A DNA stretch of 64,000 nucleotides, taken from contig CAYXGG010000002.1 in the NCBI GenBank assembly GCA_964464475.1, positions 93,455 to 157,454 on the forward strand, in the 5' to 3' direction. Position numbers and translations under genes: made by a program. Under the pieces are notes generated by a model. It ran no database searches. It was not told where the DNA came from and was given only the letters and a program-made list of their open reading frames with translations. This DNA is from an uncultured Planctomycetales bacterium. Its GTDB lineage: Bacteria; Omnitrophota; Gorgyraeia; Zapsychrales; JAHFFX01. Positions 1-64,000 of this stretch are shown here, in pieces (positions within the stretch are counted from its first letter, which is position 1; every line of letters begins with the position of its first letter).

Positions 1-608
1 TATTTCTTTTCAATTGAATTCAGCAAATCCAATATTTGCGCCTGGACCAGCATATCAAGCGAAGAGACAGCCTCATCCAGAATCAGCAACTTGGGTCGGA
101 CCAGCAGACTACGGGCGATCGCAATACGCTGGCGTTCGCCGCCACTAAACTCATGGGGAAAACGAGCTAGCACTTTTTCCGGCAGCCCCACCGCGGTCAG
201 GACGTCCGTTTTACGAACACGCCGTTCATCCGCAAAAACCTCCGGCAATAAATTAAAAGCCTCTTCTAAAATGGCGTCAATGGTAAATCGCGGATCCAAG
301 CTGCTCATGGGATCCTGGAAAATCATTTGAAAATGTTTCCGATAAGGTTTTAATTGCCGGTCAGATAAGGACTGGATCTGTTGACCTTCCCAGCTAAGGG
401 TTCCGGCGTCCTCTTTAAGCAGACGCACCATGATTCGACCCAGCGTCGTTTTACCGCTACCGGATTCACCGACGATGCCGACATGCTCTCCGGCCCGAAC
501 CTGTAGACTAACATCATCCACGGCCCGGACCTGCTCGGTCGTTTTACCGACAAAGTTTTTCTTAACCGGAAAATATTTTTTGATGTTCTGTAAAGCTAGA
601 AGTGTCAT
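1..608 (-). CDS. ABC transporter ATP-binding protein (OppF/DppF-like), C-terminally truncated by window edge
   Basis: Not in the ORF track because its stop lies outside the window. Manual translation of the minus strand from ATG at 606-608 gives [57 protein letters not shown]...[15 protein letters not shown]...[36 protein letters not shown], with Walker A, ABC signature and Walker B motifs. Confidence 0.8.
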
Positions 609-610
609 CG

Positions 611-1399
611 TTATACCAACGCCGCTTGCAATAACCGGCCCGTATATTCGTGCCGGGGAGCCCCCATCACTTGCGCCACAGGGCCATGCTCAACGACTTG
701 CCCCGTATTAAGGACATAAACCTGCTGAGCCAGGTGCTTGACCATGCCTAAATCATGTGTGATCAACAGCAGCGTTAATTTCAAATCGGTACAAAGCTTG
801 CGGAATAATTCCATAATTTTGGCCTGAATCGTCACGTCTAAATTACTGGTTGGCTCATCGGCAATGATGAGCTGGGGCGACGCCGCAATGGCCTGAGCGA
901 TCATCGCGCGCTGACGCAAGCCACCGCTTAACTGGTGCGGGTACTGTCCGGCTATTCGCGCTGGATCCAAAATTTCCACTTGCCGCAACAAATCCAAAAC
1001 ACGTTCTTTTCTCTCAACAGAACGTAAACTGGAATGAAAGCATAACACTTCCTCGATCTGAGAACCAATAGTAAATACCGGATTAAACGCATTTAACGGT
1101 TCTTGAAAAATCATACCGACTTTCCGACCTCGGATGTGCGGCCATTGCGCTTCCGCCAATGGCAAGATGTTCTTTCCTTCTAAAATAATTTCTCCGGATT
1201 TTATCTTCAACGCCGGAGCCAATAAATTCATAACCGCCAACCCCAGCGTTGTTTTACCGCTGCCCGATCCTCCTACCAGCGCGGTCATCTCACCTTGTCT
1301 AACGGCCAGCGACGTATCGCGCAGAATAAATTTTTCCTGTTTTTCCAGCGTAACGCTGATCGATAAATTATTTACAACTAAAATCATTGATTTAGTCAT
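611..1399 (-). CDS. oligopeptide/dipeptide ABC transporter ATP-binding protein (OppD/DppD-like)
   Basis: 262 aa. Walker [18 protein letters not shown] signature and Walker [12 protein letters not shown]. Start overlaps the upstream stop (TAATG). Confidence 0.9.
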
Positions 1400-2519
1400 T
1401 AGGAATGAATTTCTTCCGCGCGAAAACGCGGATCCACGGCGTCGCGTAGCGCGTCGCCGATCACGTTAAAACAAATCACGGTCACTAATATCAATCCCCC
1501 GGGAATCAATATCCAAGGCGCAAACTGAATCTGCACGATACCGATCGCTTCTGATAATAAATTCCCCCAGCTGGCATAGGGATCTTGAATGCCCATGCCC
1601 AATAAACTCAGCGCTGATTCTCCCAGAATATAACCGGGGATCGATAGCATAATGGCAATAATAGAGTAGGAAAACGTATGCGGTAACACATGCCGTACAA
1701 TAATCTGCAAGTCAGAATACCCTAATGCCTTGGCGGCTAATACGTATTCCCGTTCTTTTAATGAAAGGCTCATCCCGCGAATGACCCGAGCTAGCCCCGC
1801 CCAGCCGATAAACGAAAGAATAATCACAATCGAGAAATACAATTGTACTGAATTAAAATTATCCGGAACGACCGAACGCAGTGCCAAGAGAAGATAAAAA
1901 CCCGGAACCATCATAAACATCTCACATACACGCATCAACACATTATCGATTTTCCCGCCATAATAACCCGCAAGTCCTCCAATCAATAGCCCCAGACTAA
2001 ATGAAATCGCGACCCCAATCAAACCAATGGATAACGAAATCCTGGCGCCATGTAAGATCCGGGAATACAAATCCCGTCCCCGAGAATCCGCGCCCAATAG
2101 ATAAATTCTGCCAGGTTCATCTACGCCAAATAAATGGACCTTGAGCGGAATGAGACCTAAAAATTTGTATTCATCCCCTTGGACCAGTAGCTTGATCGGA
2201 AACTGTCGATCCGCCACGGGCTCGTAAATTCTTTTGTGATACTGATCGAATCGCAATTGATACTGTCGTACAAACGGCCAGGTTAATCCGCTCTGGTTGA
2301 CCACGTTGATCGCCATCGGCGGGCAATAAGAAAAGTCTCGATTTTCATTTTTAAAAGAATACGGCGCTAAAAAATCGGCAAAAATCGCCAACAGATAAAA
2401 AATCCCTAGAATCCACAGGCAGACCCGCGCCGAACGACTTTGGCCAAACTGCCGCATGGCCAGCTGCCATTGACTGAGCGAATTCCCTGCTATGGATTCA
2501 TTCAAATTAACGTTCATAG
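1399..2519 (-). CDS. oligopeptide ABC transporter permease (OppC/DppC-like)
   Basis: Binding-protein-dependent permease with multi-TM segments and a conserved EAA-loop region (AAKALGYSDLQIIVRHVLP). ORF extends to 2553; ATG at 2517-2519 has an AGGA ribosome-binding site 8 nt upstream and is the likely start. Confidence 0.8.
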
Positions 2520-2571
2520 AGATCCTAAGTTCAATCTTACTACATTGAAACAATAAATTCGTTTCGAACCA

Positions 2572-3726
2572 TTATTTCCCAGCTGCTTTTAGAAAATCTC
2601 CAATAGCTTTAGCCCAATTACCCTGCTGGCGATACAACAACGCTCGATTGTTATACGCAGACCGGTGATTAGGATCCAATTCAATGGCCTTTGTATAATC
2701 ATTGATGGCTTCCTGAATCTTGCCCGAATGAGCCAAGGAAATGCCTCGGTCATAATAACTATCCGCATAGGATGGATTTAATTCGATGGCCTTGTCATAA
2801 TCCTTAATGGCCAGTTCATATTGCTGCATTTGCTCGTAAGTGTTACCACGATTGATAAAAGCAAAGGCATAATTTGGATTCAATTCTAACGCTTTATTTG
2901 CGTCTTCAAGAGATTTTTGGAAGTCACCTTTTAAACTATAGGCTCTCGATCGACCATTATAAGGCGAGGGGAATTGGGGATCCGCTGCCATTGATTTAGT
3001 ATATTCCTCAATCGCTTTCTCTAAATCCCCCATTTCCAGAAAAGCGTTGGCTCGTCCATTTAAAGTACCGGCATCATTTGGATTCTTAGCTAAAATTTGA
3101 TCAAATTCCGCTAATTGTTTTGCCCATTGATCACTAATTCCTTGACCAGATCCTTTCTCAACCAGAAATTTTTGTTCGGCGAGTTTGTTCCCCTTATGAT
3201 AAATTTCAAAAATCCATTCTCCCGGAACAATTTCCCAAGAATCCGCAAAAACCCACGCCGCAGAATCAACTTGGTTTATTAAAGAATACTTCTTTATATG
3301 ATCCTCCTGATAAGATTTATTCTCATTAGGCCGGTTGATCTGAGGATGTTTAATGACAATGCCCAGTTCAACTTGTTTCCCCGAAGGACTCCCTACGACT
3401 TTATAGCCAACCCCGAAAGTCACCCCTAACCCAGCTTGAATTTTATCCGCCGTCTGAACACTTAAAGGATTGTTCATAAATACGCAATTAAGGGCATCCA
3501 TCTTAAAACCTGACATCAACGCAGCCAGTTCAGGAGACAGCGTTCCAAAATGAGTAATCTCAATCTTATCGACAAGTATCTGTGCATCATTTATCTCCTG
3601 TGCTTTTTTGTTGATCTCAGGTGATTCGGTCAGCGGATCTTGAGCCAGTAGACTAGTTGGTATAGCAAGATTCACTAACCCCAGAAATAAAATCAACATC
3701 CCATGTTTGTTCAGAAAGATTTTCAT
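2572..3726 (-). CDS. TPR-repeat protein with N-terminal signal peptide (putative lipoprotein/periplasmic)
   Basis: Signal peptide MKIFLNKHGMLILFLGLVNLAIPTSLLAQ. The C-terminal half contains at least six TPR motifs (AFLEMGDLEKAIEEY..., YNGRSRAYSLKGDFQKSLED..., etc.). GGAGG ribosome-binding site before the ATG at 3726. Confidence 0.7.
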   Translation of the reverse strand: MKIFLNKHGMLILFLGLVNLAIPTSLLAQDPLTESPEINKKAQEINDAQILVDKIEITHFGTLSPELAALMSGFKMDALNCVFMNNPLSVQTADKIQAGLGVTFGVGYKVVGSPSGKQVELGIVIKHPQINRPNENKSYQEDHIKKYSLINQVDSAAWVFADSWEIVPGEWIFEIYHKGNKLAEQKFLVEKGSGQGISDQWAKQLAEFDQILAKNPNDAGTLNGRANAFLEMGDLEKAIEEYTKSMAADPQFPSPYNGRSRAYSLKGDFQKSLEDANKALELNPNYAFAFINRGNTYEQMQQYELAIKDYDKAIELNPSYADSYYDRGISLAHSGKIQEAINDYTKAIELDPNHRSAYNNRALLYRQQGNWAKAIGDFLKAAGK

Positions 3727-3743
3727 GTGTACCTCCACTTAAA

Positions 3744-4712
3744 TTATTTCTCCAACCGTATCCGCGGATCCGCCTTGGCGAGCAACAGATCCGATAACAA
3801 ATTACCGATTAACAACAAGACCCCTCCCATGAGCATACTGGCCATGACCAGATACACGTCCTTCGCGCGCACAGCCGTCAGCATGAGCGATCCCAATCCC
3901 GGCCAAGAACAAATAATTTCCGTCAAGGCCGCACCGCTTAACAAACCCGAGAACTCATAACCTAAAAGCGTAATCAGCGGATTAATGGCGTTGCGTAACG
4001 CGTGGCGGTAAATCACGCGATGTTCCGGGAGTCCCTTCGCCCTCGCGGCCAGTATATATTGCTGGCGCAACACTTCTAACAAATTACCACGCATGATGCG
4101 CTGCAAAGCGCCGATAGATCCCAACGAAATCGCGATTGTGGGAATCACCAAATGAGCCAACAAATCTCCCAGCTTTCCCCAAAAATTGAGCTGATCATAA
4201 TTGGCGCTATGCATCCCGCCCAAAGGCAACCCACCGAACTGACTCGCCGCGTACAATAGCAGCATCGTCAGAAAAAAACTAGGAGTAGAAAGCGCCACGT
4301 AAGAACAGAATTGAACGAATCGATCCGCGAATTTATCTCGTCGTAACGCCGCCCAAATGCCTAAAGGAATCGCGATCCCCCAGGTCACGATCAAACTCGC
4401 CAGGGACAAAATAAACGTATTACCCAATCGCGTTCCGATGACATGCGCGACCGGTACGTTGTAAAAAAAAGAATACCCGAATTCCAGGCGGGCCAAATTC
4501 TTCAGCCAATGGCCAAACTGCAGCCACCAGGGATCGCTCAAATGATAAAATTCTTCGTAACGGGCAATGGTCTCTTTGGATATCTGCGGATCCATTTTTA
4601 ACGTGTCGAAAAAATTCCCCGGTGTCAAATGCATCAAAAAGAACGTCAGCAACGACATCGCCAATAATAGCGGAATCGCGATCAGGATTCTTTTAATAAT
4701 GTAACGGGTCAT
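3744..4712 (-). CDS. oligopeptide ABC transporter permease (OppB/DppB-like)
   Basis: 322 aa. N-terminus MTRYIIKRILIAIPLLLAMSLLTFFLMHLTPGNF is typical of OppB/DppB; six TM segments. TAATG overlap with the upstream gene. Confidence 0.85.
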   Translation of the reverse strand: MTRYIIKRILIAIPLLLAMSLLTFFLMHLTPGNFFDTLKMDPQISKETIARYEEFYHLSDPWWLQFGHWLKNLARLEFGYSFFYNVPVAHVIGTRLGNTFILSLASLIVTWGIAIPLGIWAALRRDKFADRFVQFCSYVALSTPSFFLTMLLLYAASQFGGLPLGGMHSANYDQLNFWGKLGDLLAHLVIPTIAISLGSIGALQRIMRGNLLEVLRQQYILAARAKGLPEHRVIYRHALRNAINPLITLLGYEFSGLLSGAALTEIICSWPGLGSLMLTAVRAKDVYLVMASMLMGGVLLLIGNLLSDLLLAKADPRIRLEK

Positions 4713-6478
4713 TAGCGATACTCTTCCTTTATATAAATCTCTTCAAGATTATGAAACGCGCCGCCCGAAGCCGAAGGTTTCAGATTGCCGAATTTATTGC
4801 GCACCGCGAACAAATTCGCTTCCAAAACCGTATATATCAATGGTAATTCCTTAGAGACTAACAGCTGATGCTCATCATAAAAAATTTTTCGTTTATTCTC
4901 ATCCAGCTCTTGGACGCCTAACTTAAACAACTCATCAACTCGCGCTTCCCAGGACGAGGAAGGTTTGGGGTGGCCTGGATTCCAAAAATGCAATTGACCG
5001 TCTGAACTCCAAACATTCTTTCCAAAATGAGGTTCAACACCACCCGTCAATCCTAACAGCATTGACTCCCATTCATAATTTGAAGTCAGCTTTGCCACCA
5101 GCGCGTTAAATTCTACCGCCTGAAAGTTGATTTTCAAACCCAGCTTCTCTAAATCATGACGAATAATGCCCGCGAACTGCAATCGCTCACTATCACTCGC
5201 ACTCGTAATAAAAGAGAATTCTACTTTATTACCGTCAGGATCCTCACGAATACCATCACCATCGCGATCCTGAAATCCCGCATCGTTAAGAATTTGCCGA
5301 GCGACATTCAAATCATATTCGTATTTACTAACGTCGGGATTATAAAAGAATCCGGCGCTCGGACTCATAGCCGCGTACTGTGGGTAACCTAACCCGTTTA
5401 AAACGATCTCAATCATCTTCTTTTTATCAATGGCATGCGCCACCGCGCGGCGAAAATCAAGATTGGCAAACCATTTTAATTTTATGGGATTCACAAACGG
5501 TTTATTCGTTTCCGAATTGATGCGGGAGTTTTGATTAAAAGCAATAAAATTGGTGCTGAAATCCGGACCGGCATCGTAAACCGTAAAATTACCTTGGGCT
5601 TCTTTGGGTTTTAATAACGGATAGTCAACGCCTCTTAAACCACAAGCATCGACTTCTCCTTCCAGAAACTTCAAAATCACGGTGTCAACGCTTTGTACTA
5701 TGAGCAAGATGACCCGATCCAAGTAAGGCAACGGGTCGCCTTCCGCTGACTTTTTCCAATAGTGAGGATTTTTTTCAAACATAATGCGCTCGCCGGGACG
5801 ATACTGGACCATGCGGAAAGGCCCGGTTCCCACAATTTCACGCGGGTCGGTGTCAATGCCCCAGGTAAAATTAAACTTTCCCGCCTTCAATGCAGGCTCC
5901 AATTTATGTTTAGGCAGGATGTCTTCGGAAAGCGACCGCAAAAATGGAGCAAATTTAAAAGGCAGAATAAAACGAACCGTATAGGCGTCCACCTTTTCAA
6001 TCTTAAAAGGTTGATTATCAACCATAAAAATATCGCGCGAAGAGCTGGGGATCAATTCATTAAAAATCAAATCATTAAAAGTAAAGAGCACATCGTCGGC
6101 TGTTAATGGCACCCCATCCGACCAGCGAACGTCCCGGCGCAGGTGAAACACCCACGTCAATCCATCCTCGCTCACCTCCCACGATTCAGCCAGACTGGGT
6201 ATCACTTTTAACGTAAACGGATCGACCGTAGTTAAGCCTTCAAAAAGCAAAGACAACACCGATGTTGTGGAGGTTTCTTTAGCCAAAAGCGGATTAAAAG
6301 ATTTCGGATCGGACGTGGTGGCGCGCACCAGCGTACCGCCGTATTTGACGCTACGCGTTCCTGCCCAAGCGGGAACGATGCCATAAAACAACATGACCCC
6401 GCTTAAAACAAGCGGGGCCAGTTTGAGAAAATAATCGTGATTGAAAATATTTTGGACGTTACTGTGCCGTTGGCGCAT
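4712..6478 (-). CDS. ABC transporter substrate-binding protein, family 5 (OppA/DppA-like)
   Basis: Signal-peptide-like LKLAPLVLSGVMLFYGIVPAWAG followed by a large SBP_bac_5-type domain. The ORF's first ~51 codons (very basic, R/K/Q-rich) are the alternate-frame shadow of the secG 3' end. Start assigned to the ATG at 6476-6478 (MRQRHS...). Confidence 0.8.
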   Translation of the reverse strand: MRQRHSNVQNIFNHDYFLKLAPLVLSGVMLFYGIVPAWAGTRSVKYGGTLVRATTSDPKSFNPLLAKETSTTSVLSLLFEGLTTVDPFTLKVIPSLAESWEVSEDGLTWVFHLRRDVRWSDGVPLTADDVLFTFNDLIFNELIPSSSRDIFMVDNQPFKIEKVDAYTVRFILPFKFAPFLRSLSEDILPKHKLEPALKAGKFNFTWGIDTDPREIVGTGPFRMVQYRPGERIMFEKNPHYWKKSAEGDPLPYLDRVILLIVQSVDTVILKFLEGEVDACGLRGVDYPLLKPKEAQGNFTVYDAGPDFSTNFIAFNQNSRINSETNKPFVNPIKLKWFANLDFRRAVAHAIDKKKMIEIVLNGLGYPQYAAMSPSAGFFYNPDVSKYEYDLNVARQILNDAGFQDRDGDGIREDPDGNKVEFSFITSASDSERLQFAGIIRHDLEKLGLKINFQAVEFNALVAKLTSNYEWESMLLGLTGGVEPHFGKNVWSSDGQLHFWNPGHPKPSSSWEARVDELFKLGVQELDENKRKIFYDEHQLLVSKELPLIYTVLEANLFAVRNKFGNLKPSASGGAFHNLEEIYIKEEYR

Positions 6479-6869
6479 CTGCGGCCGGGGTTGGCTGCGG
6501 GTTGGCAGAGTTTTTCGGCGCTGACACAGGTTGCGTTGCAGAGGATGAAGGCACAGCCGGGAGACTTGCTTCGGCATTAATTGCCACGGCTTTCGCGGAA
6601 TCCAATTGTTTTTTAACCGCCGCGTTGGCATCCATCAGAGATTGGTTCTGACGGCTGGATAAATAGGCGAGCGTCACGCAGGACACAATAAATAGCGTCG
6701 CGATGACAGCCGTCGTTTTGACCAAATAAACGTTGGCTTTCGCACCAAATACCGATTCCGCGGCAGCAAACTGCTCGGTTAACCCACCGCCCCGACCCGC
6801 TTGCATCAGAATGGTCAAAATAAGAAACGCGCAAATCATTAAATGCAAAAAAATCATGAATGACATCAA
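6459..6869 (-). CDS. secG: preprotein translocase subunit SecG
   Basis: MMSFMIFLHLMICAFLILTILMQAGRGGGL...FGAKA...TTAVIATLFIVSCVTLAYL is the classic SecG two-TM pattern with a glycine-rich loop. Pro/Ala-rich C-terminal tail. Confidence 0.8.
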   Translation of the reverse strand: MMSFMIFLHLMICAFLILTILMQAGRGGGLTEQFAAAESVFGAKANVYLVKTTAVIATLFIVSCVTLAYLSSRQNQSLMDANAAVKKQLDSAKAVAINAEASLPAVPSSSATQPVSAPKNSANPQPTPAADAPTAQ

Positions 6870-6879
6870 TCAACCTCGC

Positions 6880-7656
6880 TTATTTACAAATCCCACAACC
6901 GGATTTGACGATTTTCACAAAACTTTCGGGCTTCAAACTCGCTCCCCCGACCAAAGCGCCATCAATATCTTCCTGCGCGGCCAACTCCGTAATGTTTTCC
7001 GGCGTCACGCTACCGCCATATTGAATGCGCACCCCCGCGGCAATTTCTTCAGAAAATAATTGCACCAACCGTTGTCGAATAAACGCGTGCACTTCCTGGG
7101 CTTGGGCAGGGGTGGCGGTCTTACCTGTTCCGATAGCCCAAACGGGTTCATACGCGATGACCAACTTCTGCATATCCTCCGCCGTTAATCCGACCAATCC
7201 GCCGTCTAAATGATTTTGTACCACGGCAAAGGTACGGTTTTCTTCGCGTTCCTTTAAATTCTCTCCCACGCACAGGATGGGCAACAATCCTGCTTTCAAC
7301 GCCGATTTGATTTTCTTATTCACAGATTCATTCGTTTCGCCAAAATATTGTCGGCGCTCGGAATGACCAATAATCACGTAATCAACACCGATCGATTTCA
7401 GCATCGATCCGGAAATCTCACCGGTAAAAGCGCCGGACACTTCCCAATGCATATTTTGAGCGCCGAGTTTGATGTTGGAATCAAGCAGCACTTCATGCAC
7501 ATCCGAAAGCGCCGTAAAAACCGGACACACCACCATGTCGACTTCCGACACATCACCGATCTCTCTATTTAACGCCGTCGCCAGCTCAATCGCCTCGACC
7601 GACGTTTTGTTCATTTTCCAATTACCGGCGATAATTAATTTTCTTTTTGTACCCAT
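6880..7656 (-). CDS. tpiA: triose-phosphate isomerase
   Basis: LIIAGNWKMNKT N-terminus, active-site HSERR (IIGHSERR), 258 aa. Confidence 0.95.
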   Translation of the reverse strand: MGTKRKLIIAGNWKMNKTSVEAIELATALNREIGDVSEVDMVVCPVFTALSDVHEVLLDSNIKLGAQNMHWEVSGAFTGEISGSMLKSIGVDYVIIGHSERRQYFGETNESVNKKIKSALKAGLLPILCVGENLKEREENRTFAVVQNHLDGGLVGLTAEDMQKLVIAYEPVWAIGTGKTATPAQAQEVHAFIRQRLVQLFSEEIAAGVRIQYGGSVTPENITELAAQEDIDGALVGGASLKPESFVKIVKSGCGICK

Positions 7657-7680
7657 AGCTTATGGCCTTCCTTAACGTCA

Positions 7681-8865
7681 CTATTTTGAATTTAACGCCG
7701 CGATCCCGGGGAGTTCTTTGCCTTCCATATATTCCATAGAAGCGCCGCCACCCGTAGAAATATGCGTCATTTTATCTTCTAAATTGAATTTAGCAATCGC
7801 TGCTGCTGAGTCCCCACCACCGATAATGGAAGTGACCGACTTAAGATTGGCAATAAACTCCGCGATTTCTTTAGTGCCCTTGGCGAAAGCGTCATTTTCA
7901 AACACGCCGACCGGACCGTTCCAAACAATAGTCTTCGAATTCTGCAAAATTTCTTTAAATTCCTTTCGGGTATCGGGACCGATATCGACACCCATCCATC
8001 CGTCAGGAATGTTCTCTTTAACCACTTTCATGTCGGAGGAGGATTCAAATTTGGTGACAATCACAAAATCCTGCGAAAGTCCGATTTTAACTTTCTTCGC
8101 TTTAGCTTTTTCCAAAATCTGTTTAGCCAAGTCCAATTTGTCATTCTCAACGCGAGAAGTCCCAATACTTTTTCCTTGAGCCTTCAGGAACGTATAGGCC
8201 ATTCCGCCACCGATTAAGACCGCGTCGGCCTTACTCAACAAATTTTCGATTAACCCAATTTTATCGGAAATCTTAGCTCCGCCAAAAATGACTGTCAGCG
8301 GACGCTGGGGATTGTTGATCGCTTTATCCAAATATTGAATTTCTTTTTCAATGAGAAAACCCGCAACAGCGGGTAAGTACGCGGCCACGCCAGCGGTGGA
8401 AGCATGAGCGCGGTGGGCGGTTCCAAAAGCATCATTGACATAAATGTCAGCGAGCCGGGCGAGTTTTTTAGCAAACTCGGAATCGTTAGCTTCCTCTTCT
8501 TTATGAAAACGTAAATTCTCGAGCAGAATAACGCGTTCTTTCGCTGCTTTGACTTGTTGTTCTACTTGCGGACCAACGCAATCATCCAAACGCAGAACTT
8601 TCTCTTTGAGCAACTCTTCCAGTCGTTGGGCCACCGGTTTTAACCGCATGGATTCAACAACCTTGTCCTTCGGGCGCCCCAAATGGCTCATCAAAATGAC
8701 TTTACTGGCTCCCTGCTCTAAAGCGTAGCGAATAGTGGGTAGGGCTTCTCTAATACGCCGATCATCTGTGATGCGAAGGGTTTCATCCAAAGGGACATTA
8801 AAATCCGCTCGGATAATCAATCTTTTACCTTGGATCGTCAAATCTTTTAAGGTCTTCTTATTCAT
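7681..8865 (-). CDS. pgk: phosphoglycerate kinase
   Basis: [16 protein letters not shown]-terminus and PGK-length product. ATG at 8863-8865 (MNKKTLKDL) has a GGAG ribosome-binding site 6 nt upstream; the ORF itself extends to 8877. Confidence 0.95.
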
Positions 8866-8919
8866 CAAGAACTCCATTTAGTCTATTTTTTATCTTTATC
8901 GGCTCAGAAAAACTGCTTC

Positions 8920-8947
8920 ATTATATGGAAATGACGGGGTTTGTCAA
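8920..8947 (-). promoter_or_regulatory. consensus sigma70-type promoter (TTGACA-N16-TATAAT) upstream of pgk
   Basis: Read on the minus strand: TTGACA (reverse complement of 8942-8947), a 16-nt spacer, then TATAAT (reverse complement of 8920-8925). This sits about 55 nt upstream of the pgk start. Confidence 0.5.
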
Positions 8948-8975
8948 TTGATTCGACTGTTTCAAAATGATCCAA

Positions 8976-9002
8976 CCCCTCTAACTTCGGAGGTTAGCGG
9001 GG
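8976..9002 (-). terminator. candidate intrinsic terminator hairpin downstream of the 9017-9907 gene
   Basis: CCCC-T-CTAAC TTCGGAG GTTAG-C-GGGG inverted repeat, 15 nt after the stop at 9017. On the minus strand it is followed by UUGGAUCAUUUUG, a weak U tract. Confidence 0.3.
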
Positions 9003-9016
9003 TTGAACAAGAAAGA

Positions 9017-9907
9017 CTATTCACCTTGCGGGATAACGTAAAAAATTTCCAAAAAAGGTCGCTGGAGATGTTCCGAATTATCCAAAGAACCCAACAGGAC
9101 CACGGTATTGGGAACACCCTCCTTGGCAAGCCGCAACAGAAATCCTTCGCGGCGCATTTTCTCCCAATTAACCTCATCCTCCAAAAGATCCAAACCGTAT
9201 TGGGTAAAATTCAAAATAATGGCTCCGGAACGGTCTCCCTGAACCCCCACGCCCGAGGTCGCCACGATATTTTCATTCACATCGTGGGGATATTGAGAGA
9301 CCCCGGGGATTCCCCACGGTAATGTTCCTTTTTGAGCTTCCCGCCAGGTAGCCTCGGGAACTTGGGCAAGGTCACCTTTGCCTTTTCCCGCTTTCCAAGC
9401 CGGAAAAACACTTAAAAGGATCAGCTCCCCGGAAAGCAGATCGTCATCAGCATTTTGGTTGTCTATTTGCCTTACATGCAGCCTGGCGGCAACAACCTGA
9501 AGCTTCTTAGGTAACTTAAAAAAATCTTGAAAACGTAACAAAGAGCGAAACGTTCGTTCCGATGTCAACGTACCCACCTTTAATACAGAAAGAGCTCCAT
9601 AGTTCAAATCCTGTTTAAATTCACCACTGTCAATGAACGTGTCCTCGGAACCGGGCTTTAGCCAGTCAGTGCGATACACCTGAAGCGGTCCGGTTGACTT
9701 TGAAAAATCCTTGCGGACCAAAATATCTTCCGTCTCTTGAGCGCGGGATTCCAAGGCTGTAACGCGCTGCGAGACACCGCGTAACGTCTTAAGCTCTTTT
9801 TCAAGTCGAAACGCTCGACTACTGAGATGATCAATAAATAACGCCATAATGATCACCCCTCCTCCCCAAAAAACGACGAGCCAGCGCTGGGAGCTATCTT
9901 TGAACAT
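9017..9907 (-). CDS. hypothetical membrane-anchored protein (N-terminal TM plus coiled-coil)
   Basis: 296 aa. TM helix WLVVFWGGGVIIMALFI followed by a predicted coiled coil (LEKELKTLRGVSQRVTALESRAQETEDIL). No recognisable catalytic motif. Confidence 0.5.
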   Translation of the reverse strand: MFKDSSQRWLVVFWGGGVIIMALFIDHLSSRAFRLEKELKTLRGVSQRVTALESRAQETEDILVRKDFSKSTGPLQVYRTDWLKPGSEDTFIDSGEFKQDLNYGALSVLKVGTLTSERTFRSLLRFQDFFKLPKKLQVVAARLHVRQIDNQNADDDLLSGELILLSVFPAWKAGKGKGDLAQVPEATWREAQKGTLPWGIPGVSQYPHDVNENIVATSGVGVQGDRSGAIILNFTQYGLDLLEDEVNWEKMRREGFLLRLAKEGVPNTVVLLGSLDNSEHLQRPFLEIFYVIPQGE

Positions 9908-11288
9908 GTTCGGCTTTGCTTATCATAATCGGCGCGATACACAACCCTATCGTTATCCACAATAAATTGCCTAATTGCACAGAATAAAAATTAGTATCTA
10001 GGGCACTCTGGATCAAGAATCCGGTTAAGCCTCCCCACGCACCCCAGCTAACACACAGCAAGAAATCATCCTGAACGGATTTAATCGTACGCATAGCGTA
10101 TTGAAAAATTCTTCCCACAAGCCAAAGAAAAGCGGCCAACCCCACTAACCCCATCTCAGCAGTTAATTGTAAATAACAGTTATGTGGATAACCTCCCCAT
10201 TCCAGTTTCAGGTCCTTGGCCACTTGGGAATAGGTGTTAATGCCCGATCCGAAGATCGGGGAACGCTGAATAATTCTCCCGGCGTCCCGCCAATAAAGAC
10301 TCCGTCCTGAACCGCTATATTTCTTTAGAAAAGAAGTCACATACTCCTCCCAACCTGGATGTTGGGCCTTCGACTGAGCCATCTCTTCGACCGAAGAGCA
10401 AGCCATTTGACTCTCTAAACAATCAGAAAAGATTGAAATTTTTCGATATTTTAACAAGCCTACGGAAAAAAAACTGGCAAAAATAACAATCAAGACAACG
10501 ACTACGGCGAAAGCTTTGATTCGTTGAAAACCGATTAGAAGAATTGCGACAAAAAAAGCCAACCATGCGCCGCGGGAATAAGTTAACCCTAAACACACGA
10601 CCCCAGCAACCAGCAAGATGAGCGAAAGCACTCTGGCTACCTTCAGCCATCCTTCCTGACTAAATTGATATCGTAACCAAGATCCAATTCCTCGACGATA
10701 AACATAAATAAAGCTAAAAGCTAGCGAGAGGGCCACCACCAGATAACCACCCAAATCATTAGGATGTCGAAAAGATGCCGATACCCGACCTCCACCCAGA
10801 GGATTGTTCCACACAAAATCTTCTCCCATGATTTTCTGCCAATAGGCGTTACTTATCGTGATAACCGCCGAAATGGCAAAAACCGACAAAAAAACTTTTA
10901 AACGTTTTCGGGAATTAATGGCCTCAACAAAAATAAAATAAAAAAACGTCCATTCCCAAACTTTCAGCATAAAACCCCGAAAACTAAGCGATTTATACTC
11001 GCTAAAGACAAAAGAAAGGAACGCAGCCAGAATAAATGCGCCCAGAGGCCAATTAAGGGGATTCGTAATCGGAAGAAAAACCATCACCGCCCTTGCTCCC
11101 AACGTTGCCCTTCTCATTGAAAACAAAAAACAGCGCTTAACAAAAAAAGCAACCATCGCAACACCGAAAGAGAATTCCACGATGGCGATAGAAATAGGAA
11201 TAAAATAAATCACGAAACTCAGGGCCACGGCCATGATACGATCACATATCATCAAGGCTCGGGATGAACCTAATTCGGTATTCAGCAT
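9894..11288 (-). CDS. O-antigen ligase / Wzy_C-family polytopic membrane protein
   Basis: At least ten TM segments. The periplasmic loop carries the Wzy_C-type motif region (LTYSRGAWLAFFVAILLIG ... GYPHNCYLQLTAEMGLVGLAAFLWL). Confidence 0.7.
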   Translation of the reverse strand: MLNTELGSSRALMICDRIMAVALSFVIYFIPISIAIVEFSFGVAMVAFFVKRCFLFSMRRATLGARAVMVFLPITNPLNWPLGAFILAAFLSFVFSEYKSLSFRGFMLKVWEWTFFYFIFVEAINSRKRLKVFLSVFAISAVITISNAYWQKIMGEDFVWNNPLGGGRVSASFRHPNDLGGYLVVALSLAFSFIYVYRRGIGSWLRYQFSQEGWLKVARVLSLILLVAGVVCLGLTYSRGAWLAFFVAILLIGFQRIKAFAVVVVLIVIFASFFSVGLLKYRKISIFSDCLESQMACSSVEEMAQSKAQHPGWEEYVTSFLKKYSGSGRSLYWRDAGRIIQRSPIFGSGINTYSQVAKDLKLEWGGYPHNCYLQLTAEMGLVGLAAFLWLVGRIFQYAMRTIKSVQDDFLLCVSWGAWGGLTGFLIQSALDTNFYSVQLGNLLWITIGLCIAPIMISKAEHVQR

Positions 11289-11352
11289 AGGTCAATCCTA
11301 TGGTAAGAAGCGACAAAAAGCATCATTCTCATCATACTCATATAAACCAAAG

Positions 11353-12672
11353 TCATGTGCGATTCTGACGGAAACATTCTCGATGCCCTAGAACTATGGC
11401 CATCCCCAGACCTAAAGCGCTCCATAAGTGGGCCGATAACTGTAAAGAAAAGAAATGCGTATCAACAAAACTGTGCGCGAGAAAAGCCGTGATACCTCCC
11501 GTCAACCCGATAATCACCGGTTGATCACTCACAGCGTTTCCTTCTCTTCTTAAAAAACTCCTGACAGTGCCGTAGAAACGCACCAAGAGCCAGACAAAAG
11601 CGGCGAGCCCCAGCAACCCGTACTCGACCGCCAACTGCAAATAGCAATTATGCGCGTACGTAGGATCATAATAAGTTTCTCCGCGCAATTCACGACCAAA
11701 CTCAGCAAAGACCGGCATGAATGTATTCGGACCGTGACCCAAGAGCGGTCGATTCAACGCAAGTCTCCAGCTGTCTTCCCACAGTTCGCTACGCCAAATC
11801 AGCGTCGACAATAAATTTTGACGCTGAAATGTTTCCAGTGTAATAACTTTCTTAAAGCTTGTAAAGTAAATCAGCGTTCCAATGAGCGTCACCGTTAAAC
11901 CACAAATCAGCCAAGGCCACCAGCGACGCCGCGATACCACGGCCACGAAAAATAGCCCCACTGCCGTCGCCAGAATCCCTCCCCTGGAGAAAGTCAACAC
12001 CAGCACCCAACACGAAAGACAAAGAAACACCGCTGCCAGCCATCGGTCCCGCTTGCCAGAAGCGTTTAATAACATCGAAAACAAAACCGGAATGCCAATC
12101 GTCAAGTACCCCGCAAGCTGATTGGCATTATTAAACGGCCCCGTAACCCTGCCATCGTGAATCACCACGCCAGAAAAAATGTCTCGTTGATTGCCATAAT
12201 ACTGCCACAGTGCGTCCAAGACCACCGCCGCCATTGTCACGCCACCAACCCGTAAGGCCCATAACACTTGACGTTTTTCAACAAAAACACCGGCAAACAA
12301 AAAGAAAATAATAAACCATTCTAGGGTTTTAGTCCAAAACCCATGCCAGGAATGGGCTGGAGCGGTACTATTCAATAAGGATATCAATCCCAAAAATAAA
12401 AAAAGCGCAATGCTTGTGTTAAGGGGGGTTGCCGGGATGAACGTAGAAAGCCACGAAGGATTTGAACGCGCTGCCTGCGGCTGAAAATTCCTGAATAAGG
12501 TGCTTCCATTGCGAATCAACCAAAGCACAAAAGCCACGCAGACTGAAATCTCAATAGCCGCAATACTATAAGGCAACCAGAAAACGAGTAGGCAAAGAAA
12601 AATGGTTAGCCAATTAGTTATGTTAAGCATGGCAACGTGATAATTATTTTCTGATGAATTTATCAGAAGCAA
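11353..12672 (-). CDS. O-antigen ligase / Wzy_C-family polytopic membrane protein (paralog)
   Basis: Motifs TFSRGGILATAVGLFFVAVV ... AHNCYLQLAVEYGLLGLAAFVWLL parallel those of the gene at 9894-11288. Confidence 0.7.
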   Translation of the reverse strand: MLLINSSENNYHVAMLNITNWLTIFLCLLVFWLPYSIAAIEISVCVAFVLWLIRNGSTLFRNFQPQAARSNPSWLSTFIPATPLNTSIALFLFLGLISLLNSTAPAHSWHGFWTKTLEWFIIFFLFAGVFVEKRQVLWALRVGGVTMAAVVLDALWQYYGNQRDIFSGVVIHDGRVTGPFNNANQLAGYLTIGIPVLFSMLLNASGKRDRWLAAVFLCLSCWVLVLTFSRGGILATAVGLFFVAVVSRRRWWPWLICGLTVTLIGTLIYFTSFKKVITLETFQRQNLLSTLIWRSELWEDSWRLALNRPLLGHGPNTFMPVFAEFGRELRGETYYDPTYAHNCYLQLAVEYGLLGLAAFVWLLVRFYGTVRSFLRREGNAVSDQPVIIGLTGGITAFLAHSFVDTHFFSLQLSAHLWSALGLGMAIVLGHRECFRQNRT

Positions 12673-12699
12673 GCAGGGTGGTGGTTAGGGATCAAAAAT

Positions 12700-14124
12700 T
12701 TAATACGCCCCTTTTCCTTTAATGACGACAGGAAAAGTTTGCCAAAGGATATTCAAGTCCAGCCAAAAAGACCAATTATTAATGTACCAGACATCCCAAC
12801 GGACCAGGCGCGAAAAAGAAATATCACTGCGGCCGCGCACTTGCCAAAGCCCGGTAATGCCCGGACGCACCTCCAGACGCTTTAACTGCCGCAAATCTTC
12901 TTTTTCCACTTGATCCATGGGTAAGGGACGAGGGCCGACAAGACTCATGTCGCCCAAAAAAACGTTCAGTAATTGCGGTAATTCATCCAGACTATATTTC
13001 CTCAAAAAACGCCCGAATTTTGTGATTCGCGGATCACGTTTAATTTTAAAAATCGGGCCGTCCACTTCATTCCGACACTTCAAATTATCCAGCAAACCTT
13101 CCGCGTTGCTCACCATACTGCGAAATTTAATCATTTTAAATAACCGGCCCTTTCGGCCATATCGTCGCGAATAATAAAAAATCGGCCCCGGACTATCGAG
13201 TTTGATGGCCAAAGCGATCGCCAGAAAAACTACCGACAACGGAATCAGCAAAACCAAAGAAGATAAAATATCAAATAATCGTTTACCAAATTGACGACGA
13301 TAAGCGTCGACATTGGAGTATTCCAAAATAGGAATCAGCCCGATGTTATATTTTCTAAAATCACTCGCGGTCACGCCATACCCTTGTGGGATCACCCGGA
13401 CTGTCACGTTCATGTCTCTGGCATCCTCCAAAAGCTTGATAAACACTTGGCTATCATGGTGCACCGTAATGAACAGCATACTCACAAATTCTTTGGGAGC
13501 GAGTGCTGTAAAATCGGAAATTTTACCTACCACCCGGTGTTTATGGTCATCCGCGAGGCCCGTTTTGAAATCATCTAAGAATCCCACAACCCGAATTCCT
13601 AAATTCGGCCGCTTGCTTAACTCTTGGGAAAGCGCGACTCCGACTTTACCGGCTCCCACAATCAACGCGTTCCAATTGTTGTAGCCACTGACGACTAAGT
13701 ATTCGACAAAAATACGTTTCAAAACACGCCAAATAGACAAAAGCGCAACCATTGTGACCGTGGCCATCACAAAGATTGATCGAGGGAAATGCCCGATTTT
13801 CAAAACATACAGCGACGCGATCACGGCCAAAGACGCGATCCCCACCGAACGGATAACATTCCAAATCTCTACCCCTTCCAGAACTTCCCGGCGGGTTTCA
13901 TAAAGATTAAAAAGCCGATTGATTAATATGGTGGTTAAAATCCAGAAAACAAAAATGAAACGAAAAGGATTGGTGGGCTCCAACAACAGATGAGTGAAAG
14001 AAACCGGAAAGCTTAACTTGTCTACGTTTAAGGCGCAGGACAAATAAATGGCAAAGTACACGCAGATGACGTCAAATATCGTGTAAGTGGTTTGAATCGT
14101 GACAATGCGTTGCCGAGGGGTCAT
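12700..14124 (-). CDS. polyprenyl-phosphate hexose-1-phosphate transferase (WbaP/CpsE-type initiating PGT)
   Basis: N-terminal TM domain plus Rossmann-like linker. The C-terminal bacterial sugar-transferase domain contains PGPIFY...QRRVGRxG-like GRKGRLFKMIKFRSM and DELPQLLNVFLGDMSLVGPRP. Confidence 0.85.
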   Translation of the reverse strand: MTPRQRIVTIQTTYTIFDVICVYFAIYLSCALNVDKLSFPVSFTHLLLEPTNPFRFIFVFWILTTILINRLFNLYETRREVLEGVEIWNVIRSVGIASLAVIASLYVLKIGHFPRSIFVMATVTMVALLSIWRVLKRIFVEYLVVSGYNNWNALIVGAGKVGVALSQELSKRPNLGIRVVGFLDDFKTGLADDHKHRVVGKISDFTALAPKEFVSMLFITVHHDSQVFIKLLEDARDMNVTVRVIPQGYGVTASDFRKYNIGLIPILEYSNVDAYRRQFGKRLFDILSSLVLLIPLSVVFLAIALAIKLDSPGPIFYYSRRYGRKGRLFKMIKFRSMVSNAEGLLDNLKCRNEVDGPIFKIKRDPRITKFGRFLRKYSLDELPQLLNVFLGDMSLVGPRPLPMDQVEKEDLRQLKRLEVRPGITGLWQVRGRSDISFSRLVRWDVWYINNWSFWLDLNILWQTFPVVIKGKGAY

Positions 14125-14128
14125 AAAA

Positions 14129-14881
14129 TCAGACGCGCTTCTTAAATAAACGATCAGTTAGTAAAAAATAAATAAATTTTGAATTACCCACCAAATACCT
14201 TCGCCACAATCGACGCGGTTCACACAGCAAGCGAAATAGCCATTCGAAACCGCTTTGCTGCATCCAACGCGGCGCTTGTTTTTTAACACCAGCGACAAAA
14301 TCAAAAGCCGCCCCCACCCCCACCATCACCGGAACCGTCAATAATTCTCGATGTCGCGCCATCCAGAAATCCTGTTTTGGGGATCCCAGCCCCACCCAAA
14401 GGATATCCGCCCCTGAGTCCTCAATTTTCCTAAGAATCTCAGCGGACTCAAGTTCGATTTGAGCACGAAACGGTGGTGAAAAACTGCCCACTATCTTAAT
14501 CGTGGGATAACGATTTTGCAAGCTCGCGACCAGGAGGGAAAGCGTTTCCGGCGTTCCACCGAAAAGAAAATGTTTCAATCCCGAAGAGCACCCGTCCAAG
14601 CATATTCTCTGAAATAAATCAGGCCCATACGCGCGCGCTACCTGGGGAAACCCCTGCCTACGCCCCCACCAAACTACAGGCATCCCGTCGGGCGTTACCA
14701 TCTGAGCGGCGTTAACAATTTTTAGGTAATCCGGATTACTTCTTGCTTCAACGATGGTCGATACCGGAGCGACACAGACATACGTCTTGGTCCGATCGCG
14801 CGCCCAATCTTGAATCGTTTGCGCGGCCTCGCCAAGATTCGTGGCGCTTACTTTAACCCCCAATAAATCAAACCTCTGCAT
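14129..14881 (-). CDS. WecB/TagA/CpsF-family glycosyltransferase (N-acetylmannosaminyl-type transferase)
   Basis: 250 aa. MQRFDLLGVKV...VTPDGMPVVWWGRR matches the WecG/TagA family pattern. Confidence 0.8.
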   Translation of the reverse strand: MQRFDLLGVKVSATNLGEAAQTIQDWARDRTKTYVCVAPVSTIVEARSNPDYLKIVNAAQMVTPDGMPVVWWGRRQGFPQVARAYGPDLFQRICLDGCSSGLKHFLFGGTPETLSLLVASLQNRYPTIKIVGSFSPPFRAQIELESAEILRKIEDSGADILWVGLGSPKQDFWMARHRELLTVPVMVGVGAAFDFVAGVKKQAPRWMQQSGFEWLFRLLCEPRRLWRRYLVGNSKFIYFLLTDRLFKKRV

Positions 14882-14891
14882 GAATCAACCC

Positions 14892-16598
14892 TCACCGATT
14901 CAACACAAACACTGAATTTGTACCGCGAACATCAATGGGGACGCTGGCGAAGGCAGCATCGGGATAATCCACAACCAAAACTTTTCCGTACTGACTGTGA
15001 GACAGCATCAGCAACTCACGATCTTTAGCTCGTAATACTTCTGAAATCGGCTTAAAGAAATCATCGCGATGTGCCCGATATACTGAAACAGTTTCCAGCG
15101 CTAAAGACAATAATAGGCAGCCCAACAGCACCTTGGACGGTTTCAGCTGACACGCAAAAACCAAGACCATCATCAGCAACAACGGAATCGTCAGAAAACG
15201 ACTTTGATGCGAACCTAGCCACCAGACCGCCCAAAAGACAACAACCAGAATAGGTAATATCGGTGCGCTACGACGCCAAATACTGCGTACCAAATACACT
15301 CCAAACGGTCCCAGGGTCAAGAGGTATACTAATCCCACCGGATAATCATAGCGGTTATTGACTCCTTGTTCGGGGACCGCCAGCCACCAAAAATGTTCAA
15401 TAAAATCGCGCCAACTGCGCCCTGATCCGTACTGGTCACGCGTGGCGCGAATTTGCTGAGCTTTGACCACCAAAGAATCCCATGCAGAAGAATTCGTGTC
15501 CAGCCCGAGAGGTTCAGTCATGCCGACGGCAAAAGGAAACAATGGCGTTCCGGTATAAAAAATTGACTTTAGAACAAAAGGTCCCCCAATGAAAAGACTA
15601 AAAGATAACAACGCGAAGACCAGCTGCTTTAATCGATTCCCCCAACGAGAAGAATATTCCGTAAAGGTGGTTCCGGCAAAGCCCAGAGTCATGTCTCCGC
15701 ATCGAAATTTCTTAATTGCCCACACGATTACCGGTACGAAGACGGCAAGCAAACCAATTTGTAGCGGATGAAACGATTTGGCCCAAAGATAAAAAGTCAA
15801 TTCTAAAGCGGCCATCGTCACAGAGCCGGTTAAAAAACTTACAATAGCCGCCAAAAATAAATAGGCCAGCGTCAAATCCAACATCCCTGTTCCCAATTGA
15901 ATTCCAACAACATGCGACCCAAAAACCCCGGCGATAGCCAAAAATCCAGCCGTGAAATTCCCCCGGGTTAACAACGTCGTTAAATTCCACACAATCCCCA
16001 GCAATCCCAGAAAAATAATGAATTGCGGGAATTTATTTGGGAGGAAAGTTGACAGTTGGTAGGGTGCCAGCGCGAAATCTACGGGTAGCAAATACAAATC
16101 CGCGGTTGACCAAGGTAACCACGCAAAAGAACCCTGAATCAAATGTTGGCGCGGTACCGTCAGATGGTAATTGAGGACATCCGTCTCCTGGACTAAATGA
16201 GGCGGCAAAACGTGCGCATAAAAAGAAATAAATAATATCAACAACACCAGGACTTTAAACAATAAAAGCCAACATTTCATTCCCAGGTTGATGGAGTTAT
16301 ACCACGCTTTGAAACTTTCCAAACCGGATCGCAAGGGAATCCGCCATTCCCAAAAAGTTTTAATAGCCAACGCCGAAAAAGAAATCCAAGCCAGCCAGGA
16401 CGTCTGACCATGCGGGCAACGCAGGACATATAACTCCAGCCAGAAAGCGATATACCCGATCCACAAAAGGATCGTGGGCAAATGCGCCGGACTTAATATC
16501 CGCGTTCGATGAGAGTTTTGCATCTCCATAATAAATACACTAGGGTGATCAGCACCCAATAAAAGTCCGCACGGTGACTTCGCAAAAACTGTCGCCAA
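14892..16598 (-). CDS. hypothetical polytopic membrane protein (possible GT-C-type transferase or polymerase)
   Basis: 568 aa with at least twelve hydrophobic segments and a soluble C-terminal segment. No diagnostic motif recognised. Confidence 0.45.
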   Translation of the reverse strand: MATVFAKSPCGLLLGADHPSVFIMEMQNSHRTRILSPAHLPTILLWIGYIAFWLELYVLRCPHGQTSWLAWISFSALAIKTFWEWRIPLRSGLESFKAWYNSINLGMKCWLLLFKVLVLLILFISFYAHVLPPHLVQETDVLNYHLTVPRQHLIQGSFAWLPWSTADLYLLPVDFALAPYQLSTFLPNKFPQFIIFLGLLGIVWNLTTLLTRGNFTAGFLAIAGVFGSHVVGIQLGTGMLDLTLAYLFLAAIVSFLTGSVTMAALELTFYLWAKSFHPLQIGLLAVFVPVIVWAIKKFRCGDMTLGFAGTTFTEYSSRWGNRLKQLVFALLSFSLFIGGPFVLKSIFYTGTPLFPFAVGMTEPLGLDTNSSAWDSLVVKAQQIRATRDQYGSGRSWRDFIEHFWWLAVPEQGVNNRYDYPVGLVYLLTLGPFGVYLVRSIWRRSAPILPILVVVFWAVWWLGSHQSRFLTIPLLLMMVLVFACQLKPSKVLLGCLLLSLALETVSVYRAHRDDFFKPISEVLRAKDRELLMLSHSQYGKVLVVDYPDAAFASVPIDVRGTNSVFVLNR

Positions 16599-16601
16599 CG
16601 A

Positions 16602-17771
16602 CTATCGGTTACCATGGCGTTGCTCCCCAGAAATAATCAACTGACAGGCGGTAATCATACGCTGGGCGTATACTTCCGGGGTGAAATGGGCGAGATACAG
16701 CTGCCGGCTGGTTTGCCCCATTCTTCTTCTTAAGACAGAATCACGAGCAAGGGTGACAATTTTTGTGGCCAAAGATTCCCAATCACCTTTCGGAAACAAA
16801 AATCCATTTTCCAAGTCTTTTACGATTTCGGGAATGGCACCTTCTTTAGATGCAATCACCGGCAGCCCTTCGGCCATCGCGTGCAGCAAAACTAACCCAA
16901 AAACATCACGGTGAGTTGGAAAAATAAAAATATCATGTTGGCGAAATATTTCCGTACGCCGTGCGTCGTCCCCCACATAGCCTAAATAATCGACATAATC
17001 ATTTAATTTTTGATCATCCAAATATCTCTGTATTTCGTCACGTAACGTCTCCGATTCCATGGGACCAGCGAAAGAAAAGCGCACCTGCGGATACTGGGCC
17101 ACGACCTGAGGAATAGCTTTTAACGCCGTCCAAACGCCTTTAGAAACACTCAAAAAAGAAAAATACAAAACTTTTACGGTCGGGACCGCGTGGACGGATA
17201 ACGTACCGCTTTTGGGAGTTGGCAAAGTATAAGAATCCTCCACGCTCCCAGGTACAGCTAAAACCCGTCGGGTATCCATCAACCCTTCGTACACCTGACG
17301 TGTGGCTTCTCCGAGCACAATGCTGGCAGTGGTATGCTTCATGAGCCAACGAAACAGTTTGGCCTGTGTTTTTCCTAAAGATTCATACAAGTCACGGGCA
17401 TACTGCCCCATATCGTGAAGAATTATTTTAGCGCCAAATAAATGCCCTAAGAAACAGAATAAAACATCTTTCAAAAAAGGCATTTTATCAAAACTCATGT
17501 TATATAAAACATACTGCGGCCGACGACGAATCAATATCCACAGGTACTGCCCCAGATAAACGACCAGCTTCCAAAGTTTCCCCAGCGTTACCCTTTTATG
17601 TTGACCATACGTCCAGAAATGCAAATTAAGGAAAGTCACATCAAATTCCTGCAAAAAACGCGAGGACATCAACATTTTATACATCATGCTGTGACCAAAA
17701 TAAGGCGGCGGCAGAATACCGCAAATGAGAATCCTCGGTTTAAGCGTGTCGCTGGTTGTGGCTGGCTTCAT
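16602..17771 (-). CDS. glycosyltransferase family 4 (GT-B)
   Basis: C-terminal EGLPVIASKEGAIPEIV...NGFLF is the GT4 E-x7-E region. Confidence 0.8.
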   Translation of the reverse strand: MKPATTSDTLKPRILICGILPPPYFGHSMMYKMLMSSRFLQEFDVTFLNLHFWTYGQHKRVTLGKLWKLVVYLGQYLWILIRRRPQYVLYNMSFDKMPFLKDVLFCFLGHLFGAKIILHDMGQYARDLYESLGKTQAKLFRWLMKHTTASIVLGEATRQVYEGLMDTRRVLAVPGSVEDSYTLPTPKSGTLSVHAVPTVKVLYFSFLSVSKGVWTALKAIPQVVAQYPQVRFSFAGPMESETLRDEIQRYLDDQKLNDYVDYLGYVGDDARRTEIFRQHDIFIFPTHRDVFGLVLLHAMAEGLPVIASKEGAIPEIVKDLENGFLFPKGDWESLATKIVTLARDSVLRRRMGQTSRQLYLAHFTPEVYAQRMITACQLIISGEQRHGNR

Positions 17772-18636
17772 AAATGTCCTGCAAGATGTTTTTAATTCCT
17801 AGACGGGCCTCCCACCCCAATAAGGCCTTGGCTTTCGCCGAACTAACGCGCGAAAAAGCGGGTGCCCGGTCGGTATTTAATTGCGTTGTCGATGTTGAAC
17901 CCGTCAAACGGATCACCTCAGAGGCGATATCAAACAATGTCCACGCATCCAGCCCGGAGAGATTGATCTTCTCGAGCCTGGAGGGGGTTATGTTTAATAA
18001 GCCATCAAACGCCTCCAGCAAGTCAGACAGAGCTAACAATTGCAAACGCGTTTCCTGAGGCGCAAAAATATTGAGCGGTTGACCGGCCCAGGCCTGCGCG
18101 AATAAAACCGGCAACAAAGCTTTTTCCGCCTGGCCGGGCCCCACGATATTCACTGGCCTGACGATGGTCACGCACCGATTCTTGCCCAAACGCTCCACAA
18201 CCTCTTCGGCGGCCAATTTACTTCGAGCATAATCTCCCTGTGGATCCAAGGGAGACTGTTCATCAATATCGCGACCGCTGGATAGATAAACTTTAGCCGT
18301 AGAAACAAAAATGAAATGCCGACACGCAACAGCCTTAAGCAGATTGGCCGTCCCGTCCACATTGACCCGAACATAATCCTCATACGCCGCCTGACCAACA
18401 TGAGTTACATTCAGTGCGGCCAAATGAATAACCGCGTCAAAATTTTGATGGATTTGGAAAGATTGCGCAATATTTTGTTCAAAAAAATGGTTGGGCTTAA
18501 GTAGCGGAATCGCCGCGCCAGGACGATGATCGAGACCGAATACTTCATATTGGGGGTAAGTGCGCAAACGCGCGATGAGATGCCGACCCACAAAACCATT
18601 GGCGCCAGTAACCAGAATATTAAGCGGATTTGGCAT
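17740..18636 (-). CDS. NAD-dependent epimerase/dehydratase family protein
   Basis: ILVTGANGFVGRHL Rossmann motif and YARSKLAAE (YxxxK). Confidence 0.8.
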   Translation of the reverse strand: MPNPLNILVTGANGFVGRHLIARLRTYPQYEVFGLDHRPGAAIPLLKPNHFFEQNIAQSFQIHQNFDAVIHLAALNVTHVGQAAYEDYVRVNVDGTANLLKAVACRHFIFVSTAKVYLSSGRDIDEQSPLDPQGDYARSKLAAEEVVERLGKNRCVTIVRPVNIVGPGQAEKALLPVLFAQAWAGQPLNIFAPQETRLQLLALSDLLEAFDGLLNITPSRLEKINLSGLDAWTLFDIASEVIRLTGSTSTTQLNTDRAPAFSRVSSAKAKALLGWEARLGIKNILQDIYEASHNQRHA

Positions 18637-19381
18637 GGCGAAAGCGACGTCGTCGCTCGCGATCTTCCCATTGTTTCATTAAGACCGTAGCGCGATACAG
18701 CGATTCAAATGTTCCGGCGTCGGTCCAGGAAGATTTAAGGATCGAGTAACTTAGTTGCCCTAAGCGGGCATAGTGAGCGAGGACGTCGGTCATTTCATAT
18801 TCTCCGCGCGGGCTTTTTTTAATTTCTTTAAGATGATCAAAAACTTCCGGGAGAAACATCCACAAACCGGTGTTGACAAACGACGAGGACGGACGCTGAG
18901 GCTTTTCAACAATATCCGTAATGGCCTTACCTTTGAACGTCACCACCCCATATTTACTCGGGTCTTTGACTTTAGCGATTAAAATTTTGGCTTTATAGGT
19001 CGTCTTCTCACGTTGAAACTCTTCGACGAACCTTTTCACGTTTTCGCTGACCACATTATCCCCCAACACCACCATAAATTCTTCGTCCTTGACGAAATCT
19101 TCTGCCAGCATCAGAGCCGCGCCTGTCCCGCTGGGGCCGTCCTGTATTTCATAGCTAAATCGCGCCCCCCACTGCTTACCGCTACCCAATAACCGAAAAA
19201 AATCGCCGACATACTCACCGCCCGTCACAATCATAATGTCGCGAATCCCAGCGTTTAACAGTGTCTCCAAGGGATAGTAAATCATCGGCTTTTTGTAGAC
19301 CGGCAGCAAATGTTTATTGGTCACGCTCGTTAATGGTTTAAGCCGAGTCGCGGTTCCCCCGGCGAGCAAAACGCCCCTCAT
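18620..19381 (-). CDS. sugar-1-phosphate nucleotidyltransferase (RmlA/short glucose-1-phosphate thymidylyltransferase-like)
   Basis: MRGVLLAGGTATRLKPLT...KHLLPVYKKPMIYYPLETL. Confidence 0.8.
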   Translation of the reverse strand: MRGVLLAGGTATRLKPLTSVTNKHLLPVYKKPMIYYPLETLLNAGIRDIMIVTGGEYVGDFFRLLGSGKQWGARFSYEIQDGPSGTGAALMLAEDFVKDEEFMVVLGDNVVSENVKRFVEEFQREKTTYKAKILIAKVKDPSKYGVVTFKGKAITDIVEKPQRPSSSFVNTGLWMFLPEVFDHLKEIKKSPRGEYEMTDVLAHYARLGQLSYSILKSSWTDAGTFESLYRATVLMKQWEDRERRRRFRHAKSA

Positions 19382-20394
19382 GTTTTAGCCCCCCAATACC
19401 CGGCAATGTAGCGTTGCTCCATTTTATTTTTTAGTGGTCGCCACCAAGCTTCGTTCTGCCGGTACCATTCGATCGTTTTAGACAATCCTTCTTTCAAATT
19501 GACCCGAGGCTTCCAGCCTAACCGTTTCAATTTTGTGCAATCCAAGCTATACCGAAAATCATGACCCGGCCGATCCTGAACATACTTAATAAACGATTCG
19601 TCTTTTCGCATGGCCAATAAAATATCCCGCGTTAACTGCAGGTTGGTACATTCCTGGCTGCCACCCACATTATAAACCTGGCCGTCGCGTCCCTTGTCAA
19701 TTAACAAATGAATGGCGGCGCAATGATCTTCAACATACAGCCAATCCCGAACCTGCTGGCCACTACCATAAACCGGTACAGGCAAGCCGTCGATCAAATT
19801 GGTAATAAAAAGCGGAATGACTTTTTCAGGATAAGCGCGCGGGCCATAATTATTAGAAGCACGGGTAATGATGACCGGTAAACCGTACGTTTCAAAAAAA
19901 CTGTAAGCGAGTCGATCGCCACCGGCTTTTGAAGCGGCATAGGGGTTACGCGGTCGCAATTCTGACGTTTCTTTAAAACTGCCGCTGAGAATATGACCAT
20001 ACACTTCATCCGTTGAAATCTGGATAAATCGTTTCAATTTTTTCTGTTCACGAGCCTCCTGCAACAGCGTATAGACTCCCATGATATCAGTCTTAAGAAA
20101 AGCTTCCGGATCGCTGATGGAACGGTCTACAGCGACTTCGGCGGCGAAGTTGACCACGACGTCCACGTCGGTCATCACTTTCTTGACGAGACGAGCGTCG
20201 CCAATATCTCCCTTGATAAATTCAAAACCCCGACGAGATTCAAATTCTTTAAGATTATCGGGGTTGCCCGCGTAAGTCATTTTGTCCAACACGCGCACGC
20301 GCGGGTGCCCTTCTTTCTCATACACATAACGAACAAAATTACTGCCAATAAAACCGGCACCACCGGTAATCAGATAAGATTTAGGTGTGTTCAT
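19378..20394 (-). CDS. rfbB: dTDP-glucose 4,6-dehydratase
   Basis: YLITGGAGFIGSNFVRY, YAASKAGGD and a product length typical of RmlB. Start taken at the ATG at 20392-20394 (MNTPKSY); the ORF's upstream extension overlaps the neighbouring gene. Confidence 0.85.
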   Translation of the reverse strand: MNTPKSYLITGGAGFIGSNFVRYVYEKEGHPRVRVLDKMTYAGNPDNLKEFESRRGFEFIKGDIGDARLVKKVMTDVDVVVNFAAEVAVDRSISDPEAFLKTDIMGVYTLLQEAREQKKLKRFIQISTDEVYGHILSGSFKETSELRPRNPYAASKAGGDRLAYSFFETYGLPVIITRASNNYGPRAYPEKVIPLFITNLIDGLPVPVYGSGQQVRDWLYVEDHCAAIHLLIDKGRDGQVYNVGGSQECTNLQLTRDILLAMRKDESFIKYVQDRPGHDFRYSLDCTKLKRLGWKPRVNLKEGLSKTIEWYRQNEAWWRPLKNKMEQRYIAGYWGAKT

Positions 20395-21925
20395 AATAAT
20401 TTTTCTGGAAAAACAACTCCCCTTTCCTGACCTTTTCCGCGTAAGCGAGCGCCGCCCCAAATAGACTCCAAGAGGGAATCGCGTAATAGGGTAGTTCCCA
20501 GACTACCAACGAATTAGCCATGCCCCACCAGTACAAAACAATCGCGATAAACAAACACCCCGCCAACGAGCGCGCTTGAATCACGTTGATCATCATGCGA
20601 CCTAATAAAGCCACTAAAACGGCGATTAGTATAACACCGACCAGACCCGCGCGGTACAGGATGTGTAAAAAGGAATTGTGTGGCGCGATCCAGCCGTCCC
20701 GCAGCCATTCTGAATCACCCCAGCCTAAAATTTCCAAAGAAATCGACCGCTGTGGGTGACCAAAAGAAAAACCACCCCAGGCTTGCTGGTCTTTTAATTC
20801 TCGCAGCATGTCTCGCCAAACAAAAAGTCTAAACAACGTATTAATGTGCGTGGTGGCTAAGGACCTTTGCCCTTGTTTGACGTCCACTTCGCCCAAATCT
20901 ACTTTTTTCCCCTGCCCCAAATTAATAACAAAGGGATTAGGGGCCGCAGTGACCTGCCCCGCCGGGCTCTCCGTGACAGCAAATCTACGTCGAGCAATAT
21001 TAATATAGTTATCGTTGTAGCGACGCATTTGAGCATCCCGTTCATCCTTGTCCCGAGGACTATACGATTGCGTGGGGATATCACGCGGAGCATAATTTTC
21101 TTTCCCCATCGCAACTTGTAAGTCATACTCGGTAAAAAGCGTCTGGATAGTACGCCAGGAGGTAATAGCCTTCATCGCGCTTATATCATTAAATCGCTTA
21201 AGCCCTCCGCCAATTAAAACAACCAATAGGAGCGCCAGCAGCGCCCAAAGCCTCTTAGACCGGGAGGTCAACACCTGCAAACAAAAATACATGGCCAGCC
21301 ACGCCCCTACCAAAAGTAATCCGAGCAAATGAGATCGGCTTCCCGGCAAAAGCCACTGCCATTGCCAAGATAAACCCAACATTATCAGCATCAGGATCCC
21401 TTTCATAAAAGGATTCTTTGTTAACAAAACCCAAATGGCCAACAAAAACACATAAGTTAACCGGAAATAACCATCAACCGTGGCCCACGCGATGGCCCCA
21501 CTTAAAGCCAAAATCAATGCTACCCCCAACCACGACCAGGACTGCGATTGTCGAACAAAAACAAAAGCAAAAACGGCGACAAAAATATAGTAAAACAACG
21601 CCGCGTTACGCAAAGCCAGCACGCCTCCCGTCGCGTAACCACTCAGCGCTTTGGCCGCTATCCAAACCGCAAAAATGCCCAACAACCATTTCTGACGACG
21701 GGAGAAAAGGTCCTCACGAAAGAAACAAGGTAAGGCCAGCAGTGCGCAACAAAAAAGTAGGATCTCTCCAATAAAAACAGGAAAGGGCAGGCCGGGAAAT
21801 TCTAAATGCAATTCCGCGAAATTTACTTTCGCGACAGACGCGCCAAATCCATAGAAAGCCAACAGCGCTAACCCCAGCCGGTTTAAGTGTAGCTGCAGCT
21901 GCGAATTCTTAGGATTAGGCATCAA
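20381..21925 (-). CDS. Wzy_C/O-antigen-ligase-domain membrane protein with large periplasmic loop
   Basis: Multi-TM N-terminal half, a hydrophilic domain of about 170 aa, then WIAPHNSFLHILYRAGLVGVILIAVL, a Wzy_C-type motif. Confidence 0.6.
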   Translation of the reverse strand: MMPNPKNSQLQLHLNRLGLALLAFYGFGASVAKVNFAELHLEFPGLPFPVFIGEILLFCCALLALPCFFREDLFSRRQKWLLGIFAVWIAAKALSGYATGGVLALRNAALFYYIFVAVFAFVFVRQSQSWSWLGVALILALSGAIAWATVDGYFRLTYVFLLAIWVLLTKNPFMKGILMLIMLGLSWQWQWLLPGSRSHLLGLLLVGAWLAMYFCLQVLTSRSKRLWALLALLLVVLIGGGLKRFNDISAMKAITSWRTIQTLFTEYDLQVAMGKENYAPRDIPTQSYSPRDKDERDAQMRRYNDNYINIARRRFAVTESPAGQVTAAPNPFVINLGQGKKVDLGEVDVKQGQRSLATTHINTLFRLFVWRDMLRELKDQQAWGGFSFGHPQRSISLEILGWGDSEWLRDGWIAPHNSFLHILYRAGLVGVILIAVLVALLGRMMINVIQARSLAGCLFIAIVLYWWGMANSLVVWELPYYAIPSWSLFGAALAYAEKVRKGELFFQKNYYEHT

Positions 21926-23438
21926 CGGTCTCTGAATTGGCGGGGTTATTCAACCTGGCGGGCATTTTCCGAAAATAAGCGAACAAAAATCCCAACAAGC
22001 TCCAAAAAGGTATGGCTGTATAAGGAACTTCCAAAAATAAAGAAAACGAAGCTAAACCGATCCAATAGCAAAGAATGGCCAGCAACAATCCACCGGTAAA
22101 TGACCGTGCGGCAAGAAAGCCGCTCGTTAATTTTATTAACGCGACCATCAACACGCCGATCAATCCAATCCCCACCCAACCCGCGCGATAGACCATGTGA
22201 AAAAATGAATTATGCGGCACAATCCATCCGGCATCAATGATTTCACGGACATTCCAACCCAAGATTTCCAGTGATTTTGATCGCTGCGGGATACCCCAGT
22301 TTATTCCCCACCAAGCCCGCTCTTTTAAAAGGTCTCGCCACATGTCGCGCCAGATAAAAACTCTATAGAGGGCGTTGATCTGCGCAGTATCTAACGAGCG
22401 CCAGTCCATTGAAGAATTAATCGTGGACAGCAACCGATTATCAAATTGTTTGTCATGGATATCTTGAGGATTAAGCCCCTGTAATTTAGAAAGGACAACC
22501 GCCTCCAACCCCTGACGAACAGCTCTCTCGTTATTAAGACGGACTTCCCCCTTAAGACGACCATCAAATTGATCCGGTGTGAAAACCTCGTATTGGACTG
22601 GTTCAAAAATGTAGTAGGCTTCACCTTCTCGGATAATCGTATCGTAATAAGTAAATTTTGCTTTAAGAGAATCCCACCGTGTAAACGAGTTAATGGCATT
22701 ACGGTCTGCGAATACCAGCACGCAAACCAAACCCGCCAATAGAAAAGCCAAACAGCCTCCCAGCTTCACCATTCTTTTCGCGCGCCACATGCCAAACAAG
22801 AAATACACCGAGAGAAAACTAAGCGTTAAAAAATAACCTATCATATGCGCGCGAGTGCCCGTGGAGAAACCTTTATACTTAAGCAGGATGGCTACTCCGT
22901 TAGCGATAAACGCGGCCCGAAAAACGGGCTGCCTCATCCGTAAGGCAATGGCCAACAGAACCAAAAAAGCCGGCAGCTGCGCGTAATCCTGCAGACATTT
23001 TCCCCACAACAACGCGGATACAATGACCGCGATCGCAAATAAAATAACATTAGACCTATCTTTATTTCTAAAAAATTCAAAAGCCAACAACACGAAAAAT
23101 GCGTAATAAAACAACGCTGCGTTGCGCAAGGCCAAAACGCCATAGGCCGAAACACCAGTCAGCGCCTTGATCATAAGCCAGACCCCAAAAACAACCCAAG
23201 CCCAATGCCAGAGTTGCCACGTTTCAGCCATAGCTAACCGGCGCCATAGCCACAACAGGAACAGTCCAAAGAGCAATAATTCTCCAACAAAAATGGGCAA
23301 GCCAATGGCGGCCACGTAAAAATGTTTTTCCGCGAATTGACTTTTTAAACACCAATAAAGACCGGTAAATACCAATAAGGTGATTCCAGCGATCCGGTTT
23401 AAAAGAATAGCTAGCGGATTGGGTAAAGCAGATTCCAT
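21915..23438 (-). CDS. Wzy_C/O-antigen-ligase-domain membrane protein (tandem paralog of 20381-21925)
   Basis: Same architecture as its neighbour: WIVPHNSFFHMVYRAGWVGIGLIGVL and a similar hydrophilic insert. Confidence 0.6.
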   Translation of the reverse strand: MESALPNPLAILLNRIAGITLLVFTGLYWCLKSQFAEKHFYVAAIGLPIFVGELLLFGLFLLWLWRRLAMAETWQLWHWAWVVFGVWLMIKALTGVSAYGVLALRNAALFYYAFFVLLAFEFFRNKDRSNVILFAIAVIVSALLWGKCLQDYAQLPAFLVLLAIALRMRQPVFRAAFIANGVAILLKYKGFSTGTRAHMIGYFLTLSFLSVYFLFGMWRAKRMVKLGGCLAFLLAGLVCVLVFADRNAINSFTRWDSLKAKFTYYDTIIREGEAYYIFEPVQYEVFTPDQFDGRLKGEVRLNNERAVRQGLEAVVLSKLQGLNPQDIHDKQFDNRLLSTINSSMDWRSLDTAQINALYRVFIWRDMWRDLLKERAWWGINWGIPQRSKSLEILGWNVREIIDAGWIVPHNSFFHMVYRAGWVGIGLIGVLMVALIKLTSGFLAARSFTGGLLLAILCYWIGLASFSLFLEVPYTAIPFWSLLGFLFAYFRKMPARLNNPANSETVDA

Positions 23439-23652
23439 GATGATTGACCTTTCAACGATAAAAGCTGGCCTGAAAAATTCTAATTCCTGGCCTTTTCCCT
23501 ACTAAAATCACTAGCGAAAAGGTCGATAGATTTCTCGAGATAGCTAAATGAGCGAACGCAGACTTGGATACCATCTTCTTAAAAAAAATCATTCCCTATC
23601 CAAAATAGATCGGTGCTCCGGGTGTATTTGGTCAATAGAAGGCCGCTGTTGA

Positions 23653-24780
23653 CTAACGAGCCGCGTTTAGTCCAGGAAAAGAAGATTTCATCAATTTGAA
23701 ACGAGTCGACATTTTCAGACCCATTTCATAGGCCAACGGTAAAGCTCCCAGACAAAATGAGCCCAAGAAAGACAAATAAAAAACCGTCTGAAACAATTTA
23801 CCCGAGCCGAATTCCTTCTGATGTTCTCGGGCCAACTGCCGAACCGCTGGCAATTCTTTTCGGGAAATTAACGCAAACAGCCTTTTGACATCCATCGTTT
23901 TTAAAGTCTTGCGACTCACCCGCTGGGCTCGTTCGACTTCTATTCCCCACTCCGGACGAACGTTTTGATAAATACGGCGCAAAAAATCTTTACCTTCCTT
24001 AAATTCCACCGCGGAAAGATTTTCTACCGCGTAAACGCATTTCCACAACAACTTCGCCGTCTCCAAACTGCAAGGCGCGGTGGTCAACCGCAGAATATTC
24101 TGGTGCATAATTTGCGACATTTCTTCTAGATCCCTTTGCCCCCGCGCCATAACGCTCTGCGACTGTTCATGAACTCGGATGGCAACACCCCACTCCGGAC
24201 GGGTCGTAATAAGAAATCCTCGCCGCACCAACTCAGACCATAATTCAAAATCCGCAGCGATACGGAATTTCTCGTTATAACCGCCCACCTCTTGAATGAT
24301 TTTCTTCTGCATCAGGCAACCGACATGATTAATAGGGGAAGCCACCAACGATCGCAGCACGATATCGCGAATGTCCTGTGGGGGTTTGAGCGGCTTTTTG
24401 ATTTTACCCTGTCCATTAATAATCACCGCCTGGCAGCTAACCACCGCATAATGCGGATTTTCATTAATAAAACTAATCTGCTTTTCCAGCCATCCGGGAA
24501 AAGCTAAATCATCCGCATCCATGCGGGCAATCCATCGCCCCTGCGCGTTGTGCAAACCAATATTCAAAGATTTGGTTTGTCCACAATTCACCTGATTCGT
24601 AATCACTCGAATGCGATCGTCTTTGAATGAGCGAATGACTTTTAACGTTGCGTCACTGCTCGCGTCGTTAACAATCAACAATTCAAAATCAGAATACGTT
24701 TGTTTTAACAGGCTGCGCAATGTATCCGGCAGATACTTGGCTCCGTTAAAAACCGTCATGAGAACCGTTAATTTACTCAT
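23653..24780 (-). CDS. glycosyltransferase family 2
   Basis: LTVLMTVFNGAKYL...DFELLIVNDASSD...ARMDADD gives the GT2 DxD and acceptor motifs. Confidence 0.85.
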   Translation of the reverse strand: MSKLTVLMTVFNGAKYLPDTLRSLLKQTYSDFELLIVNDASSDATLKVIRSFKDDRIRVITNQVNCGQTKSLNIGLHNAQGRWIARMDADDLAFPGWLEKQISFINENPHYAVVSCQAVIINGQGKIKKPLKPPQDIRDIVLRSLVASPINHVGCLMQKKIIQEVGGYNEKFRIAADFELWSELVRRGFLITTRPEWGVAIRVHEQSQSVMARGQRDLEEMSQIMHQNILRLTTAPCSLETAKLLWKCVYAVENLSAVEFKEGKDFLRRIYQNVRPEWGIEVERAQRVSRKTLKTMDVKRLFALISRKELPAVRQLAREHQKEFGSGKLFQTVFYLSFLGSFCLGALPLAYEMGLKMSTRFKLMKSSFPGLNAAR

Positions 24781-24922
24781 TGTGACTCCTTACTGGCCTT
24801 TTCTCTTCCAACAATTGTAAAGGAAGCCAGCCCGCCTGCCGGCGAGGCAGGTATTAGACCTTTCTTCTCTTCGAGAAAAGGCGGTATTGACTACCTCAAA
24901 TTAATCATTAGTAGTAGAAAGG

Positions 24923-25606
24923 TCAATAACCAAGTTGTTCGACAAAAGGCGCAATCGTTGGGGCGCACAAACTTCCCACCCAAAAATTGAATTTACGACG
25001 CTGTCCGGGGAAGTATTTGCCGCTGTCCAACAATCGCCCGTGAGGGTATTGCGCCAAATTAACCCGATAATGATCTTTCTGTGCGTCATGCAGGAAAACG
25101 ACTCCCTCCGGCCGCAAGCATCTGAGAGCCACTTCCAAACACCGACGGCGAAAACGCGCATCAACAAATATCAAATCGTATTTCTTGCCCAGCTTACTAG
25201 GCAATTCAATATAATCCTGTTCTTCTTTTTGCGTAGGCGCAAATTCTCCGCAACGAGGAGCCGCCTCCCAACGCCAATGCGGCTTTTCAAAACAAGGTCG
25301 AAAAGGAAATACGTGTAACGACACGTGTTTGGCTAGTCCCGATTGATCAATGAGCTGGTGAACCCGATGATACCAATCGAGGTTATTATCCACGGAATCC
25401 CAACTAAACTGAATACCTTTCTTGCTTAAAAATTTGGCAAAGTACAACGTTGAATAGCCCGACCCATATTCAAAAACATTCAGCTGTCCGCGTTGTGATA
25501 ATTTCAGTAATAACGTCTTGAAAGCATTTCTCTCGACCGCCGTCATTGCGGGTAGACGCAACCAAGAATGCAGTTTCATGATCATATCTAAACCGGATAA
25601 ATTCAT
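24923..25606 (-). CDS. class I SAM-dependent methyltransferase (CmcI/TylF-type, Methyltransf_24-like)
   Basis: VFEYGSGYST glycine-rich motif and LIFVDA...FLHDAQ. Confidence 0.55.
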   Translation of the reverse strand: MNLSGLDMIMKLHSWLRLPAMTAVERNAFKTLLLKLSQRGQLNVFEYGSGYSTLYFAKFLSKKGIQFSWDSVDNNLDWYHRVHQLIDQSGLAKHVSLHVFPFRPCFEKPHWRWEAAPRCGEFAPTQKEEQDYIELPSKLGKKYDLIFVDARFRRRCLEVALRCLRPEGVVFLHDAQKDHYRVNLAQYPHGRLLDSGKYFPGQRRKFNFWVGSLCAPTIAPFVEQLGY

Positions 25607-26535
25607 GAGAGCGTTCGCAAATAACGAAGTAGATTTTGAGTCGCCTGAATTTCCATTTCTAATCTAGATTCGGCCGTTAGCGTCGCGATATGTGGCGTTA
25701 AGACCACGTTGGCACAATCGGTCAATTTTCCGGAATACGGTTCACTGGGAAAAACATCCAGCGCCGCACCGGCCAAATGACCGTTGTTCAATAATTCCAC
25801 TAAAGCATCTTCATCAATTTGGTGACCACGGGAGACATTAATCACGTAAGCACCTTTTGGGAGACGGGACAATTGCGCGCGACTCAACTTCCAAGGACGT
25901 TGCGGATCATCAGCCACATGCAACGAGATAACTTGAGAAGATTTCAATAATTGAGGCAGCGTCAGCATCGTTACGCCATTCTTTCTGGCCCAAGTGAGAT
26001 CCGCTTTCGGATCAAAACCACTGACCTTCGCTTCTAATTTGACCAACATTTCCGCCACCTTGCGCCCAATGCGCCCCAAACCGACAATGCCAATCGGCTT
26101 ACCTTTTAAAAGAGAGCCGCCTTCTTTCTTCCATTCGCGTCGCTTCATCCAAGTCGTATGCAACGACAATCGACGCAACACGTCAAAGATCATCCCGATC
26201 GTCATTTCCGCCACGGGCTGAACAACGACCTCAGGTGTATTAAAAATTTTGATACCTTTTCGGGAACACCATGACGCATCAATATTATCCACACCAACAC
26301 CACAGCGACTTAAGCATCGCAATTGGGATAATTGGCTTAATACTGTCGCGTCATAAATTTCCACGCCAGCAATGATTCCCGCACAATTGCGACCCAAATC
26401 CAGAATCTGAGTTGATGTCAGCCTCTTACCGGTTGAATTTAAGGTAAAAGAAAAACCGCTTTTCTTCAGCAGTTTTAAAGGTTCCTGCCCGTACTCCGCG
26501 AAAGTTGATAAAGCGACCAGAACCTGTGGTTTCAT
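25603..26535 (-). CDS. D-isomer-specific 2-hydroxyacid dehydrogenase
   Basis: GIVGLGRIGRKVAEM NAD-binding motif and a catalytic R/E/H-region pattern. Confidence 0.85.
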   Translation of the reverse strand: MKPQVLVALSTFAEYGQEPLKLLKKSGFSFTLNSTGKRLTSTQILDLGRNCAGIIAGVEIYDATVLSQLSQLRCLSRCGVGVDNIDASWCSRKGIKIFNTPEVVVQPVAEMTIGMIFDVLRRLSLHTTWMKRREWKKEGGSLLKGKPIGIVGLGRIGRKVAEMLVKLEAKVSGFDPKADLTWARKNGVTMLTLPQLLKSSQVISLHVADDPQRPWKLSRAQLSRLPKGAYVINVSRGHQIDEDALVELLNNGHLAGAALDVFPSEPYSGKLTDCANVVLTPHIATLTAESRLEMEIQATQNLLRYLRTLS

Positions 26536-27305
26536 GCGCGTAAAATGCTCTCGTATAATTTCTTTTGCCTACCGTCTTTTGCCAGCGCCGCTTCAATCTT
26601 GGCGACATCTCCGGGGTTATCAACGCCAATGGTCTTCTGATCATAAATCACGCCGCGGATCGAAAAACCATGCTCCAGAATTCGCAACAAATCTATCGAC
26701 TCCGAAATTTCAAGCGGTGTCGGAGTTAATTTTGAAAATTGATGAATAAATTCTTTGGAAAACGCCGCCAGGCCGGTCTGCCGATAAAAAACTGGCCGAA
26801 TTTTGGTCCGCACATAAGGAATCGGCGAGCGAGAAAAATACAGAACATCCTGTCGTGCGTTAATAACCGCCTTGACCACGTTGATATCAGGAACATCTTC
26901 CTCATCCTTGATGGTGGACAATAAATTCGTACATCTAATAGCCGAATCCGCCAGCATAGGTGCTACGAGCTGGTTAATGACTTGCGGCTCAAAAAGTGGT
27001 TCATCCCCCTGGACGATGACCACAATATCCGCCGACAAATTTTGCGCGGCTTCCTCTACCCGGTCGGTACAACGTTCATGAGTGTCCGCCGTCATCACCG
27101 CCCGACCACCAAAACTTTTGACGGTCTTCACAATGGCGTCATCGCAAGTCGCCACAATCACGTCATCCAATAGTTCGCATAACGCGACCCGTCGCCTCAC
27201 ATGTTCAATCATGGGAAGATCCAAAATCTTAACTAAAGGCTTCCCCGGAAAACGCGAAGCCGCCATGCGCGCGGGAATCACCGCTACAATTCGCTTCTTA
27301 TTCAT
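26532..27305 (-). CDS. KdsB-like 3-deoxy-ulosonate cytidylyltransferase (CMP-sugar synthetase)
   Basis: IVAVIPARMAASRFPGKPL is the KdsB/CMP-Kdo synthetase N-terminal signature; 257 aa. Confidence 0.8.
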   Translation of the reverse strand: MNKKRIVAVIPARMAASRFPGKPLVKILDLPMIEHVRRRVALCELLDDVIVATCDDAIVKTVKSFGGRAVMTADTHERCTDRVEEAAQNLSADIVVIVQGDEPLFEPQVINQLVAPMLADSAIRCTNLLSTIKDEEDVPDINVVKAVINARQDVLYFSRSPIPYVRTKIRPVFYRQTGLAAFSKEFIHQFSKLTPTPLEISESIDLLRILEHGFSIRGVIYDQKTIGVDNPGDVAKIEAALAKDGRQKKLYESILRA

Positions 27306-28264
27306 TGATCACCATCACTTATTCTTTGATTCCTTAATGTTAATTCAGAAATAACAACACCCAATCGCTGCAGAGACTGATAAGCCATCTGACGAACGCC
27401 ATAAACATCCCAAACACTTTTTCCTGCAGAAGAAATCACTTGTTCAGTATGCGTACTCGTATCCATTAATAGTTTCTTTAGATTCCGGACGCTTTCTTCC
27501 CCAGGATAACTAGCCAAAAGCTGTGCTGCTAGAATCCGATCTTCGTATTTTTCAGAACCACTTAATACTTGGGCCTTCTGTAAGTATTCCTTATCCGCAG
27601 GGACAATAAGAAAACAGGAGCTACCACTCCATAAAACCCGATAAGCCTCCGAATCTTCAGGAACTCTTAATGTCACGGCACCATTGGGCGTCCTTCCAAA
27701 GCCAAGGGCAATCTCTGGATGACTCACTTGAGGCAAAACATGATCAGCAGCATTCAGACTACTTAAACGTGCTTTGACTGCCGATAAAATCACGTCAGCC
27801 ATTTTAGGAGTAGTCATGTTTGCCAATACGGGTGGGCGGTCAAAAGTTTCTATATTAACCGGAACATACGGATAGCCGTCATACAAAACCCATTTCTGAC
27901 TAAAGTCTGTTCCGTAATAATCTTTACTGCCTCGTTTCAAGAAAAACAATCGCTCCTGTTGATCTGTTTTCCAAAGTTCAGCCGATTCAAAACCCACATT
28001 GTCCCAGAGCCAAGTTAAAGTGGGTTGATTGATATCACCTTTTAATACTTCCTGAATTTGCACCATCACTTCCTGAGTGCTCCACAGGGGCTGCTGAGGA
28101 ACCAATCCCGAGCTCGTTTTCACATCGACAACGACACCACGAATAATGACCGGGGCCTCCACCGTCATCCATTCAAGACTTTTACCAACATGGATCTCCG
28201 CACAAGCTGATGAATTTATCTCCAAAATGATCAACGCGATGATGGCGAATACTTTATTTTTCAT
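27302..28264 (-). CDS. hypothetical secreted protein
   Basis: Signal peptide MKNKVFAIIALIILEINSSACA; no recognisable domain. Confidence 0.5.
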   Translation of the reverse strand: MKNKVFAIIALIILEINSSACAEIHVGKSLEWMTVEAPVIIRGVVVDVKTSSGLVPQQPLWSTQEVMVQIQEVLKGDINQPTLTWLWDNVGFESAELWKTDQQERLFFLKRGSKDYYGTDFSQKWVLYDGYPYVPVNIETFDRPPVLANMTTPKMADVILSAVKARLSSLNAADHVLPQVSHPEIALGFGRTPNGAVTLRVPEDSEAYRVLWSGSSCFLIVPADKEYLQKAQVLSGSEKYEDRILAAQLLASYPGEESVRNLKKLLMDTSTHTEQVISSAGKSVWDVYGVRQMAYQSLQRLGVVISELTLRNQRISDGDQ

Positions 28265-28295
28265 TAAGGACTAAACTTATTCCTCTGGTCACTAT

Positions 28296-29054
28296 TTATT
28301 GTGGTAATACGCCGCAGTCTACATTAATGGATTGACCGGTGATCGCACTGGCCGCATCAGACGCTAGAAACAAACAGGTTTGCGCAACTTCCGTCGCCAA
28401 CGGCAACCGTAACAAAGCGCTTTGGGACAACGCGAAATCTTTTAAATACGAATCAACATTTCTTCCTCGAGCGGGAGACGCTTTCGCTTTTAAAGCCGAT
28501 TTTAGTCCCGCCGTTTCCACATAGACAGGACACACCGCATTGACCCGAATTCCTTTGGGTCCCAATTCCTTGGCCAGGGCCTGAGTTAATCCCACCACGC
28601 CAAATTTGGATGCGCAGTAAGCGCTATTATGCGCTGAGCCGCGCTTTCCGGCCAAACTAGCCAGATTAATCAGAGAACCGCCTTCTTTGAGGTGAGCGGC
28701 GGCCGCTTTACATCCCCATAACGTTCCCTTCAAATTAGTATCCAGCAGATCGGTCAACAGCTGATCACTGATGTCCGCGAGCGCTGCCCACTGCGAGAAA
28801 CCCGCGCAATTCACATAAACATCCAGGCGTCCGGTTTTCTTCATCGCCAGTTGAACCAATTTTAAATGATCTTTTTCATATCGAACATCCATGGCCAAAC
28901 TGACACATTGTTTTTCCGATCTGATGGGCACCCCTTTAACTTGACGGGCGCCCACGACCACAAAATAACCCGCTTGCACAAAAGCTTGCGTCACGGCCGC
29001 GCCAATCCCTTGCGTTCCACCTGTAATGACAGCGGTTTTCATATCCTTTGACAT
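28296..29054 (-). CDS. SDR-family oxidoreductase
   Basis: TAVITGGTQGIG and YCASKFGV (YxxxK). Confidence 0.85.
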   Translation of the reverse strand: MSKDMKTAVITGGTQGIGAAVTQAFVQAGYFVVVGARQVKGVPIRSEKQCVSLAMDVRYEKDHLKLVQLAMKKTGRLDVYVNCAGFSQWAALADISDQLLTDLLDTNLKGTLWGCKAAAAHLKEGGSLINLASLAGKRGSAHNSAYCASKFGVVGLTQALAKELGPKGIRVNAVCPVYVETAGLKSALKAKASPARGRNVDSYLKDFALSQSALLRLPLATEVAQTCLFLASDAASAITGQSINVDCGVLPQ

Positions 29055-29118
29055 CGGTTAGCAAATCATTTCGTTTTGAATTTCAGAATTATTTAGAATT
29101 TCTTATCTTCATTTTCTT

Positions 29119-29901
29119 TTAAATAGACATACACGTAAACCCGCCATCCACCGGAACTTCCGCCCCCGTGACGAATCCGGAAGCATCTGAACATAACCAA
29201 ATAACCGTGCTGACCAACTCCTCCGGCTTGCCAAAACGCCCCATGGGGGTATGGTTAAGAATCGCCCGTTGGCGATCCGGTGTAATAAAATTCCTCATGC
29301 TCCATTCCGTGGGAAAAAATCCTGGGCGCAACGCGTTGACTCGGACATTAAACGGGGCCCATTCTCGAGCCAAATTCTCGGTTAAGTTTTTGACGCCCGC
29401 TTTCGCGACCGAATAGGAAAAAGCCTTCGGCAAAGGCGGACCCGAGGAAACCGAAGAAAGATTAATAATACAGCCCCTTTTTCTTTTCACCATATACTCA
29501 CCAAAAACCTGACAGCCCAAAAAAGTGGCTTTGACATGACTATCCAGAATAGCCGTCCACTCTTCTTCGGTAATCTTAAAAAAAGGCGTGGGCGCGTTAA
29601 TTCCCGCACCATTAATCAGAATATCCACCCTGCCTAATTCCGCCAAGATCGCCCGCAACGCCATCTCATGATACTCTTTACGCGTCACATCGATCACAAA
29701 AGTCATGACCTTGACGCCAGTTTTTCGTCGGATGACTTTGGCAATCTGAGTCATGGTCTTTTCGTTACGGTCTAAAATCGCGATGTCCGCTCCCGATCGC
29801 GCCAAGGCCAGCGCCATTTGACTACATAAATACCCTCCGCCTCCGATCACCACCGCGACCTTATTTTTGAGCTGAAACATTTTAGATAAAAATTGATTCA
29901 C
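29119..29901 (-). CDS. SDR-family oxidoreductase
   Basis: VAVVIGGGGYL and YSVAKAGV. Confidence 0.85.
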   Translation of the reverse strand: MNQFLSKMFQLKNKVAVVIGGGGYLCSQMALALARSGADIAILDRNEKTMTQIAKVIRRKTGVKVMTFVIDVTRKEYHEMALRAILAELGRVDILINGAGINAPTPFFKITEEEWTAILDSHVKATFLGCQVFGEYMVKRKRGCIINLSSVSSGPPLPKAFSYSVAKAGVKNLTENLAREWAPFNVRVNALRPGFFPTEWSMRNFITPDRQRAILNHTPMGRFGKPEELVSTVIWLCSDASGFVTGAEVPVDGGFTCMSI

Positions 29902-31565
29902 GAGATATTCCCTTCTTTCGACGTTCTACCCTGAGTCAATACATCGGTCGCTAATTCCAAGCGCGACAAACGATGCCAATTATCCCCGTCAAAATAACCG
30001 ATAAACGGAACCCGCATCCCTCCGAGAATCAGACCGCGTTGCGTCTTTTGAGTAGTAAAAAAATATTTGTGCCACGGTACTGGGCCATCCACGAAATGTA
30101 AATCTTTCGGCTTCCAAGGATACTCCTTAAACCGAGAAACCTCACCACTAGGCATAATCTTTTCTTCCCGATTGCCGCAATAAAACAGATGATCCTCACT
30201 CAGATTGCGACGCAAGAACGCAAAATAGCGAGCAACGGACGCAGCGTTCATTTCCTGCATCGAGGCAATGTTGATCGCCAAATCAAAACGAAGCCCCTCC
30301 AGTGCGTCCAGAAATTCCGCGGGAACGAAGACAAAATCCGCCGTGCGAACATCATCCACACTTCTTTTTTGTTCCCAGAGCTGATGCTCTTTGCCGGGAA
30401 AAGCCCTCGTTAAATGCCGCGCCTGAAAAAGCAACGTCTTCCCCAAATCAACCATAAAAATGCGCGATTGGGGAAAAACTATTTTAATCATCCCGGAAAA
30501 AAAACCATAACCGTCGCCAATGTTCAAAACATTGAACCGGCTATTCCTCGCAAAATTCTTTTGAATCAACGCCAATGCGCATAGCTGACGAAAACAATCA
30601 TAAGTAAAATTTAATCCCATCCGGCGTGCGAGCTCTCGCCCCTGAGTCATGAGCCGCGTAAGGCGCCGACGATCGGATAGCTGGACTAAATAACAACCCA
30701 TCGTAGCCCACGAACAAACGCGATAAACCCAGGACGCATTTTCTAAATCGCCAAACCCTTCGCCGTGCAAACGTTCCAATCGATTCGCTGATTTGTGAAT
30801 CTTGACCCGCTGATGAAACTGCTTCCAATGAGAGGAGACCAAATGTTCGGGAGTCTGATTTTCTTCGTAGTAATCGGTAATCAACCGGTGGATGATCTCG
30901 TCATGCCGACGAGTTAAACTGGGGACATGCGATTGAAAATAATCTTTAATATCGGCTAAATCCGCAAACACCGGAGCAGAAACTCCTTTGAGTCTATGAC
31001 TCGGGTCACGACCGACAAAAACGACCCCCGCTTCGCTAGCGGACCGATAGTCTTCGAGGCTATCACCCACAAAAGCAACTTCGGCCGGATCCAGATCGCC
31101 GCGACGCATTATCTCTCTAAGAGCTTCCGTTTTCTTCCAGGGAACAGCGTAAATCCCGCTAAAGAACTTTTCCAACCCTTTTCTTTTTAGAATCCGCGTC
31201 AAATCCCCGACAGGATTAATCGTGGCCAGGTAAAGAGGGACCCTTTGAAAAAAGAATTCCAAGAATTCTTTCACGCCATGGACTAAGGGGCAATCAATAG
31301 TTTTCTGTACGACCAGCTGAGAAAATTTCTGACTTAATTCTGCCTGCAAATGCTCTGAGTACGGCTGTTTTAAAATATGTTCGGCAATAAAACGAAATTT
31401 CTCAAACCTGATGATGGCGTTGTGCGCTCGATGATAAGCCATGATGGCGGGTAACTGAGCCGGATAATCCTTATACAATTCCTCAAACGCCCGGTCTTTA
31501 ATGACCACCGATTCCACAATGACGCCGTCGAAATCGAGCACGATCGCCCGCAACGGAGCATCCAT
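29898..31565 (-). CDS. HAD-superfamily phosphatase fused to a putative sugar O-methyltransferase-like domain
   Basis: N-terminus carries HAD motif I (IVLDFDGVIV), motif III K and motif IV (FVGDSLEDY). The C-terminal ~350 aa carry NVLNIGDGYGFFSG, a class-I methyltransferase-like glycine motif. Start taken at the ATG at 31563-31565 (MDAPLRAIVLDFDG), which is a TAATG overlap; the ORF extends to 31625. Confidence 0.65.
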   Translation of the reverse strand: MDAPLRAIVLDFDGVIVESVVIKDRAFEELYKDYPAQLPAIMAYHRAHNAIIRFEKFRFIAEHILKQPYSEHLQAELSQKFSQLVVQKTIDCPLVHGVKEFLEFFFQRVPLYLATINPVGDLTRILKRKGLEKFFSGIYAVPWKKTEALREIMRRGDLDPAEVAFVGDSLEDYRSASEAGVVFVGRDPSHRLKGVSAPVFADLADIKDYFQSHVPSLTRRHDEIIHRLITDYYEENQTPEHLVSSHWKQFHQRVKIHKSANRLERLHGEGFGDLENASWVYRVCSWATMGCYLVQLSDRRRLTRLMTQGRELARRMGLNFTYDCFRQLCALALIQKNFARNSRFNVLNIGDGYGFFSGMIKIVFPQSRIFMVDLGKTLLFQARHLTRAFPGKEHQLWEQKRSVDDVRTADFVFVPAEFLDALEGLRFDLAINIASMQEMNAASVARYFAFLRRNLSEDHLFYCGNREEKIMPSGEVSRFKEYPWKPKDLHFVDGPVPWHKYFFTTQKTQRGLILGGMRVPFIGYFDGDNWHRLSRLELATDVLTQGRTSKEGNIS

Positions 31566-32362
31566 TAAGCGCGGTTGGCTTTGACCTGCAGCAAGCATTC
31601 TTGAAGTCGCTGTGTCCATTTCCAAAGAACGAAAACATCGGAAGCCAAGACAGTAAACGTATATCCCTTATCAAAAGCCTTTATAATCCCGTCGGTATCC
31701 GGCTCAATCAAATGCGTCCCGACCGATTTCTTATAACGATGACAAGCCTTCAACACGATCTCAGATGCTTCCTGCACCTTCTGATGAGTTAACTGTCCCG
31801 GGATCCCTAATGATCCGGAAATATCATACGGACCAATCATAACGCCATCAATATCCTCAGAATCCAGAATACTATCTATATTCTTCACGGCCTTAACCGA
31901 CTCAATCTGAACGATGACCACCGACGTCTCATTCCAAGTTGAAATATACTTATCAAAATCAAATCCATATCCCTGCGCGCGGGAAATACCAAAGCCTCGC
32001 TTCCCTACCGGAGGATATTTGCACCAGTCAATGATCTCTTTGACTTCGCCCGCCGACGAAACCATTGGGACGATCAAACCATCGGCCCCCGAATCCAGCA
32101 ACCGACGCGTCATTTCCGGATTATGTGACGCGACCCGAGGCAAACATAAGGAGCCATTGGCCTGGCAAGCTGCCACAATCCGCTGGGATTGTTCCTGATC
32201 AATCGTGCTGTGCTCAAGGTCGATACCGATAAAATCAAAACCTGCCCGAGTAAAGATTTCCGTGATGGAAGGATGCGCGAAGGAGTTCCAGCCCGCAAAC
32301 ACACGTTCACGGTTACGCATTTTGTTTTTAAGTAGTTGTCTTCGGGATATTAATTCTTTCAT
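31565..32362 (-). CDS. HpcH/HpaI-family aldolase (2-keto-3-deoxy-acid aldolase type)
   Basis: FIGIDLEHSTIDQEQ...LIVPMVSSAGEVKEIID gives the HpcH/HpaI TIM-barrel pattern. Confidence 0.75.
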   Translation of the reverse strand: MKELISRRQLLKNKMRNRERVFAGWNSFAHPSITEIFTRAGFDFIGIDLEHSTIDQEQSQRIVAACQANGSLCLPRVASHNPEMTRRLLDSGADGLIVPMVSSAGEVKEIIDWCKYPPVGKRGFGISRAQGYGFDFDKYISTWNETSVVIVQIESVKAVKNIDSILDSEDIDGVMIGPYDISGSLGIPGQLTHQKVQEASEIVLKACHRYKKSVGTHLIEPDTDGIIKAFDKGYTFTVLASDVFVLWKWTQRLQECLLQVKANRA

Positions 32363-33078
32363 TATTTTCTTTTGGGAGCGGGTGTCGAGGCCTGAGCTAG
32401 CGATTCTCCCTTGGCAGCGTCATCTAAAAACATTTGGACGGTCTCTTTCGAGTAAGGGTGCACGATCATACCATCCAGGAAAGAAGGAATGACCGTAACA
32501 ATATGCGAGCCGGCTTCCAGCCATTCAATAACGTTAATGACCTCACGAGTGGAGGCAAGAATAATTTGCGATTTCAGCTCATACGCGTCCAATAACTTAC
32601 GCAATTTGCGAATTTCCTCAATACAGTTATAACCCATGTTATTGACACGGCCACCCAGCATGGACACATACGACGCTCCCGCAAGAGCGGCGAGAAAACA
32701 TTGCTGCGCACTCATCATGGCGGTCACGTTGATGCGCACGTCATGCTTGGTTTCCAATTCATGAATGACTTCCAGATTGTCCAGTTCGCCTTTGGGACCG
32801 TGAATCGTAATTTTTACGGTAATATTTTTCGCCCAGCCGGCAATATCCAAAGCCTGTTTAAGCATTTCTTTCTTATCATTAGTTGTGACTTCCACAGATA
32901 GCGGATAAGGATGAATGAATTCCGCAATCTCAACGGTACGGGCCTTAATGCCCTTCATGCCCCCCGTCACCCCTTCTTTTAGGAGAATCGAAGGATTGGT
33001 CGTGACCCCGCGAATGATGCCCATACGATGATATTTTTTGATTAAATCCAAGTTGCCGGTGTCTAAAAAAATAGCCAT
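32362..33078 (-). CDS. fructose-6-phosphate aldolase / transaldolase-family protein
   Basis: MAIFLDTGNLDLIKKY...GVTTNPSIL gives the Tal/FSA signature; 238 aa is the short FSA/TalC size. Confidence 0.85.
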   Translation of the reverse strand: MAIFLDTGNLDLIKKYHRMGIIRGVTTNPSILLKEGVTGGMKGIKARTVEIAEFIHPYPLSVEVTTNDKKEMLKQALDIAGWAKNITVKITIHGPKGELDNLEVIHELETKHDVRINVTAMMSAQQCFLAALAGASYVSMLGGRVNNMGYNCIEEIRKLRKLLDAYELKSQIILASTREVINVIEWLEAGSHIVTVIPSFLDGMIVHPYSKETVQMFLDDAAKGESLAQASTPAPKRK

Positions 33079-33099
33079 TGGTTCTCCTGATTGATCACA

Positions 33100-33146
33100 A
33101 AATTCTAAGGACTAAACTCTAAAAAACACAAAATTTAGTCCTTAAG
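33100..33146 (-). terminator. hairpin spanning the stop codon of the SIS-isomerase gene, followed by a U tract and a ribosome-binding site (candidate internal terminator/attenuator)
   Basis: Inverted repeat of about 12 bp, CTAAGGACTAAA (33105-33116) and TTTAGTCCTTAAG (33133-33145), with a 16-nt loop. On the minus strand it is followed by AAUUUUGUG, then AGGAGA and the AUG at 33078. Confidence 0.35.
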
Positions 33147-33771
33147 GTTTAGAATTTATTCTCTCTCTTTTTTCCTGGGCGACATGCTCCCATTTATTCG
33201 ACATCTGCATGATACGGGGATCACAGACGATCAGATGCCAAATCACCGCGGCAAAACTTTCCGCGTGCGGCGTTACGGTCGCCGGATTCACGGTCGGAAC
33301 CACAACACAGGCATCAGCCACTTGAGCTGTAAATCCCCCATCGCGGCCGACCACTCCCATGATTTTCGCCTGCTGCGCTTTCGCATATTCCAATGCGTAA
33401 ACAAGGTTGGCGCTAATATTCTTCTCCTTACTACCCCCACCGACAGAAAAAACTATGACGCCATCTTGGGCACAGAGACCGGAAGTTTTAAGCCAGCCCG
33501 CAAAAACGGTTTCCCACCCTTCATCATTCGTACGCGCAGTCAACTCGGAAACGTTATCCACCGGGGAGTAAGCTTCAAAACCAGCTATCTTACGAAAATC
33601 ATTGACGGCGTGAGAGCAATTACCGGCGCTTCCGCCCACGCCCAAGAAAAACAAACGCCCCTTTTTCTCGCGAATTTCCAACAACAGCCTAATCATCTTT
33701 TCTACCACGGCCTGGTCAATCTGGCGGATAATCGCGACCGCCTCCTGCAAATACTGTTCCACATGATTCAT
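33142..33771 (-). CDS. SIS-domain sugar-phosphate isomerase (GmhA/phosphoheptose isomerase-like)
   Basis: LFFLGVGGSAGNCSHAVNDF ... VFSVGGGS; single SIS domain, 209 aa. Confidence 0.8.
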   Translation of the reverse strand: MNHVEQYLQEAVAIIRQIDQAVVEKMIRLLLEIREKKGRLFFLGVGGSAGNCSHAVNDFRKIAGFEAYSPVDNVSELTARTNDEGWETVFAGWLKTSGLCAQDGVIVFSVGGGSKEKNISANLVYALEYAKAQQAKIMGVVGRDGGFTAQVADACVVVPTVNPATVTPHAESFAAVIWHLIVCDPRIMQMSNKWEHVAQEKRERINSKP

Positions 33772-34796
33772 GTTGATGACCCCTTTTTACGCAGCACGAC
33801 CCGACAATACGAACTCATTAAACCTGTTTGTAAAAACTCCTGAAACGCCCGACGCACTTCGACGTCTTTGCGAGACAACAAACTTTTGACAAAACGCGGC
33901 AATTCAATCTTAGAATCATCTTTAACCGCCCGAGCCACGATTTCAACATCCAGCACACCCGGAGTGCTCAACTCAATACATTCAAAACCGTGACGGTCAA
34001 CCAAAGCGCGCAAACCTTCAACAGAGAAAACATTCATCCGATCCGGAGGATAAAGATTCTCCGCCTGGTCCCATAACACTTGAATATCAAAACCGGTCGC
34101 CACAATCGCCGTCAAGAAAACCAAGCCCTGTGGACGAAGCATTTCTTTAATTTTCTTAAATAATACGTCGGGTTGGGCACTGCGATCCGCGACTTCAAAA
34201 ACAGAAATCACATCCACCGCGTCTTTTAAATCCACTTCCCACCATGGAGCCTCCCACACATGACCCCCGTCAATATCTTTAAGTTTCGGAATTTTAACAA
34301 AAGGGTTAATTAACGTCTTGCGGGAGAAATTCTCCGCGTGAGCGAGCTCTTCGAGATAACCCCACTGATTGGTATTGATATCCGCAAAATGCTTGGCGGC
34401 CGGAAAATATTCCTGAGTCGACTCAACGATCCATTGAAAACGAGGTTTGATAATTTTCTCGTCACGTTTTTTCTTGGTCGCGTTGGATAGCTCCTCTCGC
34501 CAAAAAACGCGTGACGGCGCCGCATGATAAAACTCATTAATGGTTTTCTCATCCGGCCGGGGCGAAATAAATAACGTATGACAACTCTGGCAAGAACAAT
34601 AAGACAAACCTAATTTCTTAAAAGCCGGTTCAAATCGATTCGAAAAACAGGCAGGGCACAAACATTCTTCCAAACTCTTACTTTTCAGAAAAAACTTAGC
34701 GACGTCCTCACGGGTTAAATCTATATACTCCTTGATCAATCCGGAGGGCTTCAGATCAATCTCACGATACTCGTCAAAGACGACAATGTTCTTCAT
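33768..34796 (-). CDS. class I SAM-dependent methyltransferase with N-terminal Cys4 zinc-ribbon (sugar C-/O-methyltransferase-like)
   Basis: CPACFSNRF...CSCQSCHTLF zinc ribbon, then a Rossmann-like methyltransferase core (GLVFLTAIVATGFDIQ). Confidence 0.5.
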   Translation of the reverse strand: MKNIVVFDEYREIDLKPSGLIKEYIDLTREDVAKFFLKSKSLEECLCPACFSNRFEPAFKKLGLSYCSCQSCHTLFISPRPDEKTINEFYHAAPSRVFWREELSNATKKKRDEKIIKPRFQWIVESTQEYFPAAKHFADINTNQWGYLEELAHAENFSRKTLINPFVKIPKLKDIDGGHVWEAPWWEVDLKDAVDVISVFEVADRSAQPDVLFKKIKEMLRPQGLVFLTAIVATGFDIQVLWDQAENLYPPDRMNVFSVEGLRALVDRHGFECIELSTPGVLDVEIVARAVKDDSKIELPRFVKSLLSRKDVEVRRAFQEFLQTGLMSSYCRVVLRKKGSST

Positions 34797-35823
34797 TAAT
34801 TTTTCCTAGGGTGTGGGACTGTTGAGCGGCGTCCGCGTAAGCACGATCGATGAGTTCCATGACGCGCAGGGCATCCTCTGAGGAGCTGACGGTGACCGGC
34901 TTCTTTTCTTTAATACATTTAACAAACTCTTCCACTTCCAAATCCCAAGACAGATCTCGGTCAAAGTAAGTTACTTCCTCGGAGGGATTTCCGACTGCTT
35001 CCGTTTCATCTTCAAATTGCCGTCGGCCAACGATCAGTTTTTCCCGTCCATAGCTGCCGGTTTTGGAAAGCAACCCTTCCACAACTAAATAGCCTTCCTC
35101 TAACGTAATAAAAATTGAAAACGTATGTTTCCACATCGTCGCCGAGGAATGCAGGCACGCGCTTTGCGATTTCTTATTATGCAAAATCACGAACGCATTA
35201 TCTTCCATGGAAAATTTCCAGTAAGTATTCGCGGTAAAACACTTAACGAACTCAAAATCACCGCATAGATAGCGAAACAAATCCAGCATGTGAATTCCTT
35301 GATCCAACAAAATCCCGCCGCCGGAGATGTCCTTGTCATTGCGCCAGGATTTATTAAAATTTTTGCCGCCGGATTTCCCGTAAATCCCACGAACGTTAAT
35401 GATTTTGCCAAAACGCCCGCTTTCGATAATGACTTTAGCTTTAATAATTCCGGGATGAAAACGATGATTGAACCCGAACATAAGCCGCGTGCGAGACGTT
35501 TCGTACTTGATAATATTACGGATATCTTCAACGTGGCAACCCGGAGGTTTTTCACAAAAGACATGTTTGCCGGCCTGCATGGCCTTGATGCAGAAATCAG
35601 GAGAATATCGATTAGGGGTACAGACAAAAATGATGTCAGGAGAAGCGGCTAAAAGCTCATCAAAAGAAGCAAAGGCAGGACAACCAGAAATTTTTTGCAG
35701 CGTAGTTGACTGTGTATCGCAAATACCAACCAACGAAAGGTCCGGATTGCGCTCAATAACGCCACGGCGTATTTCGCCCATATAGCCGTACCCAATAATG
35801 CCGCATTTAAGTTGTTTATTCAT
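34774..35823 (-). CDS. Gfo/Idh/MocA-family NAD(P)-dependent oxidoreductase
   Basis: LKCGIIGYGYMGEIR N-terminal Rossmann motif plus EKP and a C-terminal GFH-domain pattern. Confidence 0.85.
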   Translation of the reverse strand: MNKQLKCGIIGYGYMGEIRRGVIERNPDLSLVGICDTQSTTLQKISGCPAFASFDELLAASPDIIFVCTPNRYSPDFCIKAMQAGKHVFCEKPPGCHVEDIRNIIKYETSRTRLMFGFNHRFHPGIIKAKVIIESGRFGKIINVRGIYGKSGGKNFNKSWRNDKDISGGGILLDQGIHMLDLFRYLCGDFEFVKCFTANTYWKFSMEDNAFVILHNKKSQSACLHSSATMWKHTFSIFITLEEGYLVVEGLLSKTGSYGREKLIVGRRQFEDETEAVGNPSEEVTYFDRDLSWDLEVEEFVKCIKEKKPVTVSSSEDALRVMELIDRAYADAAQQSHTLGKINEEHCRL

Positions 35824-35837
35824 AAGCCTCTACGATT

Positions 35838-35962
35838 ATCCCAAATTTTGCAATAGAAGCCCTTTTCTCAACCTGAGAAGCTAGCACAAAAAGTGCTTCC
35901 AAAATTTGGGATTACCCCGCCAAAGGCGGCCCTTTGGGCGGATTTTGCTAATGCAAAATCCG
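35838..35962. promoter_or_regulatory. cluster of dyad-symmetric elements in the divergent intergenic region (candidate operator/RNA structure)
   Basis: Three elements: ATCCCAAATTTTG...GAAGC (35838-35860) is inverted at GCTTCCAAAATTTGGGAT (35895-35912); paired mini-hairpins CCGCCAAAGGCGG and GCCCTTTGGGC lie at 35917-35939; a perfect 10-bp palindrome CGGATTTTGC-TAAT-GCAAAATCCG lies at 35939-35962. Confidence 0.35.
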
Positions 35963-36217
35963 GGATTAATCTTTCTTAGAAAAACGGGGGCCATTTTAAC
36001 ACAATTTTCGGGGAAGGAATAGTTTTTATTCTTTATCGATAGGGTCAAATCAAGCCGCCTTTCCTGATGCGCGTTTCTAGAGGAACTCCCCTTTGCTCGA
36101 TATTTCTCAAATATTTTGATTGACCTTGTTAGACTCAAAACGAAGCGGGAACTACTGCCAGGAATAGCTCTCCTCGCTCCACCCCCTATAGGACTAAACA
36201 AAAAAAGCAGAAGGCCA

Positions 36218-36246
36218 TTGACTTATCCTTTCCCTAAAATTACTAT
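36218..36246 (+). promoter_or_regulatory. possible promoter for the plus-strand SRPBCC gene (TTGACT-N17-TACTAT)
   Basis: TTGACT at 36218-36223 and TACTAT at 36241-36246. The ATG at 36255 has no Shine-Dalgarno sequence, so the transcript may be leaderless. Confidence 0.25.
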
Positions 36247-36254
36247 CCTCAATC

Positions 36255-36722
36255 ATGGTCTATTGCTTTCGGCAAAAACAACATCTTTCCCTTTCTGTAG
36301 AGAAGGCCTGGGATTTCTTCTCTAATCCGGCCAATTTGGCCACGATTACGCCACCCAAACTTAATTTTCAAATTACCAGCGAACTGCCCGAAGGAATTTA
36401 TGCCGGCCTCATCATCACTTACCACGTGACTCCCCTTTTTGGAATTCCCTTATCCTGGACGACAGAGATCACGCAATGCCGTAAGCCTGACTACTTTGTC
36501 GATTATCAGCTGTCCGGACCTTACAAAATCTGGCACCATCAGCATCACTTTCGTCCGCTGCCGTCCGGCGTTGAAATGGTAGACATCGTTTATTATGAAA
36601 TTGGCTATGGGTGGCTTGATCCGGTTTTAAACCGCTTGGTGATCGGCCCGCAATTAAACCACATCTTTGCTTACCGGAAGAAAATTTTAATGGAGAAATT
36701 TGGCCTAGCGACTCGGCCCTAG
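36255..36722 (+). CDS. SRPBCC-family ligand-binding domain protein (COG4276-like)
   Basis: 155 aa. KIWHHQHHFRP motif and a length typical of the START/Bet v1-like SRPBCC family. Only plus-strand gene in the window; its stop overlaps the convergent stop of 36719-38545 (CTAG). Confidence 0.65.
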   Translation: MVYCFRQKQHLSLSVEKAWDFFSNPANLATITPPKLNFQITSELPEGIYAGLIITYHVTPLFGIPLSWTTEITQCRKPDYFVDYQLSGPYKIWHHQHHFRPLPSGVEMVDIVYYEIGYGWLDPVLNRLVIGPQLNHIFAYRKKILMEKFGLATRP

Positions 36723-38545
36723 ACTAAAAATTGGGCCATCGCCGCATCCGTAACCGGTAGGAAATATCGTCCCAGATAAGCTTTAGCGTTGGCCCGGCGG
36801 CGTTCAAACTCGATCGCCGGCAACTGATCAATCGTTTGTAAAACCTGAACAAAATCGTCGCGCTCAGTCACCGTCCACTTCAAATCAGGGCATTGAAACA
36901 ATGGGTCATAACTAAGCATATGACCCATGTCAAAATTGATCAACGGCTTACCAACAGATAAGGCTTCCAACGCTCCCGTACTGCCCCAATACACCACCAC
37001 ATCGGACCACTTGATATCGTCCACAATAGAGGTTTCTTGAGACAAACGAAAATCTTTTCCCAGTTTAAATTCGGAGTCCAAGTTTCCGACAAAAGCGTTT
37101 AAAGGCAACGTCGGGTGCGTGCGCAACAATACCTCATATCCCTTCGTACCGCGCAGACCGCGCAAGCAATAGTTGACCAGCTTCGCGACATCAGCAACAC
37201 CCTCCAACATTAAAAGAATTCTAGAGATCGGCCTGCGAGGCTCCACGGGAAGATTTAACAAATATTCAAATCTCAGTCCGCCGGCCGCCACGACTTTCTG
37301 AGGCGCGACCGCACTGTACTGAAGAATGATGCGTCGGGTCTCCTCACCCACGGTTAAAATTTTATCAGGACCCGGAGTGATATCTCGATCCCGCCGGCTG
37401 ACAAACATGCCGGCCGCCGCTTGCGGAACCACCGTATGCTGGTACCCGGCAATAGCTACTGGCTTACCGGAATCTCGAGCAGCCAGAATACACATCCGTT
37501 CCCAGGGATTATTTTCATAAGTCAATAATAACTGACTGACCGGGATATTTTGCAACACTCGCGTCATCACCTGATAGTGCACGTACTGATACAACTGGAC
37601 TTTATATCGGGTGCGGTTTAGTTCCGCGTTAATCAATGCTTGCACATTAAAACCGTAGAAATCAACCTTTTCATCCAGCTTAATTCGATAAAAAAATAAT
37701 TCCCAGGCCGCAACCACCAGCTCCCCCAAAGTTAGAAAAAACTCGATGGGAAAGATGTTGGCGTTAGGACACTGACGCATTTTCTCCAAGCAGGGACCGT
37801 AATCGCCAAAAACAAACGCCAAAAACAAACAGGATCGCTGCTTTTTCAAGAATTCCGGCAATTGTCCAAAGAATACATCGCCGTAGCTGCCGTCCGGACG
37901 GAAAGAATGGTTATAGACAAAGGTTTTGATGACGTGCGCGTTATCCCCCGCCGACGTCCTGGCCTGTTGCCAGCGATCTTGCAAAGCTCTTCTCGCCTGA
38001 ATTCCCTTCCAGGAGATGGTAAGAACATCTTTTAGTAATGATCCTGCCCGTCGAACAATAGCAGCGATCATCTCCCTTATCTGCGCCAGTTCGTCAGTCA
38101 CGAGTTCAACCGTGATGCCTCGCTTCACCAAAGCTTCTCGTAATGTCTCCAGTAATACCCCGGGGACCTCTGGCACCAACAAACAATCATAGGTTTCTTT
38201 CTGAGCCACTTCGAGGATCATCCAGAATTCTTGCAGCAGGTGAGAATACCGCGATAAAAAACGATTCTTGGAAGAGAGGTCCGTTGCCCACCAGCGTCGA
38301 CTGGAGAACCGTTGATTCAACGCCCCCAGCAAATCCACGTACTCGCTACAAAATCGGTCTCGTTCTTCTAAGCTAATGGGACCAAAATGAAGACACTGCC
38401 ATTCTTCTCCCAAACACTCGGCAACATTTATTTTTGAAGACCGCGCGGGCGGCAAAAAATATTTCTTGTGCGTGGCGTGACGAGGAACAACTCTTTTCGC
38501 GATCGTAAGTAGGACCCCTTCCTGCACCAAAACAACTTTAGACAT
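36719..38545 (-). CDS. large hypothetical protein with GT-B-type C-terminal motif (candidate glycosyl/ulosonate transferase)
   Basis: About 608 aa from the MSKVV start. The C-terminal YWGSTGALEALSVGKPLI resembles the GT-B donor-binding G-x-G-T-x-x-E-A-x-x-x-G-x-P motif. Paralogous to the upstream gene. Confidence 0.45.
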   Translation of the reverse strand: MSKVVLVQEGVLLTIAKRVVPRHATHKKYFLPPARSSKINVAECLGEEWQCLHFGPISLEERDRFCSEYVDLLGALNQRFSSRRWWATDLSSKNRFLSRYSHLLQEFWMILEVAQKETYDCLLVPEVPGVLLETLREALVKRGITVELVTDELAQIREMIAAIVRRAGSLLKDVLTISWKGIQARRALQDRWQQARTSAGDNAHVIKTFVYNHSFRPDGSYGDVFFGQLPEFLKKQRSCLFLAFVFGDYGPCLEKMRQCPNANIFPIEFFLTLGELVVAAWELFFYRIKLDEKVDFYGFNVQALINAELNRTRYKVQLYQYVHYQVMTRVLQNIPVSQLLLTYENNPWERMCILAARDSGKPVAIAGYQHTVVPQAAAGMFVSRRDRDITPGPDKILTVGEETRRIILQYSAVAPQKVVAAGGLRFEYLLNLPVEPRRPISRILLMLEGVADVAKLVNYCLRGLRGTKGYEVLLRTHPTLPLNAFVGNLDSEFKLGKDFRLSQETSIVDDIKWSDVVVYWGSTGALEALSVGKPLINFDMGHMLSYDPLFQCPDLKWTVTERDDFVQVLQTIDQLPAIEFERRRANAKAYLGRYFLPVTDAAMAQFLV

Positions 38546-40613
38546 CGAGCGCCCCTCGGATAATCTTGTCCTCGCCCCACTGTCGAGCAAAGCTTTCTGC
38601 GACGGTTTGAATCGCCACTTCACGAGTCTGCCCGTTTTTTAACTCATGCAATAAATGCTGCAGAAAGTTTCCCATCCGTTGCGCCGCCTGACCATCACGA
38701 TACGGGTCCAGTTCAGGCAAAAACGTTGACCAATTGCCCAATATTTTGCGCTCCTGAGGATCATGAAAAAATCGCTCAACATTATTCCAAAGCTCTTCCC
38801 AGGTTAGAAAGACTGACTTACCGATGCCTAATTGATATAACGGACTTTTGACCCAACCCTCGCGATCCAATAAAAAGGTGGGAACCCCAGACAGCGCAGA
38901 CTCCAGCCCCGCCGTCCCAGCCCCCAAACTTTCATGAATAGCCAAGTCCGCGGCCAACGCTGCTGCTGCCGGAGAATATGCGCCCTGCAAAGCCCCTTCC
39001 CGAAAAACATAACAGCGTCCGGTGGCCTCAGCCTCTAATAATTTCTGACTGACGCGACCTAAGCGTTGTATCAAATTACGCGGAGTCTTCGGCTTGATGA
39101 TTAAGCCTAACGTTGAATCTCTCAAAACCGCGTCTAGGACAAATTCATAATTTTCCTGAGTAAATTCATGCCCCGTAAACCAGCGACTATCATCCAGGGA
39201 GTTTTCATCAAAGAAAGCGACAATCTTTTTCGCTCCGGCCTGGCGCAAGCGCTGACGAAGCCCCGCGCACAAATCTTTTAAAGGAGCAAAACGATAGTCT
39301 CCCACATACCCAACCACCACATAATAGTTAAAACGCGACCCACCGGCTTTCTCCACCTCCGCGCTGCGCCGCGAGAACCCAAAGACGATATCGGTGGACA
39401 CCGCGGTTCCCGCCGATGGGTTAGACTCGTAAGCGCGTTGATACAGTGTGGCGACCCCGCCAACTTCCTTGAGAGCGTCAGCCATCACCATGTGCTGGGC
39501 ATCATATTTGTACCAGCTCGTTGTCAATTTAATATTATTTTCCCGAAACAGCTGTTTCCAATAATTCTTCAAACGGTAATAGGCTTGCGTTTGTTCCCAT
39601 AAATAAACGGATTCGTGAGTAGACTTGTCAAGCTTCAGCACCGGAAGATTCGCAGTTTGTGGCGTGAAGGTCACCGCCTCAGTCGCGGATAATAAGTTTG
39701 CCTGAGGAGTAAGCGCGATTGCGGATAAGCCGTGTCGATGCAACACTCTCCATTTGCTTTCATCCAAAGGATCTAACATAGAGTTAAACAACAGCGTAAC
39801 TTCTTCACCTCGCAAGCGACTTCCCTGCAGGAACAATAAATCCGAGTTGCATTCCGGCCGGTCCAGGTTCAAATACCCCCAATATTCCGTCGCCAATCGC
39901 GGTGGAGAAACAACCGGGGAAGGAGTCGACGGCAATATCCAAATTTTCTTCAAGTAATGCAACACTACTTTCTGGCAAGCTCGGAAATTCTTTAATTTGG
40001 GAAGCAGCTGTTTTATTTTCAGGAGAGGAGATTTTCGTGACTGAAAAGCACCACTAAGATGTAAAGTGACCTGCTGTGCCTGCGCGTAACGACTCAACTC
40101 GTCAAACCACGGCCGGTTATTAATAAATAGCCGCGCCGCCACGTTATCTTGCTGCCACGAGCTTAAATGCCAGCGCACCACGGCAATGAGCGTGAGCACA
40201 TGCCAGAGTTGGTTAAATTTAGCTGGCCCATTAAAATCATAGTCGCACACCGCGCCCTTGGCGAGAAATAGTGACAAACGGTCATCGGAAGGATAGTGCG
40301 CAAGGAACTCTTTGACGTGTGACGATGTCTCCAAGCTCGCCCGCAGCTGCGCCAAATCTTCATAAAGTAAACGAAATTGCAGCGACTGGCCCAATTCATC
40401 CCGTAAATCAACAATCTTAAAATCCAACTGCACCAATTGGATGCCTTGGGCAGTGGCCAGGGTGTTCAACGCGGGCCACTGCCCAGTCGCCACATCAAAC
40501 ACATGTAACCGCTTCACTCGCCGCTTCATTAATTCCGGCAAAATCACCTGCCGCCAATTGTTCACGGATAACCACTCAACAAAAATAACTTCGCTGGAAT
40601 CTCCCGCGTTCAT
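38538..40613 (-). CDS. large hypothetical protein with GT-B-type C-terminal motif (paralog of 36719-38545)
   Basis: 691 aa. HESLGAGTAGLESALSGVPTFLL matches the GT-B (GT1-like) nucleotide-sugar-binding signature. The N-terminal ~400 aa are unassigned. Confidence 0.45.
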   Translation of the reverse strand: MNAGDSSEVIFVEWLSVNNWRQVILPELMKRRVKRLHVFDVATGQWPALNTLATAQGIQLVQLDFKIVDLRDELGQSLQFRLLYEDLAQLRASLETSSHVKEFLAHYPSDDRLSLFLAKGAVCDYDFNGPAKFNQLWHVLTLIAVVRWHLSSWQQDNVAARLFINNRPWFDELSRYAQAQQVTLHLSGAFQSRKSPLLKIKQLLPKLKNFRACQKVVLHYLKKIWILPSTPSPVVSPPRLATEYWGYLNLDRPECNSDLLFLQGSRLRGEEVTLLFNSMLDPLDESKWRVLHRHGLSAIALTPQANLLSATEAVTFTPQTANLPVLKLDKSTHESVYLWEQTQAYYRLKNYWKQLFRENNIKLTTSWYKYDAQHMVMADALKEVGGVATLYQRAYESNPSAGTAVSTDIVFGFSRRSAEVEKAGGSRFNYYVVVGYVGDYRFAPLKDLCAGLRQRLRQAGAKKIVAFFDENSLDDSRWFTGHEFTQENYEFVLDAVLRDSTLGLIIKPKTPRNLIQRLGRVSQKLLEAEATGRCYVFREGALQGAYSPAAAALAADLAIHESLGAGTAGLESALSGVPTFLLDREGWVKSPLYQLGIGKSVFLTWEELWNNVERFFHDPQERKILGNWSTFLPELDPYRDGQAAQRMGNFLQHLLHELKNGQTREVAIQTVAESFARQWGEDKIIRGALDV

Positions 40614-42241
40614 TCTTTACTTCCTTCAATTGAATTATTTGACCGCTTTTCCCACCAGGACTTCAACAACCTTTTCTCCGGGCTTTTATAGAGCGGATCA
40701 AAACCGCGCGCTTTCAACTCACGCAAATGGAATAACACTACGTCACGGTCAAAACTAACCAAACCACACGCCCTTAAGTTGGACAGAATCTGAACAGAAG
40801 GCACCATTTCTTTCAAAAATCTAAAAACCTCGCTGGGGGGCGAACGGTCTTCACCCGTCGTCCATTGATAAAGACGGTCACGCCATTGATATTCATCCGA
40901 ATATAAAAAATAAATCTTCCCTACCGATATTCCTTCCAATAGCGCGATTAATCGGTCCACTTCCTGCCAGTCTTGCCCCGCCTTAATCGGAACCACCTGG
41001 GGGATTAACGCCGCTCCTCCCTGTATTTGCAAATGCGTCATGTAAACCAGAATGGTATCCGTCGGTTGCACGTTCTGTTTCAACCAGCGAATCGGCACCC
41101 GTAAATTATTTCGATCTAGATAAAAGTTACCGACCGATAGCAGCGTGTTAATCAGTAAATACCCGCTGATGAGAAACCTTTGACGATCCCTAAGTAAAGG
41201 TTCCGTGGCCAGCCTCCCCGCGAACCCCAAGACCGCGAGGATAATCGGAATATAAAAAAACCTGGAGAAAAAAACATGATTATGCGGCGTAAACAAACCC
41301 GTCGCGATTCCGGAAATTATCCCGGTCCAGTACAACCAAATCCAAAATTGGCGATGTCCGTCTTTAACCGACGTCGCTTTCCAAAACATACCCAAACAGA
41401 CCACATTAAGTTCTAATATAAATCTGCTCAGGCCCAGCAGATTATCCCAATACGTTACGAAAGTCCGTCCGATGACACGATTGCCAATAGATAATGAACT
41501 CATGGCGACATCATTGAACATCACAATGACCGGGGCCACCAGCAACAATAATCCGACCCCGGCCGCCACCAAGCCCCGATAGCGTTCCAACCACTCTTGG
41601 CAGCGTGATATTTTAAGAGCAGCGGCAATGAGTATGGCAAAAACCAAAATCTGAGCGTGCTGAATTTGCCAGTGATCAAGTATTGGAAAGAGAAAAGCGG
41701 CGCCCAGCAGTAACCCGCAAAATAAAACGTTGCGCCGAGGACCATGCAGCCAACCGTTCCACGCTTCCCAAAAAGCGAGGAAAGCGACCAGCGCCAAACA
41801 CGCCAACGGCGGATAAAAGCGAAGATACAAAGCTTTCTCCAACACCACCGCTTGACCTAAAAAAAAGATAACCACTAACGCCAATCCTAAAGCGGACAAT
41901 TGTTGACGCACGCGGGCATAAATTAAAAAAGCCCCCAACAGGAGCACAGTAAACACCAACGGAATCGCGCGCACCGCTAACAGCGATTCTCCCCCCCCAC
42001 GCATAACCTGCGCGGTCATCCCCGTCATGGTCAAAGCGCGGGTATATTCGTGTCCGTCAAATCGTCCCGTATCAAAATTCCAACAAACCGGACGGCCTTT
42101 TTCGATAAACCCCTTGGCCGCCTGCAAATGCGATACTTCATCTCCCCACAAAGGGAGAGACTGGGCTAAAAGTAGCCAAGCTCCCGCAAAAGCAACAATG
42201 ACGACCCCGAGAATAAAGTTTAAAGACGCGTCGCGATTCAT
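40610..42241 (-). CDS. GT-C family membrane glycosyltransferase (ArnT/PMT-like, GT83/GT39 type)
   Basis: 543 aa. At least eleven TM helices, an early periplasmic loop with a DE motif (LPLWGDEVSH) and a C-terminal periplasmic domain. Confidence 0.6.
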   Translation of the reverse strand: MNRDASLNFILGVVIVAFAGAWLLLAQSLPLWGDEVSHLQAAKGFIEKGRPVCWNFDTGRFDGHEYTRALTMTGMTAQVMRGGGESLLAVRAIPLVFTVLLLGAFLIYARVRQQLSALGLALVVIFFLGQAVVLEKALYLRFYPPLACLALVAFLAFWEAWNGWLHGPRRNVLFCGLLLGAAFLFPILDHWQIQHAQILVFAILIAAALKISRCQEWLERYRGLVAAGVGLLLLVAPVIVMFNDVAMSSLSIGNRVIGRTFVTYWDNLLGLSRFILELNVVCLGMFWKATSVKDGHRQFWIWLYWTGIISGIATGLFTPHNHVFFSRFFYIPIILAVLGFAGRLATEPLLRDRQRFLISGYLLINTLLSVGNFYLDRNNLRVPIRWLKQNVQPTDTILVYMTHLQIQGGAALIPQVVPIKAGQDWQEVDRLIALLEGISVGKIYFLYSDEYQWRDRLYQWTTGEDRSPPSEVFRFLKEMVPSVQILSNLRACGLVSFDRDVVLFHLRELKARGFDPLYKSPEKRLLKSWWEKRSNNSIEGSKE

Positions 42242-42242
42242 A

Positions 42243-43832
42243 TCAGGTAAATTCCCGAGTGATCACCCACGCCTCGGCATCGGGTTTTCCTTCCTTGAGG
42301 AGAAAATTCTGCACCGGAGCATCGGACAAATTCTCGCGTTCAAACCAACGACACGAAGGAACATACACAAATGACAATTTGGCCCCCATCGTCACGCGAT
42401 CTTCCGGCGATAATCCGGAAATCCTATCCTGAATCACGACCCGTCCCGCGGTCACGGTCACCGCTCGCCGTAAACGCGCGCCAGAAGATTTTTGAGCGAG
42501 AATCAATTTCTCTCTCAAGAAATCCTTGATCAATTTATTAATGAAAGCAAAACGGCCCAACGTTAATTGAAACACATTGAGTAAGATAACGTTAAACGGC
42601 GTCATCAAATTAGTTTTGAATTTCAGAAAGTCACCTTCCACCGTAAAGCCCTTGGCATCGACGTTCAAAATCGTGGTGGATTGATAAAACGCGGTGCATA
42701 GTTTTCTTGCGGCCACCAAGACCCCGCTGTCAGAAATCCGATGTCCCGACTTTAACGCGACGAAAGCACCAACTTTCTTTAAGCTCGCAATTAATTCCAG
42801 TTTATCCTGACGATAAATAACCACCCCCGCGTTGGGATAATAGTGAAACGCCGCAAAAACCCTCTGAGGTCGTATTAATTCTTCCACGCCATCCAACCCC
42901 GCCTGCAAATAGGTATAACCCACATACATTAAATAGCGGTCGTCCAGCGAATGTAAAGAAACACCGCGCTGATTAACTAATCCATCCCGGATGTTCCAGG
43001 CCACCCAAGCGGCATTTTTATCTCGGTCTGCCCAAAGTTCAAATCCGTGCGCGATCAAATATTCCGTGTCTCGGCTGGTATAAACTCCCCCTGCCGTCCC
43101 ATCGGAGAGAATGAACTCAGCCAAAAAAGCCATGGCCTTATTAACAACGAGAGTAATTTTCTCCGATTTTGTTTTTTGGACATATTTGGACAAATAATCA
43201 ATGGCGAGCGACAGATAGCCAATATCAACCCCGGCGTACTCCTTAAACCAGCCCTCCGGATCCTGACAGCTTGCAATCAAGTCTTCATAATGAAACGCGG
43301 CTTGGCGCAGCTCTTCATCCTGAGTCAGCTCAAACGTATTATGAATGGCTAACAAAGCACCCGTCTGCTGATTACATACACTTTTCTGATGGCGCGTCTT
43401 AAGCCACGTGGCCGAACGACGCAACCCGGCCACGGACGCGGCATAATTTCGGATACGCTCTTTACCTAGCAATAACAACGTTTCGGAAATGGCATAGGAA
43501 GAAAACGCGGTGGCCACATAACTTCCCTCGTGAACATACCATTCATTAAACGATCCGTCGGTTTCCTGCATGCCAATCCAGAAATCCACCATCGCGTTGA
43601 TCAACTCCAGCAGCAATGGCTGACCTCGATACGGGGTTGAACACTTGTCATAAAGCAACGCCAGAGTTAATACCGCCTCCTGATAACGCGCGTTGGGAAA
43701 ACCCACGACTTTATTGTGCCAGTAGTGTCGGTCCCCGCAGCCATAAGTCGGTAACCCGGGATTCGTGTTGATCTGCCCTAGCAAACGCGGCAACTGCGTT
43801 AAAACAGCGTCAAAATAAATCTGTCTACGCAT
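42243..43832 (-). CDS. hypothetical protein (about 530 aa, soluble; no family assignable)
   Basis: No recognisable motif; secondary-structure impression is alpha-rich N-terminus and beta-rich C-terminus. The ATG at 43830-43832 avoids a long overlap with the upstream gene; the ORF itself starts with TTG at 43853. Confidence 0.45.
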   Translation of the reverse strand: MRRQIYFDAVLTQLPRLLGQINTNPGLPTYGCGDRHYWHNKVVGFPNARYQEAVLTLALLYDKCSTPYRGQPLLLELINAMVDFWIGMQETDGSFNEWYVHEGSYVATAFSSYAISETLLLLGKERIRNYAASVAGLRRSATWLKTRHQKSVCNQQTGALLAIHNTFELTQDEELRQAAFHYEDLIASCQDPEGWFKEYAGVDIGYLSLAIDYLSKYVQKTKSEKITLVVNKAMAFLAEFILSDGTAGGVYTSRDTEYLIAHGFELWADRDKNAAWVAWNIRDGLVNQRGVSLHSLDDRYLMYVGYTYLQAGLDGVEELIRPQRVFAAFHYYPNAGVVIYRQDKLELIASLKKVGAFVALKSGHRISDSGVLVAARKLCTAFYQSTTILNVDAKGFTVEGDFLKFKTNLMTPFNVILLNVFQLTLGRFAFINKLIKDFLREKLILAQKSSGARLRRAVTVTAGRVVIQDRISGLSPEDRVTMGAKLSFVYVPSCRWFERENLSDAPVQNFLLKEGKPDAEAWVITREFT

Positions 43833-45195
43833 GATTTTTTTGTTTGAACTCAAAAGTTAACACGGCCAGCGACCCCCAACGAGTAGCGCGATCTCCCTGC
43901 CAACGCAAAATCGCGTCCAGGCAACGAGTGAAAAAATTCTCATGGCGTTCACGATGCAAATAGCTGGTCTTCCCACTTTTAAAATACTGAATCATCATCT
44001 GCAGGATCTGCTGAAAAAAAGCGGGAATGAGAAAGAATTCTTCCCGTGACAACTCACCCCAGCCGTGTCTGGTCAACACGCCTGACCACTGATTCAGGTC
44101 AATGGGCGCATACGGACCCCAAAAAGAATAAATTCCAGTTTTACGGATATCGTTACCAAAAAGCATTTTTAACAGCGCGTGAAAACAATTTAAGAACAGA
44201 TTATTTTTGCGCGCGATGATATATAGCTTGGTCCCGGGAAGAAGCTGGCCCGTTAACTTACGTAATAAATCCTCAAAAACAACTACCGAGATTCTTTCCG
44301 CTTTCATGACCAGGGTGACGCTTTGCACCGATGATAAAGGAACCTCTGCGGCCGCAAGATCCGAAAGCGTCAACATTCTTAATTTAAGGGCCGGCTCCAC
44401 GCGCTGTGCCGCTCTTTCCACGTATTGACCCGTGGCCGCGTTTAAGTTCAGCGAATACACTTCCTGACCTGCGAAATACTTCAAATAACTTCCGTCATAA
44501 GAAAACACATCCAGCACGGGACCCGACACCTTTTTTAACACCGCTTCAACTTTAGCCAACTCCGCCGCCGCATTAAGATCCATTTCCTTACCTAGGGTCG
44601 TTTTGCGACAGAAATATTGTTGGTAATCGGCCAACTGCTCCAAACTCCAATCCGCCGGAGAATAGGATTTACGGTATTCGCGTGTTGCATTAAATCCGTT
44701 AAAAGAAACCATCTCTTCAACGGGCCGACGAGGAATAACGGAAATATCGGCGTTGGTCACATCCGGGGAGTAGCCCAGTGCCACGAAAGCACAGATGACG
44801 TATTGTTGCGGAATGTTCAATAGCTTTTTGATGACCGTCGCGTTCCCAAAGCTATTCATGGCGGTTGATCCCAACCCCAATTCGCAACAGCGGTTGAGCA
44901 TATTCATGATCGCCATAGATCCAGCTTGGATCGCTTCCTTATAATTCCAGCCATCATACATAACGATGATAATCGCCGCGGCGCGGCGAATCAGCGTCGA
45001 AGAATAAGCCTGGGCAATGAGTTCGTCTTTGACTTTCGGATCATCAACCACCACAAAACGCCACAACTGCTGGTTGCAGGAAGTGGGTGCCGCAGCCCCC
45101 GCGCGTAGGATGTCATAGATCAATTCGCGCGAGACCGACTGATCGGAAAAATGACGAACGCTTTTACGTTTTAGTAATATATCCTGGAATTCCAT
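43825..45195 (-). CDS. nitroreductase-family domain fused to an uncharacterised ~300-aa C-terminal domain
   Basis: N-terminus MEFQDILLKRKSVRHFSDQ...CNQQLWRFVVV is the canonical NADH/flavin nitroreductase fold start. The remainder has no assignable motif. Confidence 0.65.
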   Translation of the reverse strand: MEFQDILLKRKSVRHFSDQSVSRELIYDILRAGAAAPTSCNQQLWRFVVVDDPKVKDELIAQAYSSTLIRRAAAIIIVMYDGWNYKEAIQAGSMAIMNMLNRCCELGLGSTAMNSFGNATVIKKLLNIPQQYVICAFVALGYSPDVTNADISVIPRRPVEEMVSFNGFNATREYRKSYSPADWSLEQLADYQQYFCRKTTLGKEMDLNAAAELAKVEAVLKKVSGPVLDVFSYDGSYLKYFAGQEVYSLNLNAATGQYVERAAQRVEPALKLRMLTLSDLAAAEVPLSSVQSVTLVMKAERISVVVFEDLLRKLTGQLLPGTKLYIIARKNNLFLNCFHALLKMLFGNDIRKTGIYSFWGPYAPIDLNQWSGVLTRHGWGELSREEFFLIPAFFQQILQMMIQYFKSGKTSYLHRERHENFFTRCLDAILRWQGDRATRWGSLAVLTFEFKQKNHA

Positions 45196-45199
45196 CGGT

Positions 45200-46177
45200 T
45201 TAGGAGACCGGATTAAAACCGATTTTCTCGGTGACCTGAGTGTCACCGGCTTGAGATTCAGAATTGCGGACCAGCAGTTCGGCAATCAACCCGAGTGAAA
45301 TAAACTGCACGCCCATGATGGTCATCATGATGCCAAAAGACAACAAGGGTCTGGTTCCAATGTGATGCCCACTGAACCAAACCAACGTCAAATAAAATAG
45401 TATCCCGCCACCGATCGCCGCGAACGCGAGCCCCACCCCACCAAATAAATGACCGGGCCGACGCAAATACCGCGTGATGGCGATGACCGTCAATAAATCC
45501 AAAAATCCGCGAATATAGCGTTCAAGACCATACTTGGATTTACCGTGTTTGCGCGGGAGATGGTTGACAACCATTTCCCCGACTCGAAAGCCCTCATGAT
45601 GCGCCAGAATAGGGATATAGCGATGCAATTCTCCATAAACTTTAATCGCTTTCAGAACGTCTACACGGTAGACCTTAAACCCGCAATTAAAATCATGTAG
45701 GGTCATCCCCGACATGGCGCGGGCTACGGCGTTAAAAAGACGTGACGGCAAGGTTTTGGATAGCGGATCATGACGTTTGAACTTCCAGCCAGAAACCAGG
45801 TCAAATCCTTCGTTCAATTTGTTCAGAAAATTAGGAATTTCCTGGGGGTCATCCTGAAGATCCGCGTCCATCGTAAAAATCACTTCCCCCCTCACCAAAT
45901 GAAATCCCGTGGACAACGCTTGGGCCTTGCCAAAATTCTTGCGAAACTTCACCCCCCGGACTATCCCCGGGAAATGTTTCACCAACGCCGCGATATTTTC
46001 CCACGAACCGTCGCGACTCCCATCATCGACAAAAATAACTTCAAAAAATCCCACCTGATTTTCTTTAACCACGTTGGAAATCTTCTCAAAAAGCGGCACA
46101 ATCGTCGCTTCTTCATTGTAAACGGGAATGACAAAACTGATAAATCGGGAAGAAAAAGCCAAATCGCTAGTTTTCAT
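45200..46177 (-). CDS. GT2 polyprenyl-phosphate sugar transferase (ArnC/DPM1/GtrB-like) with C-terminal TM helices
   Basis: FVIPVYNEEATI...FEVIFVDDGSRDGS...MDADLQDDP, plus two C-terminal TM segments. Confidence 0.8.
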   Translation of the reverse strand: MKTSDLAFSSRFISFVIPVYNEEATIVPLFEKISNVVKENQVGFFEVIFVDDGSRDGSWENIAALVKHFPGIVRGVKFRKNFGKAQALSTGFHLVRGEVIFTMDADLQDDPQEIPNFLNKLNEGFDLVSGWKFKRHDPLSKTLPSRLFNAVARAMSGMTLHDFNCGFKVYRVDVLKAIKVYGELHRYIPILAHHEGFRVGEMVVNHLPRKHGKSKYGLERYIRGFLDLLTVIAITRYLRRPGHLFGGVGLAFAAIGGGILFYLTLVWFSGHHIGTRPLLSFGIMMTIMGVQFISLGLIAELLVRNSESQAGDTQVTEKIGFNPVS

Positions 46178-46181
46178 AAAA

Positions 46182-47354
46182 TTAATTTGGGTGTGTGATT
46201 AATTTAATAACCTTATCTTGTTGCTCCACCGTCAACCCGACGGATGACGGCAAACTCACGGCCTCGGCGTATAACCGAGGCGCGACCTCAATCGCGTGCG
46301 CATAGCAGGAAGAAAATATTTTTAACCCGGAAAGCGGATGCCACACCGGACGGGCTTCGATCATGTTCGCTTTCAAACGCTGGATCAACTGACGGCTGGT
46401 TTCTTTATATTTCTTAGCGTTCACGCGAATTGTGTACAGCCAAGCATTCCACCGCGCTTGAGGCGAATCGGAAGGAATCAGAATCCCTTCTCGAGCATGG
46501 AAAGCTCGGTCATAACGCTGGGCCAAACGTCGCTTTGCCAAAACGAACTCCTCGAGCAATTCCATTTGAGCAACACCCACCGCCGCCTGTAAATTTGTCA
46601 ACCGGTAATTATAACCAACTTCCTCATGAATATATTCTACAGGATCGTTCTTGGCCTGGGTGGTTAAATACCGCACCCGGTCTGCCAATTTTGCGGATGA
46701 CGTGACCACCATGCCTCCTCCGCCGGTCGTGATAATCTTGTTGCCATTAAAACTAAAAATACCGCAGTCGCCAAACGTTCCGGTGTGTTGCTGCGCATAC
46801 TTAGAGCCCAGACTTTCGCTGGCATCCTCGATAACTTTCAAACGATAGCGCCGCGCTAATTTCAATAAGGGCGCCATCTCAACCGGGTGCCCCATGACGT
46901 GGACCGGCAATAGCGCCGAGACGTTTCGCTTAGTAACGGTATTAATGAGTTTACCGGCCTGCACGCGACATTTTTTCTTAAGAAAATCTTCCAGCTTCGC
47001 CATATCCAACTGCCAATAGCGATCTTCAACATCAATAAATACCGGCCAGGCCCCGCAATAACGAACCGCATTAGCGGGCGCCACAAAACTGATCGCAGGA
47101 ACAATCACTTCATCCTCAGGTTTGACTCCACACACCAGAAGCGCGACATGGAGCGCCGAAGTACCGTTAACACAAGCAACCGCGTGCTTCGCGTCGACAT
47201 ATTGCGCCACTTTACTTTCAAATAAATTTACGAATTTTCCGACCGATGAAACCCACCGAGTGTCCAGACATTCCTTCACGTAGGCCCATTCATTACCGCG
47301 GACCTCAGGTTCACATAGACCAATGGATTTATTCTTGTTCGAAAAATAAATCAT
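46182..47354 (-). CDS. DegT/DnrJ/EryC1/StrS-family PLP-dependent sugar aminotransferase (ArnB/LegC/PseC-like)
   Basis: Family hallmarks: NGTSALHVAL, FSFNGNKIITTGGGGMVVT with the Lys of the PLP site, 390 aa. Confidence 0.85.
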   Translation of the reverse strand: MIYFSNKNKSIGLCEPEVRGNEWAYVKECLDTRWVSSVGKFVNLFESKVAQYVDAKHAVACVNGTSALHVALLVCGVKPEDEVIVPAISFVAPANAVRYCGAWPVFIDVEDRYWQLDMAKLEDFLKKKCRVQAGKLINTVTKRNVSALLPVHVMGHPVEMAPLLKLARRYRLKVIEDASESLGSKYAQQHTGTFGDCGIFSFNGNKIITTGGGGMVVTSSAKLADRVRYLTTQAKNDPVEYIHEEVGYNYRLTNLQAAVGVAQMELLEEFVLAKRRLAQRYDRAFHAREGILIPSDSPQARWNAWLYTIRVNAKKYKETSRQLIQRLKANMIEARPVWHPLSGLKIFSSCYAHAIEVAPRLYAEAVSLPSSVGLTVEQQDKVIKLITHPN

Positions 47355-48430
47355 ATCTTCTTAACGTTCGGTATTTTTAAATCTTTCTGAACCTTTTGAT
47401 AATCCGCCGGTTTCCCGACATCAATCCAATACTCCTGAATGGGAAAACAAATCACGCGACGCGTAGCGTCAATCAGGCAACGTACCAGATCCGGCATATC
47501 AAATCTCTTACCGCGGGGAATATATTCAAACGCTTGCGGTTCCAGCAGATAAACCCCCGCATTGACCATAAACGCCTGTTGGGGTTTTTCCACCAAATCT
47601 TTAATCAAAATATCATCGGACTCGACCACGCCGTAAGGAATTTCCAAATCATATTTGCGCACGCCCACTGTCATCATCGCCGAGTGACTTTGATGAAAAT
47701 CCAACATCGTACGAAAATCCAATTGAGTCAAAACATCACCGTTAATAATCAGCACCGGCCCCGTCGGCTTTTCCATCAGGCTAAGCGCCCCGGCGGTTCC
47801 CAACGGTTCACTTTCATTAATATACCCGATGTCAACGCCGAACTTATTACCATCGCCAAAATGATTGACGATAACATCGGCCTTATAATTGGTGCTGATA
47901 TTGACCTTACGAATTCCGGAATTTTTTAAATGCTCAATGGTGTGCTCCATGAGCGGACGATCATTGATCGGGAGCATAGGTTTAGGCACTTCTTGCGTCA
48001 ACGGCATCAATCGCTGCCCTTTCCCCCCGGCCATGACCACGGCTGTTAACGGCAGCGGATGGTGGTCATCCGGAATCAATTCTGATAGCAGCGCTAACTC
48101 CCGCACCCGCCTTTGATCGTCCACCAAAGGAATCTGGCGCAGGACTTTTTCTTTCATTAAACGTAATAATTCTTCTGGCGCTGTCCCTACCGAAGCCACG
48201 GTGGGCGGCGGATGATGCAGCGACTTTAAACTGAGAACCTTGCTGACCCGAGTCCCTAAAGATACTTTATTTAATACCGCCCGACGAATATCTCCATCGG
48301 TAATGGTTCCCACCAGACGCTTTTTATCATCCACCACTAGCGCAATTCCCACCCCACCCGTTTGTAACGTCAGAATGGTTTTCTTGAGGGTTGTGTTAAG
48401 ACCGATTATTATTTTCTTAATGTTCTTCAT
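47351..48430 (-). CDS. CBS-pair domain fused to sugar-phosphate nucleotidyltransferase (PtmE-like)
   Basis: N-terminal tandem CBS domains, then AVVMAGGKGQRLMPLTQEVPKPMLPI, the NTP_transferase G-loop. Confidence 0.8.
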   Translation of the reverse strand: MKNIKKIIIGLNTTLKKTILTLQTGGVGIALVVDDKKRLVGTITDGDIRRAVLNKVSLGTRVSKVLSLKSLHHPPPTVASVGTAPEELLRLMKEKVLRQIPLVDDQRRVRELALLSELIPDDHHPLPLTAVVMAGGKGQRLMPLTQEVPKPMLPINDRPLMEHTIEHLKNSGIRKVNISTNYKADVIVNHFGDGNKFGVDIGYINESEPLGTAGALSLMEKPTGPVLIINGDVLTQLDFRTMLDFHQSHSAMMTVGVRKYDLEIPYGVVESDDILIKDLVEKPQQAFMVNAGVYLLEPQAFEYIPRGKRFDMPDLVRCLIDATRRVICFPIQEYWIDVGKPADYQKVQKDLKIPNVKKI

Positions 48431-48440
48431 GCTCGATTCA

Positions 48441-49670
48441 CTAGGCCGTTGCCGCGGTCTCCTGGGTCAGAGACTGCACTTTATGCTTTAACCGCCATTC
48501 TCCATTATGTCGTTCCCACAAATGCGGTCCCATTTCCCGATAAAAATTAATAACCTGCCAGAACTCCTCGTCCGTGATTCCTAAATATTCCAGAAATTCT
48601 TTATAGTATTTTTGCGGAAATTCACCGTCATAGCGATGCACCAACGCGACCCCTTCATCGCGAGTCAAATGACCATCGCGAATTTCATGCGCGGCGTCCG
48701 AAGTGGCGCGCGCGATGCCAAACTTAATGTACGCCAGATAAAAATGAAAACCATCCGTCTTATCATCCAGACTTGCGTACTTAGAGTACGTCCCTTCTGA
48801 ACGGCCGTCATAATTGGCCTGAAAACCGGTGTGATCGACGGCGTAATAGTAATTTTCCTGAGGAACCCATTTTTTGTAAAAAGAAAACCAATGCATGGCG
48901 GGGTTTAAATCCTGCAGATCCTTAGGGCTAGGCGGACGATACAGCTCAAAGTTATTATCCTTCAACTCTTCCGGTTTAAAATAGCCGCATTTAAGACCGT
49001 GCTCCAAGATTTCGTCAATACCTGACCCTTTAAAATAAAAATCTTTCCAATCGGCGATGGGTTCCGCGGGCTTATCCCAGTTCTTCATCGATCCGCCATA
49101 TTCGATCTCACCGCTTTCTCCATAAAAAATCAGCGGAATTTTAAACTTACAGGCGATATGAAATGCATAAGCCTTCTGGCCATACGCGAAAGGTTCCCAC
49201 GCATCCCCCAACAATTCAAACGCCAAGCGCGCGAGTTTGCGATGATAAATGCCGTTAGGAAAACACAACAAATTATCAAACCCATGATCCTTAAACGCCA
49301 GATAATTCGCCCAACCGACTTCCGTATACATAAAGGGCGCCCACGTAATCGTCAAAGGATGCATGCCGTAGCGATATTTCAACTGATGCGCGACATAAGC
49401 GCTGTCCTTCCCGCCGCTACCGGGCACAACGCAATCATAACTGCCATCTTTCGAACGGTATTTATCCAATAATTCAACCAGCATGGCCTCGCGCTTGGTC
49501 CAATCAATGACGTTGTGTTTCATATGGGCATACTGACAGGCACTGCAGACACCGTGCTCATCAAAGGTAATCCGCGGACGCTGATTTGAGACGACGCATT
49601 TACGGCAATACTTGACCTCCTTCGGACGATTAGCTTGCTGACGATCTAGAGTTTTATTGGGAAACAACAT
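48441..49670 (-). CDS. N-acetyl sugar amidotransferase (WbpG/LfnA/PseA-type PP-loop ATPase)
   Basis: N-terminal Cys4 ribbon CRKCVVSNQRPRITFDEHGVCSACQ, then the PP-loop SGGKDS (VVPGSGGKDSAY). Confidence 0.8.
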   Translation of the reverse strand: MLFPNKTLDRQQANRPKEVKYCRKCVVSNQRPRITFDEHGVCSACQYAHMKHNVIDWTKREAMLVELLDKYRSKDGSYDCVVPGSGGKDSAYVAHQLKYRYGMHPLTITWAPFMYTEVGWANYLAFKDHGFDNLLCFPNGIYHRKLARLAFELLGDAWEPFAYGQKAYAFHIACKFKIPLIFYGESGEIEYGGSMKNWDKPAEPIADWKDFYFKGSGIDEILEHGLKCGYFKPEELKDNNFELYRPPSPKDLQDLNPAMHWFSFYKKWVPQENYYYAVDHTGFQANYDGRSEGTYSKYASLDDKTDGFHFYLAYIKFGIARATSDAAHEIRDGHLTRDEGVALVHRYDGEFPQKYYKEFLEYLGITDEEFWQVINFYREMGPHLWERHNGEWRLKHKVQSLTQETAATA

Positions 49671-49680
49671 AATGAACCTC

Positions 49681-50325
49681 CTAAACTGAATGGATAAAAT
49701 TTTTCAAAATGGTCATGCCCACATCCGCGCTCACTTCCGGATGAAACTGACATCCCGTTAAATTCTCTTTTTTCACCACCGAACAAAAGCGATTGATACC
49801 GTAATCCGTCTCGGCCACAATATGACTTCTCTCCTGGGGCTGGACCATAAAGGAATGCACGAAATAGACACAGGATTCCACAGGCACATCGCGTAAAACG
49901 GACTCCTTCCAAATAGCAGCATTCTCTGCAAGTCGTAAACGATTCCAACCCACGTGCGGAATTTTATGAACCGTACCCCCATTAGCATTCTGCAAGCGGC
50001 GCACATGCCCGGGGATCAAATCCAATCCCTCATGCAAGCCAAACTCTTCGCTATCCGACAATAATAACTGCATTCCCAAACATATGCCCAAAAGAGGCTT
50101 TCCCGTCAAAGCAAACTGCTGAATCGCTTCCACAAAATGTCGCGCTTTTAGATTCACCATGCCGTCGCCAAACGCCCCCACGCCCGGTAAAATGACCCGA
50201 TCAGCCTTAAGAACCGGCTCGGGCTCCTGAGTCACGACCGAACGACCGCCGCAATGAGTGACGACCTTTTCTAAATTAAATAAATTCCCCATCCCATAAT
50301 CGATGATGACGACTTCGGGTTTCAT
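49681..50325 (-). CDS. imidazole-glycerol-phosphate synthase HisH-like glutamine amidotransferase (polysaccharide-locus paralog)
   Basis: VVIIDYGMGNL, the catalytic Cys in GICLGMQLL, and HVGWN. Confidence 0.85.
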   Translation of the reverse strand: MKPEVVIIDYGMGNLFNLEKVVTHCGGRSVVTQEPEPVLKADRVILPGVGAFGDGMVNLKARHFVEAIQQFALTGKPLLGICLGMQLLLSDSEEFGLHEGLDLIPGHVRRLQNANGGTVHKIPHVGWNRLRLAENAAIWKESVLRDVPVESCVYFVHSFMVQPQERSHIVAETDYGINRFCSVVKKENLTGCQFHPEVSADVGMTILKNFIHSV

Positions 50326-51209
50326 AGCGCGATCTGGTGGGCAACGTTGCCCGTCATTCTACAGGCAATACCGGCGGATGACAATTGTTCCTTCACTTGA
50401 ATCACGCTGGAAGCCTGAATTCTGTTTTTCATAAAATCAATCGTGTCCCGACTACGCTTTAAAAACTCGACATTGCCTTCTGCTTGAAATTTATCCGCGT
50501 TCGCCAGTGCTGCTAAACGGTGATAATGAAAAATCGAAGCCGCGCACACCGCGTCCGGACGAGCTTCCAAAACCAATTCGCTAAAATGTTCCGGCTTTCC
50601 CGCGCCCCCACAGGCAATGACCGGCACGGGCACGCTTTGCGCTATTTTCTTAATCAACGCCAGATCAAATCCCCGTCCCGTACCTTCTTTGTCAACGCTA
50701 GTGATCAACAGTTCTCCTGCGCCTAAATCCACTGCTTCTCGAGCCCAATCCCAAACATCCTTCCCACTCTTTTCTCTGGAATTATCCGTCATGGCTTCGT
50801 ACCGACCAGGCTCGCGCATTTTTGCCTGAATAGAAATAACGATGCACTGCGAACCAAAGACCCGGGCCGCTTCTTTAATAAATCCCGGGTTACGAATGGC
50901 CGCCGTGTTAATGGCGACTTTATCCGCCCCAGCGCGCAATAAATGCCGGATATCATCGATCGACCGAATCCCCCCACCTGCTGTCAGCGGAATAAAGTTG
51001 TCTGCGGCAGCGCGTCTCACAATATCCAATAAATTCTGTCGACCATAGAGGCTGGCCACGCTATCGATATAAATTAATTCATCAGCGCCGTCCTGATAAT
51101 ATTTGGAAGCAAAATCTTCCGGCTTACCTAGGACGCGGAGGCCTTCAAAATGCACGCCCTTGACCAAATTGGGCCCCTTTATATCTAATCGCACAATGAC
51201 GCGGATCAT
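50322..51209 (-). CDS. imidazole-glycerol-phosphate synthase HisF-like cyclase subunit (polysaccharide-locus paralog)
   Basis: MIRVIVRLDIKG...DELIYIDS...GGGIRS give the HisF TIM-barrel motifs. Confidence 0.85.
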   Translation of the reverse strand: MIRVIVRLDIKGPNLVKGVHFEGLRVLGKPEDFASKYYQDGADELIYIDSVASLYGRQNLLDIVRRAAADNFIPLTAGGGIRSIDDIRHLLRAGADKVAINTAAIRNPGFIKEAARVFGSQCIVISIQAKMREPGRYEAMTDNSREKSGKDVWDWAREAVDLGAGELLITSVDKEGTGRGFDLALIKKIAQSVPVPVIACGGAGKPEHFSELVLEARPDAVCAASIFHYHRLAALANADKFQAEGNVEFLKRSRDTIDFMKNRIQASSVIQVKEQLSSAGIACRMTGNVAHQIAL

Positions 51210-51318
51210 AAAATAGTTCTCGTAGAAATTCCTAGATTCTCAGCAAGTATCATCATTATTTAAGTTGCTTTGAATAAAGAACCTTTCGTACTTCGGTAAC
51301 CTAGTCAACATTAACCGT

Positions 51319-51996
51319 TTAGTTATGCGCTGATTCTTCATCCACTTTTACCGCCGGAACCCCCACCGCCGTGACGTGGCCGGCCAAGTGCTTTACCACC
51401 ACCGCTCCCGCTCCGACCAGCGTTTTTTCCCCAATGGTAATCCCTTGAATGACCGTGGCTCCGGTTCCAATATGCGATCCCGCGCCCACAGTGACATTCC
51501 CGGATAGCGTCACTCCCGGCGCGATATGCGTGTGCGCGCCAATCACGCAATCATGATCAATGGTCGCGCGCGTATTAATAATCACGTTTTCACCAATCTG
51601 AGCCCCGGGATTGATGACGGCCCCGGCCATGACCTGCGCGCCCATCGCTAATTTTGCCGATCGCGAAATGATGGCCTGCGGATGAATGACCGACAAAAAT
51701 TCAAAACCACGCTCTACGTACGTGTCAAAGATCTGCTGACGCTGTTGAGGTAATCGAACCGATCCGATCCCATTAACTAAAATTACTTTCCGGGAAGAAT
51801 ACTTCTGTAAAGAATCATCCGTTCCCAAATATTTCAACCCAAGGTCTTCATTAGGTTTTAAATCGGTGTATCCGAGAATTTCACATTCTGGCGTTAGGTC
51901 TAAAATATCTTTTAATACCCGCGCGTGCCCACCACCTCCCAAGAGGATGACTGAGCGCGCGACCGCTGGCGATTTCTGTTTAGCCAATTTTTTCAT
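51319..51996 (-). CDS. PglD/NeuD-family hexapeptide-repeat sugar N-/O-acetyltransferase
   Basis: ILLGGGGHARVLKDIL N-terminal Rossmann-like region. C-terminal left-handed beta-helix hexapeptide repeats (IGAHTHIAPGVTLSGNVTVGAGSHIGTGATVIQG). Confidence 0.8.
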   Translation of the reverse strand: MKKLAKQKSPAVARSVILLGGGGHARVLKDILDLTPECEILGYTDLKPNEDLGLKYLGTDDSLQKYSSRKVILVNGIGSVRLPQQRQQIFDTYVERGFEFLSVIHPQAIISRSAKLAMGAQVMAGAVINPGAQIGENVIINTRATIDHDCVIGAHTHIAPGVTLSGNVTVGAGSHIGTGATVIQGITIGEKTLVGAGAVVVKHLAGHVTAVGVPAVKVDEESAHN

Positions 51997-53137
51997 AGAA
52001 TTTTTTTGCCAACAATTGTTTTAAGTCCACGTTTGCTAGCTTTTGAACAATGCGTCGCGCGGCGTGTCCATCCCCATAAGGATTAGTCATCGCACGCAAA
52101 GATTGCTTAAATCGAGCGGATAGCGCCTGCTTAATGCCCCGTTCAATAGCTACGGCGGTCGGCAACACATCAATCACGTTGCGTCCCCGCAGTCGACCGG
52201 CCTGACGATTACCTACATTGACCACCGGCAACTTAAAACTCGCCGCCTCGATGATTCCGCTCGATGAATTTCCCACCATCGCCGCGGCCTGAGCGAGCAG
52301 ACTAACATACCCACGCTGACCGAAACTGGCCACAAAAGTCGCGTTGGAATTCAATTTGACAAAGCGAAGGAGATGTTTTTTTATTTGAATCCCCGCCGGG
52401 TCGGCATTAGGCGCCGTAAAAACCAGCGAACATTCCCGAAAACGAGACAGCGCGGCAAGTAAATTCCGGATATAACCATCAGTTTTGGATAACTCTAACG
52501 TCACGGGATGAAACGTAACGACCACTAAAGGTCGGTCCGTGTTAAATCCCCATTGCCGACCTAGTTCATCTCGGCTCATCCGCGGTAATAACCGTAAATT
52601 ATCCAAACCCGGCGCGCCGCTAACCGAAACGCGCCAAGGCTCCTCGCCCATTAAATAAAGTCGTCGAGCGAATTCTGGGGTCGCGGGAAAATGCAAATGA
52701 CTTAATTTAGTCAACGAATGTCGAAACAATTCATCAATCGCTCCATAAGTCGTTTCTCCCCCATGTAAATGCGCCAAAGGAATATTAAACGGCACCGCCG
52801 CCAGCGCCGCCGCGTGCATTTCGTAGCGATCCCCGAGTACCAGTACAATATCCGGCCGTGTCTTCTTAAAAACCTGCGCGAAACCACGCGTCACTTCCCC
52901 CATCGTCCCGGCTATCCCCGCCGCCGAATCATCAGCCAGCGACACCTTGACTTGAGCACGAATCGGAAAGCCATCCCGCTTAATAAATTTAATGGTCTGT
53001 CCATGCGCAGCGGACAAATGCGAACCGGTGACATACAGCTGTAACGTTAAGTCCGAATGACGCATGATTTCAGCGAGGACCGGAAAATAAATCCCATAAT
53101 CCGCGCGGCTCGTTGTGATGACACCGATGGTTCTCAC
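51980..53137 (-). CDS. neuC: UDP-N-acetylglucosamine 2-epimerase (hydrolysing), NeuC/LegG-like
   Basis: MRTIGVITTSRADYGIYFPV...DIVLVLGDRYEMHAAALAA...HLHGGE gives the NeuC-family pattern. Confidence 0.85.
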   Translation of the reverse strand: MRTIGVITTSRADYGIYFPVLAEIMRHSDLTLQLYVTGSHLSAAHGQTIKFIKRDGFPIRAQVKVSLADDSAAGIAGTMGEVTRGFAQVFKKTRPDIVLVLGDRYEMHAAALAAVPFNIPLAHLHGGETTYGAIDELFRHSLTKLSHLHFPATPEFARRLYLMGEEPWRVSVSGAPGLDNLRLLPRMSRDELGRQWGFNTDRPLVVVTFHPVTLELSKTDGYIRNLLAALSRFRECSLVFTAPNADPAGIQIKKHLLRFVKLNSNATFVASFGQRGYVSLLAQAAAMVGNSSSGIIEAASFKLPVVNVGNRQAGRLRGRNVIDVLPTAVAIERGIKQALSARFKQSLRAMTNPYGDGHAARRIVQKLANVDLKQLLAKKFYEKIG

Positions 53138-54186
53138 GTAAACATCTCCAAAGATAATAATTTGTCTTTACCAATGTTGACCTTGGCGGTTTTCCCTAAT
53201 AAAGAAGAGCGCATCACCGGCGGTAGCCCGGTTCCGGGACGCTTCACCGCGATCATCGCCTCAGTCACCACCGTTCCGGCTTTAATGTCCACGGCCGCCA
53301 CCAAACTTTTACGTACCAATGCCGCAGTATGAATCTCCGTTTCCGTCGGCTTTCGTTCTCCAACGCCCAGCGCGACCTGCACATTACGAATCCCCCGGAC
53401 CAACTCTTTTAATTGTTTGGGATCCAATGAAATCTTGTGATCTGGTCCTTCTTCATCGGTGTTCAAGGTAAAATGTTTTTCAATCACGCAAGCCCCCAGC
53501 GCCACCGCCGCCAACGGCACTTCCAACCCCAAGGTATGATCAGAAAATCCAACCGGCACATGAAATTTCTGGGCAAGCGTGCGCATAAACGACAAGTGCA
53601 CGTCTTCGGGACTTGTCGGATAATCACTCACACAGTGAAGCAAGACCAAGTCCTTATTTCCCGTGGCGCGAATTGATTTGACCGCGAGTTCAATCTCATC
53701 CATCAAGGCCATGCCGGTTGACACAATCATGGGCTTTCCCTTTTTCGCAACATGAATTAAAAAGGGAATGTTGGTGATTTCGCCGGAAGGAATTTTAAAA
53801 ACTTTCAATCCCAGTTTATTCAAGAAATCCGCGCTTTTGATATCAAACGGCGTTGATAAAAAATTAATCTTCTTATCTAAACAATATTCATAAAGTTCAA
53901 ATTGATCGGCCGCCGACAGTTCCAGTTTCTTGAGCATCGACAACTGCGATCCACCCGATTTGGTGTTTTTCTTTTGATACGCCGCTTTGGGCGCCTCATC
54001 GGTAACCAGTTCTTCAGCGTGAAAACTCTGAAATTTGATCGCGTCCGCGCCAGCTTCCGCGGCCACATCGACCATCTTCTTGGCAATTTTTAACTCGCCG
54101 TTGTGGTTAACCCCCGCCTCGGCAATGACAAAACAATGTTCAGGATCAATGACTTTCTGCCAGACCGGTTTTACCATGCCGTCCAA
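53134..54186 (-). CDS. neuB: N-acetylneuraminate-type (nonulosonate) synthase, NeuB/LegI-like
   Basis: FVIAEAGVNHNG...KFQ...FKIPSGEITN...IVSTGM and a C-terminal SAF/antifreeze-like domain. Confidence 0.9.
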   Translation of the reverse strand: MDGMVKPVWQKVIDPEHCFVIAEAGVNHNGELKIAKKMVDVAAEAGADAIKFQSFHAEELVTDEAPKAAYQKKNTKSGGSQLSMLKKLELSAADQFELYEYCLDKKINFLSTPFDIKSADFLNKLGLKVFKIPSGEITNIPFLIHVAKKGKPMIVSTGMALMDEIELAVKSIRATGNKDLVLLHCVSDYPTSPEDVHLSFMRTLAQKFHVPVGFSDHTLGLEVPLAAVALGACVIEKHFTLNTDEEGPDHKISLDPKQLKELVRGIRNVQVALGVGERKPTETEIHTAALVRKSLVAAVDIKAGTVVTEAMIAVKRPGTGLPPVMRSSLLGKTAKVNIGKDKLLSLEMFT

Positions 54187-54974
54187 CCTCCATCCACGAC
54201 GAGATTATGCCCCGTCACGTACGCGGACAAATCGCTCGCCAAATAGACAATCGCGCCTTTTAAATCTTCTTCCGTGGCCATCCGGCGTAACGGGGTACGG
54301 GCGACGTATTTCTTCAAAAAACTTTTAGGCTGATTACGAAAAACGCCACCCACGGAAATCATGTTGGCGCGCACCTGCGGAGCCAATGCCGTCGATAACC
54401 AACGCGTGAATTGCAATAGTCCACCTTTGCTGGCCGCGTAGGCGGCGGGATTGCCCAAGCCAGTTCCCGCGTATAAACTTAAATCCGGTCCCACCATTCC
54501 GTAAATTGAACCGATGTTAATGATCGCGCCGTGACCGGATTTCTTAAGCAAAGGCTCACACGCTTGGATCAAAGAAAACGTCGCCGTCAGATTAACTTCC
54601 AGTGCCTGGCGCCAGGTATGTACATCCTGTTTGGCAAACGGCACGGCCCACCCTTTAAGTTGGGACGTACCCACCAAGGCAGCGCAATTAATGAGCACAT
54701 CCAATCGACCCAACATTTTGCTGACGATATTAGGAACGAGTTGGCTCGCGCCATCCTGAGCCAAATCCAGGACTAAAGGGAGTACTTTGACTTTAAATCG
54801 CTGTTGCAACGCACGTGCGGTTTTCTCGCAACCGGACCGGTTTAAATCTAACAATACTAAATTCGCACCCTGTTCGGCCAGTGCTTGGGCCAACACACAC
54901 CCGATGTGCCCTGCCCCGCCGGTGATCAGCGCCACGCGATTTCTTAAATTGCTTAATTCCTTAACGGTCTTCAT
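54171..54974 (-). CDS. SDR-family oxidoreductase
   Basis: VALITGGAGHIG and YAASKGGL. Confidence 0.8.
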   Translation of the reverse strand: MKTVKELSNLRNRVALITGGAGHIGCVLAQALAEQGANLVLLDLNRSGCEKTARALQQRFKVKVLPLVLDLAQDGASQLVPNIVSKMLGRLDVLINCAALVGTSQLKGWAVPFAKQDVHTWRQALEVNLTATFSLIQACEPLLKKSGHGAIINIGSIYGMVGPDLSLYAGTGLGNPAAYAASKGGLLQFTRWLSTALAPQVRANMISVGGVFRNQPKSFLKKYVARTPLRRMATEEDLKGAIVYLASDLSAYVTGHNLVVDGGWTAW

Positions 54975-55672
54975 GTTGTCCCTCGCTTCATCAAAAATTC
55001 CGCCAGTTTAAAATCAAACAACGTGTCAATATCCAAGGCCCGCTCAACCGGAACTTCAACCGCCTTCACCCGACCCGACAAAATAGAAGTTGTTGTCATG
55101 ACATAATCTCGACGCGCGGCATAGGCGACGGTGGTCACATCGTAGACTTTGGGCGCGGCCTGACGTTGAAAAAATTTCTTTTGAGAAATCACCACGGCCG
55201 CGTTCGCGGCTTTATCAACGGTCACCATATTAAAATACGGACTGCGCTGCGCGGGAGTCACCGTAATCACGGCGTCCGCATCAGTTGCCAATAGCTTATC
55301 CAAACAGCGCTGAATATCTTCCGGTTTCCTCAAAGGCGACGTCGTAGGAATCGTTACGATGACATCGACTCGCCGCCCCAACTGGGCTTCTACCGATCGG
55401 ATCGCGTGTTGCCAGGCTAGCAACTCCGGCGCCCGGTCCGTGGCTAACTCAGCCGGGCGCCGAAAAGGAACCTCAGCGCCAAACTGTTTTGCGACCCGCG
55501 CGATCTGAGCATCATCCGTAGACACAATCAAGCGATTGAGCCCTTTGACGCGCCGCGCCTGCTCAATCGCATAAGCAATGAGCGGTTGGCCGTTCAGCAG
55601 CTTGATATTTTTGCGAGGAACGCCTTTAGATCCCCCGCGGGCAAAAATAGCACCGAGCACAAATGGTTTCAT
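54971..55672 (-). CDS. neuA: acylneuraminate (nonulosonate) cytidylyltransferase, NeuA/LegF-like
   Basis: AIFARGGSKGVPRKNIKLLNGQPLIAYAI gives the CMP-NeuAc synthetase N-terminal signature. Confidence 0.85.
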   Translation of the reverse strand: MKPFVLGAIFARGGSKGVPRKNIKLLNGQPLIAYAIEQARRVKGLNRLIVSTDDAQIARVAKQFGAEVPFRRPAELATDRAPELLAWQHAIRSVEAQLGRRVDVIVTIPTTSPLRKPEDIQRCLDKLLATDADAVITVTPAQRSPYFNMVTVDKAANAAVVISQKKFFQRQAAPKVYDVTTVAYAARRDYVMTTTSILSGRVKAVEVPVERALDIDTLFDFKLAEFLMKRGTT

Positions 55673-55766
55673 AGAATAACTTTCTGCAGGACGAACGACG
55701 CTAGACGAGGGACGACTATTCTTCTGGTCCTGACACCCTTCTCTCTCATTCCTCGCAACATTCGGA

Positions 55767-56768
55767 TCATACCTTCACCGTTTTCCCCAGCTTCGCCGAT
55801 TCCTTAGCCGCGAGAGCAAGCTTTAGCACGCGCTGTCCGTCTTCTCCGGTGACCAACGGCTTTTGTCGCTTCTTGACACACGTAAAAAAATGCCGCAGTT
55901 CGTCAATAAACATCTGGTTATAATCGAGCGAAGGGACTGGCAATAGATTAATCCACTCTTTCTTGCCTGGATCAAAAAATCCAGTGTACGGCTGCGGACT
56001 CGAGTCCCAAACCAGCGTGCCTTCTGAGCCGATGACTCGACACGAACGATTCTGCGCCCGATCCACCATATCCAAATGAATATTACCTACGGCGTTATTT
56101 TTAAACTTAACGGTGATTTCCGCGAGATCTTCGACCTGGATCGGAAAATCACTCACTTTATGGACCACCGCGCTGACCTCTTTGATTTCACCGGCCAACC
56201 AACGGATATAATCTAACTCATGACTTAATTCAAAAACCACACCCCCGCCGAGATTCTTGCGCGCGCTGACATTGGTACGATAATCCGTTCCCGGTCGCCA
56301 TTCGGGAAGATAGCGACCGACAGTAGCCCGGATAGCCAGCACGCGACCAATACGCCCTTGGTCAATCAGACCTTTAAATAATTTTAAAGGTTCAAAAAAT
56401 CTTAGAACATATCCGACCATGAGGACCGTCCCCAACTTCCGGCATTCTTTAATGACCGGATCAATCTCCTCGACTTTCATCGCCATCGGTTTCTCAATAA
56501 ATAAATGACAACCCAGCTGCGCGAACGTTTTGGCCGTGGGCATATGCAGATTAGCCGGATTGCAAACGAAGACCGCGTCAGGACGCCAATTAATAGCGTC
56601 GATCGTACGCACAAAAACTTCAGACACTAAGGATTGATATTCTCCAATCTCCGTTTCTTTCGACTGTTGGCGCAAAACCGACACGGAAAATGACGGATCA
56701 ATGGCTTGCAAATTCTTTAAATGCCGTTTGCCGATGCTGCCAAACCCCACAATCAATACTTTCATCAC
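55767..56768 (-). CDS. Gfo/Idh/MocA-family oxidoreductase
   Basis: MKVLIVGFGSIGKRHL and EKP. Confidence 0.8.
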   Translation of the reverse strand: MMKVLIVGFGSIGKRHLKNLQAIDPSFSVSVLRQQSKETEIGEYQSLVSEVFVRTIDAINWRPDAVFVCNPANLHMPTAKTFAQLGCHLFIEKPMAMKVEEIDPVIKECRKLGTVLMVGYVLRFFEPLKLFKGLIDQGRIGRVLAIRATVGRYLPEWRPGTDYRTNVSARKNLGGGVVFELSHELDYIRWLAGEIKEVSAVVHKVSDFPIQVEDLAEITVKFKNNAVGNIHLDMVDRAQNRSCRVIGSEGTLVWDSSPQPYTGFFDPGKKEWINLLPVPSLDYNQMFIDELRHFFTCVKKRQKPLVTGEDGQRVLKLALAAKESAKLGKTVKV

Positions 56769-57736
56769 GCCCTCGCTACGGCTTGCATCTCGTCCGTCAA
56801 ACGCTCCGCGAGCTGCATCGTTTTTAAAGAACCTTCCAAATCCTGATCCGGCCAGCGTGTTTTGCCCGAAAGAACCATATCGCGCAAGGCCTCCATTTGC
56901 CGGTAAAAACCGGCTTTATACGTGACATCCTGTGGTTCCGGAACCAGCTCATGAGTTTGATAATCGCTGTCTACCCACCAGCCTTTTTCTAACGGTTTAA
57001 ACTCAACCGTTACGCCTTGACCATAAAGCACAACCCGCCATCCACCCGGTGAATACCAATGCGAAATGTACTGTCCGATGCCGCCCCGCTCTAATTCCAT
57101 GATCGCCCCAAACTGATCTCCTCGTTTTTCTAACAGCGAATGGCAAATAGTTTTAAGTTGCGATGGCTCTCCGCCAAAGAAACGCAATAAATCAATGGTG
57201 TGAATGCTGTTAGCGTACAGCCATTCATCCAACGCCAAAGGAGAGAACCGATTCATCGCTCGCACCTGCGGCATGCGTTCATGGCCTTCCACCAAGACCC
57301 CTAAAAGCCGACCGTGACGCTTCACCACCTCTAAGCCCTGATGAAAAATCGAATAATACCGACGATTAAACCCGACGAGTGTTGGTAATTTCTTAGCTTG
57401 GGCCAACTCGACCAGGGCTTTGTTTTCAGCAACGGAAATACCGGCCGGTTTCTCCACAAATAGCGGCAGCCCGAAGGCCAACGCTGCTTTCGTCACCGCA
57501 AACATCTGATCAATGGAAACCATCACCATTAAGGCGTCAGGCTTCGCGACACGCACCATCGTTTCGAGATTGTCTTCGCATACCGGAATACCATACTCTC
57601 CGGCCAACTCCTTAGCCTGTGGCAAAGAACGCGACATCAACCCCACCGCAGTCAAACCTTCAACGCCCTTAATCGCGTCCAAATGCAAGCGCGCGATACT
57701 TCCCGCGCCAATCAATCCAAGCCGTACTGTTTTCAT
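56765..57736 (-). CDS. Gfo/Idh/MocA-family oxidoreductase
   Basis: VRLGLIGAGSIARLHL and EKP. Confidence 0.8.
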   Translation of the reverse strand: MKTVRLGLIGAGSIARLHLDAIKGVEGLTAVGLMSRSLPQAKELAGEYGIPVCEDNLETMVRVAKPDALMVMVSIDQMFAVTKAALAFGLPLFVEKPAGISVAENKALVELAQAKKLPTLVGFNRRYYSIFHQGLEVVKRHGRLLGVLVEGHERMPQVRAMNRFSPLALDEWLYANSIHTIDLLRFFGGEPSQLKTICHSLLEKRGDQFGAIMELERGGIGQYISHWYSPGGWRVVLYGQGVTVEFKPLEKGWWVDSDYQTHELVPEPQDVTYKAGFYRQMEALRDMVLSGKTRWPDQDLEGSLKTMQLAERLTDEMQAVARA

Positions 57737-57817
57737 TGATCTCCCCGCCGAGGATGACGAAACAACGCAATGCTACCGTCTGCTTTCATCCCGCGGCTTT
57801 CCTCATTGTCTCAATTA

Positions 57818-58804
57818 TTAGGTCACCGGACAACTATTGAGCTGTTTGCCCATCAATTTCTCAAAATGTGGTTTTAATGTGCTTAATATAAAATCATGCG
57901 CCGGATAACATTCTTTTAAAGTCGGCAGCGCGCACATTCCTTTAAACAAAATATCCGTCGCGATTTCCCGTGTTGTACGACTCACCACCCAATTCCCGTC
58001 GATAGGAATCTGCTGCCATTTCCAGCCGGCCTCTTCCAAACTCTGATAGGCATTTTCGTGGATATGATCAACCATAAAACGTCCGCGTGGAGTGATAACG
58101 TTCATGATGTCCGGTGTTTTGTGCGCGCCCGAAAAAGACATCAACAGATGACTACCCTTTTCGGTATAGCCGGTAATAATCCCGCTTAAATCAAACAAAT
58201 CTTTCCCGCGCTTCGAGGGATGCAGCGCCGGTTCAATCTGAGCGCGGGCGAGTTTGATTTCGGAACTGCCATCAAAATGCAAAAACAAATCCGCCACGTG
58301 CACGCCATACGTCGCGAGGCCATGGTTACCGCCCACGTCGCTTAAAATGACCGGGTCCTCCGGACGAATCAGCCGTTTAATATATTGATCCACCGAAAAA
58401 GTCCGTGTCTGACAGTTGACCCAAGCTCGAATACCGTGCTGTTCACTAAATCGTACCAAATCCTGATATTCTCCCAGAGAGGGCGTCACAATTTTCTCAA
58501 TCATAAAAATCCGATAGCAGAGATCCTGAGCAATTTTCTTAAATAAAGGACCGCGTCCTTGCGCCTGAGTGGCCATGAGACACAAATCTCCCCCCACCGG
58601 AATTTTACTCATATCATCAAACCAACTCAGACGAATATTCGGATTAGCGTCGGCGACTTCCCGGACCCGAAATTGCCCCAGCTCAAGAGAAGCGGGATTG
58701 GGATCTAACACAAAAATTTCCGCGACGTCTTTGAGAGCGACCAAAGCCTGCAAATGCCGGCTCCCCAACTGACCGCACCCCACTAATAAAATACGCTTTG
58801 ACAT
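57818..58804 (-). CDS. NAD(P)-binding Rossmann oxidoreductase (Gfo/Idh/MocA-like)
   Basis: MSKRILLVGCGQLGSRHLQAL. The ATG at 58802-58804 has a GAAGGGG ribosome-binding site. The ORF's upstream TTG-start extension was rejected. Confidence 0.55.
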   Translation of the reverse strand: MSKRILLVGCGQLGSRHLQALVALKDVAEIFVLDPNPASLELGQFRVREVADANPNIRLSWFDDMSKIPVGGDLCLMATQAQGRGPLFKKIAQDLCYRIFMIEKIVTPSLGEYQDLVRFSEQHGIRAWVNCQTRTFSVDQYIKRLIRPEDPVILSDVGGNHGLATYGVHVADLFLHFDGSSEIKLARAQIEPALHPSKRGKDLFDLSGIITGYTEKGSHLLMSFSGAHKTPDIMNVITPRGRFMVDHIHENAYQSLEEAGWKWQQIPIDGNWVVSRTTREIATDILFKGMCALPTLKECYPAHDFILSTLKPHFEKLMGKQLNSCPVT

Positions 58805-58814
58805 GTTGACCCCT

Positions 58815-59612
58815 TCATCGTTGTGTAACAAAAGTTGCGACGAGCTTGGAACTATCCCTTTGCTGCAATTGTTCAACCAACGCTCTGGGCGCAGGAAGCC
58901 GATGCAAATATTCCTGAACCACCGCGTCGGTAAAATCCTTTTTGCGCGTGTAACGCAGCTGACGTGTTTTATCCTGCGCTACCGGCGTCAGTCGTGATAA
59001 TTCACCGCTAACCCATTTGCTAATAAGTCCCTGCTGAGCACTGCGCACAGCCAGCATCCCTAAGTCAAAAGGATTCTCTGCAATCGGCGGCAACGCGTGA
59101 AACAAAATCGGTCCCGAATCCAAACCTTTAGTCAGGCGATGGATTGTGGCGCCGACATAATCAAATCTGCGATCAAAGCCAGCCCAAAAATTACAAGAAT
59201 TTCCTCGGTAAAAAGGCGACACGCCCATATGCAGGTTCACTGCCTGGCGCTCTACCAAGAAATCAGCCAGCGGACCTTGAATAAAACTCGCACCAAAGAC
59301 TACATAGCCATCGGCCTTCAGCGCCGGCTCCAAATCCTCCATTGCAACCCGACTCAAATCACCCGAACGCAGCACTAACGAGCGTACCGCTTCGGGCAAA
59401 AATCGCGGTCGACCGAAAATCTTCTCTTCCGCCGCCATGACTTTAGTAAAATATTCACGCATGACCGGCGAGTCCGGATAAAAGTCCGCCATTTTTCCGG
59501 GAAAAATAGTCGTTGATTCAATCACTGCAAAAACCGAAATTGAATGTTGCATCAATAACTCAATGAACGCTAGGTGCCGCGGTTGATTTGACGTAAAAAC
59601 AGTAACGTTCAC
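58815..59612 (-). CDS. formyltransferase-family protein (Fmt/ArnA-N-like)
   Basis: NLHMGVSPFYRGNSCNFWA resembles the formyl_trans_N N-x-H-x-S-L-L-P-x-y-R-G motif. Confidence 0.6.
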   Translation of the reverse strand: MNVTVFTSNQPRHLAFIELLMQHSISVFAVIESTTIFPGKMADFYPDSPVMREYFTKVMAAEEKIFGRPRFLPEAVRSLVLRSGDLSRVAMEDLEPALKADGYVVFGASFIQGPLADFLVERQAVNLHMGVSPFYRGNSCNFWAGFDRRFDYVGATIHRLTKGLDSGPILFHALPPIAENPFDLGMLAVRSAQQGLISKWVSGELSRLTPVAQDKTRQLRYTRKKDFTDAVVQEYLHRLPAPRALVEQLQQRDSSKLVATFVTQR

Positions 59613-60619
59613 TATTTAATCTCTTTAATCAAATACGCGTGATCTAATCTTGGAAACTCTAACGCGGAATGTTTGACTTTCGCCATATTGGAACAAAAAC
59701 CTACCTGTATCCCCATCTTTTTTAAAATATCCAATGTTTGTTCATTGTAAGAATTACACGGATGCGACATGACCACGATGTCATCCTCAATCAACTGCTG
59801 AAGAATCCGATGGTTTTGATTATATTCCGCTTCCTGGGTGATACGGCTTAGCTCGCCCATGTTGTAGGGATGCGAATGGCTATGCAAACCAATTAAATGG
59901 CCGTGCTTCTTTAAATCTCTTAGGCAGGCCCCGTCCATCCAAAGAATATCCGCCACCGCCTCTTCATCAAACCCATGATCTGCCATCATCGCGTCCATCA
60001 GGCGACAATAATTATCTTTCCCCAAAATCCGATCTCGCACGTAGCGAAAACGTTTATCAGATCGGGAGTAAAACGTGAAATCTTTCAGGTACGCTTCCGG
60101 GTCAAACTGCTTCAGCCCGCGCGTACACGCTTCCTTAAACGTCGAATGCGCAACGGCCTGATCAAAAGCCTGATAAAATTCTTCAATGTCCGCAAATTCT
60201 TTAGTACGAAAATAACGATACATTTCTATTTTCTCAAAATTATGTACTAATGGTGCCGTATAAATGAGCCAAAAAGCTTTGATGCCCAATTTCTCCAGAA
60301 CAGGAAAAGCGACGTCATACTGACAACGTAAAGAATCATCAAAGGTCAAACAAACATCCTTGGGCGATAACGCATGCTGGCAAGCCCGCTTGAGCCATTC
60401 CTCGGCGGAAAGCACATTATGCGTTTTTTGATAAAACTTTATCATTGCCGTTAATTCAGCGGCATTGATAGAACCCTGAGAAACGATATGTTTATGGGCA
60501 TCATGAAAGTGGTGAAACATCAACCCATGCGCCATCAAGGGACGATGATCCGTTCGTTTGATCATGGTAGGCTCCGGCAAAACCAAGGTCCGCTGCGAAA
60601 AATCAGGCAATTTAGACAT
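59612..60619 (-). CDS. polysaccharide deacetylase (CE4/NodB-fold; ArnD-like deformylase candidate)
   Basis: LTFDDSLRCQYD is the CE4 motif 1 (TFDD). Start at MSKLPDF. Confidence 0.7.
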   Translation of the reverse strand: MSKLPDFSQRTLVLPEPTMIKRTDHRPLMAHGLMFHHFHDAHKHIVSQGSINAAELTAMIKFYQKTHNVLSAEEWLKRACQHALSPKDVCLTFDDSLRCQYDVAFPVLEKLGIKAFWLIYTAPLVHNFEKIEMYRYFRTKEFADIEEFYQAFDQAVAHSTFKEACTRGLKQFDPEAYLKDFTFYSRSDKRFRYVRDRILGKDNYCRLMDAMMADHGFDEEAVADILWMDGACLRDLKKHGHLIGLHSHSHPYNMGELSRITQEAEYNQNHRILQQLIEDDIVVMSHPCNSYNEQTLDILKKMGIQVGFCSNMAKVKHSALEFPRLDHAYLIKEIK

Positions 60620-61586
60620 TATATTTTTCCGTTTTATAAAGATGGGTTTGTTGTCGAACAAATTGGATGGTTGCTTTTAACCCCTGACTCAAATCGGTGG
60701 CTGGTTTCCAGTTAGTGTGCGAAAGCGCACGCGTGTTGTCGCACAACAAACGTTCCACTTCGCTGTTGGAGGGACGAATACGTTCGCGCGAAGATGCGAT
60801 GGTAATCTTCGCTTTCATCAACGCGGCAATTTTTAACGCCAGTTCACCGATAGCGATCTCCTGACCGCTTCCTAAATTCGTGGCTTGCCCCTCTAAACCT
60901 TTGGCCTGCGCGACCGCTAAAATACCTGCCGCGGTGTCCGTGACAAAAGTTAAATCCCTGGTTGGCGTCACATTACCTAGCGTGATCTTGCGTTTACCCG
61001 ACGCAATTTGGGAGATGATTGTCGGAATGATAGCCCGTGCTGACTGCCGGGGGCCATAGGTATTAAAGGGACGCACGATTTTGACAGGTAATCCGAATGA
61101 CCGATAAAAACTGATCCCTAACTGATCTGCGGCAATCTTGGACGCGGCATAAGGAGACTGTCCCACGGACGGATGTTCTTCGTTAATAGGCACGTACTGC
61201 GCAGTGCCATAGGTTTCGCTGGTCGAAGTCAATACAATGGTTTTTAACGACTGCTCCCGCGCAGACTGAAGCACGTTATAAGTGCCTTCAATGTTAGTTT
61301 TGATGTACGCGAGCGGGGAAAGATAAGAATATGGAATTCCAATTAACGCCGCTAAGTGCAACACGGCATCACAGCCTTGAGTCGCGGCAAATACCGAATC
61401 AAAATCACGAATGTCTCCGGCGATGACTTCGATTTTACTTCTAGCTGGCGATTGCTCAAGCCAGCCCCAGGAGCCGCCGGAATTATAATGTGTGAACGCG
61501 CGCACCCTGAGCCCTCGGGCAACGCACAACTCCACCAAATGCGACCCGATAAATCCTCCTGCGCCGGTGATCAACACTTTCTTCAT
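60612..61586 (-). CDS. extended-SDR UDP-glucuronate decarboxylase-like enzyme (UXS/ArnA-C family)
   Basis: VLITGAGGFIGSHL, LTSTSETYG (the UXS/ArnA STSEVYG motif) and YAASKIAAD. ATGA overlap with the upstream gene. Confidence 0.7.
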   Translation of the reverse strand: MKKVLITGAGGFIGSHLVELCVARGLRVRAFTHYNSGGSWGWLEQSPARSKIEVIAGDIRDFDSVFAATQGCDAVLHLAALIGIPYSYLSPLAYIKTNIEGTYNVLQSAREQSLKTIVLTSTSETYGTAQYVPINEEHPSVGQSPYAASKIAADQLGISFYRSFGLPVKIVRPFNTYGPRQSARAIIPTIISQIASGKRKITLGNVTPTRDLTFVTDTAAGILAVAQAKGLEGQATNLGSGQEIAIGELALKIAALMKAKITIASSRERIRPSNSEVERLLCDNTRALSHTNWKPATDLSQGLKATIQFVRQQTHLYKTEKYNV

Positions 61587-62398
61587 ATCAGTCCCCTCTT
61601 CCAAGACTTATCACTGTACACATTCAAATTTTTCTTAACCGACTTCAAGGTATCTTCCCGTTCAATCAACAAACCCGCGCAAAGCTGATGTCCGGCCTCT
61701 GTCAGATGATGACCATCGGTCTCATCAATATAAGTTTCCAACGGCTCTGGAGCATCTTTAATGTGCTGATAAAGATCAATCACGAGCACATTCTTTACTT
61801 CCTGATCCTTGTGCGCGGTTTTTAGAATTTGGTTAAACAGTTCAATACTCGCGGTAAATCCCGGAGAGTGCTGCTCTACTTTATCTAAGGTGGGGATAAT
61901 CGTCAGCACATAAATTCGCGTGAAGTCTTGACTCGCTTGCTTGATCCATTGTGCATATATGTTCCGAAACTTCTTTGGGGAGGTGACTCGAAAACGAAAC
62001 CCCGCTTTAATAAGAAAGGGGCGATTATGATGCAAAAACCGCACTATCGGCTGGCGTATGCTTAAGGGCAGTTTAGCGAGTATATTATTTTTAAACCACG
62101 TGGGCACCGGCCGAGGTGGTGCGTCAACAACGCCGACCTCCAAAATCATCACCCGATCCGCCTGGCGGTCAAAATAGTCTCGGTCTTTTTGATAAACGTT
62201 ATGCAACCCTTCAATATCAATGGCCCCCTGGGAACGATTATATAAATAGACTTTCTTTTCCGGATAGGTCGCTTCCATCCAAGTGCGATACAACTCTGGA
62301 TAAATTTTGGCGACCCCGATACCCCGCTCAATACGCGGCAAGCTTACCGAGTCACCATATACTTGAATTATGATTTGCTCGTGATCAGTGGGGAACAT
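61583..62398 (-). CDS. SGNH/GDSL-hydrolase-like protein
   Basis: N-terminal VYGDSVS (GDS block I) and C-terminal DGHHLTEAGH (DxxH block V). Confidence 0.55.
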   Translation of the reverse strand: MFPTDHEQIIIQVYGDSVSLPRIERGIGVAKIYPELYRTWMEATYPEKKVYLYNRSQGAIDIEGLHNVYQKDRDYFDRQADRVMILEVGVVDAPPRPVPTWFKNNILAKLPLSIRQPIVRFLHHNRPFLIKAGFRFRVTSPKKFRNIYAQWIKQASQDFTRIYVLTIIPTLDKVEQHSPGFTASIELFNQILKTAHKDQEVKNVLVIDLYQHIKDAPEPLETYIDETDGHHLTEAGHQLCAGLLIEREDTLKSVKKNLNVYSDKSWKRGLI

Positions 62399-63488
62399 AG
62401 GTTTTGATTTTTAGTTTCTTTTCTTCCGAAACGTTTTTGGTCACCGCTTCATAGACCGGCGCAAAATGAGTGTAATACACTGAGTTTTTATTGAGTAATG
62501 ACGCCAGCGAGGTCGGGGCCTGAGATACGACCGTCGAACGGACTGCTCGCCAGGCCGGCAATAACAGCTGGCGCGCGCCGGGAAAAGACTGTAGCGCGCG
62601 CCGGGCTTTCGTTTTGGGCTTCACTAACCCTAGTCCATGTAAATTCTGCAACTGGTGGTTCATCTCTTTACTCAGATGAAACCAAAAATATATTTTAACT
62701 ACCTGCCGGGCATCTTCCGCCGATAACCCATCCACGCGTTGCAATGCAGCCACCAAACTATCGGTAAATTGCTCTTGATCCGGATGCCACTCACGGCTGG
62801 TGACCCAGTCATAAATATCTTTTAAAATATTACGGCGATCATGCCCTTGACGAATGAGATACAGCGTTGTCAAATGCTTGATCTTCCCATAGCAAGCGGA
62901 CAGACAGCAGGGTAACAATTCCGCAGCGAACGCGGTGTCCCGCATGGCCTCCACAGGTCGCCACATCGACTTCCAGGCCTCGGTGCGATGCACGCTAAAC
63001 AACGCCACAAAATAATCGCTTAAAATATTTTTGAGCCGATCAGCGCCGGTGTCCCATTCCAATCCCTGCATTTTATAATGACCAATCTCTTTAAATTCTC
63101 CCGAACAGCCGCTTTGTTTCAGAAAGAAAATGATGGCCTGACCATTGGCGGCAGTATATTCCTTATTAACCTCCAAAAAGCTGATCGCCTGCTCAATCCC
63201 CTGAGTCGTAATAAAATCATCGTCTGGAACCAAAGTTGCATACGGCGTCTCCACCTCTTTATTTAACGTGAACACGGTGTGCGCGATGGATTGGCCCGGA
63301 AGATGCCGATAACGAATTCTTAATTTGCTGTCAAATTGTTTGACCACTTCACGCATCTTGCTGGCGCGGGCTTCATCGCTGGCATCACCGATCAATATGT
63401 CATGGCGATAGCCGGTAGCCGCGTAATAGTCCAACAAACGTTGCAAAAAATCAGAACGATTTAACGTTGGAATCAATAGCGTAATCAT
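62385..63488 (-). CDS. glycosyltransferase (GT2-like, TIGR00180-type)
   Basis: ITLLIPTLNRSDFL...ILIGDASDE...LVPDDD. Confidence 0.55.
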   Translation of the reverse strand: MITLLIPTLNRSDFLQRLLDYYAATGYRHDILIGDASDEARASKMREVVKQFDSKLRIRYRHLPGQSIAHTVFTLNKEVETPYATLVPDDDFITTQGIEQAISFLEVNKEYTAANGQAIIFFLKQSGCSGEFKEIGHYKMQGLEWDTGADRLKNILSDYFVALFSVHRTEAWKSMWRPVEAMRDTAFAAELLPCCLSACYGKIKHLTTLYLIRQGHDRRNILKDIYDWVTSREWHPDQEQFTDSLVAALQRVDGLSAEDARQVVKIYFWFHLSKEMNHQLQNLHGLGLVKPKTKARRALQSFPGARQLLLPAWRAVRSTVVSQAPTSLASLLNKNSVYYTHFAPVYEAVTKNVSEEKKLKIKTYVPH

Positions 63489-64000
63489 CGCGCTACTCCC
63501 GCCGAGCTCTCTGCCACCGGATCAAGGTTTTGCATTTGGACCAACTTTTTATAATGTCCTCCTAAAGCCAGTAGTTGGGCCGGCGCTCCCTGCTCTACAA
63601 TCCGTCCCTGATCCATCACAATTAATAAATCTGAATCCATCACGGTTGACAATCGGTGCGCGATAGTGATAACCGTTTTCCCGGCGCCGACTTCTTTCAG
63701 GGCCAATTGCACAATTTCTTCTGATTCCGAGTCTAACGCCGAGGTGGCCTCATCCAGCAACAAGATGGGTGGATCCCCCAGAATGGCTCTAGCCAGAGCA
63801 ATCCGCTGCCGTTGACCGCCGGAGAGCTTTAATCCCCGTTCACCGATTAGCGTCTCATACCCTTGCGGCAACTGCGTGATAAAATCGTGCGCGTGCGCAC
63901 GACGACTCGCGCGCTCAATGACCTCCTGAGTGACTTCTGGCTTTGCAAACGCAATGTTTGCCCGAATGGAATCATTAAAAAGAAAAATGTCCTGAGTCAC
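63485..64000 (-). CDS. ABC exporter ATP-binding domain (MsbA-like permease-ATPase fusion), 5' part beyond window
   Basis: LSGGQRQRIALARAIL, LLLDEATSALD and the H-loop TVITIAHRLST. Confidence 0.8.
   Translation of the reverse strand: MTQDIFLFNDSIRANIAFAKPEVTQEVIERASRRAHAHDFITQLPQGYETLIGERGLKLSGGQRQRIALARAILGDPPILLLDEATSALDSESEEIVQLALKEVGAGKTVITIAHRLSTVMDSDLLIVMDQGRIVEQGAPAQLLALGGHYKKLVQMQNLDPVAESSAGVAR

Follow-up and report, generated by a model that had tools for sequence, protein, structure and literature searches.

The 64-kb window (the whole stretch of DNA analysed) derives from an uncultured member of the Omnitrophota and consists almost wholly of one co-directional surface-glycan super-operon, in which four intact genes, designated here A, B, C, and D, encode 12-TM enzymes with a GT-C(B) fold that belong to the WaaL/Wzy/PglL superfamily. 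These genes represent three old orthogroups, the A-type, the B-type, and the C/D-type; the first two are canonical Wzy_C, and the third is a separate family, apparently confined to Omnitrophota-type bins. In our preferred reading, to which we assign a probability of about 0.45, all four enzymes are of the ligase type and their acceptors are not lipid-PP-linked (e.g., lipid A-core, proteins or a different acceptor in the envelope), the orthogroups differ in acceptor and/or glycan specificity, and C and D are a subfunctionalised pair, possibly working together.

9894..11288, minus strand: A, 464 aa, A-type WaaL-like (Wzy_C) membrane transferase
11353..12672, minus strand: B, 439 aa, B-type WaaL-like (Wzy_C) membrane transferase
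20381..21925, minus strand: C, 514 aa, member of an apparently Omnitrophota-restricted long-loop WaaL-like family
21915..23438, minus strand: D, 507 aa, tandem paralog of C

Integrity and Superfamily Membership of the Four Genes

The four genes are separate, uninterrupted ORFs, which excludes that they are frameshifted fragments of fewer genes, and each of them is full-length with respect to dozens of homologs (90–98% query coverage). The database copy of B has 425 aa and begins 14 codons in, which places the start of this gene at around position 12630, and that of C has 513 aa and uses an ATG one codon in, so that C would start at position 21922. The stop of D overlaps the start of C by 8 nt (ATGCCTAA). 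Sequence identity is 26% between A and B (E = 2e-37) and 35% between C and D, the latter over approximately 500 aa (E = 4e-78).

An earlier note on this DNA had described four Wzy_C/O-antigen-ligase-family proteins, including two adjacent classical ligase-like ones. The latter, A and B, indeed surpass the gathering cut-off of Pfam Wzy_C (PF04932; 31.7 bits), with 81.8 and 88.2 bits, respectively; however, C remains below it (26.3 bits) and D had no Pfam match even at E ≤ 10, so that for these two the designation as Wzy_C proteins is not literally borne out by the HMMs, and their membership in the superfamily comes instead from profile comparisons, family hits and fold. All the homologs of B (n = 216) contain PF04932, and a profile of the A/B family matched the solved WaaL ligase 7TPG, from Cupriavidus metallidurans (CAZy GT121), with E = 3.4e-15, as well as the 610-aa oligosaccharyltransferase 9RMK, with E = 8e-14. 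In the comparison with 7TPG, residues R294 and H341 of B align to R265 and H313 of CmWaaL; R230, R294, and H341 of B are invariant in the A/B-family alignment, A included, and A thereby keeps the columns corresponding to CmWaaL R191/R265/H313. B matched the PEP-CTERM-associated O-glycosylation ligase family TIGR03097 with 70.5 bits, below its cut-off of 188.1 bits, and neither C nor D matched this family or the IctB family TIGR00947 in NCBIfam.

A Long-Loop Family Apparently Restricted to Omnitrophota-Type Bins

Among 92 homologs of C, every one with a named source was from Omnitrophota. D scored 518 bits against the C/D-family HMM, and a search of the window with the family profile did not detect A or B. 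Nevertheless, C and D can be tied remotely to the superfamily because 39/42 members of the C/D family matched Wzy_C at E ≤ 1 (best, 2.6e-12), because hhalign related the C/D and A/B families with 95.3% probability (E = 2.3e-8) in the region of the catalytic loop and the final TM helices (94% in a permissive full-length alignment), and because the best PDB match to the model of C was WaaL. C was the one modelled with AF2 among the four (pLDDT 84.3, pTM 0.85, 12 membrane helices), the fold of A and B being called from their sequence match to 7TPG. A Foldseek search with this model retrieved 7TPG as the top and sole confident match, albeit a weak one (prob 1.00, E = 0.044, TM 0.40/0.49), followed by FtsW.

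As the earlier note had noticed, C and D share an N-terminal multi-TM block, a hydrophilic region of about 170 aa and the motif PHNSF(L/F)H...GxxG. The helices in the model of C and the TM prediction place in this order nine TM helices, a 172-aa hydrophilic loop (residues 246–417 in C), the PHNSF(L/F)H...G..G motif, which contains the catalytic H-N-x9-G-xx-G, and three TM helices. The large periplasmic inserts also proposed for the tandem pair correspond to a truly enlarged periplasmic loop, yet not to an inserted foreign domain: it is homologous to the catalytic loop of WaaL, which likewise lies ahead of the last three TM helices, and has been lengthened. It is about twice as long (172 aa versus roughly 72–94 aa in B and A, between the flanking predicted TM segments) and, unlike that of WaaL, has a variable, partly disordered segment. 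The lengthening affects approximately residues 267–346 of C, which are clean extra sequence relative to B, and a low-confidence stretch of the model (317–349) falls within the variable segment. In 18 measured members of the family, the spacing across this segment varied from 125 to 360 aa, and the Arg-to-His segment that follows it had a constant length of 50–51 aa.

The hhalign alignment paired C R366 with B R294 and C H416 with B H341, and the permissive alignment added the pair C R197 and B R230. The invariant residues of the C/D family include E54, R106, R197, R366, R393, H416, N417, and E477, all of them kept in D together with every other invariant residue of the family; E54, R106, R393, and E477 are additional with respect to WaaL, and the invariant polar residues are all on the periplasmic side. 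The catalytic Arg and His residues of WaaL/PglL are conserved in A, B, C, and D, and the two Arg and the His-Asn align with those of WaaL residue for residue in A and B and, via B, through hhalign in C and D. As judged from these alignments, the four proteins keep the two arginines that in WaaL bind the undecaprenyl-diphosphate carrier and the histidine that has been proposed as the activator of the acceptor.

Genes Surrounding the Four Transferases

The neighbouring genes are devoted to glycan synthesis, plus pgk/tpi.

9017..9907, minus strand: U296, with a single predicted TM; last gene of the operon
12700..14124, minus strand: PGT, initiating polyprenyl-phosphate hexose-1-phosphate transferase, WbaP/WcaJ-like (Pfam Bac_transf, 232 bits, and CoA_binding_3)
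14129..14881, minus strand: WecG/TagA-family glycosyltransferase, probably for the second sugar (Pfam Glyco_tran_WecG, 205 bits)
14892..16598, minus strand: U568, polytopic GT-C(A)-fold glycosyltransferase, ArnT/ALG/STT3-like (AF2 pLDDT 87.7)
16602..20460, minus strand: GT4 glycosyltransferase and CDP-/NDP-hexose genes (epimerase/reductase, nucleotidyltransferase, 4,6-dehydratase), from Pfam matches
23653..24780, minus strand: GT2 glycosyltransferase (Pfam Glycos_transf_2, 118.9 bits)
63485..64000, minus strand: C-terminal part of an MsbA/HepA/PglK-like ABC exporter, candidate flippase for a lipid-linked glycan, cut by the window end

PGT also matched NCBIfam TIGR03025 above its cut-off (404.6 bits). 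The partial matches of the ABC exporter in NCBIfam were to HepA_fam_ABC (219 bits), MsbA_rel (217 bits), and PglK (123 bits), and in related locus L052 a 611-aa homolog immediately follows the C-type gene. U568 had no Pfam or NCBIfam match, and its model matched ALG9, OST/STT3, ArnT, ALG12, PglB, and Pmt4 (Foldseek prob 1.00); we considered this protein, the one additional polytopic candidate for which we made a model, as a fifth Wzy/WaaL enzyme or as a polymerase and rejected it as such, given hhalign probabilities of 1–4% to both WaaL-like families and the ArnT/ALG-like fold. U543 and several large genes of the window had no Pfam match.

The Pfam families for Wzx, Wzz, and Wza (Polysacc_synt/MOP, Wzz, and Poly_export) had no matches in the approximately 55 window genes scanned, nor in ten unassigned neighbouring ORFs that we sampled in the related loci. 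Core-LPS (waa-type) genes were not seen in the window, nor were genes for a pilin or an obvious target glycoprotein found among the scanned ORFs. Genes for Wzx, Wzz or another polymerase may be located beyond the 64 kb of the window.

We propose a pathway in which a lipid-PP-linked oligosaccharide would be begun by the WbaP-like phosphoglycosyltransferase and extended by WecG, GT4, and GT2, using CDP-hexose and CMP-ulosonic-acid sugars made by the locus; the MsbA/PglK-like ABC exporter would then flip it, U568, the GT-C(A) enzyme, might decorate it, and the WaaL-like enzymes would transfer it en bloc.

The locus also contains genes for Leg/Pse-type sugars (NeuB, NeuC, and a CMP-transferase), which are often protein-linked in other systems. 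Together with the PglK-like exporter, and with a match of the A/B profile to 9RMK that is almost as good as that to WaaL, these genes could suggest that at least one of the four enzymes is a PglL/TfpO-type protein O-oligosaccharyltransferase and that the locus serves chiefly for general protein O-glycosylation with nonulosonic-acid glycans, which we consider unlikely. Genomes with two or three enzymes of the PglL/TfpO/PglS type are known, e.g., in Acinetobacter. The four proteins have in common with these enzymes the superfamily and the Arg/Arg/His triad, which is the same in Escherichia coli WaaL and Neisseria PglL (PMC3643930); nevertheless, the motif PglL_A (PF15864), which separates PglL from WaaL (PMC3643930), is absent from all of them (in A, B, and D even at E ≤ 10), as are a long C-terminal extension and an adjacent pilin or other obvious target gene. 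Additionally, genes for PglL are usually outside of LPS and glycan biosynthetic loci (PMC3643930), whereas these four are inside a biosynthetic operon.

U296 and A share 14 nt, at the start of the former and the end of the latter, and the matches of U296 to CBM96 and DNRLRE were weak and below the cut-offs. The organism with locus L001 has a 290-aa gene without a Pfam match in the place of U296, a correspondence of position only.

Conservation of the Operon and Duplication of the C/D-Type Genes

We retained 80 related loci, either from Omnitrophota MAGs or from bins labelled as Planctomycetales/Planctomycetia, "bacterium" or "uncultured bacterium." Their common gene order is GT2, C/D, sugar-nucleotide genes, GT4, WecG, PGT, zero to two A/B-type genes (B then A), and pgk-tpi. 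Homologs of GT2 were found within 10 kb in 45/80 loci, mostly immediately upstream of the C/D-type gene; those of the GT4 and hexose genes adjoin the C/D-type gene in 35–57 of the 80; WecG homologs, present in 31/80, always occur just ahead of the PGT gene, which has a homolog within 10 kb in 26/80. In L016, L017, L050, L059, L065, L073, and the L001 organism, a B-type ortholog comes directly after the phosphoglycosyltransferase gene, and an A-type ortholog is just upstream of pgk in L013, L017, L050, and the L001 organism; the latter carries a matching set of D+C and B+A. The recurrence of this arrangement in other Omnitrophota genomes indicates that the clustering did not arise by chance. 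It also weakens the earlier view of the locus as unusual, against a typical one with a single Wzy and at most one ligase: with its three old orthogroups, this is the standard glycan operon of the phylum. The four-enzyme layout is usual for Omnitrophota and modestly new as a form of an already known system.

Tandem duplication of C/D-type genes has had at least four independent origins, one of them an in-frame fusion in L017 (1007 aa, with halves 46% identical). In the tree, D clusters with the L001 copy that lies upstream in its pair, and C with the other copy; this separate grouping, the retention of the invariant residues, the 8-nt overlap and the L017 fusion indicate that both C and D are functional. 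We regard it as very improbable that the additional copies are paralogs that have become redundant or are in decay, or that the proteins have a non-glycan role, e.g., as IctB-like transporters. Admittedly, D has drifted below any Pfam detection, A and B have weak matches to TIGR00947, and some homologs were named "putative inorganic carbon transporter" by their sources; yet these matches (55.8 and 71 bits for A and B, respectively) are far below the cut-off of 366.4 bits, all the family-invariant catalytic residues are retained in the four proteins, a second genome, which is well diverged, has also kept the D/C pair, there is a fused member of double length, and all four genes belong to a glycan operon.

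The C/D-type genes are the fastest-evolving among the syntenic genes of the window and the L001 organism, with 33–36% identity to their orthologs versus 46–81% for 14 syntenic neighbours, and the tree of the family has the shape of a star (median pairwise identity, 34%). This fast evolution, the shape of the tree, the location among variable sugar and glycosyltransferase genes and the repeated duplication are typical of Wzy polymerases, which argues against the ligase reading, and polymerases are the most diverse class (PMC10920833). We thus regard as quite possible, if rather doubtful, a division of Wzx/Wzy type in which C and D are polymerases, each for a different linkage or repeat unit, and the ligases onto lipid A-core and/or protein are A and B, the two with direct sequence similarity to the solved WaaL and oligosaccharyltransferase. 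C and D also resemble the inverting BP-Pol families (CAZy clan GT-C1) in fold class, outer-face Arg and long C-proximal loop. Furthermore, the genomes with two C/D copies (the window, the L001 organism, and L017) also have B and A in 3/3 cases, and the five single-copy C/D loci that reach pgk have neither, as would fit a pair of glycans that each have their own polymerase and ligase; nevertheless, this correlation comes from just two independent lineages. Moreover, the C/D family can be aligned phylum-wide and has 22 invariant columns, an unusual property for a Wzy family.

The ligase-type reading for all four is slightly favoured because the catalytic position is occupied by an invariant His (H416 in C/D, H341 in A/B) and not by Asp/Glu, because Wzx and Wzz were not detected in the window, and because a PglK-like ABC exporter, a flippase candidate of another type, is present instead. 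According to one classification paper (PMC10920833), R191/R265 and H313 are the residues used by GT121 ligases, and the inverting polymerases related to them carry Asp/Glu in place of the His; this rule is a correlation. Polymerases for two repeat units, protein O-glycosylation and ligases to different acceptors, the roles that the earlier note had offered, all retain some probability. The distinction between ligase, polymerase and O-oligosaccharyltransferase is not reliably drawn from sequence, and the invariant Glu residues E54 and E477 of the C/D family could provide an alternative base, which would count against the ligase reading. Another observation against it is that neither a core-LPS gene nor a glycoprotein target was seen adjoining any of the four genes, which, unlike that of WaaL, reside in a glycan-synthesis operon and not in a core-LPS cluster.

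There is also a parallel with the bimodular WadA ligases of Brucella and Mesorhizobium, in which a GT25 is fused to a GT121 and for which a coupled action has been suggested (PMC10920833). Here, a soluble glycosyltransferase, GT2, is likewise found beside the C/D-type gene; however, it is not a GT25 and is encoded by a separate gene, the putative coupling being deduced from their adjacency.

The four WaaL-like open reading frames

Four separate and uninterrupted WaaL-like ORFs are present in the ORF listing, in exact agreement with the coordinates proposed in the earlier note:

9894–11288, minus strand: A, 464 aa
11353–12672, minus strand: B, 439 aa
20381–21925, minus strand: C, 514 aa
21915–23438, minus strand: D, 507 aa

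Database copies point to slightly later starts for two of them: 21922 (an ATG) for C, giving 513 aa, and 14 codons inside the listed ORF for B, giving 425 aa. The idea that A–D could be frameshifted fragments of fewer genes was discarded, because they are full-length in comparison with their homologs, which cover 90–98% of each query. A crude hydropathy scan found 8–10 hydrophobic segments in each protein. The stop codon of D and the ATG of C share an 8-nt overlap (ATGCCTAA), suggesting that translation of both genes might be coupled. C and D are 35% identical across ~500 residues (E 4e-78), and A and B are more distant paralogs (26% identity, E 2e-37). Recent duplication was rejected for both pairs: C and D show 35–37% identity and each clusters with a different copy of the pair from the closest relative (the L001 organism), and A and B, besides their 26% identity, have two epimerase genes between them in relatives, where this gene order is conserved.

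The assignment of the four proteins to Wzy_C held for A and B (81.8 and 88.2 bits; Pfam cut-off 31.7 bits) but not, by the Pfam threshold, for C and D, whose link to the superfamily appears at the profile or family level. C reached 26.3 bits, with a match broken by a large gap (residues 192–434 against a model of 149 positions), and D had no Pfam match even at E ≤ 10. An HMM of the C/D family, characterized by a long loop, detected neither A nor B in the window, and the relationship between the two types is therefore remote. Wzy_C was matched at E ≤ 1 by 39 of 42 members of the C/D family (best E 2.6e-12), and a profile–profile comparison (hhalign) of this family against A, B and 32 homologs aligned together gave 95.3% probability (E 2.3e-8) for a match spanning the catalytic loop and the last helices, pairing FRLFVWRDM and PHNSFLH from C with WRxxxWxD and AHNCYLQ from B, respectively. 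A permissive alignment extended to the full length (94%), placing GSRSH of C (R197) opposite FSRGG of B (R230) and leaving C residues ~267–346 as clean extra sequence with respect to B. The AlphaFold2 model of C, from a 42-sequence alignment, had a mean pLDDT of 84.3, below 50 only at residues 317–349, and a pTM of 0.85. Profiles and model support C and D as remote members of the superfamily. The A/B profile was the sole query that matched PDB sequences (WaaL, 7TPG, E 3.4e-15; a 610-aa "oligosaccharyltransferase", 9RMK, E 8e-14), with no match for B alone, C alone or the C/D profile; a literature search for code 9RMK found no relevant paper.

Catalytic residues and the periplasmic loop

An Arg/Arg/His triad is reported for Escherichia coli WaaL (R215, R288 and H338) and for Neisseria PglL (R224, R298 and H349) (Schulz et al., PMC3643930), and related inverting Wzy-type polymerase families are reported to have Asp or Glu in place of His (Meitil et al., PMC10920833). 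The conserved Arg and His residues are present in all four proteins: R230, R294, H341 and N342 (B numbering) are invariant in the 34 sequences of the A/B alignment, including A, as are R197, R366, H416 and N417 (C numbering) in the 42 sequences of the C/D alignment, including D, where further invariant positions include E54, R106, R393 and E477. Counting along the printed A/B profile alignment, R294 and H341 of B lie opposite R265 and H313 of CmWaaL (7TPG); R230 of B (TFSRGA) lies opposite the TRGA arginine of CmWaaL, which is presumably R191.

As to topology, the model of C contains 12 membrane helices. Assuming a cytoplasmic N-terminus, as in WaaL, all the invariant polar residues of C would face the periplasm, which fits a general rule noted previously (PMC10920833). 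The architecture described in the earlier note for C and D was accurate, and the alignment of catalytic residues together with the modelled helices identify its hydrophilic domain of 170 aa as the homolog of the WaaL catalytic loop (C residues 246–417). The last ~60 residues of the loop are the most conserved stretch of C/D-type proteins, which can be recognized by the motif ...FRLFVWRDM...PQRS.SLE...GWI.PHNSFLH..YRAG..., and the Arg-to-His spacing in the loop is constant (50–51 residues). The first part of the loop, by contrast, is variable: the spacing between R197 and R366 is 125–360 residues (median 170, in the 18 members measurable by motif search), and total protein length in the family is ~460–950 aa.

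A conserved glycan operon in Omnitrophota

ORFs were called in 80 related loci, located through their C/D-type gene, and each was labelled by its best homolog in the window. The arrangement, presented as atypical in the earlier note, proved to be the usual one for a glycan operon that is widespread in Omnitrophota, with the co-directional order GT2 – C/D-type – NDP-hexose genes (4,6-dehydratase, nucleotidyltransferase, epimerase/reductase) – GT4 – variable genes (often a homolog of U568, a polytopic protein described below) – WecG – phosphoglycosyltransferase (PGT) – B-type – (two epimerase/dehydratase genes) – A-type – pgk – tpi. The pairing of the GT2 gene with the C/D-type gene is conserved.

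Table. Loci, out of 80, holding a homolog of each window gene (10-kb flanks on both sides)
4,6-dehydratase: 57/80
GT2: 45/80
GT4: 39/80
Epimerase: 36/80
Nucleotidyltransferase: 35/80
WecG: 31/80
PGT: 26/80
U568: 18/80
A-type: 11/80 (low partly from the 10-kb flank limit)
B-type: 11/80 (low partly from the 10-kb flank limit)

The L001 organism shows 46–81% identity over 14 syntenic genes. Past its D+C pair, its 90.5-kb contig continues with PGT – Wzy_C (432 aa, B-type) – two epimerases – Wzy_C (508 aa, A-type) – a 290-aa protein – pgk – tpi – secG – Opp, indicating that the pattern of four genes in one locus is common to a second species. The A-, B- and C/D-types are three old, separate orthogroups and not recent copies. 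The A/B-type genes are optional at the pgk-proximal position: loci L007, L021, L055, L062 and L068 reach pgk without any of them, L013 has one and L017 two; both are ahead of the flank end in L050. These data suggest that one glycan operon beside pgk-tpi is common to many members of the phylum.

Distribution and duplication of the C/D family

All the source-attributed homologs of C, B and U568 come from MAGs of Candidatus Omnitrophota/Omnitrophica. A scan of one genome per GTDB species retrieved 128 C/D relatives, and the 80 retained loci are from Omnitrophota MAGs or from bins labelled "Planctomycetales", "Planctomycetia", "bacterium" or "uncultured bacterium". When 1.84 billion cluster representatives were searched exhaustively with a profile, 511 proteins passed E ≤ 1e-30 and 863 passed E ≤ 1e-10. 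The family is medium-sized and was found solely in Omnitrophota-type bins. Some members are named "O-antigen ligase family protein" by NCBI, so their kind is already recognized, and others "hypothetical protein"; ~40% of the listed homologs have no precomputed Pfam match.

Of the 80 loci, 76 have one C/D-type gene and three have a tandem pair (L001, L077 and L078); in L017 the gene is an in-frame fusion (8537–11560 of that locus, plus strand). This fusion is a single 1007-aa ORF, on DNA without Ns, with two complete copies that are 46% identical and each carry the AHNSFL motif. A double-length protein of 994 aa (P0333) from the exhaustive search may be the same protein. A neighbour-joining tree of the family was star-like (median pairwise identity 34%); D clustered with the upstream L001 copy, C fell in a neighbouring group holding L014 and the downstream L001 copy, and the L077 and L078 pairs were within-genome sisters. 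From this grouping, and counting the L017 fusion, the gene has duplicated at least four independent times, with both copies retained. The fusion is a possible Rosetta-stone hint that tandem copies act together.

Ligase, polymerase or O-oligosaccharyltransferase

A–D are intact, belong to the WaaL/Wzy/PglL superfamily, fall into three orthogroups and all have the Arg-Arg-His set; they are encoded in a conserved operon whose glycan would start on a polyprenyl phosphate carrier. Each enzyme would bind a lipid-PP-linked glycan at the periplasmic face and transfer it to an acceptor. We tentatively favour ligase-type, en bloc transfer by all four (probability about 0.45), a reading to which several lines of evidence point. 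The catalytic position is His, not Asp or Glu. Pfam scans of essentially all genes in the 64-kb window found no Wzx (MOP), Wzz/PCP, Wza or core-LPS families; Wzx, Wzz and Wzc were also absent among ten unassigned ORFs from related loci, where the matches were to a TonB-dependent receptor, two radical-SAM proteins, a YfhO-like protein and a GT2. The window edge contains the C-terminus of an MsbA/HepA/PglK-like ABC exporter, with a full-length homolog directly after the C-type gene in L052. Lastly, the only other polytopic candidate that was modelled is not a polymerase:

14892–16598, minus strand: U568, 568-aa polytopic protein between GT4 and WecG

U568 had no match in local Pfam or NCBIfam libraries and 190 homologs at E ≤ 0.001, the best 120 of which are 40–51% identical; the source-named ones are all from Omnitrophota, and a few homologs carry PF26626. 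Its AlphaFold2 model (pLDDT 87.7) matched ALG9, STT3/OST, ArnT, ALG12, PglB and Pmt4 with Foldseek (probability 1.00, E 4e-4 to 1e-2), which identifies it as a glycosyltransferase of the GT-C(A) fold class, possibly from an undescribed bacterial GT-C family. A role as a hidden fifth Wzy-like polymerase or flippase was rejected from this ArnT/ALG/STT3-like fold and from hhalign probabilities of 1–4% with both WaaL-like families. Its sugar donor is probably a polyprenyl-phosphate sugar made by a GT2 enzyme (45200–46177, minus strand; 325 aa) with two C-terminal TM segments, as in GtrB/ArnC polyprenyl-phosphate sugar synthases; small homologs of this GT2 adjoin U568 homologs in L001, L035, L061 and L072.

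Somewhat less probable, yet a serious alternative, is that C and D are Wzy-type polymerases and A and B ligases. C and D are the fastest-diverging syntenic genes in the comparison with L001 (33–36% identity vs. 46–81% for their neighbours), are located amid variable sugar genes and duplicate repeatedly; additionally, the three genomes with two C/D copies all have both B and A, suggesting a separate polymerase and ligase for each of two glycans, although this correlation comes from just two independent lineages. A locus devoted chiefly to protein O-glycosylation seems unlikely: a dedicated O-oligosaccharyltransferase is possible but unsupported, because Pfam found the PglL-specific motif PF15864 in none of the four proteins and no target protein gene adjoins them. 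We consider redundancy or a non-glycan role highly improbable.

A broader and rather doubtful proposal is that C and D represent a new, Omnitrophota-restricted family of lipid-PP-glycan transferases that might deserve its own CAZy GT family. Their hypervariable, expandable periplasmic loop (proteins of ~460–950 aa) could select the acceptor, and the paralogs could be an obligate pair, with the fusions in L017 (1007 aa) and P0333 (994 aa) as Rosetta-stone evidence; if so, C/D and A/B would provide several parallel routes to display nonulosonic-acid glycans on lipids as well as on proteins.

Bacteria of the phylum Omnitrophota are uncultured but abundant, in many cases ultra-small and possibly host-attached, and we know of no experimental work on their surface; our literature search for Omnitrophota and O-antigen returned incidental mentions only. 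Genomes with several WaaL/PglL-like enzymes are known elsewhere, and the four-gene operon leaves the general picture of how these enzymes work unaltered. The novelty is modest: a divergent long-loop subfamily from Omnitrophota-type bins only, partly missed by standard HMMs; the conserved GT2 pairing, recurrent tandem duplication and one natural fusion of the C/D-type gene; and up to four superfamily members in one operon without Wzx and Wzz. This is a defined gene set for testing O-antigen ligation, polymerization and protein O-glycosylation, and glycoengineering could benefit from ligase-type enzymes that have unusual loops and use nonulosonic-acid substrates.

Other features of the locus

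All substantial ORFs in the window but one are on the minus strand, with an even G+C content (43–52%), and Pfam scans of essentially all genes delimited a glycan super-operon of ~55 kb. This also contains several GT2 enzymes and, without Pfam match, two large polytopic and four other large proteins. Its main additional features are:

26532–35823, minus strand: GFO/IDH oxidoreductase, methyltransferase, SIS isomerase, transaldolase/FSA, HpcH/HpaI pyruvate aldolase, HAD phosphatase fusion, two SDRs, CMP-Kdo-synthetase-like cytidylyltransferase, 2-hydroxyacid dehydrogenase
36719–40613 and 42243–43853, minus strand: three large soluble proteins (634, 691 and 536 aa), no significant Pfam match
40610–42241, minus strand: U543, nine predicted N-terminal TM segments and a ~200-aa soluble C-terminal part
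43825–45285, minus strand: 486 aa, N-terminal nitroreductase domain fused to a ~280-aa unannotated C-terminal part, among sugar genes
46182–56768, minus strand: nonulosonic-acid (legionaminic/pseudaminic-type) cluster with DegT aminotransferase, CBS-nucleotidyltransferase, a 409-aa protein without Pfam match, HisH/HisF-like amidotransferase pair, PglD-like acetyltransferase, NeuC-like 2-epimerase, NeuB, SDR, CMP-transferase, GFO oxidoreductase

The 26532–35823 block seems to make a CMP-activated 3-deoxy-2-ulosonic acid via a class II pyruvate aldolase, not a NeuB/KdsA-type synthase, and large parts of it are also present upstream of the C/D-type gene in L001, L009, L021, L039, L052 and L069. 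Homologs of the 634-aa and 691-aa proteins occur in 12 and four other Omnitrophota loci, respectively, and the three soluble proteins may be novel glycosyltransferases or modifying enzymes. U543, for which Pfam gave no match even at E ≤ 10, might be another GT-C(A)-like enzyme. The nitroreductase fusion had no homolog across the 80 related loci.

Downstream of A, with a 14-nt overlap between its start and the end of A, is the gene for a 296-aa protein (9017–9907, minus strand). This protein combines a single N-terminal TM segment with a charged stretch, probably coiled-coil, and a weak DNRLRE/CBM96-like domain, and is a candidate periplasmic partner for A; the 290-aa gene without Pfam match occupies the same place in the L001 organism. 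In the 139-bp gap between the end of this last glycan gene (9017) and the start of pgk (8877) lies a perfect 12/12 sigma-70-type consensus (8920–8947, minus strand; TTGACA, 16-nt spacer, TATAAT), suggesting that pgk-tpi may have its own promoter and that the glycan operon would stop at 9017; overall, promoter-like sites in the region occur at chance expectation. The co-directional operon is broken at 36255–36722 by the only sizeable plus-strand ORF without a longer minus-strand overlap, whose 155-aa product has a weak SRPBCC/Polyketide_cyc match (E 0.0035, under the cut-off). Finally, a TPR-repeat protein with a DUF3859 domain (2572–3738, minus strand) is encoded between the two permease genes in the operon of an Opp-type ABC peptide transporter.

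Follow-up and report, generated by a model that had tools for sequence, protein, structure and literature searches.

How might an acidic surface sugar be made and activated with CMP by genes that include a pyruvate aldolase and a KdsB-like cytidylyltransferase, with no KdsA- or NeuB-type synthase within the cassette? This question is raised by positions 25603-35823 of the 64,000-nucleotide stretch of DNA that we analysed (henceforth referred to as the window), for which an initial annotation had proposed a CMP-activated sugar acid formed via a pyruvate aldolase. That central idea survived every test run, and the locus is probably a horizontally mobile biosynthesis-and-transfer module for a CMP-activated 2-ulosonic (keto-deoxy) sugar acid, set inside a large surface-glycan locus; judging from the sequences, a pyruvate aldolase most likely replaces the usual PEP-dependent synthase in making this sugar. 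We found no description of such a cassette in the searchable literature or in curated protein families, and other literature may hold one.

Results

Eleven ORFs were confirmed in this interval (the initial annotation counted ten consecutive genes but named eleven), all of them, like every feature described below, on the minus strand and tightly packed or overlapping, and HMM searches against Pfam and NCBIfam backed each family to which the genes had been assigned. The recurrent gene order comprises a Gfo/Idh/MocA (GFO) oxidoreductase, a zinc-ribbon protein with a methyltransferase fold, a SIS isomerase, a transaldolase, an HpcH-type aldolase, a HAD phosphatase, two SDRs, a KdsB-like cytidylyltransferase and a phosphoglycerate dehydrogenase (PGDH)-like dehydrogenase, and is identical in loci L001-L004. 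A neighbourhood search across genomes showed strong co-conservation: approximately 80 fetched species-level loci from more than 10 phyla hold part of this ten-gene set, all ten core genes being present in 31 loci and at least eight being colinear in 41; the median spacing of neighbouring genes in related cassettes is 14-100 nt. The clustering of these families is far beyond chance and recurs in order across dozens of unrelated genomes. The genes do lie within the limits first assigned to them, but the conserved unit extends further, from roughly 23653 to 40613. The transaldolase is absent from two loci (L035 and L038) and other members from a few, which means that some steps are dispensable. 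The hosts, many of which are assigned by MAG labels, include Omnitrophota, Chloroflexi, Elusimicrobia, Deltaproteobacteria, cultured Kiloniella and Halopseudomonas, and a Methanomicrobiaceae archaeon, whose contig (L028) carries the cassette together with topoisomerase VI subunit A (Top6A); the cassette also occurs in MAGs labelled Chloroflexi and CPR. Kdo of LPS is therefore not the explanation on the archaeal contig or in these MAGs. A separate, complete canonical Leg-type (NeuB-type) cassette with its own cytidylyltransferase lies at 46182-57736 of the window.

The proposed condensing enzyme is an HpcH/HpaI class II (metal-dependent) pyruvate aldolase (core gene 5; 31565..32362; HpcH_HpaI, 4.5e-30). 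Its PDB relatives are YfaU, GarL and HpaI, it falls far short of the cut-offs set for the HpaI, GarL and RhmA equivalogs, and the catalytic His, Arg, Gln, Glu and Asp (H51, R76, Q152, E154 and D180) do not vary across 22 orthologues. Homologues number more than 2600, with identities of 59-69% for each of the best 120. Other known class II pyruvate aldolases of this family are catabolic enzymes, whose natural acceptors are often small aldehydo-acids, not sugar phosphates. The adjoining short transaldolase/FSA-family enzyme (core gene 4; 32362..33078; TAL_FSA, 1.3e-35) scores ~107 bits against short transaldolases (3r8r, 3s0c) versus ~47-64 bits against FSA; it keeps the motif residues Asp (FLDT), Glu (SVEV) and Lys (VKI), and SPFxGRxDD has become SMLGGRVNN throughout the cassette family. 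Although the initial annotation placed this enzyme at the condensing step, it more likely supplies the sugar phosphate. The SIS isomerase (core gene 3; 33142..33771) is a single-domain, GmhA-like protein that just passes SIS_2 (27.5 bits, cut-off 27), scores far under the cut-off of the gmhA model TIGR00441 (51.5 bits against 209), conserves the SVGGGS loop and has only phosphoheptose isomerases as PDB relatives.

The phosphatase (core gene 6) is encoded as a fusion at 29898..31565, probably starting with the ATG at 31565 rather than the TTG at 31625. Residues 26-204 match Hydrolase and HAD_2, with the motifs DFDG and GD...D conserved, and belong to HAD-IA; the score against the KdsC-type model TIGR01670 is 19 bits (cut-off 107). 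Like the transaldolase and the isomerase, this phosphatase retains its motifs for catalysis and phosphate binding. Residues 336-479 match TIGR04371, a NanM-type sugar O-methyltransferase model (94.8 bits, cut-off 44). Both domains of the fusion first described are thus confirmed, but they differ in standing: the HAD part occurs in ~64 loci and the NanM-type part, which elsewhere is a separate gene or missing, in only ~15-20, making it an optional accessory.

The cytidylyltransferase (core gene 9; 26532..27305; CTP_transf_3) is a KdsB/KpsU-like CMP-sugar-acid synthetase that passes NF009905 (293 bits, cut-off 255) and TIGR00466 (168.8 bits, cut-off 155.2), finds its best PDB match in the E. coli capsule enzyme KpsU (3.7e-48; 38% identity) and shares only 22% identity with the NulO-type cytidylyltransferase that the window also carries. 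The CTP/Mg residues are retained; R10, R15, K19, Q98, D100, R157 and D235 are all conserved, although D235 is Asn in 16 of 57 cassette orthologues. Y185 and Q98 are reported to bind the 5-OH of Kdo, with H181 placed in the active site as modelled (PMC12199768). Essentially all 57 orthologues replace H181 (by Q, I or V) and Y185 (by S, L or A); E210 is changed to D, Q211 to F or L in most (Q being kept in 17) and S74 to R in 40. When placed by neighbour-joining, a check that the initial annotation had named, the cassette enzymes form their own clade apart from four KdsB/KpsU references, all gammaproteobacterial. Together with the altered sugar pocket and the co-conservation of the cassette, this is the opposite of the clustering with housekeeping KdsB that would have spoken against the original proposal.

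Four oxidoreductases and the zinc-ribbon protein accompany these enzymes, and their roles are guesses. The GFO oxidoreductase (core gene 1; 34774..35823; GFO_IDH_MocA plus C-terminal domains) is found in ~60 related loci at 44-71% identity, its nearest solved relatives being sugar or inositol ring dehydrogenases such as DgpA and myo-inositol 2-dehydrogenase. The D-2-hydroxyacid dehydrogenase (core gene 10; 25603..26535; 2-Hacid_dh and 2-Hacid_dh_C) is PGDH-like by its best NCBIfam model (TIGR01327) and its best PDB matches (short PGDHs), and conserves the catalytic motifs RG, EP and PH; there is a 4-nt overlap between its start and the stop of the cytidylyltransferase gene, and the two genes adjoin in 55 loci (median gap 14 nt). 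Both SDRs are frequent but dispensable, being jointly absent from L005, L030, L034 and L035. SDR a (28296..29054; adh_short and adh_short_C2) is 50-67% identical in ~55 loci and always adjoins SDR b (29119..29901), a sugar-acid ketoreductase-like protein whose best NCBIfam model is the D-mannonate oxidoreductase-like NF006132 (251 bits, cut-off 281), followed by gluconate 5-dehydrogenase, also among its PDB relatives, and KduD. The zinc-ribbon protein (core gene 2; 33768..34796) has four Cys near its N-terminus and a Methyltransf_23 match over the C-terminal half only. It folds like the sugar C-methyltransferase TcaB9, although sequence similarity to TcaB9-type enzymes is undetectable and, at 342 aa, it is shorter than the matched chain (405 residues). 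The gene and methyltransferase fold first reported are present, but the canonical SAM glycine loop is missing: motif I reads DINTNQ instead of GxGxG, and strand beta2 ends in Asn instead of an acidic residue, which makes SAM binding uncertain.

Two transferases missed by the initial annotation are co-conserved with the cassette. One is a Pfam-less GT-B glycosyltransferase (36719..38545; 608 aa), linked to the cassette in 48 loci, with an invariant His-Pro in its C-terminal half, directly following a predicted strand (residues 471-475); such HP motifs bind the CMP-sugar donor in sialyltransferases and are also found in beta-Kdo transferases (PMC2169525, PMC10148158), making this protein a candidate CMP-sugar transferase. 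The other, downstream of the cassette, is a GT2 glycosyltransferase (23653..24780; Glycos_transf_2, 2.8e-34) with tblastn matches in 41 loci at up to 54% identity. A second Pfam-less protein (38538..40613; 691 aa) is co-conserved in a subset (full-length tblastn matches in 17 loci, 34-40% identity) and showed no relationship to the GT-B family by hhalign. An accessory Methyltransf_24 methyltransferase (24923..25606; PF13578) follows the 2-hydroxyacid dehydrogenase in ~13 loci (39-49% identity). The secreted hypothetical counted initially among the pathway genes (27302..28264) is instead a local, lineage-specific insertion outside the conserved cassette: it has a signal-peptide-like N-terminus, no Pfam or NCBIfam match and no tblastn match in any of 84 related loci, and belongs to a modest uncharacterised family (282 cluster representatives). 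Just upstream of the GFO start codon, the leader contains a stable hairpin (35834..35916) with a 13-bp perfect inverted repeat found nowhere else in the window (-40.1 kcal/mol, z = -2.8; weak Rfam hairpin matches on both strands).

Discussion

Protein families and gene linkage suggest the following pathway. The short transaldolase would make or supply a ketose phosphate, which the GmhA-like isomerase would convert to an aldose phosphate, most parsimoniously sedoheptulose 7-P to heptose 7-P, alternatively Ru5P to A5P, F6P to Man6P, or octulose 8-P as in LmbR/LmbN. The HpcH-type aldolase would then join pyruvate to the aldehyde, giving a 3-deoxy-2-ulosonate omega-phosphate in a step that would replace PEP-dependent KdsA/NeuB, and phosphate cleavage by the HAD-IA enzyme would draw the reversible aldol reaction forward. 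The GFO, TcaB9-fold and PGDH-like proteins may tailor the sugar acid by way of a keto intermediate that is perhaps C-branched or epimerised and then reduced again, with the SDR pair optionally epimerising or reducing a side-chain carbon. The KdsB/KpsU-like enzyme would form the CMP-sugar and the HP-motif GT-B protein would add the activated sugar to the growing glycan, with a set of accessory O-methyl- and acyl-transferases that differs between loci. Precedents are the formation of an octose phosphate by the LmbR transaldolase, LmbN isomerase and LmbK phosphatase (PMC5854111, PMC4351081) and EpaA/EpaB, in which a nonulosonic acid is epimerised by a cytidylyltransferase together with its paired reductases (PMC12053666).

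We considered whether the cassette could instead be a non-orthologous route to ordinary CMP-Kdo or a simple derivative, with the SIS protein as arabinose-5-P isomerase, the HpcH and HAD-IA enzymes standing in for KdsA and KdsC, and Kdo being activated by the KdsB-like enzyme and decorated by the oxidoreductases and methyltransferases. The KdsB-type models passed, the identity to KpsU, the parallel with KdsD/A/C/B logic and the need of LPS-free hosts such as the archaeon for a self-contained route are consistent with this; we nevertheless think it unlikely, since the Kdo 5-OH ligand Y185 and H181 are replaced (PMC12199768), E210, Q211 and S74 are also changed, supply of Ru5P or A5P needs no dedicated transaldolase, the SIS protein is GmhA-like only and not KdsD/KpsF-like, and three or four core oxidoreductases are left without explanation.

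It is more doubtful that the aldolase serves something other than the backbone, adding a pyruvate-derived C3 branch to a keto-sugar (shewanellose-type) or using hydroxypyruvate, provided by the PGDH-like dehydrogenase and the phosphatase, to give a 3-hydroxy (Ko-like) ulosonic acid. Both of those proteins are core gene products that could convert 3-phosphoglycerate to hydroxypyruvate, a donor that HpcH-family aldolases take in vitro, and the GFO enzyme could make a keto-sugar acceptor. However, the two genes pair differently, HAD with the aldolase and the dehydrogenase, by translational coupling, with the cytidylyltransferase. In addition, a branched hexose would lack the anomeric C2-OH at which KdsB-type enzymes activate ulosonic acids, and the conserved core has no NDP-hexose nucleotidyltransferase. 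A catabolic or salvage cluster for sugar acids that lies beside polysaccharide genes by chance, its aldolase cleaving 2-keto-3-deoxy acids like HpaI, GarL and RhmA, is very improbable: even though the nearest characterised aldolases are catabolic and SDR b resembles mannonate/gluconate dehydrogenases and KduD, the equivalog scores are far too low, the cassette is always embedded in glycan loci with glycosyltransferases on either side, a cytidylyltransferase is always linked and the GT-B transferase very often, and the transporters, kinases, dehydratases and regulators that typify sugar-acid catabolism are missing from the conserved unit. Its neighbours are glycosyltransferases and Wzy-like proteins, and the aromatic-degradation genes that the initial annotation thought would point to catabolism are not among them.

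The proposed ulosonic acid module resembles several known systems in part. Like the lincomycin octose route (LmbR, LmbN, LmbK, LmbO), it has by gene roles a dedicated transaldolase and isomerase for an unusual higher aldose phosphate, then a phosphatase, a nucleotidyltransferase (LmbO) and oxidoreductases (PMC5854111, PMC4351081); that route, however, has no pyruvate aldolase and yields a GDP-sugar for an antibiotic, not a CMP-sugar acid for a surface glycan. With the Kdo pathway (KdsD, KdsA, KdsC, KdsB/KpsU) it shares the series of isomerase, C3 condensation to a 3-deoxy-2-ulosonate phosphate, HAD phosphatase and KdsB-family CMP-transferase, but differs in using a class II pyruvate aldolase instead of PEP-dependent KdsA, a single GmhA-like SIS domain instead of two SIS and two CBS domains, and a HAD-IA instead of a KdsC-type HAD-IIIA phosphatase, and in having replaced His181 and the Kdo contact Tyr185; a transaldolase, three to five oxidoreductases and a TcaB9-fold protein are additional. 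Nonulosonic acid pathways (NeuB/LegI/PseI with NeuA/LegF/PseF, including Kdn-9-P synthase routes) likewise provide CMP-activated ulosonic acids for surface glycans from mobile cassettes in glycan loci, with variable O-methyl and acyl tailoring and, as in EpaA/EpaB, cytidylyltransferase-linked redox epimerisation (PMC12053666), whereas the present core has no NeuB-family synthase, aminotransferase or N-acetyltransferase and its cytidylyltransferase is of KdsB type. By its GT-B fold and HP motif, the 608-aa protein is comparable to the CMP-sugar-dependent GT-B transferases, a class that takes in bacterial sialyltransferases (GT38/52/80), beta-Kdo transferases (GT99/107) and WaaA (GT30). Finally, HpaI, GarL and RhmA/YfaU make or cleave 4-hydroxy-2-keto (2-keto-3-deoxy) acids using pyruvate, and the cassette aldolase has their fold family and conserved catalytic residues; whereas their characterised members are catabolic, its subfamily is fixed in a biosynthetic glycan cassette.

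Gene content and setting of the cassette

The window consists of a long run of minus-strand genes, and a surface-glycan locus extends from ~9 kb to beyond 63 kb of it, with genes for a phosphoglycosyl transferase, WecG/TagA, GT2 and GT4 transferases, three Wzy_C-like proteins and RmlA/RmlB-like and DegT enzymes. The Wzy_C-like membrane proteins, which belong to the O-antigen polymerase/ligase family, are encoded at 9894-12672 and 20381-21925 (-), two of them adjacently, and the presence of three together suggests that the locus serves more than a single polymer or ligation step. Searches with Pfam and NCBIfam models bore out the families named in the initial annotation for the eleven ORFs at 25603-35823 (-). 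In the order of transcription these are a Gfo/Idh/MocA oxidoreductase (GFO); a Cys-rich protein with a partial Methyltransf_23 match (33768-34796); a single-domain GmhA-like SIS protein (209 aa, one SIS_2 domain); a short transaldolase/FSA protein (PF00923, 123.6 bits, cut-off 27); an HpcH/HpaI aldolase (PF03328, 105 bits, cut-off 25); a HAD-IA phosphatase with a fused NanM-type sugar O-methyltransferase (TIGR04371, 94.8 bits, cut-off 44); two SDRs, referred to as SDR b (29119-29901) and SDR a (28296-29054); a 320-aa ORF with a signal-peptide-like N-terminus and no family match (27302-28264); a KdsB-type cytidylyltransferase (26532-27305); and a 2-hydroxyacid dehydrogenase resembling phosphoglycerate dehydrogenase (PGDH). 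NCBIfam holds no model specific to any of the cassette proteins besides the generic KdsB-type ones. A 219-aa ORF on the opposite strand of the SIS gene (33184-33843, +) is almost certainly a spurious shadow ORF.

Conservation and distribution of the cassette

The aldolase has more than 2600 homologues in the database, of which the best 120 are all 59-69% identical to it and come from very different lineages; the closest homologues of the cassette occur in Omnitrophota MAGs. Three long contigs share the same gene order: GFO, methyltransferase-fold protein, SIS protein, transaldolase, aldolase, HAD phosphatase, a variable insert, two SDRs, cytidylyltransferase and 2-hydroxyacid dehydrogenase. 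When one genome per species was searched with a profile for this aldolase subfamily, 80 loci were recovered. Among the related loci fetched from other genomes (L001-L084), three at 32% identity (L082-L084) lacked the cassette and were left out. When the window proteins were compared with all fetched loci by tblastn, the ten core proteins were 40-80% identical and their order was kept: all ten core genes were present in 31 loci and at least eight were colinear on one strand in 41, with median intergenic gaps of 14-100 nt, many loci being cut by contig ends. The SDR pair was absent from only a few loci (L005, L030, L034 and L035). Two cassette subtypes could be distinguished, in which the cytidylyltransferase is 50-68% (type A) or ~37-41% (type B) identical to that of the window.

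By label, the MAGs that carry the cassette belong to Omnitrophota, Planctomycetes, Elusimicrobia, Chloroflexi, Thermodesulfobacteriota, SAR324, Bdellovibrionota, Acidobacteriota and Uhrbacteria; further hosts are the cultured Kiloniella laminariae and MAGs assigned to Halopseudomonas aestusnigri, Pseudodesulfovibrio and Magnetovibrio. The scan also returned a Methanomicrobiaceae archaeon. The archaeal locus (L028) has a gene for topoisomerase VI subunit A at its start, which backs its archaeal origin. The same aldolase profile found no relatives in the viral contigs scanned, and thus no sign of phage carriage.

The interval between the HAD and SDR genes is the main variable slot of the cassette. 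In the window it holds the NanM-like methyltransferase, and in L003 an acyltransferase together with an FkbH protein, a radical SAM enzyme and a carrier protein. Radical SAM enzymes (B12-binding or other) were seen beside or inside the cassette in related loci (L003 11436-16827, L002 1252-2646 and L028 17529-19049), and in L003 they are accompanied by genes of the FkbH-like, carrier-protein and MaoC/SDR kinds. Such genes suggest that in some cassette variants the sugar acid is decorated with acyl groups, either glycerate-derived or methylated.

Borders of the unit and a linked GT-B protein

The comparison altered the extent of the unit at both ends and in its interior. The 320-aa ORF at 27302-28264, counted in the initial annotation as a secreted member of the pathway, has a counterpart in none of the 84 related loci. 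It sits between SDR a and the cytidylyltransferase, its stop overlapping the cytidylyltransferase start, and belongs to a small family with 282 distant relatives among cluster representatives. This ORF is a local insertion. Conversely, co-conserved flanking genes had been left outside the unit. Directly upstream of GFO lies a Pfam-less GT-B protein (36719-38545, -; 608 aa from its ATG, with the same start in the public annotation), which is kept at this position in 48 loci. Downstream, the GT2 gene (23653-24780) has conserved counterparts in 41 loci; a second Pfam-less protein (38538-40613, 691 aa) has them in 17. Profile comparison with hhalign showed no kinship between the GT-B family and the neighbouring 691-aa protein.

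The GT-B protein has both the GT-B fold and the donor-binding HP motif. In the sequence alignment, a clear D/E-D/E-G motif is not among the invariant columns of the family. In bacterial sialyltransferases the CMP-sugar donor is bound by an HP motif (PMC2169525), which beta-Kdo transferases have as well (PMC10148158). Because the motif is known from CMP-sugar transferases, we infer that the GT-B protein may be the transferase dedicated to the CMP-sugar of the cassette.

Immediately before the GFO start codon is a stable hairpin (35834-35916) formed by a 13-bp perfect inverted repeat (ATCCCAAATTTTG), with a fold energy of -40.1 kcal/mol (z = -2.8); the repeat is unique in the window. The GT-B gene and the cassette, which abut in other loci, are here separated by an unusual gap of ~900 bp, and the hairpin, which falls within this gap, could be a regulatory leader or a remnant. 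Further upstream, between the two CMP-sugar cassettes of the window, are two Pfam-less ORFs (543 aa, 40610-42241, and 536 aa, 42243-43853, -) and a 486-aa protein with a split nitroreductase domain (43825-45285, -), none of which has a counterpart in the 84 related loci.

The cytidylyltransferase departs from KdsB at active-site positions

The cytidylyltransferase passed the KdsB-type models NF009905 (293 bits, cut-off 255), NF003952 (262, cut-off 193) and TIGR00466 (168.8, cut-off 155.2), and among solved structures it is nearest to the capsule enzyme KpsU (3.7e-48), with the LPS KdsB enzymes behind. We aligned 57 cassette orthologues with E. coli KdsB (MG1655 record), KpsU and H. influenzae KdsB. 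The CTP/Mg residues R10, R15, K19, Q98, D100, R157 and D235 are retained, D235 being N in 16 of the 57. H181 gives way to Q, I or V and Y185 to S, L or A in the 57 orthologues; in addition, E210 is D, Q211 is F or L in most and Q in 17, and S74 is R in 40. For E. coli KdsB, hydrogen bonds to the Kdo 5-OH are described for Q98 and Y185, and a place within the modelled active site for H181 (PMC12199768). In a neighbour-joining tree, for which the references were four enzymes from Gammaproteobacteria only, the cassette enzymes formed one clade outside the KdsB proteins of E. coli, H. influenzae and Y. pestis and E. coli KpsU, to which they are 27-39% identical. The cassette enzyme is also far in the tree from the second, nonulosonic acid (NulO)-type cytidylyltransferase of the window, to which it is 22% identical. 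By HMM the enzyme belongs to the KdsB family, but the replacement of H181 and Y185 together with the separate clade indicates, as far as sequence comparison goes, that it is not a housekeeping KdsB and does not bind Kdo in the typical way. Its scores exceed the cut-offs of the NCBIfam models named 3-deoxy-manno-octulosonate cytidylyltransferase, and automatic pipelines would therefore probably name it KdsB, archaea and Chloroflexi- or CPR-labelled lineages included. This label is a probable case of systematic over-annotation and could mislead, in that LPS or Kdo might be falsely inferred in Chloroflexi, CPR bacteria and archaea.

The other cassette enzymes

In the aldolase H51, R76, Q152, E154 and D180 are invariant, and we take the conserved positions to correspond to His45 and Arg70 (catalytic) and Glu149 and Asp175 (metal ligands) of HpaI. 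Its solved relatives are YfaU, GarL and HpaI, and it scored far below the equivalog cut-offs of all three models compared (HpaI 145.6 against 368.8, GarL 137.6 against 406.8 and RhmA 124.1 against 441). The transaldolase is nearer to short transaldolases than to FSA and also falls below equivalog cut-offs; 61 orthologues conserve the motifs FLDT, SVEV and VKI, presumably the Asp, Glu and Schiff-base Lys sites known from TacTAL and the B. subtilis transaldolase, and the family carries SMLGGRVNN throughout where SPFxGRxDD is expected. The only relative of the SIS protein in NCBIfam and the PDB is GmhA, matched weakly (TIGR00441, 51.5 bits, cut-off 209), and by sequence it forms a subfamily related to, and distinct from, GmhA. 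Its Ser/Gly-rich loop SVGGGS is retained at what we assume to be the sugar-phosphate-binding site of GmhA. The HAD enzyme is of type IA with intact DxD and GDxxxD motifs, its best matches being HAD-IA and phosphoglycolate-phosphatase-like families.

Among the oxidoreductases, the 2-hydroxyacid dehydrogenase, whose start overlaps the cytidylyltransferase stop, is nearest to phosphoglycerate dehydrogenases; GFO resembles sugar and inositol ring dehydrogenases; and SDR b resembles mannonate and gluconate-5 dehydrogenases and KduD, which act on keto or hydroxy carbons near the distal end of sugar acids. By fold comparison, the Cys-rich protein combines a Zn-ribbon with a TcaB9-like class I methyltransferase fold; by sequence it had no meaningful match in the PDB. 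It lacks the SAM motif I GxGxG, having D-I-N-T-N-Q instead, and its strand beta2 ends in ...LINP without the acidic residue.

A separate NulO cassette lies in the same locus

A canonical cassette for a NulO of the legionaminic acid (Leg) type is located 10 kb upstream (46182-57736, -). It encodes a DegT aminotransferase, a PtmE-like CBS-NTP transferase, a Pfam-less 409-aa protein, a GATase and HisF-like pair (acetamidino formation), a PglD-like acetyltransferase, a hydrolysing 2-epimerase, NeuB (53134-54186), an SDR, the second CTP_transf_3 protein (54971-55672) and two or three GFO-family proteins. The locus in the window thus encodes two different routes to CMP-sugar acids. Flanking the NulO cassette are genes for a formyltransferase-like protein (58815-59612), a polysaccharide deacetylase (59612-60661) and a 4,6-dehydratase-type SDR (60612-61604), all on the minus strand. 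In Ca. Kuenenia stuttgartiensis a deacetylase and a formyltransferase lie inside the Leg-type cluster (preprint 10.64898/2026.04.20.719630), and by analogy the gene pair in the window hints at a NulO that would bear a free amine or an N-formyl group.

A pathway model and its possible product

Taken together, these enzymes would allow the following route. The transaldolase and the GmhA-like isomerase would deliver an aldose phosphate, to which the aldolase would add pyruvate to give a 3-deoxy-2-ulosonate phosphate. The HAD enzyme would remove the phosphate, and the sugar acid would be tailored via a keto intermediate by GFO, the TcaB9-fold protein, the PGDH-like enzyme and, where present, the SDR pair. 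The product would then be activated by the cytidylyltransferase and transferred by the GT-B protein. Although we infer every step, we lean towards this general model. The core of the pathway proposed in the initial annotation is kept in it; what had to be given up or redrawn are the membership of the hypothetical protein, the addition of two methyltransferases, the use of the transaldolase together with the aldolase as the condensing step, and the extent of the unit.

As regards chain length, a GmhA-like isomerase combined with the canonical transaldolase product leads to sedoheptulose 7-phosphate and hence to a C10 acid as the most parsimonious guess; the acid may instead be C8 (from arabinose 5-phosphate), C9 (from mannose 6-phosphate), C7 (from erythrose 4-phosphate) or C11. 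A fuller version, in which sedoheptulose 7-phosphate or octulose 8-phosphate would be converted via a manno-heptose (or octose) phosphate plus pyruvate to a 3-deoxy-2-ulosonic acid of ten or more carbons, which would then be dephosphorylated, tailored, CMP-activated and transferred by the new HP-motif GT-B family, is doubtful as a whole and offered tentatively. Microbial higher-carbon ulosonic acids have been indicated by mass spectrometry in two reports, neither of which assigns a pathway (PMC8157484; bioRxiv 10.64898/2026.04.20.719630). The best-described of them is a diamino sugar, which a nitrogen-free cassette alone would not explain, and, as the cassette lacks an aminotransferase, we did not connect it directly with the Magnetospirillum diamino C10 acids. 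A catabolic role for the cassette was rejected in view of its gene context.

Immune and phage recognition are shaped by CMP-activated ulosonic acids, a key group of surface sugars that includes Kdo and sialic, legionaminic and pseudaminic acids. To our knowledge, all known glycan-building routes to these acids depend on PEP and a KdsA- or NeuB-type synthase. The cassette seems to make molecules of this class with a pyruvate-dependent class II aldolase, for which its own transaldolase and isomerase would provide the substrate. It is highly conserved, with protein identities of 50-80%, and is spread over many bacterial phyla and at least one archaeon, mostly in uncultured lineages. If the model is confirmed, it would bring a new sugar, which might be one of the higher-carbon ulosonic acids still unexplained, together with a new biosynthetic logic, a new family of CMP-sugar glycosyltransferases and a TcaB9-fold enzyme. 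Should the version with ten or more carbons be true, no earlier biosynthetic route to an ulosonic acid of such length would precede it, and it would be the first glycan-building ulosonic acid pathway on pyruvate aldol chemistry rather than PEP.

Comparison with known pathways

In the outline of its working the cassette resembles the Kdo and NeuB-type pathways. A KdsA-type PEP-dependent Kdo-8-phosphate synthase (DAHP_synth_1) is absent from the cassette and from all other Pfam-scanned ORFs of the window, and the only C-C-forming enzymes in the cassette are the HpcH_HpaI and TAL_FSA proteins. Whereas KdsD/KpsF of the Kdo pathway has two SIS and two CBS domains, the cassette isomerase has a single SIS_2 domain; likewise, KdsC is a HAD-IIIA (YrbI) phosphatase, and the cassette HAD scored only 19.4 bits against TIGR01670 (cut-off 107). 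Lacking KdsA, KdsD and KdsC, the cassette stands outside the canonical Kdo pathway. In contrast to NulO pathways, it contains neither a NeuB-family synthase nor a NeuA/LegF/PseF-type cytidylyltransferase, and NeuB and the second CTP_transf_3 protein of the window are confined to the separate cassette (53134-55672).

A full-text search, largely confined to literature outside subscription journals, found no paper on this gene set. Three known systems provide precedents for parts of its logic: the KdsD/A/C/B series of the Kdo pathway; the transaldolase LmbR, the octulose-8-phosphate isomerase LmbN and the phosphatase LmbK of lincomycin biosynthesis (PMC5854111, PMC4351081); and EpaA/EpaB, in which a cytidylyltransferase-reductase fusion and an SDR epimerise pseudaminic acid (PMC12053666). 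Overall, the comparison places the cassette with pathways of the CMP-ulosonic acid type, from which it would differ in its condensing chemistry and in being linked to a new transferase family.

What the first reader, a model, noticed from the sequence alone, without database searches (positions are those of the whole stretch)
36719..40613. Two large paralogous GT-B-motif proteins as candidate CMP-sugar (Kdo/NulO) transferases
Adjacent 608- and 691-aa soluble proteins share a C-terminal G-x-G-T-x-x-E-(S/A)-L-x-x-G-x-P stretch (GSTGALEALSVGKPL and GAGTAGLESALSGVPT), characteristic of GT-B nucleotide-sugar binding domains. Their N-terminal halves are long and unassigned. The island encodes two different CMP-sugar synthetases (KdsB-like at 26.5 kb, NeuA-like at 55 kb), so two retaining or inverting CMP-sugar transferases are expected. 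No classical sialyl/Kdo transferase is otherwise visible. Size and tandem arrangement recall KpsC/KpsS-type beta-Kdo transferases or two-domain capsule polymerases.
Basis: inference. Interest (0 to 1): 0.65.

Follow-up and report, generated by a model that had tools for sequence, protein, structure and literature searches.

The report
Two orphan GT-B ulosonic-acid transferase candidates
Two overlapping genes encode large soluble proteins with a glycosyltransferase-B fold and no curated family; in many uncultivated bacteria and some archaea one follows a legionaminic-acid pathway and the other precedes a KdsB-linked sugar pathway, so they are the best candidates for the enzymes that attach these two CMP-activated acidic sugars to a surface polysaccharide.

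Summary
The two ORFs are real. P1 is 36719-38545(-), 608 aa. P2 is 38538-40613(-), 691 aa. Both are soluble, and their coding sequences overlap. The shared C-terminal motif is real and strongly conserved in both families.

AlphaFold models are confident (pLDDT 92 and 90). Foldseek places both in the generic GT-B fold. Each has an extra N-terminal module of about 200-235 aa.

They are not detectable paralogues by BLAST or default hhalign. Larger profiles show remote homology only in the C-terminal, nucleotide-binding domain.

Neither protein belongs to any Pfam family. That excludes Capsule_synth (KpsC/KpsS), TagF and the sialyltransferase families. The P1 family gives consistent sub-threshold matches to TIGR04326, TIGR04396 and NF046086. 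NF046086 contains the Tannerella Pse/Leg transferases. P1 also has an invariant R-x-H-P motif. The P2 family has more than 2000 cluster representatives and no annotation. It carries K-P-K at the matching position.

Across 142 related loci, P2 follows Leg-type nonulosonic-acid genes, and P1 precedes a conserved block containing an HpcH aldolase and a KdsB-like enzyme.

Verdict: the CMP-ulosonic-acid transferase idea is plausible and supported by context. The KpsC/KpsS or dual-polymerase analogy is not supported. These are probably new GT families, with no biochemical proof.

The parts
36719..38545 (-). P1: 608-aa soluble GT-B-fold protein. It is a divergent sister of the TIGR04326/TIGR04396/NF046086 group and the candidate transferase for the KdsB-activated (Kdo-like) sugar.
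   Evidence: ORF. Model pLDDT 92, pTM 0.91. GT-B matches in Foldseek. NCBIfam sub-threshold hits. Synteny.
38538..40613 (-). P2: 691-aa soluble GT-B-fold protein from a large family with no annotation. It is the candidate transferase for the legionaminic-acid-type sugar.
   Evidence: ORF. Model pLDDT 90, pTM 0.89. GT-B matches in Foldseek. No Pfam, NCBIfam or PDB match. 2086 cluster representatives. Synteny.
37112..37123 (-). P1 R475-T-H477-P478: an 'HP' motif after the second strand of the C-terminal Rossmann domain.
   Evidence: R475 and H477 are 85/85 and P478 is 82/85. Coordinates checked. The motif lies inside the stretch matched by NF046086 (P1 residues 469-541). HP motifs are described for sialyl- and NulO transferases (PMC5420450).
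39087..39095 (-). P2 K507-P508-K509, at the topological place of the P1 HP motif.
   Evidence: K507 and K509 are 179/179 and P508 is 178/179. hhalign aligns R475 with K507 and P478 with P508.
36944..36991 (-). P1 Y519-P534 (YWGSTGALEALSVGKP): the nucleotide-binding helix motif of the GT-B C-domain.
   Evidence: Conservation. Weak profile match to GT41/GT4 structures over this stretch. Aligned to the P2 motif with high confidence.
38880..38915 (-). P2 T567-P578 (TAGLESALSGVP): the same T-x3-E-x4-G-x-P motif.
37865..37879 (-). P1 D223-x-F-F-G227: an invariant acidic motif in the N-terminal Rossmann domain and a candidate catalytic or acceptor-side residue. P2 has S257-D258-L-[F]-F261 at 39831-39845.
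   Evidence: D223 is 85/85; P2 D258 is 155/179 with E in a further 13. hhalign aligns the two, but in a low-confidence region. The functional role is inferred.
38258..38293 (-). P1 W85-F96 (WWATDLSSKNRF): a highly conserved loop inside the extra N-terminal module, which spans residues 1 to about 200.
   Evidence: W85 84/85, W86 83/85, S92 81/85, K93 76/85 (R in a further 9), R95 82/85. The motif is retained in the most distant relatives. Its function is unknown.
24923..35823 (-). 'K block': GFO oxidoreductase, methyltransferase, SIS isomerase, TAL/FSA aldolase, HpcH aldolase, HAD phosphatase, two SDRs, an unknown 320-aa protein, a KdsB-like cytidylyltransferase (26532-27305), a 2-hydroxyacid dehydrogenase and a second methyltransferase. 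This is the proposed source of P1's donor.
   Evidence: Pfam and NCBIfam. The same block follows P1 homologues across phyla.
46182..55672 (-). 'N block': a legionaminic-acid-type pathway. It comprises DegT/LegC-like, CBS-NTP transferase (PtmE-like), WbuX plus HisH/HisF-like amidotransferase, PglD-like acetyltransferase, NeuC-type epimerase, NeuB-type synthase, an SDR and a NeuA/PseF-like cytidylyltransferase (54971-55672). A LegB-like dehydratase lies at 60612-61604. This is the proposed source of P2's donor.
   Evidence: The same genes lie upstream of P2 homologues.
40610..42241 (-). 543-aa polytopic membrane protein whose stop overlaps the P2 start. It may be a partner in glycan assembly; its role is unknown.
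   Evidence: Nine hydrophobic segments and an ATGA overlap. No Pfam or NCBIfam match. It is kept next to P2-P1 in the closest relative but in few other loci.

Best explanation
P1 and P2 are cytoplasmic, single-module GT-B glycosyltransferases from two very distantly related and so far unclassified families. Each has an extra N-terminal module of about 200-235 aa.

Proposed mechanism (inferred). The C-terminal Rossmann domain binds the cytidine monophosphate of a CMP-activated 2-ulosonic acid. The contacts would be the T-x3-E-x4-G-x-P helix, with the Glu on the ribose, and a basic motif after strand C-beta2 on the phosphate: R-x-H-P in P1 and K-P-K in P2. The N-terminal Rossmann domain, together with the extra module, would hold the growing lipid-linked repeat unit.

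Proposed donors. P2 transfers the legionaminic-acid-type nonulosonic acid made by the upstream NeuB/NeuC/LegB/LegC/WbuX/NeuA-like genes. P1 transfers the Kdo-like acid activated by the downstream KdsB-like enzyme.

What is shown: the fold, the conserved motifs, the remote link of P1 to the NulO-transferase family, and the synteny. What is inferred: the donor identity, the pairing of each protein with a pathway, the acceptor and the stereochemistry.
For: Fold:
- Models are confident (pLDDT 92 and 90).
- Foldseek finds hundreds of GT-B matches (404 and 124 at E<=1e-3). These include the CMP-dependent polysialyltransferase 5wcn for P2 and the TagF-like 8qoy for P1.

Family links:
- 48/49 P1 relatives hit TIGR04326 (best E 9e-23), 47/49 hit TIGR04396 and 45/49 hit NF046086 BFO_1060 (best E 7e-11).
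- The BFO_1060 family holds Tanf_01245 and TFUB4_00887. Deleting these removes the Pse or Leg derivative from the Tannerella O-glycan. They carry HP motifs (PMC5420450).

Motifs:
- P1 R475 and H477 are invariant (85/85). P2 K507 and K509 are invariant (179/179) at the aligned place.
- The C-domains are remotely homologous (hhalign 73.5%, E 3e-5).

Context in the window:
- Both cytidylyltransferases are present.
- The Leg pathway is complete without P2, so P2 is not needed as a pathway enzyme.
- The island has an initiating phosphoglycosyltransferase, GT2 and GT4 enzymes and a Wzy-like protein, which fits a lipid-linked repeat unit.

Synteny over 62 + 80 loci from many phyla and two archaea:
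- N-block genes lie upstream of P2 in 31/33 loci (three or more genes in 19/33) and no K block lies upstream.
- The K block lies downstream of P1 in 23/41 loci and no N block lies downstream.
- P1-like presence versus K block in P2-anchored loci: OR 12.5, p 0.004.
- P2 presence versus N genes in P1-anchored loci: OR 6.3, p 0.026.
- Thirteen loci carry P1 and the K block without P2 or the N block. Six carry P2 and the N block without P1 or the K block.

The overlapping reading frames point to co-expression.
Against: - There are no biochemical or genetic data for either family.
- P2 has no significant sequence link to any characterised transferase. Only 1-2 of 40 relatives give E about 0.01-0.02 hits to NF046086 or TIGR04396. 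It also lacks the His of the HP motif.
- All P1 matches to NCBIfam models are far below the curated cut-offs (43.8 against 250 bits, 21.9 against 125, 20.7 against 200).
- The top Foldseek hits are UDP-GlcNAc 2-epimerases and UDP/TDP-sugar GTs at 10-14% identity. The fold therefore says nothing about the nucleotide.
- The pairing has exceptions. Four P2 loci have the K block but no P1-like gene within 10 kb (L070, L072, L077, L121). Six of 21 P1-like-containing loci lack the K block in the available flank.
- The statistics are not corrected for phylogeny, and flanks are limited to 10 kb.
- There is a cautionary precedent. B. subtilis SpsB is TagB-like, carries HP motifs and sits next to a Leg pathway, yet it was not required for Leg transfer (PMC7439481).
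- The N-terminal domains give no significant profile signal between P1 and P2.
Confidence: 0.5

Rival explanations
1. They are ordinary GT-B glycosyltransferases that use UDP-, GDP- or dTDP-sugars. They add other residues of the repeat unit, and the ulosonic acids are transferred by other, unrecognised proteins.
For: - Best structural matches are UDP/TDP-dependent GT1, GT4 and GT20 enzymes and epimerases.
- A weak profile hit links the P1 C-terminus to GT4/GT41 structures.
- The island also makes an NDP-6-deoxyhexose (NTP transferase plus 4,6-dehydratase).
- Several island ORFs have no assignment: the 536-aa, 320-aa, 568-aa and 507-aa proteins.
Against: - There is no Pfam GT1 or GT4 membership.
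- P1 carries the invariant HP motif and links consistently to the NulO-transferase family.
- Placement at the borders of the two CMP-sugar pathways is tight and conserved across phyla, often with no other GT nearby.
- The unassigned ORFs in the island are mostly polytopic membrane proteins.
Confidence: 0.2
2. They are GT-B-fold enzymes that are not transferases. They would be nucleotide-sugar hydrolases or 2-epimerases of the NeuC/PseG type, acting inside the two sugar pathways.
For: - NeuC and other UDP-GlcNAc 2-epimerases are the top Foldseek hits for both proteins.
- 3/49 P1 relatives hit PseG weakly.
- P2 against a NeuC profile gives hhalign E 0.0077.
- P2 often sits inside the N block, as in L128-L130.
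Against: - The window already has a full-scoring NeuC (428 bits against a cut-off of 236), and the Leg pathway is complete without P2.
- There is no Epimerase_2 Pfam match.
- The proteins are almost twice the size of epimerases and carry a conserved extra module.
- The epimerase hits share only 10-13% identity, with TM-scores normalised to the target of about 0.55-0.6. That is typical of any GT-B comparison.
Confidence: 0.1
3. They are TagF/TagB-like phosphotransferases. They would use a CDP-activated alcohol or sugar and build phosphodiester links, as in teichoic-acid-like or group 2 capsule polymers.
For: - The TagF-like capsule multienzyme 8qoy ranks 9th for P1 (E 2.7e-9).
- The related Tannerella enzymes were themselves annotated with a TagB superfamily domain.
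- CMP-leaving-group chemistry is shared between the two enzyme classes.
Against: - No Glyphos_transf or other TagF-type Pfam match appears for any of 89 family members at E<=1.
- No CDP-glycerol or CDP-ribitol synthase gene was identified next to P1 or P2, here or in the related loci.
- The conserved neighbours are the two CMP-ulosonic-acid pathways.
Confidence: 0.08
4. They are KpsC/KpsS-type retaining beta-Kdo transferases (GT107, GT99, GT118 or GT140), or dual-module capsule polymerases.
For: - 3/49 P1 relatives give weak Capsule_synth hits (best E 0.0039).
- An HP motif is present in P1.
- A KdsB-like gene is nearby.
- The sizes are similar to KpsC.
Against: - P1 and P2 themselves do not match Capsule_synth at E<=1, and no P2 relative does.
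- No GT99, GT107 or GT140 structure appears among the top 50 Foldseek matches.
- Those families have a reduced N-terminal Rossmann domain (PMC12887879). Here the N-domain has a full set of seven strands.
- Each protein has only one GT module.
- No KpsM/T/E/D export genes were seen in the scanned ORFs.
Confidence: 0.05

Closest known systems
NF046086 'BFO_1060 family glycosyltransferase': the Tannerella forsythia Pse and Leg-derivative transferases Tanf_01245 and TFUB4_00887
   Same: - GT-B type and soluble.
- HP motif in the C-terminal domain.
- The gene lies immediately downstream of a CMP-NulO pathway.
- 45/49 P1 relatives match the model (best E 7e-11), over the region containing RTHP and the T-x3-E-x4-G-x-P helix (PMC5420450).
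   Different: - Those proteins are 442-445 aa and lack the roughly 200-aa N-terminal module.
- P1 scores 20.7 bits against a cut-off of 200.
- Only one of 40 P2 relatives hits the model (E 0.009).
- No D/E-D/E-G motif was identified in P1 or P2.
TIGR04326 (O_ant_LIC13510) and TIGR04396 'surface carbohydrate biosynthesis protein' families, both uncharacterised
   Same: - The TIGR04326 profile is 602 positions long, the same size as P1.
- P1 residues 312-570 match profile positions 311-575 colinearly.
- 48/49 relatives hit the model.
   Different: - Scores are 31-62 bits for distant relatives and 43.8 bits for P1, against a cut-off of 250.
- The N-terminal 310 residues do not align.
- These families have no demonstrated function, so the link adds no mechanism.
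Bacterial GT-B sialyltransferases (CAZy GT38, GT52, GT80)
   Same: - GT-B fold with a CMP-sugar donor.
- An HP motif contacts the CMP phosphate.
- The GT38 polysialyltransferase 5wcn is a Foldseek hit for P2 (E 8.9e-6).
   Different: - No Pfam match to any of these families.
- P2 has K-P-K in place of H-P.
- P1 and P2 are much larger and have an N-terminal extension.
Retaining beta-Kdo and Pse transferases: GT99 (WbbB), GT107 (KpsC/KpsS), GT118 (KpsS1), GT140 (KrkA)
   Same: They use CMP-ulosonic acid donors and derive from the GT-B fold. As here, new families with negligible sequence similarity keep being found (PMC12887879).
   Different: Those enzymes have a strongly reduced N-terminal Rossmann domain and an Asp nucleophile. 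P1 and P2 have a full N-domain, do not belong to Capsule_synth, and show none of these structures among the top 50 structural matches.
Acinetobacter baumannii KdoT (unclassified inverting GT-B Kdo transferase, 2025)
   Same: It is a precedent for a canonical two-Rossmann GT-B enzyme that uses CMP-Kdo and is assigned to no GT family (PMC12856342).
   Different: KdoT acts on Kdo2-lipid A and relies on an SRRT motif not looked for in P1 or P2.
TagF/TagB CDP-glycerol glycerophosphotransferases and TagF-like capsule polymerases
   Same: GT-B-like fold with a cytidine nucleotide leaving group. 8qoy is a Foldseek hit for P1.
   Different: There is no Pfam match, and no CDP-alditol synthesis genes are in the conserved neighbourhood.

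Membership tests
GT-B fold superfamily | Two Rossmann-like domains with a C-terminal helix crossing back, and significant structural similarity to solved GT-B proteins. | tested here: met
   Models have pLDDT 92 and 90. Foldseek against the PDB gives 404 (P1) and 124 (P2) matches at E<=1e-3. All of the top 50 are GT-B proteins.
Pfam Capsule_synth (KpsC/KpsS, CAZy GT107) | A match to PF05159 at or above the gathering score. | tested here: not met
   P1 and P2 give no hit at E<=1. Family-wide, 3/49 P1 relatives hit with best E 0.0039, below gathering, and 0/40 P2 relatives hit.
Dual-module enzymes such as KpsC, or two-domain capsule polymerases | Two separate glycosyltransferase modules in one polypeptide. 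| tested here: not met
   The secondary-structure maps show one seven-strand N-domain and one C-domain, plus an extra module of about 200-235 aa containing only 4-5 strands. Foldseek alignments cover a single GT-B of about 370-390 residues.
NF046086 BFO_1060 family (NulO transferases) | A score at or above the NCBIfam cut-off of 200 bits. | tested here: not met
   P1 scores 20.7 bits (E 1.8e-4). 45/49 relatives match at best E 7e-11, all below the cut-off. One of 40 P2 relatives matches.
NF046086 BFO_1060 family (NulO transferases) | An HP motif in the C-terminal domain. | tested here: met
   This holds for P1 only: R475-x-H477-P478, with H477 at 85/85, lies inside the matched stretch. P2 has K-P-K instead.
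TIGR04326 (LIC13510 family) | A score at or above 250 bits over the 602-position profile. | tested here: not met
   P1 scores 43.8 bits and matches only profile positions 311-575. Distant relatives score 31-62 bits.
Bacterial sialyltransferases GT38, GT42, GT52, GT80 | A match to the corresponding Pfam models. | tested here: not met
   The whole of Pfam-A was scanned at E<=1 for P1, P2 and 89 relatives. None of these families was reported.
Bacterial sialyltransferases GT38, GT42, GT52, GT80 | A D/E-D/E-G motif in the N-domain together with an HP motif. | tested here: inconclusive
   P1 has HP but no D/E-D/E-G. Its invariant acidic residues are D223, E344 and E349. P2 has D469-E470-N at the end of C-beta1 and K-P-K. 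Structural equivalence could not be checked without model coordinates.
TagF/TagB glycerophosphotransferases | A match to the Glyphos_transf Pfam model, and CDP-glycerol or CDP-ribitol supply genes. | tested here: not met
   No such Pfam hit appeared. No CDP-alditol synthase was seen among the conserved neighbours. The only link is fold-level similarity to 8qoy.
CMP-ulosonic-acid-dependent glycosyltransferase (functional class) | Uses a CMP-activated 2-ulosonic acid as donor. | not testable with these tools
   This is inferred only from synteny with the two cytidylyltransferase pathways and the remote family link. It needs an enzyme assay or a ligand-bound structure.
UDP-GlcNAc 2-epimerase / NeuC family | A match to Pfam Epimerase_2 or TIGR03568. 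| tested here: not met
   Neither P1 nor P2 hits these models. The true NeuC of the window scores 428 bits.

The most novel reading that the evidence does not exclude
P2 founds a large, previously unrecognised glycosyltransferase family: more than 2000 clusters at 50% identity, with no Pfam, NCBIfam or PDB relative. On this reading it is the missing glycan-directed legionaminic-acid transferase of many uncultivated bacterial phyla. P1, together with its invariably linked block (HpcH aldolase, TAL/FSA, SIS, HAD, KdsB-like), marks an undescribed route to a CMP-activated Kdo-like acid that needs neither KdsA nor NeuB, along with its dedicated transferase. That route is shared by bacteria and methanogenic archaea.
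Probability: 0.35. Interest if true: 0.75.

Novelty: new variant of a known kind. Interest (0 to 1): 0.55.

Why it matters
Transferases for bacterial nonulosonic acids are known far less well than the pathways that make those sugars. The papers read here call that knowledge scarce (PMC5420450), and the Leg transferase of B. subtilis is still unidentified (PMC7439481).

New ulosonic-acid GT families are still being defined: GT118 in 2024, GT140 in 2026, and KdoT, which remains unassigned (PMC12887879, PMC12856342).

A family as large as P2's, with no annotation and a fixed place at the end of Leg pathways, would give a direct handle for several tasks. These include annotating surface-glycan loci in Omnitrophota, Desulfobacterota-like lineages, CPR bacteria and archaea, chemo-enzymatic synthesis of Leg glycosides, and defining new CAZy families.

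The P1-linked gene block may also encode an undescribed acidic sugar.

Tried and rejected
Searches that found nothing useful:
- BLASTP of P1 against P2 found no similarity. Default hhalign of the first alignments gave 0.3% probability.
- Sequence and profile searches of the PDB gave nothing for P2. P1 gave only E 0.1-0.5 hits, to GT41/GT4 C-domains.
- Pfam scans of both proteins and of 89 relatives found no family.
- A third homologue search with an alignment of the most divergent P1 relatives returned no named or more distant family, only one 736-aa hit at E 2.5e-4.
- tblastn against 72,556 plasmids gave no match for either protein.
- Full-text searches for TIGR04326, TIGR04396 and LIC13510, and for the HpcH + cytidylyltransferase + transaldolase combination, returned nothing useful.
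- The exact-sequence look-up of P1 for its source contig failed. The cluster look-up gave no names.

- The exhaustive profile search with P2 listed only full-length family members among its best 150. It gave the family size but no bridge to a known family.

Readings rejected:
- Recent paralogues: no sequence signal outside the C-domain.
- KpsC/KpsS membership.
- A dual-module polymerase.
- TagF membership.

Full report
**What is there.** The coordinates hold two minus-strand ORFs.
- P1 is 36719-38545, 608 aa from an ATG. A GTG 26 codons upstream is possible, but homologues of 608-610 aa cover the 608-aa form end to end.
- P2 is 38538-40613, 691 aa.
- The P2 stop and P1 start overlap by 8 nt. 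The stop of the upstream 543-aa membrane-protein gene overlaps the P2 start by 4 nt. The three genes are therefore likely co-translated.
- Neither P1 nor P2 has a hydrophobic segment of membrane grade.
The truly shared spacing is T-x3-E-x4-G-x-P.
- That pattern occurs in no other of the 56 window proteins tested, against 0.6 expected. It is conserved in 85 P1-family and 179 P2-family sequences.

**Are they paralogues?** Not detectably so by ordinary means.
- BLASTP finds nothing. hhalign on the first alignments gives 0.3% probability.
- With larger alignments (85 and 179 sequences), hhalign produces a colinear alignment of P1 1-597 with P2 6-653. The E-value is 7.5e-4 but the probability is only 25%.
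- Split by region, the signal lies in the C-terminal domain (73.5%, E 3e-5). The N-terminal modules give E 0.011 and the N-terminal Rossmann domains give 0.13.
- P1 against P2 scores better than either against NeuC or GT4 control profiles. The controls were shallow.
- The order of secondary-structure elements is strikingly parallel in the two models. Both run beta-alpha-beta-alpha, a helical insert, beta-alpha-beta, one very long helix, and then a classical GT-B.
- Several short motifs fall at aligned places: D-x-F-F; Y-Q-H in P1 and Y-Q-R in P2; an acidic residue ending C-beta1; R-x-H-P in P1 and K-P-K in P2; the T-x3-E-x4-G-x-P helix; and S-x-D-P-L-F in P1 against S-P-L-Y in P2.
- I read them as very distant homologues sharing an architecture, not as recent duplicates.

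**Fold and family.**
- AlphaFold2 with family alignments gives confident models: P1 pLDDT 92 and pTM 0.91, P2 pLDDT 90 and pTM 0.89.
- Foldseek against the PDB returns only GT-B proteins. These are UDP-GlcNAc 2-epimerases including NeuC, GT1 (OleD, CalG), GT4 (MshA, BshA), GT20, GT41 (SPY), a TagF-like capsule multienzyme (8qoy, for P1) and a CMP-dependent polysialyltransferase (5wcn, for P2).
- All matches share 10-14% identity, with TM-scores normalised to the target of about 0.55-0.6. The fold is certain, but the subfamily and the nucleotide are not.
- Pfam gives nothing for the two proteins or for 89 relatives. The exceptions are scattered weak hits: 3/49 P1 relatives to Capsule_synth and 4/49 to the GT4 N-domain.
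- NCBIfam is more informative for P1. Of 49 relatives, 48 match TIGR04326, 47 match TIGR04396 and 45 match NF046086 (best E 9e-23, 2.5e-11 and 7e-11). Every score is far below the curated cut-offs.
- NF046086 is built around Tannerella forsythia BFO_1060. Its orthologues Tanf_01245 and TFUB4_00887 are required for adding the Pse or Leg derivative to the O-glycan. They carry the HP motif of bacterial sialyltransferases (PMC5420450).
- P1 has an invariant R475-x-H477-P478 inside the matched stretch.
- P2 has no curated relative. One or two of 40 members graze TIGR04396 and NF046086 at E about 0.01-0.02. Profile searches of the PDB find nothing.
- An exhaustive profile search nevertheless finds 2086 cluster representatives, 991 of them below 1e-30. 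P2 therefore belongs to a large family with no annotation.

**Context in the window.**
- Positions 1-9 kb are housekeeping genes: an opp/dpp ABC transporter, a TPR protein and pgk.
- From about 12.7 kb to the end lies a surface-polysaccharide island entirely on the minus strand. It contains a Bac_transf initiating transferase, a GT4, two GT2s, a Wzy_C-like protein, other polytopic membrane proteins and an NDP-6-deoxyhexose pathway.
- Upstream of P2 lies a complete legionaminic-acid-type pathway. Scores against cut-offs are: NeuB-type synthase 463 (400), NeuC-type hydrolysing epimerase 428 (236), LegB-like dehydratase 457 (475) and WbuX 341 (203). The pathway also has a DegT aminotransferase, a PglD-like acetyltransferase, a CBS-NTP transferase, HisH/HisF-like amidotransferase partners and a PseF/NeuA-like cytidylyltransferase.
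- Downstream of P1 lies a twelve-gene block. It encodes a GFO oxidoreductase, a methyltransferase, a SIS isomerase, a TAL/FSA aldolase, an HpcH/HpaI aldolase, a HAD phosphatase, two SDRs, an unknown protein, a cytidylyltransferase, a 2-hydroxyacid dehydrogenase and a second methyltransferase. The cytidylyltransferase passes two KdsB models (293 against 255 bits, and 169 against 155).

**Context elsewhere.** I fetched 62 P1-family loci from species-representative genomes. They come from Omnitrophota, Thermodesulfobacteriota, Scalindua, SAR324, CPR, Bacteriovoracaceae, Magnetococcales, Rhodospirillales, Methanolobus vulcani and a Methanomicrobiaceae MAG. I also fetched 80 P2-family loci from metagenomes. 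Window proteins were mapped onto all of them.
- P1 is followed by three or more genes of the KdsB-like block in 23/41 loci with at least 6 kb downstream. It is never followed by the NulO block.
- P2 is preceded by NulO-block genes in 31/33 loci with at least 6 kb upstream, and by three or more of them in 19/33. It is never preceded by the KdsB-like block.
- The commonest immediate neighbours are DegT before P2 and the GFO gene after P1.
- Thirteen loci carry P1 and the K block with neither P2 nor the N block. Six carry P2 and the N block with neither P1 nor the K block.
- HMM searches show that most apparent 'P2 plus K block without P1' loci contain a divergent P1-like gene.
- In P2-anchored loci, P1-like presence goes with the K block ([[15,6],[2,10]], OR 12.5, p 0.004).
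- In P1-anchored loci, P2 presence goes with two or more N genes ([[7,4],[5,18]], OR 6.3, p 0.026).
- These tests ignore phylogenetic non-independence and are limited by 10-kb flanks. Four loci have P2 and the K block without any P1-like gene.
- Divergent P2-like ORFs sit directly upstream of P1 homologues in Methanolobus vulcani and in an Omnitrophota MAG. The tandem is therefore older and wider than the BLAST counts suggest.

**Most likely mechanism.**
- Shown: the GT-B fold, the conserved C-domain motifs, the remote P1 link to NulO transferases, and the pathway-specific synteny.
- Inferred: the C-domain binds the CMP of a CMP-ulosonic acid. The helix Glu (E527 in P1, E571 in P2) would sit on the ribose, and R475/H477 in P1 or K507/K509 in P2 on the phosphate.
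- Inferred: the N-domain holds a lipid-linked acceptor, with invariant acidic residues D223, E344 and E349 in P1 and near-invariant D258 in P2. The extra N-terminal module would contribute, through the P1 WW-x-T-x2-S-S-K-N-R-F loop and the conserved K119 of P2.
- Inferred: P2 adds the Leg-type sugar and P1 adds the KdsB-activated sugar.
- Stereochemistry, acceptor and processivity are unknown.
- I put 0.5 on this overall reading.

**Rivals.**
- Ordinary NDP-sugar GTs (0.2). The structural neighbours are UDP/TDP enzymes.
- Non-transferase GT-B enzymes such as epimerases or hydrolases (0.1). The Leg pathway is complete without P2, and a bona fide NeuC is present.
- TagF-like phosphotransferases (0.08). 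There is no Pfam match and no CDP-alditol genes.
- KpsC/KpsS-like or dual-module polymerases (0.05). Membership was tested and not met, and each protein has a single GT module.
- One caution applies to any argument from gene neighbourhood. B. subtilis SpsB has a TagB domain and HP motifs and lies beside a Leg pathway, yet it was not needed for Leg transfer (PMC7439481).

**Comparison with the known, and novelty.**
- P1 works most like the Tannerella NulO transferases and the GT-B sialyltransferases. It fails the membership tests for NF046086, TIGR04326, Capsule_synth, TagF and the sialyltransferase Pfam families.
- P2 fails all of those tests and has no curated relative.
- Both are best described as new variants, probably new GT families, of a known kind of enzyme.
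- The recent literature shows that such families are still being discovered: GT118, GT140 and the unassigned KdoT.
- I found no paper describing either family.

**Limits.**
- Model coordinates could not be inspected, so no superposition or pocket analysis was done.
- Seven ORFs of the island were not scanned against Pfam.
- The source organism is not identified. The closest homologues, at 42-47% identity, are from an Omnitrophota MAG.

Noticed in passing
window 24923-35823 (-); also L002, L003, L013-L024, L045, L055, L057: A conserved block of about 10-12 genes encodes a GFO oxidoreductase, a methyltransferase, a SIS isomerase, a TAL/FSA aldolase, an HpcH/HpaI pyruvate aldolase, a HAD phosphatase, two SDRs, a KdsB-scoring cytidylyltransferase and a 2-hydroxyacid dehydrogenase. 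It contains no KdsA or NeuB. It looks like an undescribed aldolase-based route to a CMP-activated Kdo-like acid. The block is found in many bacterial phyla and in a Methanomicrobiaceae archaeon. No paper was found with these terms.
   Followed up: partly
L049:7876-9825 (Methanolobus vulcani PL 12/M) and L051:7880-9820: ORFs of about 630 aa lie directly upstream of the P1 homologues. They match only the C-terminal part of the P2 profile (scores 18-22 bits). They carry K-E-K-K in place of K-P-K and a P2-like DP[YF](L/R)D.KAI(D/E)R tail. They look like a third, divergent branch of the P2 family, and one of them is in a cultured archaeon.
   Followed up: partly
window 40610-42241 (-) and 42243-43853 (-): A 543-aa polytopic membrane protein (nine hydrophobic segments) and a 536-aa soluble protein have no Pfam or NCBIfam match. 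Both are kept next to P2-P1 in the closest relative (L005), but in few other loci. The membrane-protein gene overlaps the P2 start (ATGA).
   Followed up: partly
window 43825-45285 (-): A 486-aa protein with nitroreductase-family domains sits between the GT2 and the unknown 536-aa gene, inside the glycan island. This is an unusual component for a polysaccharide locus, and it was not found in any of the 142 related loci.
   Followed up: no
window 36255-36722 (+): This is the only sizeable plus-strand ORF (155 aa) that does not lie antisense to a minus-strand gene, in about 60 kb of otherwise minus-strand genes. It fills most of the gap between P1 and the GFO gene, and its last codons overlap the P1 stop. 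It has no Pfam match. Related loci usually have the GFO gene directly after P1.
   Followed up: no
window 29898-31625 (-): The HAD phosphatase of the K block is 575 aa. The HAD domain covers only residues 26-204, and the remaining roughly 370 residues have no Pfam match. Homologues in related loci are about 215-240 aa (L002, L003).
   Followed up: no
window 27302-28264 (-): A 320-aa ORF lies between the SDR pair and the KdsB-like gene. It has no Pfam or NCBIfam match and no BLAST homologue in any of the 142 related loci.
   Followed up: no
window 48441-51209 (-): A WbuX-type N-acetyl-sugar amidotransferase lies with HisH- and HisF-like partners inside the Leg pathway. This suggests an acetamidino-substituted legionaminic acid, as in the Legionella pneumophila O-antigen (the comparison is from my own knowledge). 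The same trio recurs upstream of many P2 homologues.
   Followed up: partly
L003:6698-8542: In an Omnitrophota MAG, a 614-aa protein annotated with Pfam PF27878 (PFTS_polysacc) and a Polysacc_synt flippase immediately precede the P1 homologue. The relation of PF27878 to P1 and P2 was not examined.
   Followed up: no
window 1-64000: GC skew is negative in every 2-kb bin of the window. This matches the fact that nearly all of the listed ORFs are on the minus strand.
   Followed up: no
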